From Octopus bimaculoides (taxonomy: Eukaryota): 49,780 bases of DNA. The position numbers were made by a program, and so were the translations under genes. This document shows positions 1 through 49,780 of the stretch, in pieces (the stretch's first letter is position 1; every line of letters begins with the position of its first letter). The DNA lies in the NCBI RefSeq assembly GCF_001194135.2, contig NC_068998.1, forward strand, positions 51,914,668-51,964,447. The letters are read 5' to 3'. The notes below the pieces were generated by a model. That model searched no databases. It was not told the origin of the DNA and saw only the letters and a list, made by a program, of their open reading frames with translations.

Positions 1-225
1 ATTGGTATGTTTATTTTTTTATATATTATTTTCTTCATTTTGTACTTCTTTGTAAAAAACATTTTCATTCTCCCTCTTCTTGAAAATTTGCTAGAAATTT
101 TTATTAAAATATGCTTCCAGTTTAGCATTCTGCCTTATTATTATTCTTCATTTTCCTATTATTTCTCCACGTGCGGTTAACACAACCCTACTATTTACTG
201 ACTTATATATATATATACATATATT

Positions 226-360
226 GGGATTCTTTCAGTTTCTGTCTACCAAATCCACCCACAGGCCTGAGATTATAGTAGAAGACATTTGCCCAGGGTA
301 CCACGCAGACTGAACCCTGAACCACATGGTTGGGAAGTAAGCTTCTTAGCGCACAGCCAG
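226..360 (-). mobile_element. tRNA-head SINE fragment (family A head)
   Basis: Reverse-complement of the recurring ...aagcttacttcccaaccatgtggttcagggttcagtc...gggcaaatgtcttctactat...ggtagacagaaactgaaagaa head seen many times in the window. Confidence 0.75.
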
Positions 361-1341
361 TGTGTGCTAAATTTCAAGTTGATTATCACCAAAGTAAAAT
401 GATGTTACATTCTTGCATTTGGCTGTTTGTGTCTTTATCATTGCGTGCATATATGAGTGTTTGTGTATACACTTATCTCTGCGTGTGTGCGTGTGTTTTG
501 GTCTCCTTGATAAGAGCTGATGGAGACAGTGGAGACAACTGTGATAACTATAATGATTCCTTCAGTTTATTTAGATAAATTATTTTTCATGTTTATTTTC
601 TTGCTTTCTTATATTGTTTAACCCAAACTTTATATATAAATTAGGTGAATGTAAATTTACATTCTAACATTAATGGCAGTGTGCATATGTGTGTGTGTAT
701 TTCAGAGTAAATCGTAGTATTTTCATTGGTTGAAGAAACATTGACGTAAAACCAGTTTTGCTTCCTGGTTGTTTCACACCTGCCCTGCACAAAAGAATGA
801 TTCTGGGGGTATCATATATTTCATTAGTCATATGGCCTATCTATAAGAACCTATATCATATTATTTGCATTACTCTCTTTCTCTCTCTTTCTCTCTTTAC
901 ATCTCCCTCCCTCTCTCTCTCTCTCTTTTTCTCACCCACCTCTCATTATTAGGACTATATATGAAACTGTATCAAACCATTTTTGTACTGCCAGGCATCT
1001 CATTTTCTGGTCACTTGTATTGTCACCCATCATTTACACCTTCCTTTGTCCATCATTTCCCCCTTCTCTTATTTTTGTCCTAATAACACTGTCTCTACCA
1101 TCATACTCTGACTTTTTTTCTTTTATCACCTCTCTCTCTCTCTCTCTCTCTCTTCTTCTTCTCCTCCTCAATCTCATCTGAGAAAACGTAGACGTCTTGA
1201 GGTACCGAATACTCTCTACATTTACAGTGTACAAGGCTTTGTATGAAAGCAGGGGCTACCAATAAAAACTGATTCAGACTGTGACGACCTGTCCAACTCA
1301 TACCAGTACGGAAAGCAGATGATGATGAGGAAGATTAAGAT

Positions 1342-1350
1342 ACACACACA

Positions 1351-1388
<38 letters not shown>
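1342..1388. repeat. (CA)n/(TG)n microsatellite joined head-to-head at CACGTG
   Basis: acacacacacac|gtgtgtgtgtgt..., directly visible. Confidence 0.95.
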
Positions 1389-1389
<1 letters not shown>

Positions 1390-2054
1390 CCATTGCTACG
1401 TTTATGTTAATTATGTTGTTTCTTTTATGCCGAAATATGACTTTACAATTCAATAGAAACCAATAGAGTAAATTCCAGGCTGACAGTCATATTGAAGTTG
1501 ATATGATCAACCAAGGACATTGAAGTAGTGCTCCAGTGTGGCCACAACCCAATGAATGAAACCAGAGTGAAAGAGTAAAAGAGACAAGGGTTGTCTTATG
1601 GAAATAGAGAATATAAGTATGATCACAGTTTGGAATTATGGTGTTGAGGATGTAATGTTGTGAATGTGGATGGGAAAAAATGAGATTCAGGTCAAACTTG
1701 GAGATATAATTTATCCACCTACGTGTCACATTGACTTTAGAAAACTAATTAGCTGATTAGTTTCTGATTAAGTGGAGCAGATAATTAATGACTTATGACT
1801 GTTTAAGAAGAAATATAAGTGAAGACCTGTATGAAAAAAAGGTGAAAAGGTGATGAGCAGTTATCGAAAAATTATCTAAATTGGAATTTACTGTTCACAC
1901 CAATGAGAGAATGAACGAGTCAAATAGTCAACTGAAATAAAATATTGAAGTTAAAAGATATTTTTGGTTAAGGGTTAAATTTTGTAGACAGGTCAACATT
2001 CTAACTAGATATGATAGATAGTAGACATATGTTTCACTATTCCAAGAATGGTTT

Positions 2055-2300
2055 TTTTTTATCCATGATGCAAGCAGCCACTCTAGTATAAGTGGTATGA
2101 TAAAATACATTCAGTACATGGTTGATGGTGAGAAAGGCATCCAATTGTGAAAAAAGAAAATGAAAGAAAAACAGGTCAAAAAACAAGATGTTCTTGTTAG
2201 CAATGTTTTTTTTTTTCTTTTTCTCTCTGTTGTTGTGACAAAGGATGATGACAAGCGTTGATATGCAGATATCAAATGATGATGATGATGATGATGATAT
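2055..2300 (+). mobile_element. Degraded SINE/LINE-tail copy with (ATG)n tail (family C tail)
   Basis: ggttgatggtgagaaaggcatcc motif and gatgatgatgatgat tail shared with other copies. Confidence 0.5.
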
Positions 2301-2792
2301 AAACAATCTGCTGCAACTTGAAAAAAAAAAAAAAACCCAAAATAGTCATGAAAAAAATAGACACAGTCATTAATTATACAGATCAGTTGATAGAATTGGA
2401 GTTATGAGCTAGAAATCTGAGAATCTAGTGTTTCAAATATGCTATTGATGTGTACTGATGACCGAAGACAAACTGGAAAAAATGTTTAGCAAAGTAAAGC
2501 ATTTTGTGATTTTTTTGCTTAAGCCCAAGACCTCCTATACTTATACGAGAAATAAAAGAAGAAAGTTTTGGTGTCCATAAAATTCTCTGTTTATTATGAA
2601 CATGTGTGAAATTGCTTCAACTATCAAATGAAATTGTTTTTGACTTTCTAAGCATGGTTCTTTCTGTGTTTTATTCAAAAGCAGTAATGGGGAACCGTTT
2701 TTTCCCTTATTATCCATAATCTTCTTCCTCCACAATTTCTGCCAACTTGGATCTCCTAACACTTCTTTTTCCATCTCTTATAATCCAAGTGT

Positions 2793-3170
2793 GGAGGTGC
2801 AATGGCCCAGTGGTTAGGGCAGTGGACTCACGGTCATAGGATCACGGTTTCGATTCCCAGACCAGGTATTGTGAGTGTTTATTGAGCGAAAACACCTAAA
2901 GCTTCACAAGGCTCCAGCAGGGGTGGTAGCAAACCCTGCTGTATTCTTTCACCACAACTTTCTCTCACTCTTTCTTCCTGTTTCTGTTGTACCTGTATTT
3001 CAAAGGGCCAGCCCTGTCACACTCTGTGTCACACTGAATCTCCCCGAGAACTATGTTAAGTGTTCACGTGTCTGTGGAGTGCTCAGCCACTTGCACATTA
3101 ATTTCACAAGCAGGCTGTTCTGTTGATCGGATCAACTGGAACCCTCATCGTCGTAATCGATGAAGTGCCA
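2793..3170 (+). mobile_element. tRNA-derived SINE (family F), well preserved
   Basis: Pol III A box TGGCCCAGTGG (2803-2813) and B box GGTTTCGATTCC (2846-2857), followed by about 310 nt of non-tRNA body; no full cloverleaf. Confidence 0.8.
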
Positions 3171-3369
3171 CATGCATTATATGTCTATACCAATGAAATC
3201 ATCTCTCAATAACTATTAACGCTGTACCACAATGCAAATCACTGGACATAAGGACAAGGAACTGCAACTCCCATGTTTATGCTGTGTCAATTGCCCTATG
3301 TCTACCGTGTCTACCATTAGATCTCACACATTAGACAACGAAGGAGGGAATCTATTTGAATCCACTCAC

Positions 3370-3545
3370 TCTGCTAGAAATAGCAGCAAAATCTCTCTCT
3401 CAAATCACATAGCCAATACTTTTTCAAAATAAAGTACAAAATAGATATGTTGTCTACAAAATAAGACAAAGGTAGGATTGTCATTGTTAGACACCTTCAC
3501 GCCTCAGTCAACTGCAGGTTGACCTGGGGTTTAAAAGAAAAGCAA
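3370..3545 (+). mobile_element. Interspersed repeat family G
   Basis: ctgctagaaatagcagcaaaatctc...tcaaatcaca and gacctggggt motifs recur in many copies in the window. Confidence 0.6.
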
Positions 3546-4494
3546 GAATAAACCGGACAATGAAGAGAAATGCAATTTGCTCAGACTGCTAAGTCAGTGT
3601 GCAGTGTGAACTTATCATGGTTACAGTATAGTATAATAACTGAACCTGTGGATCATTTAGTCATTTCACTAAATGCCAAAAGCTTTCTCATATAAAACCA
3701 ACTGGGAATGTACAATAACAACAATGTTAACAGTTTTAAACTATAGACTAATGGTGTTTTCTTTTACATAAGTGTTAAAAACACCACTGTAGTTAAAGGG
3801 TTTTATTCAGTAGAGAAATGACGTTTCACAGTTATTTTTTTTCAGCTTGAATAACCAATTATTTTGCAGGTAAATGTTTTCTCTGTGCATCATAGAAATA
3901 TTGAATTATCCCATCCTGGTTACAGTCTCTGCACAAATGAAAGTTCACTTCAGTTGTTGACTTGGGTTACTCAGGTGATTTAACTGGTGTTTGTTGTAAG
4001 GTCAAAGAGGTTAATGTATTTTTAAATAACTAGAAGTTTGGCAATTCCTGTTCTGGCTAAACAATATGGAATCCATCAAATGTGGGAAATTTGCGTCTCA
4101 GAAATTCAATTTGAAATAAATTGAGAGAATCAAAAATGACCACAAAATGGAAATTAATTTTCTATGAATTTACAAGAATTCACCAATGCGAAATTGGTAA
4201 ATTATGCATTTCTATATTTAGATTGATATATAAACCTGTGAATGAATTCTTTCTGAAGAATTATTAAGTTGATCACCTATGGATGTTTAGAAGTTTTGAA
4301 ACTTGTTACAGGCAAAGAATGTTACAGACATTCACCCTCTGGATTTTCCCTACCCTTTTCATTTCTACGTTTGTTGACCTGCAGCAATTTAAATGGAACA
4401 TTCCAGGGATCAACCTCACAAGTCTCAAAGACCCTACAAAGGTCATATGCAAACCCCTTTCCTCCACTCTAAGCAAGTAATACTAAATTTATAG

Positions 4495-4835
4495 GCATGA
4501 CTGTGTGATAAGAAGTTTGCTTCCCAGTCACAATGTTCTGGGTTCAGTCCCACTGTATGGCACCTTGGGCTGACCAATGACTTCTGAGTGGATTTGATTG
4601 ACAAAAACTGAAAGAAGCCCATTGTGTGTGTGTGTTTATCCCCCAGCCAATGCTTCACAGCCAGTGTTAGTGTATTTACATTCCCATAACTTAACAGTTT
4701 GGCAAGAGACCAATAGAATAAGCACCAGGTTTAAGAAAAAAAAGAAGTATTGGTGTCAATTCGTTTGACTACAATTTCTTCAAGGTGGTGCCCCAGCATG
4801 GCTGCATTTTAATTTCCGAAACAAGGGCGGGATAA
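4495..4835 (+). mobile_element. SINE family A head + D tail
   Basis: aagtttgcttcccag...gggttcagtcccactgtatggcaccttggg...aaactgaaagaagccc...ggtggtgccccagcatggc. The gcaccttgggc motif resembles the CORE-SINE domain start. Confidence 0.8.
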
Positions 4836-5711
4836 AAAAAAAGCCATCTTCTTCATTCCCTGTAAGTGATATTTATAGAATTTAACAAGGAATTTTTCAG
4901 AAATGGAAAGCTTTGTCCTCTGTCTTTTCGAAGTTGTCCACCATACTTTTATTTTTGCCATAAATAATAGATAGATGGAAACTGCCTGATATTTCTGACT
5001 AAAGAAAGACAACAGACTTAGCTTTCAGCCAGAACCCTCCTATATATGATAGCAAATGTTCAACAAAAGTCCCCAGGTTTACAATTTTCACGTATTTAAA
5101 CAAGTGTGTGAGAGAACAGTTTCAGTATATTCTCGTACATCTCAGATACAATTAGCTGGCCAGGACATACCCTAAACTAGCAGTACCTCCTGACAGTCCT
5201 GCCACACTGAAGAATTTAAGAAATTAAATATCTAACTATTTGAGATGAATGGTTGTTATTAAGATTTATTAGCATCACTTTACGATATTATGTAGGCAGT
5301 TTAAGTGTCTGGTAAGTTTCTGAGACCAGTTTAGTTGTATAAAACTTTTACGTATGGAAGTTTTAACTCTTGTAACGACACACATATATACATTAGTTGC
5401 TGCATATATCTCCTGTAATTATGTTTAATTTCATAGGAAAAATAAGCACACATATATTTACGATAACTCTCTTATCTGAAGCAATGCAACAATTATACAT
5501 ATTACTAATGTAATCTAAAATTCAATTAATTTCCAATATCATTTTCAAGAAATTTTGGCAATGATTAATGATGTTTCGTTAATATATCGAAGTGTTTCCA
5601 CTCAATATATTGAACATCTGATGTTATACAGATCCTTCGATCAAATTATATGTGTAAAGATACTTGCTTTCGTCTGATTTTAAACATCAATGCTTTCTTT
5701 ATTTGCTGTAG

Positions 5712-5717
5712 CTTGTC
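5712..5717 (+). CDS. Candidate 6-nt microexon (CTTGTC; Leu-Val if phase 0)
   Basis: tgctttctttatttgctgtAG|cttgtc|GTAAGT; 50-nt AG-free zone upstream, CTGAT branch-like motif at 5674-5678, three TGC motifs. No transcript evidence. Confidence 0.45.
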
Positions 5718-5861
5718 GTAAGTAATATTATGCTTTGAATATTAAGTACTTGAGATTGTTGAAAGACAATAGACTTTTATACTCTGTTGTACAAGGTCTG
5801 TACATGCAGAGTGCAAAATTACAGCTGTGACACAATTGTACTATTTTACGAGTTTCAAGTA

Positions 5862-6073
5862 GTGAGCTGGTAGAATCGTTAGCACATTAGGCAAAATACT
5901 TAGTGGCCCGTCCTTTGTCTGTACATTCTGAGTTCAAATTCTGTTGAGGTTGACTTTGCCTTTCATCTTTATAAGGTCGATAAAATAAGTACCAGTTGAA
6001 CACTGGGGTCGATGTAATTAACCCTACTGCCTCCCCCCAAAATACTGGCATTGTGCCAACATTTCAAAACAAT
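5862..6073 (+). mobile_element. SINE family B
   Basis: gtgagctggtagaatcgttagc...gagttcaaattctgttgaggttgactttgcctttcatc...ggtcgataaaataagtaccagttgaacactggggtcgatgtaat. A second partial copy follows at about 6133-6245. Confidence 0.85.
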
Positions 6074-7214
6074 ATTTTATGGGTTTGCTGTGAGTCTTAA
6101 AATTCCTCACATATATTTTTTTATCGCTGCTGTGTTCGGAGTTCAATTTCCGCCAAGGTCAACTTTGCCTTTCATCCTTTGGGGGTCGATAAATTAAGTA
6201 CCAATGAAACACTGGGGTTGATGTAATCGACTAGTGCTCGCCCCCATGCAGCTTCTTTTTAAGATAATAAAATGTAAGTTTGAGGGAGTTTGGACTGTTG
6301 TTTCAAGCAACTTGACTGACTCTGATAGTGAATGCTATTAACGTTGTTGTTGTTGTTATAGATTTCATCAAACTCAAGATCCATTTTTTTTTCCCCAGTT
6401 TTTTCTGTGCTTATGTACTTTACTTGAATGGAAGCCAATTCTGCATATATCTGCCATATAAAATTTACTTCAGAATTGATTGAAGTGTTATTCTTCTTTG
6501 GCAGTTTAGAAGAGATTTAAAGAATATTCATGAGGTTAGACTCACAGACTGGCTTAACTCTTTTATCACTTCAGACTGGCAGCCAACTTCAGGGGGCTGT
6601 AATCTTGTCAGCACTAGAAACCAAAATATCATCTGAGTTATTTTTAATGTCAAGATAATTGTGATTAGTAGAGATTCAGAACTTTTCTGACAATTTTTTA
6701 TATTTATTTATTTTTCTCAGTGGTTTGATGATTTTTATATTTTGGGCAGCATACTTCAAGGTTTATGGTAGGTACATGTGATGAGATGAGAGAGAAAATT
6801 ATTTTTAAAGTATTGAATAAATCTCTTAGTAATTTGATTCCAAAGCCGTGTTAGTCCTGCACTGAAATAGTTCACTTAAAAGTATTCATGTCTGTCAATT
6901 TTACACCACCACCGATGGACCAGATTCCAGGTGTATTCCCTTCTTTATTCTCTACTGGTTTCAGGCACCTGATGCAGTTATGCTGTGGCACTTCCTTGTA
7001 TAGGGAATCTGTACACCCCCGTGATTGGCTAAGTGAACTCTACCAGTTAGTATAAATGAGCATGCACAGAACAGTCTGAGAAGAGTGTCATATGTGCAGT
7101 CATATATTGTACAGGTCGTAGGAATTATTGAATAAAGATATTGGGGAATCCTTGTTGGATATACACAGTTGGAGAGTAATAAGAGAGCACAGGAACGTTT
7201 AATATTATAACAGT

Positions 7215-7650
7215 TCAGATATAACAGTGACAACATCATATCACTTCCAAAACATGATTTTGGGTTAAGTTCTGCCATGTGGTCCCTTGGGGTACTTTGA
7301 ACAAGTGTCTTTTATTACAGCTTTGGGTTGACAAAACTTTTGGGAGTGGATTCGTTTGGTGGAAACTGAAAAAAGCCCATCGTATATATGCGTGCATGTG
7401 TTTGGTTGTTTCTTTGTTTTGACATTGTGTGATAATTGAAAGCAGGCATCATCATCATCATCCTCATACAAGCAGTGTCATTCATTCCTAATCTTCCATA
7501 AAACCATAGTCTTTGGAACTTCTGCCATTCTTGGAAACAGGTGAAGGTTGGTGACAGGAAGGGCATTGAACTTGGAAAATCTGTTTCAACAAATTCTATT
7601 TGACCCATGCAAGCATGAAGAAACGGACATCAAAATGAGGGTAATGATAT
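7215..7650 (+). mobile_element. SINE family A head + C tail, near full length
   Basis: Head, aaactgaaaaaagccc, then ttggaaacaggtgaaggttggtgacaggaagggcat...gacccatgcaagcatg and an ATG-like tail. Confidence 0.75.
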
Positions 7651-8976
7651 CAACCTCTGTCGTTATTTCAGTTTGATACTTATTGCAATTATCTCTGTTC
7701 ATTGAGCTGCTAAATTACCTTTTTAATATAAAGGGAGAGGCAGCATGACACATCAGTCCACATGCACACAGCATTTGATGGGTTTCTGCGCAGTTCTGTG
7801 TTACAAGTTCCATTCTCAAGGCATTGCCAATACATGATAATTGTAGAAGGCGCTTACAATTCTATGCAGTAGGATTGAACTCAGAACCACAGAGTTGCAA
7901 AGTAACATTCTTAATGACACAGCCTTTACCTGTGCCTTCTCCAAATTTCTTTTGTCTCCTCACAAAAAGCATTATTGGCAGAGATTCACAACATGAAACT
8001 GAGAATCTGCCAAAAATCATGAGAAACAACAATTCCTTGTGTAGCAGCATTGTGAGATGATCTCAACTGTGACCACTTGAAGAGGAAGTTTTATGGCTGC
8101 TATGTCTAGAAGCCTATTCAACCACATAAAAGCTCCCTGTTTCCCTTGGTAATTTATTATAATATAATATAGAAATGGAGTTTATTGCTGAAAGTAATTT
8201 CAGTATTTTCCAGCATTTGGTTTGTTCCTTTCATATCTGTCATCTGACACAATTGAAAGTGCAACCCTGCTGTGGTCGATGTTTATCTCAAAGACAAACC
8301 TGATTTAACACATTTATGATCAATGGCATTCAAACTGCTGCCATCCCAGGTATTTTTTTGTTTTTCTTTCATTAATCCATCTCCATCTACAACATCTGGT
8401 ATGTCCTTTCTTTTATTGTAAAGACTGTGGGGTGTAATATGGCTGCTATTTTTAGCAGTTTGAGCAACCATGTAGACGTTCATTGATTGTTGTTGTAGAA
8501 ACTGCTGCTGTTGCTCAAACTACTGTTCTGAAGTTACAAATGATTGAACAACTCAATATAAGAAAAATAAAAGTTATATATGAGTTTAATTCAAATCAGC
8601 TTCTAAAAGAAACATCAATAAACCAGCATCTATTGGGAAAAGCTATCGATAAGCAATGGTCTATGGAATGATTAAAAGCTATATTGCAGTATAATGATGA
8701 AAATTTCAAAAGCACCGACCATAGCAATATTAACACCATAATAAAGTCTTCTGACTTATGTTATTAATATTATTTTCCTGCTATTGGATTCTTAGACTAG
8801 ATTTAACAACATATAACTTTTACTTCACTGATCTTCACTTTAAATGTTACCTGTCACTAAGCAGTTTCTCACACTTGTTGATTTTTAAGACTCATTTATT
8901 ATAGTTAATTGTATCTCTTGACGCACTTCCTTTTCTTAAACCTAATACTTATATTTACTATGCTCTATCACTTAGC

Positions 8977-9194
8977 TTCACCTTTTTGCATACCAAACCC
9001 ACCCAAGACAGCTACTGGTTACATGATACAAGCTTCCTGTTTTAAAGTGATCTAAATTAAAACCGTCCATCAAAATTCCATGCTAACTCATGTTCCAAGC
9101 ACCAGAGATGTTTTATTAAATTCCTCATAAATTTCAAGCTTAGTTGAAACAAAGGCAGTATATTTTAACGGAAGTATGGTGAGCAAAGGGTTCA
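8977..9194 (-). mobile_element. Short non-autonomous DNA-transposon-like repeat (possibly piggyBac-type MITE)
   Basis: Degraded inverted termini ttcacctttttgc / gcaaagggttca; shares internal motifs in reverse orientation with about 39190-39390. Confidence 0.5.
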
Positions 9195-9496
9195 TACACT
9201 TCTCCATGTATTTCTAGGGAGTTAGGACTTAGCCAAAGGAAGAAGAGTATCACTCATTATCCTCTGCAGAGCCTTTGTGACTAACGATGGTCATAGAGAA
9301 GTGAGGCACAAAGCTATCATCAGATTGACACGGTCTGCCTAGAATGTTTCCAACTGACTGGATTTTGCTAAAGGTATCCAATACAAGTTGGTGGTGTTAA
9401 ACCAAGTAGCAGATTAAGTGGTATCTTCTCATTATATTTCTATTCATCCTCCTCTGTTGAGCTAGCAACTGTCTTTGCTAGCTGATCAGTTTCCTG

Positions 9497-9890
9497 TGTC
9501 ATCATCATCATCCTAACATCCACTTTTCTATGCTTGCATGGGTTGGATGGAATCTATTAATGTAGATTTTCTATGACCGGATGCCTCCTGCTACCAACCC
9601 TCACTTCTTTCCAAGCGAGGTAATATTTTTTTCGTGACCAGACATATTCTCACAGGATATTGGAAATAAATGACATTCATTTATAACAATCACATGATGT
9701 CAAGACAAAGAGACACAAACATACACACACACATGTGCATGTACACACACACACATAGCTTTCAGTTTCCATGTATTAAATCCATTCACAAGGCTTTGGT
9801 CTGTCTGAATCTGTAGTAAAAACACCCCAAGTGCCACATTGTAGGACTCAACCTGAGACCACTTAACCACACAGCCATCCCTGCACCATA
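9497..9890 (-). mobile_element. SINE family A head + C tail
   Basis: catcatcatc...cacttttctatgcttgcatgggttggatgg...ctttcagtttcc...cacaaggctttgg...taaccacacagcc. Confidence 0.8.
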
Positions 9891-10315
9891 CAATATTATA
9901 TTTCATAGACTTGTCACACATAAATCTCTAAAACCATTTCTTATTTCAAAATGATTTAAAATTGTTTGAGATAGTTTTCTTTCTTTCTTCTTTTGCTTCC
10001 TTCCAAGTTAAAACTTTTATCATTTAATCTTTCATTAGAAGTGAAAGATGACTTATTACTATAATTTTTACCTGTCTCTTTGAAATGTTGTTGGTTTATC
10101 AAAGTTACCAATCATTTCTTATTCATTATTTTAGTTTCTTTTATTGTATTCTATTGACTTAACACCAACTTCCACTTTTGCTGCTGCTGCTATCTGCAAG
10201 TTTCTCGACTAAGTCTTTTAAGAGTCTCTGCTTGGTCTCCTTTGTCTTGTTTATTTTGTTTATATCATAGGCAAACTACAACAAATCTGCATCCAATTCA
10301 GAGGAAATGTGATTT

Positions 10316-10530
10316 CATCATCATCATCATTTAACGTCCATTGTCCTTGCTGGCATGGGTTGGACAGTTTCACCAGGGCTGGCAAACTGGGGAGCTGCAC
10401 CAGGTTCCAGTCTGATTGGACATGGTTTCTATGGTTGGATGCCCTTCACCAACCACTTTACAGAGTATGCTGTCACATTGTGATATGGTGCCACATGGTG
10501 TCACAGAGGCACTTTCACGTGGATTTTATG
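10316..10530 (-). mobile_element. SINE/LINE-tail family E/C
   Basis: catcatcatcatttaacgtcc...gctggcatgggttggac...ggatgcccttc. Confidence 0.75.
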
Positions 10531-12174
10531 TGACACAGCAATAATATGCCATGAAAACTAGTTCACTTACCTTACAATTTGCTTTACACACACACACACA
10601 CACACAAATTTCAAAAAATGAGAATGAGTGCATTGGTGGATAAATATTCTTTACTTGAGAGTTAACAAGGCTACCAATGGTTTCATGCAGAAAGAACTCT
10701 CCCAACAATTATCAAGCCTACCACATGGATCATTGGTACTCATCTTCCAGCATTCCCACAAATAAAGTGTATATATTTAGAGTGTACAGTAAATAGAAGT
10801 TTGAAAACAAAAGGTAAAACACTTAGCAGGTATTGTTAGAAAATGTCCTTCTAAAAGCTATTAGTTACTTGTCAGTTATAATCTTTATCAAAGTCGAAGC
10901 ACTGTGAACCAAATGAAAAGCAAAAATGAAAAATGAAAACTTGATAAAATCGGGCTGCAACAGAAACGGACAGAGTCAGTTCATTGCATGTTGCATTTTC
11001 AGGATGAATGAATAAAGGAGCATTTCTCATCGGCATGGAAATGCTTTTGTTTAAATTCCAGCGGGGCCAGTGACAAGAAGAAAACAATTATTGGGTGGAC
11101 ACTGAGCAGAAAGTTATTAAATTATGGTTAAATATTTAAATATTAAACATCTTTTCAGTGGTTTATTTAATTAAAATAAACATCAATCTTTAGATTTCTG
11201 ATTATGTTAAATCAAGTGTAGAAAATAAATAACATCATAGCACAGAAGACGATTGTAGTTGTGATTTATTTCATACAGAATGACTTAGGGATTTACAATT
11301 CAAATTATAATTCTCTTTCTTTTTCTTTAAATATGATTTTTATACAAGATTTGTTGAGATGACAGTTAAATGTCATTCTGGATAAATTTTGAATTATTTT
11401 TGCATTTTATAATTCCACAAGAATCAACTTTGTTCTTTCCTGGTTTATTAAAATACTAGGATTTAATCAGTTGACTATAAACATTAAAAAAAAAAAATTT
11501 TTTTTAAAGTGTGTTCTTGGTCTAATCAAATGAATTAGAGTAAATTATGATGTTTGAGTCAAAGAAAAGAAAAACTTATATTTTGGTGACTTAATTCAGT
11601 GTTTGAATTTTTGATATAACTAGAGATGTGCGTTCTCAGATTTGTATAATACTTATAAAAATAGATCAACCTAACTGTGGTTTTCAACTTTTGTATTAAG
11701 CACATTTCTTGGTTGATTATTCCTTTTAATCAAATGTTTGTGCGTGTGTGTGCATGTGTGCACTCATGTGTGTATCTGTATACTCTCACCACCAACTACA
11801 ACTCCCTCCATCTCTCTTATCTCTCTCTCTCATAGTAATACCTGAATAATGGGAAACGACACAGATATGTTGGTGTCTGATACTTCCCCCCACTCCTCAC
11901 CCTCTCTCTTTTTCCCCAGCAAATCTGTAGCTGCCATTAATGTCTCTCTCTATAACAAAACCTAATTAACAAGGAATTGCATCAGATCTAATACACACTC
12001 CCCTCTTCCACCCTCCACTTCTTCAGATATCCATCATATTCTTGACTAATCATCGCACACTTTCTTTTACCTGCTAATCTTCCTGTCCAATTCTACCAGC
12101 CACTGATGCCTCTCTCCCAAGTCACTCATTGACGTCCAAAACATTATTATCACCATCCATTTTTATGATTATCC

Positions 12175-12210
<36 letters not shown>

Positions 12211-13739
12211 TCCTAGCATTGCCTCTCCTAACCGTCACCCTCTTCAAGCTCCTACTTCATTACCATTTTCCACCCCATTTTATCTTCAGCAATCATACTC
12301 CCTTCTACCAATTTCTTATTCATGTTGGCCTACATGAATGGAGACAGTATTCAGTAGTGACAGTCCTGCTTTGTCCTTTTTAAAGACAAATAACCTCCCT
12401 AGTGTTGGTGCCACAATAAAATGCTCTCTGCACACTGTGTACAGTGATTAGAGAATTAATGGAGCCAGCACAGGGTTGAGAGGATCCTCGGTCTTGTATT
12501 ATTGAGAATATTGTTGGTTTTATGAGAAAATGTTCCCAGTACATTCTATACAGTGGCTGATGTGAGCAATGGTATAGCTTGAGTTGTTTGTCTTTCCTTT
12601 GAGTAAAAATCAACTGTGTGGAAAAGAGTGACTTGCATGTATGAGTAACTGCTAGTTTTCCTCAAACAAATCTCACCCGGGTTTGTGGAAGCATGTGCAA
12701 ATGCATAGTAAACCTTGACTAATGGAGGCCCTACTTGAAGGCAGTATGCAATTATGGCCAAATTCCAGTGGCTCAAACCTGTAAAAAGATACACATGACT
12801 ATATTCCCTTGCCATCTTGATACCTTCAAACATACTTTCATAATCTCCTTTCGAATAACTTTATAACTAATTTATTAATAATGCAATTTCCAGGACACCA
12901 TGCATCATATGCTGTAAATCTTTTATGCTAAAGAATGTTACTCAATGTCGCATGCTGTTTAAGCTTGTTTGAAGAGTTGCCATATCATATAGAATATATG
13001 AGATCCTTTCTTCAGAATTATAGTATCAGTGTTTATCAGATAAAGTTCAAAGAATCTATGTTAAATGACAGTGACAGCTATCAAGTTTTCAAATAAATTT
13101 TGAAGAAAATTTCCATCATTCATATTAATGTGTAGAAAGCAGATGTGTGGCTAATGAATGGCATAGCAACGTTAGCAGTCAGTCACAGCAAGGAGTAGAA
13201 AGTCTTCAGTGATGTAATTCAAATAGTAATATGTGTTTACATACTTAGAACCACATGAACATATATATGAAACATAATTTCTTGGAGAGGAAAATATGTT
13301 ACTTGATAAAGCTACTGGAAATATTTTTCTCTTTCTTTTCTCAACATGTCTTTTTTCTTTTTATTTCTCTTAACAAAAGAAATTTTTCAGAATTAGTTTA
13401 AACTGCTGATTAGAAATGGAACAGCAATGCATTATCATATTTCTGCAAAGAGCAGAAGAGTGGTTTAATCATAAGAGTTAATCTAGGCTGCCATTTGAAA
13501 CTTGAAATTCAAAAATGTTCATTTTATTGAAAACTTATTTATTTAAAGAAAATAAATGTTGTAAGTAATGCTTATAGATTAGCATGTTGTTTTGTTGCAT
13601 TCTTGCTTAATACTTTTAAATTACTTATAAATTTCTAAAAATTTCATAATTATAAGTATGACTTGGTCTTAGAGCTAGAAATATAACAGCAGCTTTTTTT
13701 TTCTGTGTGTGTGTGTGTGTGTATGTGTCGAAAAGTGTG

Positions 13740-14220
13740 CTTGAGAAGACTTGTCAAGCCAAGTGAAATCGTAGTTGTTGCCAATGCTGATGTCACGTAA
13801 CTGACACATAAAAGGCACCCATTACATTCTTGGAGTGGTTGGTGTGAGGAAGAGCATCCAGCTGTAGAAACCATGCCAAATCAGATTAGAACCTGATACG
13901 GCTTACCAGTTTCAGTTAAACTGTCTAACCCATGAGAGCATGGAAAGCAGATGCTAAACAAGGATGATAATGATGTGTGGTAAGTAGCTTGCTAACCAAC
14001 CACATGGTTCCTGGTTCAGTCCCACTGCGTGACACCTTGAGCAAGTGTCTCTTACTATAGCCTTGGGCTGACCAAAGCCTTGTGAATGGATTTGGTAAAT
14101 GGAAACTGAAAGAAGCCTGTCGTATGTGTGTGTTTATTGTCTGTGTTTGCCCCCCACCTTCCAACATCACTTGACAACCGATGTTGGTGTGTTTATGTCC
14201 CTGTAACTTAGCAGTTCAGC
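13740..14220 (+). mobile_element. Family E/C copy (13740-13972) abutting a family A copy (13974-14220)
   Basis: ggaagagcatccagctgtagaaaccatgccaaatcag...catggaaagcagatg then gtgtggtaagtagcttgctaaccaaccacatggttcctggttcagtcccactgcgtgacaccttgagcaagtgtc. Confidence 0.8.
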
Positions 14221-15714
14221 GGTGAGTTACTTTTAATAAATTGAATATTAAAAAAAAAAAAAAATCAACCTGAACTTAAAAAATGAAAATGTTTGTAAAA
14301 ACAAGGTTGGCAGTCAGGAAAATGATAATCTTGAGGCATATAATTCCATTAAACAATTCTAATTTTATAAGAAACTACAAAGTTGAAAGGAGTTATGTGA
14401 ATTATTTGCAGAATAGGTCAGGAAATTAATATACATTTATGTACAACACCAGCGAATATCTTAGAAAATGTAAAATAAATTCAAAGTATTTAAATTACAT
14501 TTTCTTCAGCCTTTTGCTGTGGAACTTTAAATGGATGTCAATATATTTTGACATGTTTCACAGCTTGTTAACCATTCCTCAGAAGATAAGTACCTCTCAT
14601 TTCTCCTTTGCTTATGAAGGGAACTTATACCCAATAGCTGTTTAAACCTAGGACAAACTAGCACATGCTGTTTTGTGCATAAATGTTTATTTAACTATTT
14701 AATCAGTTTGCTGGCAAATGCACAATATGAAAATTAGTCTGGCCATTACAGCTAACTTCTAGTTTGTCATGGAGTTAAATGGCAATTGACCATAAGCTCT
14801 CTCTCTCTCTAGGCAGGATAGTGTGGAGTATTTATCTTCTACTGAATGGCCAACTTGGTATAAAACATGTCAAAACTAACTACTCTTTTTTTTACAAAGT
14901 GAGAGCGAAATATATTGACCTCTATTTAAACTTGCACATTGAAGGCTTAAAAACTCCTTAACTACTTTGAATTTATCTTATATATCAGGAAATTGTTTGT
15001 TTGACAATAAATTATGTCATTCTTCGTGTGTAGTACAATGAGGTCCAGTTTCTTTTCTTATCTTATTTTTCCTTGCTTTATGCTACATTAAAGTGTTATT
15101 TTCTCATCTCCGATCTGAAAAATAGCCATACTAAAAATTTCCAACATGTTTTAGTCTGTGTTTTTTCCTTTCCTTCTTTTGTTTGTAAATCAAATGCTAA
15201 CTGAATTCAGTAAAATTCTTTCTTGGATATTTTTATCTGTCGCTTCCTTCAGACTAAAACTATTTCTCATAACCATTCTCTTGTTGCTTATTTCTTTTCT
15301 TACCAAAGATAGTTTTCAATTGATTTTCTTTTTCCCTGTCCTATTGCTCTTCATATTTCGACATCTTGTAGTAGTAAGAGCTATGATGCACCTGATATCT
15401 TTCTAACTTTTGACCTTCTCTCGTTGCTTCTCTCATTGTTTTAGTTCATTTATACACACACACACAATATATATATATATATATGTATATATATTACTCT
15501 TCCTCCTAGCAAAAATATGTTTCCAGTTGACATCTCATGTCTCAATTCTGGCTATCATATTTCTTTTGATGAATCTTGTAAAAATATGCCAGATGTTGAC
15601 AGCACAAGAAAATTACTTTTGGTAAGTGTGGCTCCATTGAATGTTTTCCAGTGACATTAATGGCATATAATAAATGGGCTTATGGGCAAGAAAAGAAATA
15701 TATATGTATATCTA

Positions 15715-15906
15715 TCTATCTACACCCGTCTCTTATATGTAATATATATATATAGTGTGTGTGTGTGTATGTATATATATATAGAGAGAGATATAGATAT
15801 ACATATAAATATACACACACCCATACATATATATGTATGTATGTATGTATTTATATAAATATATATATTTACATACATACATATACACACACATATATGT
15901 ATATAT

Positions 15907-15947
<41 letters not shown>

Positions 15948-15950
15948 CAT
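15715..15950. repeat. Compound TA/TG/GA/TATG microsatellite
   Basis: Directly visible. Confidence 0.9.
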
Positions 15951-15959
15951 AAATGTACC

Positions 15960-16375
15960 ATGATAATGTCTGCTTTTCCATTTTTGCATGGGTCAGACAA
16001 GGCTTCTTTGAGATAGAATATTTCTACAACCAGATGCCCTTCCTGTCATGAACCCTCACCTGTTTTTAAGCCTGTAAACATTTCCCTCAGTCTATCAATG
16101 GAGAGTCTGGTCATGTTCTCAGAGGATCACAGCCAAATGACATCCTTTATATTACCAGTCACTCTTTACAACTAACACATATATCCAGACGCACACACAC
16201 ACACACATTCACATGTAATACACACACACATACAAAAAATGGAATTTTTCTGGTTTCTGTCTACTAAATTTTGTTCTCAAGGTATTAACTTAGTCAACCA
16301 GCGCGTGGTGGAAGTTAGCCCCTACCAAGCCACATGGTTCTGGAGGTGAACATTCTAATCACACAGAGATGCTTC
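15960..16375 (-). mobile_element. SINE family A head + C tail
   Basis: ctgcttttccatttttgcatgggtcagac...gatgcccttcctgtc...ttttctggtttctgtctactaaat...ctaatcacacag. Confidence 0.65.
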
Positions 16376-16394
16376 TGCCTATTATAATGTGTGT

Positions 16395-16675
16395 GAAGGT
16401 CCAGTGGTTAAGGTGTTACGTTCACAATCTAGTGGTCATGAGTTCAATTCCCAGACCAAACAGCATGTTGTGTTTTTGAGCAAAACACTTCATTTCACAT
16501 TGCTCCAGTTAGTTCCCTCAGCTGTAAATGGGTAACCCTGCAATAATCTAGCCCCCACCCCAAACAATGAGAATGTCAGCCTGCTTGCCTGCCAGTCGGG
16601 TGACATCATTCTAAAGTGATGCAAAGTGCATTGTGACCAGCGAGGTATAACAGCATCCCATTGCCTGGTCAATCA
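16395..16675 (+). mobile_element. tRNA-derived SINE family H
   Basis: ggtccagtggttaagg (A box-like), gagttcaattccc (B box), tgtttttgagcaaaacacttcatttcacattgctccag...cagctgtaaatgggta; reverse copies at about 22395-22545, 27435-27590, 44005-44130. Confidence 0.75.
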
Positions 16676-16913
16676 CATCATTCATACATATATATATATA
16701 TATACATACACACAAATTACATTATTGCATTAATTATATTATCGCTTAATAAAAGTAAATTAGATATTGCTGTCTGCTTAAAAGTATATTTTCATGTTTT
16801 CTCAATATGCATGTGTATATACATCCACACCAATCATATTTATGGATTCTTTATTAATTACTCAAGTTATTTTCTATGTACGATTACTTTAAATGAATTT
16901 ACTTATATATATG

Positions 16914-16951
<38 letters not shown>

Positions 16952-17450
16952 TACATATATGTACAAATGCTTGTGTGAGTTAGAGGTTAAGAAACCATCT
17001 AAGGGATATTAAATATCCAATATACTACTGGATATGTACCTACGTATTTTTAACCAAGTGCTTACTATTGCATGGCAATATTGCAATTGAATATTAGGTA
17101 TGGGTGGGTACGTGCATGAGAGAGAGAGAGTATGTGCATGCTTGTGTACGTCGGAGTGTACTCTTTCATATATGTGTCTGAGTTTGCATGTCTTTGTACT
17201 AATATCACTGGATAGTTATAGACAAGTGTCCTTGTCACACGTGTGGATTCCCTTGTTTCCAGTCTTTCATGAAAAATATATCTAACTTTGGGATAATATT
17301 ACCTTACTTGGAAAGAGGAAGGGTACTCAGACATAGAAAAATCTGCCTCAGTAAATTCAGTCTGACTCATGAAAGCATGACCATGTGGACGTTAAACAAA
17401 AAAAATTATGATAGCAGTTGCTGTTGTTTAACAGTATTTCAAATCAGGCA

Positions 17451-17650
17451 GTCAGCTGGTAGAATGGTTAGCAAACCAAGCAAAATCCTTAGTGGTATTT
17501 TGTTCTGAGTTCAAATTCTGCTGAGGTCGATTTTACCTTATATCCTTCCATGGTTAATAAAATAAGCTCCAGTTGAGCATTGGGTTTGAGGTAATTGACT
17601 TAACCCCTCCCCCAAAATTGCCAGCCTTGTGCCAAAATTCGAAACCAATA
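17451..17650 (+). mobile_element. SINE family B
   Basis: gtcagctggtagaatggttagc...gagttcaaattctgctgaggtcga...ccttgtgccaaaattcgaaaccaat. Confidence 0.8.
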
Positions 17651-18189
17651 TTTCAAATATCAATTCCAATATCTATTTTGATGGCCAGTTTCAGCCATTT
17701 GGATACATTTGAGAATGTAACCTTTGTTTCCCTCGACCAATCTTATTAATGACCTCTTACGCTGTCAGCCAGTACACTCCCCAATTTAAATAAAAATCTG
17801 AGACATACAATTTAGACTCTAATTCCTTAAGGAATTCAGAAATAACACTTAGCTTGTCAGTTTTCAGTTGGAAAAATTGAAAGATAATTTCTAATATTAT
17901 ATCATTCACAAAGTAAATTGATAATTCCTGTTTGTTATCATTGAAGATAAAACTATATTGAAACAGAAATGACAACATAATCACAATGCTTTTCATTGGA
18001 AACAGTGGCTAAATTGTACTTCCAATTTAGAGGACTTAAGAGGTAGTAACTAAACAGAGAATAACAGAATGACAGATCGCTGGAGACTCTGTTCCTCATG
18101 TCATAGTCATGGTTCTTTTCCATTCTTTTTCAATGTGTCATCGATTGAAAATGTAAAATAACTGCTGAGTCAATTCTAGACATACTGTT

Positions 18190-18520
18190 CTTTTTGTTTT
18201 GTTGTTTATTCCCAGGTCAGCCCTTATAGAGTTGGCCAAAACTTAAAGGCTGTCATCAATCCATGACCATCCAGTCAATTGTATCTTTTCAGGTATAACC
18301 TATGTAAAATCACATGGTCTTTTTTTTTTTTTTTTGCTCTTTAGAATCAGGTCAAATTTGATTAAGCAGTCCTCCTATGATCAAAAAACATTCCTTTTGC
18401 ATCCCATCTTTTCATAAGGTCTAGAATTATGCTATCCAATGTGTCCTCTTAGTTATACAGTTAGCTGATATTTGAAGGAATTTGGTTGTTATTTCAATTC
18501 TAACAGGTTGAATTTCTATA
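18190..18520 (-). mobile_element. Interspersed repeat family G
   Basis: gttgtttattcccaggtcagccc... and tccaatgtgtcc...tttgaaggaatttggttgttatttc; further copies at about 19715-19890 (-) and 20330-20430 (+). Confidence 0.55.
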
Positions 18521-19077
18521 TTGAAGCTCTCCTATGACTTCATGTATTCTTTTTCCTTTTTTTTTTTTTTGAAAAAGATGGGAAGGCATGATTTAAGAAA
18601 TATATAGCTGTTATTTTTGGCAGCTCTTGTTATCAAAAAGGGGCTCTCAAGTTGGCTTTTGTGTAATATACAATGCAAGAGAGTTCAGTACTGTAAATTG
18701 AGGACTTTTCAACACTGCTTTATTATGACAAAGTGAATGGATTCCTGATTTAAACATCAGATAAGGAATTCTTATCTCAAAAATCAGATGGAAATAGAAT
18801 TACTGAGTTCTTTGAATAGAAAGAAAATCTGGTGGATTCCTTTTGCAAAGATTGATTTTATCCCCTAAGAGAAATAGCCCACATCTTAATGTAAGCTCTA
18901 AATTCCATTATCTAGCAGGAAAACAACTAGAAAGGGATGAGATTGGGGGTGGGGGGCAATTGTATGTAACATAATATCAGATCATTCTCTTAATTACTAT
19001 GTCTTAATTTTCTAGTTCTGGCTTTCATAAAAAGAAAGACTTTGGTTTGTGTTATCACCTATACATATATGTGTATG

Positions 19078-19200
<123 letters not shown>

Positions 19201-19261
19201 ATATAAGGCAAATGAAAGACGGAAGATGGAATATATGAGAATTTATTACTGTATATATATC

Positions 19262-19530
19262 TTTTACTTGTTTCAGTCATTGGACTATAACCATGCTGGG
19301 GCACCACCTGGAAAGGTTTAGTTGAACAAATTGCTCTCTCAGTACTTATCTTTTACCTATAGTACTTATTTTATTGCTCCCTTTTGTTGAACTGCTAAGT
19401 TATGGGGACATGTACAAACCAACACCGGTTGTCAAACAGTGGTAGGGGACAAATACTAACATGAAGACACACACACACACTCTCAAGGCTTCGGTTGATG
19501 TGGTACTATAGTAGGAAATACATGCCCAAG
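19262..19530 (-). mobile_element. SINE family A + D tail
   Basis: ttttacttgtttcagtcattgg...ccatgctggggcaccac...gaactgctaagttatggggacatgtacaaaccaacaccggttgtcaa. Confidence 0.8.
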
Positions 19531-21039
19531 GTACCATGCAGATATACATTACTCTTTGATTAGCATTCACAGATAATGTTTCTGCCTTTGAAGATATCAG
19601 ACAGTAGCTTGACAGAATTGGTGGCGCATCAGCCAAAATACCTTTTGGGTATTTGGTTACATTTCTTTTTGTTGTGTTCAAATTATTTTTTCATATTCTC
19701 AACAGGTCGTTAGTTTATTAACCCCAGGTCAGATTGTGTGGGCTTTTAATCAAAGGCTTTCCAACCATAATAATTTCATTTTGTTTTTAAGTATAATGTA
19801 TCTAGGACCTCATTATCCAAAACATTTTCTCTTCATTTTTGAAGTAGCTGAGTATGATATGGGAAAGATTTGGTTGCTATTTCTGACTAGGTAGTGTAGA
19901 ATTGACATTTACACAAGTGTGGAAGTTGTAGTAAAGGAAGTACAGAGAACAAAATACAGCTTAATGGTTGTTCCAAAGATCTGTGAAAGGAATACATAAC
20001 ACAATGGCAACATTATCTCCCTTTTTATTTCTTCTATACAATTATAGTTCAGTAATTGCTTTCTTTTAAAGACGTTTTTCTAGTTATATTAATAAAAAGA
20101 AGATCAATTAATGGATTTGCTTGCACTCATCATCATTATCATTATGGTGTTGTTTTGTTCTTTACATGGTTCTAGAAGGTCAGCAGTACAACATGTTCAT
20201 CATGTATGTCACTTCTATGTGACTTCAATTGTGAAGTCCAACATTGTCAGATCAGACCTAAATGCTCCTTATTTAACTCCTACATGGTTGTTTAACCTGT
20301 TAGATTGTTGTATGTGCTGACAAGAGAATATCTATGTGGTCATTTAACCTGATAGATACAGCAGCCAAATATCCCTAAAAAAGGAAAACAAAAGGATAAA
20401 AACCACATTGGATAACATCCTTTGATGATGTGTGAAATAAGAGATCACTCCTTGCTTGGAAAACATTTAATAGTTAGTGACAGGAAGGGCATCCAGCTGT
20501 AAAATAATACCTTGATGATATAGTCATCTAACCCATACTAGAATAGAAAGATAAATATAGAAGAAACAAATGAATACATTGTAACTGAATAAAATTAATT
20601 CAACCTCAGTAGTTAACTGGTACTTTGTTTTCAACCCCTCAAGGATGAAAGGCATAGTTGACATCAACAAGATTTGAACTCATGAACTCAGAATGTAAAT
20701 AACTGTAACTAAACACCACAAGACATTTTCTGGTACTTGAACTGAATTTAAAATGTAGTGACAGGGTTGTTGGCAAAATAGTTATTAATTATCTGAAGAA
20801 TCTAAACACAGGATATTAGTTTCAGTTGGAGATGATATATTTCAAATTTCTTTTCATCTATATAACTACCTCGTTATACACATATTTACAGTAATGTGTA
20901 CAAATGATTTAGATTAGAATTTTTTTTTAACCTTCATGAATTAAATTTCTTAAATCCTTTTTACATCTGATGATGTTTTCTGCTTATAGATTTACAAGCA
21001 AATTGTGTGTGTGTATGTAAACAGTGGGCATCAGCTATT

Positions 21040-21475
21040 TGAGAACAAAACTTTTTAAGAACTGAAAGTGTTTCAAACATTAAATATCCATGAAAGTTTT
21101 ATATTTCATGCAAACGATAAAAAGTATGTTGTTCTTATTGTTCTAGCTGCCAGCAAAAGTAATTCTGAAATTGCGACCTTCTTAAATGTTGCCTGGGCCT
21201 TCATGTTTAAGATCAGAAGAGAGCTCTTGGATTTTAACAGGAATGTGTCTTCCATGGGAATAAAAAAAAAACAGAAAAAAACTCTCTCAATGGTCAAACA
21301 TTGTCTAAAAAGTTGAGTTTGTGATGGTTTTGAGGGTCATGAGTACTTTTTCTCTGCAAAGTTTTAAGGTCAATGTTGCAGCCCACATCATGACAATATC
21401 CCCGAAACAGCTGTAACACCTTCTCTTTATAAATTTTCTGAAAACTATTCACAGCCTTGGATTTTTTATCTGTTA
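21040..21475 (+). pseudogene. Decayed, internally deleted Tc1/mariner-superfamily transposase remnant
   Basis: VLAASKSNSEIATFLNVAWAFMFKIRRELL (HTH-like); after a frameshift KLSQWSNIV*KVEFV, joined directly to VMVLRVMS and FSLQSFKVNVAAHI, resembling catalytic-region VMVLGVVS / FFPQGLRVNAAAYI motifs. Confidence 0.7.
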
Positions 21476-21628
21476 TTTATTATATATATGCATACTAATA
21501 CACAACCCACATTGGACTCCTCATTCATATCATTATCGAACCTGAAGGAGCTTAACTATGGTCTGTCCATAGCACTTCCTCAGTGTTGTGTGACACCGTT
21601 GGGTCTTCTTGACACCAATACCTCTCGT

Positions 21629-21679
21629 ACCCTCAATATATATATACACATATATATATATGTATATATACACACACAT

Positions 21680-21737
<58 letters not shown>

Positions 21738-21815
21738 CCATATTTACACATATATCTACACACTCACATATACACATGCATGCACATATATTTATGTGTA
21801 TGTGTGTATATGTGT
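21629..21815. repeat. (TA)n/(CA)n compound microsatellite
   Basis: Directly visible. Confidence 0.92.
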
Positions 21816-23205
21816 GGTCTGCCTTTATGCATGTTTTTGTCAATGTACTTTCACTAGCTAAGCACTATTAAGTTCACATTCGATAGCTACTTGAAGAATA
21901 AATTAAGCATGACGTAGCATATTCCACTGTCAAAGAATTAATTACTTCCTTATCAGTAATCATTACTTGTCGATTCTTCACTGAAGGGCATAAATATATA
22001 TATGTGGGGGGTGTGTGTATATATATATATATATATATGTGTGTGTGCATATATATTTATGAATATACATACCCCCTCCCCCTACATACACACAGTAGGG
22101 CAAAGTACTTAAAGCTGCCACCTCAATGTAGCTGAGATCTTCAATTTATTAATTTTTTTTTAATCAAGAGTCTACGAATTTTTGCCTTCTCTTTTCTCTT
22201 CCTTCAGCTTCTTCCTAAAATATCGTTTGCTATTAATAAATTAACATCGACCATCTCCTTCAGCAAACTACATGAATGCAGTCACTCAGCCTGCTAGAAA
22301 TAGTAGCAAGCAGATATAGGAACCCTCTTGACTCTCCCACCATTTTGACCTAGTGTTACATCCGAGATATGACAAACTGAAGGAGAAAGAAAGACAGAGA
22401 GAGAGAGTACTTCATTAACACTCAGCAGATACTCATTTTCAGCTGAGTAAACAGGCGCAACATGAAATAAAGCACTTTGCTCAAGGAGACAATGCACTGT
22501 CAGTCCAGGAATTGAAATTCTAGCATTATGATCATGAGCCAATAGTCCCTTATATCCTCAAAAAACAGAAAGATGGGACTATTACAGCAGGAATGCCTTT
22601 CATTATAGATCTGAGTGGTCAGGATTTACATGGGGTTAAATGACTCAACAACTTTTCTCACACATTTTTTGTGGCCTATAAATGCAAAATATATCTTAAA
22701 ATGGGGAGAAAATTAACCAATCTGTATCTCTTTTGAATACTTTTCCATTTTGAAAGAATAAAGATGGTTTCAAAACACACAAAAATTCTCTTGTGGCCAG
22801 AAACATGCTAACGTGCTTCCCGTCATTTGGAACATTCCTTATGTTAGCTAGAAATGTTAAGTTTTATTGCGAATCACAATAATATCAGTAAACAAATAAC
22901 AACAAAAAATAAAACTAAGCTAAAATAAAATTAAATAGTTCCCCAAATAAGTTAAACAAACATATTTATTAAAGCTTAAATTTTTATTATATTTTCGTAA
23001 TCCCATCAGAAGAAAATTTATCTTGTCAAAACAAAAGAAACAGATTTGAATTCCAGCTACCACTTTATTTCTGGTTAATCATTTTAAATATCAAATTATG
23101 ACTGAATTAATTGCTAAGAATGTCAGTCTCAAAAAGGATATTAAACATTAGAGAAACGAACAACAGGTAATGGGAAATCATGAAATTTAACCTAAAATAA
23201 TATTC

Positions 23206-23418
23206 CTTTCTACTCTAGGCACAAGGCCCGAAATTTTGGGGGAGGGGATCAGTCGATTAGATTGACCCAGTATGCAACTGGTACTTAATTTATCGACCCC
23301 GAAAGGATGAAAGGCAAAGTTGACCCCGGCGGAATTTGGACTCAGAATGTAAAGGCAGACAAAATACCGCTAAGCATTTCACCCAGCAAGCTAACGTTTC
23401 TGGCAGCTCGGTGCCTTC
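23206..23418 (-). mobile_element. SINE family B, intact copy with 17-bp target-site duplication
   Basis: aacctaaaataatattc at 23189-23205 and 23419-23435 flanks the element exactly. Confidence 0.92.
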
Positions 23419-24448
23419 AACCTAAAATAATATTCTAACAAACAAGAGCCTCAAATCACATTCTACCATCATAACTATAGCATGCCTGAAAATAAAGATG
23501 GGTGATAACAGCTGGAACATTTTTGGTCATAATTCAGCTCAAACAGGACAGGCCAGGGGCTAAATACTAAGCACTAGTTGTGTGATGTGGGTAATAATTA
23601 TATATACTAGATTCTATGTAAGATTATACATTTTAGATGATGAATAGAATCTACAAGATGACATTTGATGTGAGGCAATGAATTGCAGAAGAGTAGAGAT
23701 GAAGTCATGCAGACAAGAGATGAAAATATATATCTCTAGCCCATTTAACTCATGCATAACTGAAAAATGGAACGTGATTCCAGATTCTAACAAGTTGATA
23801 GAAACATTTTTCTTTTCTTTTTTTTTTTTTTCATAAAAACATTCTTCAAATACATGTTTAACTTCAAAATCTTCCTAGAAAAAAAAAAAAAAGAAAGAGA
23901 AAAATATTGTTCACTGGTGCTTAAAAGCTAAAAAGCAATTTAGTGTTTCTTATAACTTTGATTTCCATACACCTTTGAATCAATCTAAACTACTTTCCGT
24001 ATTAATCAAATCCAACCTCTTGCTAGCATGGAAAATGGTAAGTAGATATCACTTATGATGTTGCTGCGACGCAGAGGAATCCTTCATTTATTCATTTATT
24101 TATTTCTTGATTTATTTTGTCATTTTTAAAGATTTATAAACATGGAAGAATACTGTGTGCGTGATCATTATTTCTTTACACTTTCTTTTTTATATTCTGA
24201 TCTTTTTTTTTTGTTTTTCTTTCTCGATTTCGTCATGAGTTGATGTGTGATATAGCTATGAAATATAAATATAGTTAGATTTATTTATGAAAAATATAGC
24301 TGCTGCCATTACGAGAATGAATAGCCATGCTATATTTATTTCATGATATGTCTGTAGATGTAACTCTTCTTGGAATTAAAAGAATTTTTTTATCTTATTT
24401 TACTTTATTTTATTTATATCTCTCTATGCGTTTTATTTTTCGTTGCAG

Positions 24449-24517
24449 CCAACGAATATGAGACATCACTGGGTACATCTTCGACGCCAGGAAGGAAAAT
24501 GTAAACAGTGTGGAAAG
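24449..24517 (+). CDS. DGKZ: Diacylglycerol kinase type IV (zeta/iota-like) coding exon, start of C1B zinc-binding domain
   Basis: Acceptor ttttatttttcgttgcAG (24447-24448), donor aag|GTtaat (24518). 69 nt, phase 0/0, translates [23 protein letters not shown]. By recall this matches DGKZ [23 protein letters not shown] and [22 protein letters not shown], with the same 23-codon exon size. Symbol denotes the DGKZ/DGKI co-ortholog. Confidence 0.95.
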
Positions 24518-25451
24518 GTTAATATTCTTATTATTTGCATCATCCATTTATTTTCAATGATACCTTTTTTTTTTTTTATTTACTTTTCTTCAACAGGTCT
24601 CATGAAATTCATAAAAAACTATTTTATTTTAAGACTCGCATTTTATTCCCCCATTTTTATTGTAAAATCTATTTAAAAAATCTTTATTGCTTGGAAAACT
24701 AATTGATGGTTACAAAAATAATGGAATGGTAATATAACATTCAGATTTAGTGTTCATGGAATTTTACTACTCAAATTGTTTTGGTGTTATGTATTTGTTT
24801 TAATATCATAAAATATATAATTAAAAACAATGCTTGAAAAGATAACAAAAATTATAATAAACATTTCAGAATTCTTCATCGGGTATATTGGATACAGGCA
24901 TGAATAGGTGGTTATGATACTTGATGTACTTCCACGGGGTTCCCAGTTTGATCTCCCCTTTAGTACTTTGGGCATGTGTCTGTTATCATAGCTTGAAATT
25001 GATTGATGTTTTTTAAATGCAGTTTGATTGATGGAAATTGTGTGCATGGGCCTATTGACATCATCACCATCATCATCAATTTAATGCCTATTTTTCTGTT
25101 TACATGGGTCAAATCTGAGTAAGTTGGAGCAAAGCTTTTCTTGCCTGGGAACAGGAGGATGGTGGCATTGGTAAAATAGTTTTACCAATGCCACCCCAAC
25201 TCCTGTTTCCAGACTAGGTAATAATCCCTCAGTCTATCAAACAATTAACAATTATGACATTGCTTTACACATCGAACTGAAATTAAATTACACCGTATGA
25301 ATGAGCCATTTGTTTACAAAATCCTACAATGTCATGACATGTTGAGAAGTCCAGCATGCTTTCACTTGTTGCCATCTGTGTGGCCTTTGTTTATAACCAG
25401 CAAATATAGTCTGAAAACAAAGGTAATATAAGCTCACACACACACACACAT

Positions 25452-25584
25452 CATTATCATCATTACCATCATCATCATTATTATTATTATTATTATTATT
25501 ATCATCGTCATCATATTATTATTATTACTATTATTATTATTATTATTATCATTATTATTATTATTATTCTCATTATTATTATTA

Positions 25585-25627
<43 letters not shown>

Positions 25628-25716
25628 TCTCATTATTATTATTATCATTATTATTATTATTATTATTCTCATTATTATTATTATTATCATTATTATTATT
25701 ATTATTATTATTTCTC
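25452..25716. repeat. (ATT)n array with periodic CTC/ATC variants
   Basis: Directly visible; source of the poly-Asn minus-strand ORF. Confidence 0.97.
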
Positions 25717-26399
25717 ATGAATAATGATTCAGAAAGGTATTTTGCTGAAGGCATGGCAAGCACTTCTAACAATTATATGGAAATAGTGTTCTACTTATTG
25801 TGAATATTTTGTGAAAATGAGGAGACGAACTGTTCACCGAATCTTAGCTCCGTTGTTATTTCCGCACAGATACCACACAATGGATTTAGTATTTCCTCTA
25901 CTTTTAATTTTTTTTAAATATTTTTATGTTATACTTTTATTTCCATACATGTAAATTACATTGAAATAAGACAACAATAGAAAAATATAAATTACACATT
26001 TCATTCCGATAAGAGATTACATTACATTCAGTGTTTCCGCAAAAAGTTAGTGTAATGAGATGTAAGGTGTAAATGATCGGAGCAGAACAGATGTATTTTG
26101 GAATTTTTTTTTCACTCTTCTATTGTCCTGAAATTTAGTTCTCTAAAGTTGCACAATTCCACTTGCCCTTTCACACACTTCTTGTATCCTCCTTCATGTA
26201 CAAAAACGTTCAGCACCTTTGCTTTGATATTTTGATTTGTAACATAGACAGAAGGCTACAAATTTGGTAAGTGGAGCGTTAGGTCACTTATGTCAACTCC
26301 ACCATCTGATTGCTACTTTATTTTATTGCTTCACCCCATGCCAGAATTATTGCTCTAATCTATTGGTTCCACTCCGTCTCACAACTGAGAGATCCTTGT

Positions 26400-26695
26400 C
26401 CTGTGAGCTCACAGTTGCTGGTGCCATATATAAAAAAAGAACCATGCTGGTGTCGCATAAAAAATACCCATGTTAGTGTCACATAAAAACCACTTGTACT
26501 GATGCCACATAAAAAAAAACCTAGTACACCCTGTATAGAGGTTGGCATTAGGAAAGGCATCCAGCCATAGAAACCTTGCCGAAACAGACAACTGGAACCT
26601 GGTGCAGCTCTCCAGCTTACCAGCTCTTGTCGACCTGTCCAACCCATGCCAACATGGAAAATAGACGTTAAATGATGATGATGATGATGATGATA
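26400..26695 (+). mobile_element. SINE/LINE-tail family E/C with (ATG)n tail
   Basis: ggttggcattaggaaaggcatccagccatagaaacc...cccatgccaacatggaaaatagacgttaaatgatgatgatgat. Confidence 0.8.
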
Positions 26696-27206
26696 AAAGT
26701 AGACTTTGATGGGATTTTTGCATTTATAAAGGGATGTCACTAAATGTTACAAGGCACTTTGTTTGACACTACCATTTCTAGCAATTCACTGGCATAGATT
26801 TATTGATATATAGATATTAAAAGAAACATCAATATAAATTAGATTGTTTCTGATCAGTTCGAAAATGAATGCAGTTCATGCCTGTTGAATAAAACATTCA
26901 TGTTGATTGATGTTTTGTGTAAATCAGTGAAAAGGAAAATCTAAAAATATGATCTGTGCTTTTGTTTATGGGGAGATGTGTGAATGAAATTAAAAAAGCC
27001 AGCTGTGATGCAGAAATGATCATGCCTTTATAACATGTACCATGTGTTTGCTAATTGTTTTAGGTGCCTAAGTAGACATGAGTAACCATAAGACACCCTC
27101 TACACCTGTGGTTCTCAGCCTGGATTGTTTTAGGGGCTGCACCAAAACAAATGAAACACTGGTCAATGAAAGAAAAAAATATTATATTTATAGAGGGAAG
27201 ACCATC

Positions 27207-27361
27207 GAGGGTCACTGGAAGGATGCTTGAGAGTCACTGGAAGGATGCTCCAGGGCCACTGGATGCTTGAGGGCCACTGATAGGATGCTTGAAGGATGCT
27301 CCAGGGCCACTGGATGCTTGAGGGCCACTGATAGGATGCTTGAAGGATGCTCCAGGGCCAC
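27207..27361. repeat. GC-rich minisatellite, 51-bp unit
   Basis: Identical 51-mers at 27240-27290 and 27291-27341, partial third copy at 27342-27361, related subunits upstream. Confidence 0.92.
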
Positions 27362-29718
27362 ATGAGGACACTCCACCCTTTGGCTCTGTGGTATATCCAG
27401 AAAGTGACAGTCCGAAGTGGAGAAAGTTGCACCAGCACTCAGCTGGTACTCCCTTAAAGTTGAGTAGACTGGAGCCATGTGAAATGAAGTGCCTTGCTCA
27501 ATGACACAATGTGCCATCAAGTTTGGGAATTGAACCTCCCAGCATTTACAATCATTACCTAAATATTGTAACCGTTAGGTCATGTGCCTTCACAGGTGAA
27601 ATTAATTAGTGTAAATTAGGTAAAATTGATGTGAAATTATTAAGCATCAATTTTATGATCAGAATTCAAGAAAATCTTTGAGGGAATTAAGTATTCCTAC
27701 CGGTAGGAACTATTAATGTTTGCCAAGATCTTTAGATCTTGAGATTTGAAAGGATTTTAAACAGAATTGGAAAATTTCCATATGCGTTTGTATTTACAGG
27801 GTTAGAATGCTTGTCAGTTGATAATTCCTGAAGTAATAAAGAGTTTGTGGTAAGGGTCATTGATCCTTGGAGAGGACAACAGAGTGACACAAGGCTTGGA
27901 AATATATCAAATGTTGTAAATGAAGCATTTTTAAATATAAGTAATTTAGCCCTAAGTTTCATTGTCATTTTTTTTATACATAGGGAGCTTGTGTATTTAT
28001 GTTATAGAGTTTATCATCAACAGATGTCTTAGTAATGATTGTTAGGGAAAGAAAGTAATTGAAGATGTTTTAGGGAGAATTTAATGATGACTATTTCTAC
28101 TTCAAAACATGTTAGAGGTGAATGTAGTAGAAAAGTAGTTAAAAGGATCAGAGCAGTTTCCTTTCTTTAGCATCAAGAAGACACATATTTCTGTACAATA
28201 AATTGAGCAGGTCTGTTAACAAAAACAGGAAGAAAGAGAGAGAGAGAGAGAGATAGAGAGAGGAGTTTAAAAGCTTGCTTAGAGTGGGTGTTAATTTTGG
28301 GGCTTGTTTTGTTATTTAGCTTACAGCTCAACCTTGATTGAATAAACCTATAATCAAAAGCATTCCAGTTTTGTTTCCTTTTCACTTTCTGCACTGAACA
28401 TCAATCAATAAGTATGTCTTATTCAATAACCCTGCACTGCATTCATTTTCAAATAGAAATGAAATTATTGAATTTATATTGATGCTGCTTTTAATATTTT
28501 GGTTCCAAGATACATCACACACGTACTCTGGAATTCAATACTATAGTTAAAGTTCCTGGGGTTCATATGAGGATTTCAGGTTTACAATATCAGACAACCC
28601 TGCTTACCCAGTTGACCCACCTCTGGTGGATCAAGTTCCAGTTTGCATCCCAATAGCAACAGATCACATGTCTCCCTTCTTTTTAAGAGATGTCTAGCTC
28701 TGTGTTATCCAATATGTTTTTTTTCTAAGATGGCAAGGGGTAATTTATGGGCGATTTGGTTATTATTTTGTGCAGGTCAAATAACCATGTAATGGATCCC
28801 ACATTGTCATATGACCTTGCCTGTCAAATAAATACATACTCTTGCCCAAAAGATAGACCATTATCTAAAGTTATAGCCATTCTCTCTATTTAGCTGCGCT
28901 TGTTCAAACTTGTTCACTTCAACATGCTCTTGATGGCTTACACATAATTTCTCACATTGGTTTATTAGGAGCTATTGTTCAAGTTATCTGGCTTTAAGTT
29001 CCAACCTATTATATTAAAATGAAAAGGTCATTCACCAGTGGTGTTTCTCACCTCCACTGTGGTGGTTTTTCTTATAATAAAACCTCAGTTTATCCTTGAT
29101 TAAGTTGACTTATTCACTAAAATATTTTAGCTTTTTTGTGAATATGCTCTCTGCTTCAGTTCTGGTATATCTAAGGTTGTATTAAGTCTCCTTCCTTTTT
29201 GAAGACAGTAGGATATGAGTTAAGGAAAATTTGGCTGCTATTTCTAGTGAAGAAGGCAACTATGTAGAAACTGTTCCACTCTCTTTTGGCTTCTTCTATG
29301 AATGCCTGTGCTATTGAATCATATTATAGATATTAACATGTGCTGAGGCAATCTTTTTCAGAGCCTAAAGTATAATTTAGGTATCAAAAGTATATGTATA
29401 TATAGGTGTATGTCTGCATCTATATATATATATAGTCATGTGTATGTATGTATGTATGTATGTGTAGATATTAGTGTATGTATGTATAGTTATTGGTGTG
29501 GTAAATGTGTAACAAGTTAGCCAAGAAAGTTTGGACTCGATTTTCAGCCATGTTAAACTCCCCTTTCTAGCACAATGGTGTCAATGAAGCATCAAGCATG
29601 TGTGTGTGTATGTGTGCATATGTATGTGGTTGTACATATATATTTATATGTATTTGTATCTATCTTTCTATCTATATCTGCCTATCTATCTATCTGTCTG
29701 TCTGTCTGTCTATTTCTA

Positions 29719-29918
29719 TATTTATAGGAAGTTAAGTGTATGGCTGGTCATAGAGTGACCAATGGTTTCACATACAGAACGTGCTTAGCCTTATAGACAG
29801 CTCACCAGACTTTCTCGGCCATAAAAGACCAATGAGCCATCCATAAGGCTAAGCACCTTATGGATGTGAAACCATTAGTCACTCAATGACCAGCCATATT
29901 CTTAACTTCCTATAAATA
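29719..29918. repeat. Long imperfect inverted repeat / fold-back (86-bp arms, 28-nt loop)
   Basis: 29719-29804 is the reverse complement of 29833-29918 with 10 mismatches by manual alignment. Confidence 0.92.
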
Positions 29919-30291
29919 CATTACTGCTCTTACATTTAGAGTATGCTTGACAATGTCTATCTATCTGTATTTATTTATTTATATATTTATATTTATATTT
30001 AAAATCAAGATATTTCATTTCAGCAAGCTGAAATGAAACATTCTATCAATTTTATTTTCTTGAATTGAAATGAAAAAAAAAAAAATATTAAAATTTTTTG
30101 TTTTTTATTTTTGTATTTGTCCCATTAAATTTTTCTTTTTTTGTCATATTTTTATACACCAGACTATTTCAGGAAGTTTTCTATTTGGAATCTTTTTCAA
30201 ATATATCTACAGCAAGATGTATAGTGCTTCACATCTTTCTTTGGACAGTTTACATAAAATGTAAACTTTTCAGAAATCAACGTGTGTGTGT

Positions 30292-30330
<39 letters not shown>

Positions 30331-30855
30331 AAAATTTGAGAGGATTACAATAAGCTGGGATTCTACAGCCTGCTCTAAAATAATCTTTTTTTGTGAATTT
30401 TACTTTGCGGTTTTGAAAGAAAATCATTCTTAGAGGAGAAGCATCATTAAAATAAAACTAAAACAAAATAGTTAAAAACAAAAACACTTAAAGGCATTTA
30501 GCATCAAATTCTTTGAAGTAGCAAAACAAAATGTTTTTTTTTTATTTTGCTATTTTTTTCTTTTTTACTTTTTGTTCGTTTATGGTTTTGTAATATTAAG
30601 AATTTAAGGGTCTAACTTTTATTACTATGACTTATTATTTGTTAGCTTGTTTTGTTTATTTATTTAGTTTTGCAGCTATAATAAGTGATTTTAAATATAA
30701 CTCAAAAACTGAGAAGAAGACAAAAGGAAGAAACCAAGATATTACAGTGGGATTGCTTGAAATATTTAATCATTCATTTATTTATTTACATTCTGAAAAT
30801 CTATTTCCAATGGAACAAATAAGGTTACTTTGGTTATAAGGGATATTCTTGGAGA

Positions 30856-30859
<4 letters not shown>

Positions 30860-30897
<38 letters not shown>

Positions 30898-31012
30898 TTA
30901 ACTCTGAAATTATTAAATCTTCTTTGATATAGACATAGTAATACAGTTTCACTTCTGACTTATAATAGCAATTAGTATGTATGTATGTATGTGTTTGCCT
31001 CTGTCCTCTGTC

Positions 31013-31071
<59 letters not shown>

Positions 31072-31072
31072 G
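30860..31072. repeat. (ATT)n near 30860-30897 and (CT)n(AT)n near 31015-31072
   Basis: Directly visible. Confidence 0.9.
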
Positions 31073-31298
31073 GAATTAGATCAGTAATATAGCAGTAAAA
31101 TAAAGTTATATTTAGATAATGTCTGAAAGATAATAGAGTATTCTTATTCAAACATTGCGCAATAAGATTTAGTACTTATGTTATTCTATTTATTTTGCTG
31201 TGGAGGTGGAGGTATTTTACTTTTGTTGTTTCCACTTTAAGAAGACAAGCCAATGAAGTAGGCTTTATTGTTTGTTTGATCTCCTAGAAATAGCAACT

Positions 31299-31400
31299 TT
31301 CGAGATTAATAAAATAAGTACCAGTTGAACACTGGGGTCAATGAAATTGACTTCCCTGCCTTACTTTCCAAATTGCTAGCCTTGTGCCAAAATGAGAAAG
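31299..31400 (+). mobile_element. SINE family B, 3' part
   Basis: ataaaataagtaccagttgaacactggggtcaatg...gccttgtgccaaaat. Confidence 0.7.
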
Positions 31401-31609
31401 ATTTGACTGATAGCAGTATTTAAAATAGTAAGGTGTTACTTGAGGGAGGTTTAGTTGTCATTTCTGTCAGGCCAAGTAACAACATAAAGGCTCCTTCATT
31501 TCACTTGGTGTGGCACATGATTGTATGTATTACGAGCTCTGTCCCATGTGTGTATGCCAGGAGTTACTTGAAAGCATATTTGTACATTGTATAACACTTT
31601 ATGGATTCA

Positions 31610-31760
31610 AGCTGAAACCTTGTGGTTTCAGGTTTAGCTTCCTTGTGCAGCATCTTCAGCAAATGTCTTCTGCTATAGCCCTGAGCCAGCCAATGCCTTG
31701 TGATTGAATGATTAGATTTGGTAGACGGAAACTGAAAGAAGGCATATTGTGTGTGTGTGT
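31610..31760 (+). mobile_element. SINE family A head
   Basis: gcaaatgtcttctgctatagccctgagcc...gatttggtagacggaaactgaaagaag. Confidence 0.7.
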
Positions 31761-31974
31761 GTTAAATAAAATGTGACAACAAAGCCAAGGCAGTGTGAAA
31801 TTTCCAGGACATTTATAAATAGAAAGGTAGTCTTACAGCTGTTCCAAGGATATAAAGGATATCCCATCATCAGAGACGATATGAGAGAGTTAAATAGAAG
31901 GAATTAATAGAGTTTAATATAAAAAGTTATTTTGGAAGGGAAAGATATTGGAAGTATAAAGGGAAATATGAGAG

Positions 31975-32144
31975 AATAAAAATATATGTTGGATGTTACA
32001 GTTGCGGTTCCATTATCCAAGGAAAATGTTGTGTAGAATGGGTAAAGAAGGTTTCTTGTCCATGGTATGTAAATTCTGATAGGAGTTCAGCACTTCCCTT
32101 GGATAATGGAACTGCAACTGTAACATCCAACATATATTTTTATT
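31975..32144. repeat. Near-perfect inverted repeat (48-bp arms, 74-nt spacer)
   Basis: 31975-32022 vs 32097-32144: one difference, a G.U pair on the + strand RNA. Confidence 0.95.
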
Positions 32145-34484
32145 TTTATTCTCTTATCTCGTTATATACTGTAGAAAATGAAAATTTAACTCATTGATTT
32201 CCATAGAAACACTGCAACCATGGGAAGATGGACATTAAAAATGATGATGATGAATCTCTTGATAAAACATTTCCCCAACAAATCTTGAACACATAACATA
32301 TCGTTATTATTCAGACCCTGGCCTGACCTGATTACTCTGCTCCGTTGATCAAAAGGAATTCTAACCACAATCATCCTGTCAGTTTATCAAGCATTGCCTA
32401 TCTAGGACTATATTGTCTAATGTGTACTTCTCTTTTCAAGATAGCAGGGTGTCACTTGAGGGGTGTTTTCACTGTCATTTCTAGTGGGTTGATAAACTCT
32501 ATAGAAGCTCTCACATTGGTTAATGACACCGAGATATTTATAGAGAATTTATTTTATTTTTTAAGATTAACATTCTATTATTTGTACATAGCTTTCTTCA
32601 AACACTTCCACAATTGTTTACAGAATTGGTATTTGCAGAGTTCCATACATTTATTCATGCTATTCTCTCTACATATATCTATAATATCTATTAATCTTTA
32701 TTTTATATCAGTTACTAGATATAAAACATCTAAAACACGAAACTCAGATATATTCATTTTATTTTATGGTCCTTTGTTAATCCATTCTAAACAGTATGGT
32801 TTTCTTTTTGTTGCTATTAGTCTTTTTTATTTTTAGAGTTTTTTTTTTCATCATCATCATCTTCTCATCATCATTGTTTTAAAATCAATTTTTCATTGCT
32901 TGAATGGGTCAGACAAAATTCATTGGAGCAGATTTTTTATGCTGGTTTCCTTTAAGAACTTACCTACTTTTACTAATCCTGTTATTCAAGAAACATGAAA
33001 AATTATCAAAATCTTGAACCTGCCAGGTCAGAGTTTTCTTAGTGTTAGCTGAAGTTTCCATCTTTCTAAGTTTGTTAGGAAATCTAAAGTTAACTAATTG
33101 CTTTCTGTTTACAGACTATCTATTTTAGTCAATTATAAAATGAATTCCAGCATCTCCTCTCTCAGAAATGGTTAATATTCAGCTCTGATTCTATTAAAAT
33201 ATAGATGTTTATTCTTACTTCCACTCGGCTCATTGACACCAAGCTTTCTTTCTTTAAGTGCATTTTGGTGTATACACATGCTCAGAAATGCAGACCTCGT
33301 AATCAAAGTAATTTAAGTATTTGCAAAACAAGAAATGATTAAAACAAAACATACATATTTAATACCCTTCTGCAAATAAACTCAACCTATAAGATCTACA
33401 CCCCTTATTTCTATTTACGTTTTGCTTATGGTCATGATTGGGATATCGTTAAGAATATCCCCCACTGTGACCATAATTAGGAGAATTAAATGGCAGTATC
33501 AACATTTCAGTACTTTTAGTAGCTTAGTTTCAATTCATGCCTGATTGATCAAACCATTGAGATCAAAGGCACTTCACCCATGACCAACTCTTATTATTTC
33601 CATATACAATTTACTAGGGACCATTGTACAATGTGTCCATTATTTTCTAAGATGGTTGTGTACGATGTAAGGAAGATTTGGTTATTATTTCTAGCTGGTC
33701 AAATGTCCACATAAATGCTTGTTCATTGGCTCAGCTTTTAGTTATAAGATGTCAATAAAAAGGTCAGTAACATAACTAGAATACCACAACCCACAAACAC
33801 TGCTGGACAGTGTTTGGCATGTAATCTCTGACCAGACTATATCATAGCATATTTATTATACTAAATCTATTGTATTGAATCAGTTAACCACAATTCCATT
33901 GCATTAACAGAACTATTGCATGACATTATTTAAATACACGGCTTGTCTTGTAATTTCCGACAATACAAATAATTTTGAATGAATTCCAACTCAACGAGTG
34001 GCCATTTCCCTGAATCCTTAGATAAATAGAGTTTACTTTAACATTTCCCAGTCTACTTACAATAACTACACGAGCAACAAAGATTAGTGTCAGACAAAAC
34101 TAGTGTTGCTCTGTGTTGGCTCAAAGGTAATTAATCAAATTTGTGCAATAAAATAATTCCTAGTGTGGTAAAAATTTCGGACAAGAGATTTCTTTAAACA
34201 AGTGAAAATTTGCTCTTGTAAAATGTCAGTAAGTCACCTCTCCTCATGGTACATAAATTTGTCTTATCTTAAAAAATGATACCACCTACCATCTAACTAT
34301 GAGATGTTGTTAGAATTAAGAAGAGCATCCACATTTATAAAGTAGCTACAGTTTCAGCAAAAGTTTAATTTGTGAATTTCAATAGTTGGATAAATTTGTT
34401 GCAGTGCTATGATCACACACACACGAGCTAGAAGAAACAAAATAAAAGAGCATTCAGTACATTATTTAGAGTATATCATTATCA

Positions 34485-35090
34485 CTACCATTTTAATGTC
34501 CACTTTTCCATGCTTGCATGGGTCAGATGGAATTTGTTGAGGTGGATTTTCTATGAGTGAGTACCCTTCCTATCACCAACCCTCACCTTGTTTCCAAATA
34601 AGGTAATATTCTCTATTATCGCACATTGTTTGCATGGAAGATTGGGAAAGAAGAATACTGCTTGCATGATGGTTTACATCTATCACATGAAGTTCAAGCA
34701 AGAAGACAGTAATGCACCCCCCCCCCCACATACACACATGATGGGCTTCTTTCAGTTTCTTATTTCTTTATTGCCCCCAGGGGGTTAAACATAGAGGGGA
34801 CAAACAAAGACAGACAAAGGGATTAAGTCGATTACATCGACCCCAGTGCATAACTGGCACTTCTTATTTAGTCAACCTCAGCAGAATTTGAACTCAGGAC
34901 GTAACGGCAGCCGAAATACCACTAAGCATTTCGCCCAGAATGCTAACGTTTCTGCCAGCTCAAATCTGTTCATGATGCTTAGCCTGAGGCTATAAAAGAA
35001 GACACTTGCCTAAGGTACTATGCAGTGGGAGTGAACCTGAGACCATGTAATTCAGAAGCAAAATTCTTAACCACACAGCTACACCTATAC
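34485..35090 (-). mobile_element. SINE family A+C interrupted by a nested family B-type copy (34760-34961)
   Basis: The A sequence tttcagtttc|...|aaatc...gaggctat...gaagacacttgcc is split by a B-type block (agtcgattacatcgaccccagt...gaatttgaactcag...ctaagcatttcgccc). Confidence 0.75.
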
Positions 35091-35939
35091 TTATAATGTG
35101 TCCATGTATTTATGTTTCTCTTTACCTGTGCAAATTGGTGTGTGAAGTTATGTCTTTTAATCAGAAAAGGAAAAAAACTCAACCAAGCCATTTTATAAAT
35201 AGAGATTGATAAAATGAGCACCAGATTGTAATAAGTTCTGGGACCAATGTGATCAAGTAAATCCCTGGACGGCATCACGCCAGCATGGCTGATGTCCAGT
35301 GACTGAAACTACTAAAAGAATAAATTGATATTTATCAGCTTAAGATTATCTTCGTTTGCACATAGAAATATTTACTAGAACAAAACAGAAACTAAGTGAA
35401 CTCCTTAATGTAGAACCTGACAGAAAATCAATGAATGCTCCATAGATCACTTCCGATTTTGTTAACTTTCTGCTTCTTGTGTGTTACAATTTCATTTGAT
35501 AATAATTAACTTGCCAATCGCTTTATTATCTGGCTCCATTTTCCAAATTGACTTGTCAGAAATAGAATATTCCACTTTCATATCCATACTTTCTTGAAGA
35601 GAATTCTGCATTTCTATGTGGAATTGGAAATATAAATTTGAAACATTGCTCTGAAATTAATCTTGGGTTTAAGAAAATAAAATATATTTATATTGGGTGT
35701 ATGTATAATATACATCTATATATGTCATCTTTTGTGTGCCCATGTCTTTGTGTTTGTCTTCATGTATGTATATTGCATGTATATAAATGTGCATGTGTGT
35801 GTAAGCCAAAAATTGTCAGCAGGTTCAATCCCAAGCAGTTAAGCTAGTCTTGGATAAAGTACAACCTCACTTTTGCTAACATTCTTACATCTGCTTATTC
35901 CTAATTAAGCAAATGAAAGCTAAAACGATATGGTTGTTG

Positions 35940-36180
35940 GTCATGGACCAATGGAGGATCCTCTATGTGGTCCATTCAACATGTTAGAAATAGCAGCCAA
36001 ATTTTCCTCAGATCATACATTGTCATCTTTATAAGCAAAAACACAAAATGGGATGCCTAAGATATTAAGCCGTCCATAGTACATTATGATAAGAATAAGC
36101 AGGGATGATCACAGCTGAAATATCTTTGATCGTAGGTTTAGCTCAGTCAGGGCTGAATAAGGCAACAGAAACAACATCAA
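35940..36180 (+). mobile_element. Interspersed repeat family G
   Basis: ccaatggaggatcctctatgtggtc...gttagaaatagcagccaaatt...ctttgatcgtagg...cagggctg...aacaac tail. Confidence 0.65.
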
Positions 36181-36689
36181 TTGATTTTATATAAAAAAAT
36201 CTTTGAGACATCAAGAATATTCTTTCAATTAACAATGAAAAAATAACTCTCTGAAGTTAGTTGTGATTGACAGTCAATAGAATAACATAACTAAAGAGTT
36301 ATTCAATATAAATTATCTTTGATCTCAGAGGAACTAAAGCTGGACTTGTTAACAGTATTGATCAGCTGATTTCAGTTTGAAACTGGTCTTTAGAAATTTC
36401 TTTTAACAATAAAAGCAATGCTTCTTTTGCAATCAAATCTTGTAGAAAAATCATTCACGAGGGTTTTATGATCTATCATTACAGTGTGCATGTGTGTGAG
36501 CATATATATATATATATATGTGTGTGTATGTCTGTGTGTATATATATATTATACTGTGTATTGTATTCACATATTTTCACCAGATCTATACAGTAACAGG
36601 ATAATGTATTTCTTTTTGGTTTTTGTTTTGTTTTGTTTTTACATTTGTTTTACATTTTTTTTTTACATTTGTTTTTTACTTGTTCCAAT

Positions 36690-37149
36690 CATTGGACTGC
36701 AGCCATACTGAGGCACTTCCTTTGAAAGGCTTACTCGAACAAATGGATGTCAGTATTTATTTTATCAGTTGCTTTTTACCAAACTGGTAAGTTACAGGGA
36801 TGTAAATAAACCAGCACCAGTTGTCAAACACTGGTGGGGATAAACAAAAAGACAAGACAAGTGCACATTTATACATACATTTATATATATATATATATNN
36901 NNNNNNNNNNNNNNNNNNNNNNNNNNNNNNNNNNNNNNNNNNNNNNNNNNNNNNNNNNNNNNNNNNNNNNNNNNNNNNNNNNNNNNNNNNNNNNNNNNNN
37001 NNNNNNNNNNNNNNNNNNNNNNNNNNNNNNNNNNNNNNNNNNNNNNNNNNNNNNNNNNNNNNNNNNNNNNNNNNNNNNNNNNNNNNNNNNNNNNNNNNNN
37101 NNNNNNNNNNNNNNNNNNNNNNNNNNNNNNNNNNNNNNNNNNNNNNNNN

Positions 37150-37192
<43 letters not shown>

Positions 37193-37235
37193 TCATCAAA
37201 CATGTATATGATGGGCTTTTTTCAGTTTCCATCAA
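36690..37235 (-). mobile_element. SINE family A + D tail whose internal (TA)n spans the assembly gap
   Basis: aatcattggactgcagccatactgaggcac...ccagcaccagttgtcaa before the gap; gggcttttttcagtttcc after it. Confidence 0.6.
36899..37149. other. Assembly gap (251 N) within a (TA)n tract
   Basis: Run of N flanked by TA repeats. Confidence 0.99.
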
Positions 37236-38419
37236 AAAGATCAGGTGGTATGAGAGGGGAATATATCTATTTAACCACTTGATATCTGTAGGATTTCAGC
37301 CATTCTGCAGCCTTCAACATGACATAATAATTTCAGTCTATAATAATTTATTTTACACACCTGCACAAATAAGCATGCTACACATTGCACAGTAGAATTG
37401 CACATTTACAAATCAATGCAGATATAGAAGGTAGCTCTTCAGATCACCAGAACCAATACTTCAACCCTGGTATGGGAGCCAGGTTGACTAGAGAAGCCGT
37501 ATGTGATCGTCGCAGGATTCTATGAATCCATACATTGCATTACAAATTTTTACACACAAACACATCCAAATAAAAATTCAAGATGGCCAAGGCTGGAATA
37601 TCTTATATCTTCCAAGTCCAATTGATTATGACTAACCTGGAAATAAACAGCAACAATATTTATAGTTAACAATCTTCCATGTGTCTGGACAATCTGCTAG
37701 GCAAGGCAGCAAAATTTCCCTTAAGCCACTTCCTACCATATTAAATAAAGAACACAAAAATGCCTCTGATATACAAGAAACAAAGCATGGTTATGGCTGA
37801 AACTTCTTTGATCATAAGTCTACTCAATCCAGACTAGCCTGGGGTTAAACAACAACTGTCTACATAATAGTTTATATAACAGACAAATCCAAAAACGATG
37901 TTTTCAGCTAAATAATAATTCTCAAAGTTGCGTGAAGTAATTTGCCAATACATCATTGGTGAAGACAATGTCTATGTATTTAACAAGTTTTCTTTGATAT
38001 CCCATTGTCTCTGGTTCAGTCTTACTTGATGGCGCCTTAAACAATTGTCTCCTACTTTAGCCATGGGCGAAATCATTCTTTATGAGTGAAATTTGTTGAC
38101 AGACCAATGGGTATAGTGTTGGTGTGATGAAAAATTTAGGAGGAAAGACAGAATATAAACAAACAGACAAGTGGAGAGCTTATTTATAGGTTTTAATAAT
38201 ACAACAGGTCTAAATATGTAGCAACATGTTCTTTTCGAAATTGTGGAGAAAAATTTGATGAATCTATGTTCCTCAATTGTTACATATTAAAGCTGTTTGT
38301 GAAACACGAGCAGGGAAGGAATTCTGGTTGGCTGACATTCAAGGGAAGTCCATGGAGATGGACAAAATCAGGATGATGGTCGGAAAGAAAACTAGTCAGG
38401 ACTACTTGAGTGAGGGTAG

Positions 38420-49780: not shown

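What the first reader, a model, noticed from the sequence alone, without database searches (positions are those of the whole stretch)
5660..5723. Candidate 6-nt in-frame microexon with an SRRM/eMIC-type acceptor upstream of the DGK C1B domain
Seen: tgctgtAG|CTTGTC|GTAAGT with a 50-nt AG-free zone (5660-5709), a CTGAT branch-like motif about 34 nt upstream, a pyrimidine-rich tract and TGC at 5665, 5691 and 5704. Known: neural microexons regulated by SRRM3/4 (eMIC domain) in bilaterians are frame-preserving and have UGC next to the 3' splice site. Inferred: the downstream DGK exon is phase 0, so inclusion would add Leu-Val in the C1A-C1B linker, possibly neuron-specifically. Gene finders would miss it. 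The exonic -1 base (C) is suboptimal, and a chance match remains possible.
Basis: partly seen in the sequence, partly recalled or inferred. Interest (0 to 1): 0.75.

Follow-up and report, generated by a model that had tools for sequence, protein, structure and literature searches.

The report
Unconfirmed 6-base microexon candidate in octopod DGK-zeta
The splice-like pattern is really there, in the right intron and reading frame of an argonaut diacylglycerol kinase zeta gene, but no transcript or protein from any cephalopod shows it being used, so it is most likely a chance look-alike that public RNA-seq could settle quickly.

Summary
The sequence observation is exact: AG|CTTGTC|GTAAGT at 5710-5723, a 50-nt AG-free zone, CTGAT 34 nt upstream, and TGC at 5665, 5691 and 5704.

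The window holds two coding exons of a type IV (zeta/iota, rdgA-like) DGK. They match the Argonauta hians protein GAB1605773.1 exactly: 24449-24517 (start of C1B, phase 0) and 40358-40390. The upstream exon (...CKPTFREAGVRNYRE) lies outside the window. The candidate therefore sits in the correct intron (>24.4 kb), and inclusion would give NYRE-LV-PTNM.

Against a real exon:
- All seven cephalopod DGK-zeta proteins examined, and seven decapodiform RNA-seq contigs, lack any insert.
- The linker is 20 residues in 102 of 118 homologues.
- The pattern was picked post hoc. Chance expectation is 0.01-0.09 per 50 kb of sense strand, which means hundreds of look-alikes genome-wide. A generic splice matrix finds antisense decoys that score as well.

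For a real exon:
- Bivalve DGK-zeta isoforms carry 5-14-aa cassette inserts at exactly this junction.
- Fly rdgA has eMIC-dependent exons.

No cephalopod intron DNA or reads could be reached, so conservation and expression are untested. I put a real microexon at about 0.15 and a chance pseudo-exon at about 0.75.

The parts
5660..5711 (+). Acceptor-like region of the candidate. It has a 50-nt AG-free zone, the branch-like CTGAT at 5674-5678, a pyrimidine-rich tract at 5693-5709, TGC at 5665, 5691 and 5704, and the AG at 5710-5711.
   Evidence: Read directly. AG positions were listed. It is one of 17 UGC-type acceptor-like sites on the sense strand. Weight-matrix score 5.3, against 7.2 and 7.9 for the two real acceptors.
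5712..5717 (+). Candidate 6-nt exon CTTGTC (Leu-Val in phase 0). Its use is not shown.
   Evidence: No cephalopod protein or transcript contig carries an insert at this junction.
5718..5723 (+). Donor-like GTAAGT. The intronic part is perfect, but the exonic -3..-1 bases are GTC, which is non-consensus.
   Evidence: It is one of 15 GTAAGT sites on the sense strand. Weight-matrix score 1.4, against 7.6 (40391) and -1.0 (24518) for the real donors.
24449..24517 (+). Real coding exon, 69 nt, phase 0/0, encoding [23 protein letters not shown] (start of C1B). Acceptor ttgcag, donor GTTAAT.
   Evidence: It is identical to residues 415-437 of P0051 (Argonauta hians DGK zeta-like).
40358..40390 (+). 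Real coding exon, 33 nt, phase 0/0, encoding SFQQRFTFQSK. Acceptor tttccag, donor GTAAGT.
   Evidence: It is identical to residues 438-448 of P0051.
1..24448 (+). The 3' part of the intron between the ...CKPTFREAGVRNYRE exon (not in the window) and the C1B exon. The candidate lies 18,731 nt upstream of the C1B exon.
   Evidence: tblastn of P0051 against the window finds only the two exons above. The gene spans 136.8 kb in GCA_054771915.1.

Best explanation
The site is a chance pseudo-exon. An acceptor-like tract and a consensus GTAAGT happen to lie 6 nt apart, deep inside a very long (>24 kb), AT-rich intron of the Argonauta DGK zeta-like gene. Such a pair is normally ignored by the spliceosome. 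A 6-nt exon cannot be defined by ordinary exon definition, and nothing shows that a dedicated activator acts here. The mRNA joins ...NYRE directly to PTNM..., as in every cephalopod sequence available.

Shown: the motifs, the gene, the intron, the phase, and the absence of the insert from the available cephalopod products.
Inferred: that the site is not used.
For: (1) No insert is seen in any of seven cephalopod DGK-zeta proteins: the Argonauta hians model, Octopus vulgaris, O. sinensis and O. bimaculoides RefSeq/GenBank models, and three decapodiform Logan products. Seven RNA-seq contigs from seven separate runs read AGAGAG|CCAACT straight through.
(2) The stretch from the last Cys of C1A to the first His of C1B is 20 residues in 102 of 118 homologues and nearly invariant in sequence.
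(3) Chance expectation is 0.01-0.09 per 50 kb of sense strand. For a ~1.5-Gb genome (PMC12682272) that implies hundreds of such look-alikes in introns. This is my extrapolation.
(4) A generic splice matrix does not separate the candidate from antisense decoys.
(5) 15 other UGC-type acceptor-like sites in the same window have no exon.
(6) The exonic half of the donor (GTC) is non-consensus.
Against: The full combination is uncommon. It comprises an in-frame 6 nt with no stop, a 50-nt AG-exclusion zone, UGC between the pyrimidine tract and the AG, a branch-like CTRAY motif, and a perfect intronic GTAAGT. None occurred on the antisense strand, and P is about 0.02-0.07 for the window.

The same exon junction hosts genuine cassette exons in bivalves. 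The fly orthologue rdgA has eMIC-dependent exons.

Assemblers and gene models routinely miss 6-nt exons and minor isoforms. The tissues of the RNA-seq contigs are unknown, and they come from decapodiforms, not octopods.
Confidence: 0.75

Rival explanations
1. It is a real, alternatively included 6-nt microexon of the SRRM (eMIC) type. In neurons or photoreceptors an eMIC-bearing Srrm234 protein would bind the UGC next to the 3' splice site and help early spliceosome assembly on the distant branch point. That would allow the strong intronic GTAAGT to define the tiny exon. The product would carry Leu-Val between Glu414 and Pro415, six residues before the first zinc-binding His of C1B. This would change the spacing of the two C1 domains.
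For: The architecture matches the published cis-code: a long AG-exclusion zone and UGC close to the 3' splice site, after the pyrimidine tract (PMC8797185; 10.1101/2024.09.17.613571). The exon is frame-preserving in a phase-0 intron. 6-nt eMIC-dependent exons exist in Drosophila (RasGAP1, RhoGDI), and rdgA itself is a target. Bivalve orthologues have cassette exons at this junction. The chance expectation is low but not negligible.
Against: There is no transcript, protein or conservation evidence, and all available cephalopod products skip it. A hydrophobic LV is unlike the polar or acidic bivalve inserts. The donor bases at -1 to -3 are non-consensus. The site was selected post hoc. I did not check whether cephalopods have an eMIC-bearing SRRM.
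Confidence: 0.15
2. Cephalopods do have an alternative microexon in this intron, as bivalves do, but it is somewhere else. It could be in the unseen 5' part of the intron or at another site, such as the T16-UGC acceptor at 18345 (AATCAG, Asn-Gln, weak donor GTCAAA). The 5712 site would then be a decoy.
For: Bivalve isoforms and transcript contigs carry 15-42-nt inserts at the NYRE|QTFMR junction. The exon boundaries are conserved between Pinctada and Argonauta. Site 18345 outranks 5712 with the generic matrix.
Against: No cephalopod product has any insert here. No in-frame AG...GT segment in 1-24448 resembles the bivalve inserts beyond chance. Pinctada itself shows no obvious copy, so the exon is not universal even among bivalves.
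Confidence: 0.06
3. The splice-like sites are used, but not to make a coding microexon. Examples would be a stepping stone for piecewise removal of the very long intron, or part of a rare cryptic or poison exon built with a different partner site.
For: The intron is >24 kb. GTAAGT is enriched on the sense strand (15 versus 4, binomial P = 0.02).
Against: Recursive sites need AG|GTRAGT so that a donor is regenerated after the first step. Here AG is followed by CTTGTC. No AG|GTAAGT occurs on the sense strand. There is no expression evidence.
Confidence: 0.04

Closest known systems
SRRM3/SRRM4 (eMIC-domain) dependent neural microexons of vertebrates and Drosophila
   Same: Length within 3-27 nt and frame-preserving. 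Long AG-exclusion zone. UGC between the pyrimidine tract and the AG. A distal branch-like motif. Consensus intronic donor. The host is a neuronal/phototransduction signalling gene.
   Different: Inclusion, neural enrichment, SRRM dependence and conservation are all undemonstrated. The exonic part of the donor is non-consensus. There is no UCUC-type repeat, only CUUUCUUU.
Cassette exons at the NYRE|QTFMR junction of bivalve DGK zeta. Examples: Crassostrea virginica ATDCDAS, C. gigas DNDCEPS, Ostrea edulis ENDTEPS, Mytilus ENSLTECSNT, Mya HDGRS, Dreissena NGNGPGH and PDPVLTPPYCYKPH.
   Same: Exactly the same phase-0 exon junction in the orthologous gene. They are alternative: isoforms with and without the insert occur in the same species (Ostrea X5 versus X17, Mytilus edulis X43 versus X44/X46). 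They are also seen in transcript contigs.
   Different: 15-42 nt rather than 6 nt. Polar or acidic rather than Leu-Val. No sequence similarity. Their tissue specificity and regulator are unknown, and their genomic acceptors could not be fetched.
Drosophila rdgA eMIC-dependent exons DmeEX0009223 (52 nt) and DmeEX0009224 (54 nt)
   Same: Same gene family (type IV DGK), from my own knowledge of the family. They are eMIC-dependent, and rdgA is listed among the eye-enriched targets (PMC8797185).
   Different: Much longer. Their position in the protein could not be mapped here.
Intronic pseudo-exons (decoy splice-site pairs in long introns)
   Same: Deep intronic position, no expression evidence, and a score within the range of antisense decoys.
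   Different: The combination with a UGC-type acceptor and a perfect GTAAGT 6 nt away is rarer than a typical decoy.

Membership tests
SRRM3/4 (eMIC)-dependent neural microexon | Exon of 3-27 nt that preserves the reading frame | tested here: met
   6 nt, Leu-Val, with no stop, in a phase-0 intron
SRRM3/4 (eMIC)-dependent neural microexon | UGC motif close to the 3' splice site, downstream of the pyrimidine tract, within a long AG-exclusion zone and with a distal branch point | tested here: met
   TGC at -8..-6 and at -21..-19. AG-free zone of 50 nt. CTGAT 34 nt upstream. Criteria taken.
SRRM3/4 (eMIC)-dependent neural microexon | Strong 5' splice site (mammalian targets) | tested here: inconclusive
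   The intronic GTAAGTA is perfect, but the exonic bases are GTC. The generic matrix gives 1.4, against 7.6 for the neighbouring real GTAAGT donor. MaxEnt models were not available.
SRRM3/4 (eMIC)-dependent neural microexon | Actually included in mRNA, with neural enrichment | not testable with these tools
   No reads or tissue data are reachable. The available cephalopod proteins and RNA-seq contigs show only skipping.
SRRM3/4 (eMIC)-dependent neural microexon | Inclusion depends on an eMIC-bearing SRRM protein | not testable with these tools
   This needs a knock-down or co-expression experiment.
SRRM3/4 (eMIC)-dependent neural microexon | Conservation of the exon and its flanking intron in related species | not testable with these tools
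   The Argonauta gene exceeded the 100-kb limit for returning DNA; I assumed the Octopus genes would too and did not look them up. ORF look-ups and a metagenome scan gave nothing usable.
Mollusc DGK-zeta inter-C1 linker cassette exon (seen in bivalves) | Lies in the intron between the ...NYRE exon and the (Q/P)T.MRHHW exon | tested here: met
Mollusc DGK-zeta inter-C1 linker cassette exon (seen in bivalves) | Sequence or length similarity to the bivalve inserts (5-14 aa, polar or acidic) | tested here: not met
   The candidate is 2 aa, Leu-Val. No similar segment was found in 1-24448.
Mollusc DGK-zeta inter-C1 linker cassette exon (seen in bivalves) | Present in transcripts or annotated isoforms of the species | tested here: not met
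   None of the seven cephalopod sequences has an insert at this junction.
Recursive splice site | AG immediately followed by GTRAGT, so that a donor is regenerated | tested here: not met
   AG is followed by CTTGTC. There is no AG|GTAAGT on the sense strand.

The most novel reading that the evidence does not exclude
A cephalopod 6-nt, SRRM/eMIC-type neural or photoreceptor microexon inserts Leu-Val into the otherwise length-invariant linker between the two C1 domains of the rdgA-type DGK. It would sit at the very exon junction where bivalves independently carry 15-42-nt cassette exons. That would be a case of recurrent microexon evolution at one position of a phototransduction and synaptic lipid kinase across molluscs. 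Fly rdgA is an eMIC target as well.
Probability: 0.15. Interest if true: 0.55.

Novelty: not a real feature. Interest (0 to 1): 0.27.

Why it matters
If real, it would be one of very few microexons documented in a cephalopod. It would lie in the orthologue of Drosophila rdgA, a kinase central to rhabdomeric phototransduction and DAG signalling. It would also be a concrete example of the same exon junction being reused for tissue-specific microexons in different mollusc lineages. That would make the role of inter-C1 spacing in type IV DGKs testable.

If it is a chance match, as I think most likely, the lesson is practical. Motif-only microexon calls in cephalopod introns tens of kilobases long have low predictive value. 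From the rates measured here I expect hundreds of equally good look-alikes per genome, so such calls need junction reads or conservation before they are believed.

The side observation stands on database evidence and is worth following up: bivalve DGK-zeta genes carry alternative cassette exons at this junction.

Tried and rejected
2. A human DGKZ sequence recalled from memory served only as a tblastn probe to locate exons. It was then replaced by the real Argonauta protein P0051.
3. Transposon or repeat origin of the site is rejected. No other copy of 5200-5850 exists in the window, and the SINE-like repeats begin at 5855.
4. A recursive-splicing site is rejected, because there is no AG|GTRAGT.
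5. A structured RNA or tRNA-like element is rejected: no Rfam family and no tRNA in the window.
6. I searched the intron for a homologue of the bivalve inserts and found only chance-level matches.
7. Bivalve genomic loci that carry the cassette exon were not on record for six proteins tried. The one bivalve locus obtained (Pinctada imbricata, L008) confirms the conserved exon boundaries but shows no convincing microexon in its 4.6-kb intron.
8. Cephalopod intron DNA could not be reached. The Argonauta gene is too long for the tool. Ten window ORFs are not in the collection. A 20-mer scan of metagenomes gave one unrelated random hit.
9. Mapping the Drosophila rdgA eMIC exons onto the protein through the published RT-PCR primers found no match among the proteins held.
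10. An AlphaFold model of the tandem C1 region had mean pLDDT 39.7 and is unusable.
11. The supplement of the 2026 bilaterian tissue-splicing preprint, which includes Octopus bimaculoides, is not held.

Full report
**What is in the sequence.** Positions 5660-5723 read atacttgctttcgtctgattttaaacatcaatgctttctttatttgctgtAG|CTTGTC|GTAAGT. AG dinucleotides in the neighbourhood are at 5630, 5658, 5710 and 5721 only, so 5660-5709 is a 50-nt AG-free zone. CTGAT is at 5674-5678, and TGC is at 5665, 5691 and 5704. CTTGTC translates to Leu-Val.

**Which gene, which intron.** Two short coding exons lie on the + strand.
- 24449-24517 encodes [23 protein letters not shown]. Its acceptor is ttgcag and its donor GTTAAT, and it is phase 0 at both ends.
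- 40358-40390 encodes SFQQRFTFQSK, with donor GTAAGT.

I first located these exons with a human DGKZ sequence recalled from memory. An exhaustive HMMER search with the joined 34-aa peptide then found one protein that is 100% identical over all 34 residues, P0051. P0051 is 1185 aa and is named diacylglycerol kinase zeta-like [Argonauta hians], GAB1605773.1. Its gene spans 136.8 kb on a 21-Mb contig of GCA_054771915.1. It has two C1 domains, DAGK catalytic and accessory domains, ankyrin repeats and a C-terminal ETAV. From my own knowledge of the family, that makes it a type IV (zeta/iota, Drosophila rdgA-type) DGK.

tblastn of P0051 against the window recovers only these two exons. The preceding exon (...KNMRCKPTFREAGVRNYRE) lies upstream of the window. 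The candidate therefore sits inside the correct intron, more than 5.7 kb from its 5' end and 18,731 nt from the C1B exon. Inclusion would give ...[14 protein letters not shown].... I infer that the window comes from A. hians from the exact peptide match. The tool returned no DNA for that gene, so I could not compare the contig directly.

**Is the pattern beyond chance?**
- Markov simulations. First- and third-order models trained on the window give 0.000-0.003 matches per 50 kb when every threshold equals the candidate's own value. The thresholds were GTAAGT, AG-free zone of at least 50 nt, at least 75% pyrimidines, and TGC within 20 nt. Moderate thresholds give 0.02-0.03, and dropping the TGC requirement gives 0.17-0.24.
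- Semi-empirical estimate. Markov models understate the patchiness of real introns, so I also counted features in the real sequence. The sense strand holds 17 UGC-type acceptor-like sites. One is the real C1B acceptor, one is the candidate, and 15 have no exon. It also holds 24 GTRAGT sites. The expected number of in-frame pairs 3-27 nt apart is 0.074, or 0.011-0.017 at the strictest thresholds.
- Generic weight matrix. The candidate ranks third of 860 in-frame, stop-free AG...GT pairs in 1-24448 with a total score of 6.7. Three antisense decoys score 7.1-8.5. The real 33-nt exon scores 15.5. The real 69-nt exon scores about 6.2, so this matrix is a blunt tool here.

The configuration is therefore uncommon for one window (roughly P = 0.02-0.07), but the thresholds were post hoc. 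Scaled to the introns of a ~1.5-Gb genome (PMC12682272), it should occur by chance hundreds of times. That scaling is my extrapolation.

The site is not part of a repeat present elsewhere in the window. It does not overlap any Rfam family or tRNA-like element. It is not a recursive splice site.

**Protein and transcript evidence from cephalopods.** A full-length search with P0051 returned orthologues from across the animals. Cluster look-ups added further cephalopod sequences. All seven cephalopod sequences have the same 20-residue stretch CKPTFREAG(V/I)RNYREPTNMR before HHWVH, with no insert:
- the Argonauta hians model;
- Octopus vulgaris CAI9735816.1;
- O. sinensis XP_029645737.1;
- O. bimaculoides XP_052830231.1;
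- three decapodiform products from Logan RNA assemblies, whose 90% cluster includes a Sepia pharaonis fragment.

Seven transcript contigs from seven sequencing runs (SRR8281663, -673, -680, -681, -690, -691 and SRR7369732) read CGGAATTACAGAGAG|CCAACTAACATG with nothing in between.

This is negative evidence of moderate weight. Assemblies report the major isoform. The tissues are unknown to me. The contigs are from decapodiforms, and 6-nt exons are notoriously missed.

**Evidence from other animals.** Among 118 homologues in which the motif could be located, the stretch from the last Cys of C1A to the first His of C1B is 20 residues in 102 and 21 in two. A separate set of shorter proteins and fragments was 19-20 residues in nearly all. 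The sequence is nearly invariant from molluscs to hemichordates, so this is not a loose linker.

The exceptions are informative. They are inserts of 5-14 residues placed exactly at the NYRE|QTFMR exon junction:

| Species | Insert |
|---|---|
| Crassostrea virginica | ATDCDAS |
| Crassostrea gigas | DNDCEPS |
| Ostrea edulis | ENDTEPS |
| Mytilus | ENSLTECSNT |
| Mya arenaria | HDGRS |
| Dreissena polymorpha | NGNGPGH and PDPVLTPPYCYKPH |
| two unnamed transcript-derived products | ENCNTELFQT and PESEFSPAPAQTG |

Insert-free isoforms exist in the same species (Ostrea X17; Mytilus edulis X44, X46, X48). One gastropod model (Babylonia, VRGCTFSILN) begins with Val-Arg-Gly. That looks like read-through of a GTAAGAGG-type donor, so I discount it.

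The Pinctada imbricata locus (L008) shows that the exon boundaries on both sides of this intron are conserved between bivalves and the argonaut. Its 4.6-kb intron has no convincing microexon. This junction is therefore a genuine site of alternative cassette exons in bivalves. That raises the prior for something similar in cephalopods. However, the argonaut candidate shares neither length nor sequence with those exons, and no segment resembling them is present in 1-24448.

**Literature.** The cis-code of eMIC-dependent exons is a long AG-exclusion zone, UGC close to the 3' splice site, a long pyrimidine tract and a strong branch point (PMC8797185). In mammals it includes a UCUC...UGC bipartite enhancer between the branch point and the AG, and a strong 5' splice site (bioRxiv 10.1101/2024.09.17.613571). 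The candidate fits the acceptor side well and the donor side partly.

The same Drosophila study lists rdgA among eye-enriched eMIC targets, with two exons of 52 and 54 nt. It also lists 6-nt targets in RasGAP1 and RhoGDI. I could not map the rdgA exons onto the protein. A 2026 preprint reports widespread recurrent evolution of neural exons in the same genes across bilaterians and includes O. bimaculoides. Its tables are not held. No paper in the library combines DGK, cephalopods and alternative splicing.

**Weighing.**
- For a real exon: the complete eMIC-like layout, the correct frame, a neuronal and phototransduction gene whose fly orthologue is an eMIC target, and a junction proven to accept cassette exons in bivalves.
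- Against: no expression or conservation evidence of any kind, uniform skipping in all cephalopod products, a strongly length-constrained linker, a hydrophobic dipeptide unlike the bivalve inserts, non-consensus exonic donor bases, post hoc selection, and a chance rate that implies many look-alikes genome-wide.

I put the probability of a real coding microexon at about 0.15 and a chance pseudo-exon at about 0.75. The remainder is split between a true microexon elsewhere in this intron and some non-coding use of the sites.

**Mechanism, if real (inferred, not shown).** An eMIC-bearing SRRM protein in neurons or photoreceptors would bind the UGC at -8..-6. It would promote early spliceosome assembly on the distal CTGAT branch point. 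The GTAAGT donor could then define the 6-nt exon. The product would have the two C1 domains spaced two residues further apart.

**What I could not do.** I could not look at reads, obtain any other cephalopod's intron, or obtain a bivalve locus that carries the cassette exon. I did not test whether cephalopods have an eMIC domain. An AlphaFold model of the tandem C1 region was too poor to use (mean pLDDT 39.7).

The decisive test is simple. Search A. hians and Octopus neural RNA-seq for CTTGTCCCAACGAATATGAGAC, a string that does not occur in the window genome.

Noticed in passing
Proteins P0225-P0229, P0231, P0236, P0242, P0244, P0246, P0249, P0253, P0256 (homologues; junction equivalent to window 24448|24449): Bivalve DGK-zeta isoforms and transcript contigs carry alternative inserts of 5-14 aa exactly at the NYRE|QTFMR exon junction. 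Oysters have ATDCDAS, DNDCEPS and ENDTEPS; Mytilus has ENSLTECSNT; Mya has HDGRS; Dreissena has NGNGPGH and a 14-aa form. The oyster and mussel versions look related (E-N-x-T-E-x-S).
   Followed up: partly
window 40356-40368: The 33-nt exon has a second acceptor-like CAG 9 nt inside it (ccag|TCCTTCCAG|CAAAG). Using it would delete Ser-Phe-Gln in frame. It scores 13.0 against 15.5 for the annotated site with the generic matrix. No product lacking SFQ was seen among the cephalopod proteins.
   Followed up: no
window 24518-24523: The constitutive 69-nt C1B exon uses a poor donor, AAG|GTTAAT (matrix score -1.0). Human-derived splice matrices therefore transfer badly to this genome.
   Followed up: no
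window, whole: GTAAGT is much commoner on the sense strand than on the antisense strand (15 versus 4, binomial P = 0.02; GTRAGT 24 versus 11). UGC-type acceptor-like sites are also commoner on the sense strand (17 versus 6). Only two real exons are present. The cause is unknown.
   Followed up: partly
window 5855-6245; copies at 17444-17653, 20593-20682, 23189-23409, 31309-31393, 34826-34962, 40947-41308: A family of short interspersed repeats, 70-82% identical, occurs in both orientations, including a tandem pair just downstream of the candidate. ARAGORN and Rfam do not call them tRNA.
   Followed up: partly
window 18314-18356: A second microexon-like site: a T16 tract, then GCTCTTTAG|AATCAG|GTCAAA (Asn-Gln). 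It has a 50-nt AG-free zone and a TGC at -9, but a weak donor. It outranks the reported candidate with the generic matrix.
   Followed up: no
P0339 (Octopus bimaculoides XP_052830231.1) versus the other cephalopods; outside the window: The O. bimaculoides model has a 7-aa insert VRGFVEK inside C1A, between DPDCT and KSGPRKKC. It also has a divergent stretch in the accessory domain. The Val-Arg-Gly start suggests read-through of a donor, or an alternative 5' splice site.
   Followed up: no
P0051 (Argonauta hians model) versus Octopus and decapodiforms; outside the window: The Argonauta model lacks an 11-residue segment (VREHINQLYME...) after ADLEQ, and a further segment near the ankyrin repeats. 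Both are present in all the other cephalopod sequences. These may be skipped or missed small exons in the annotation.
   Followed up: no
L001-L007 (decapodiform RNA-seq contigs): The decapodiform transcripts encode a 941-949-aa form with a different, short N-terminus (MAEGSSNSLNPG...). It replaces the ~290-residue N-terminal region of the octopod models, which points to an alternative promoter or first exon.
   Followed up: no
window 36899-37149 and 44194-44203: There are two assembly gaps (runs of N), both flanked by (TA/TG)n-type microsatellites.
   Followed up: no
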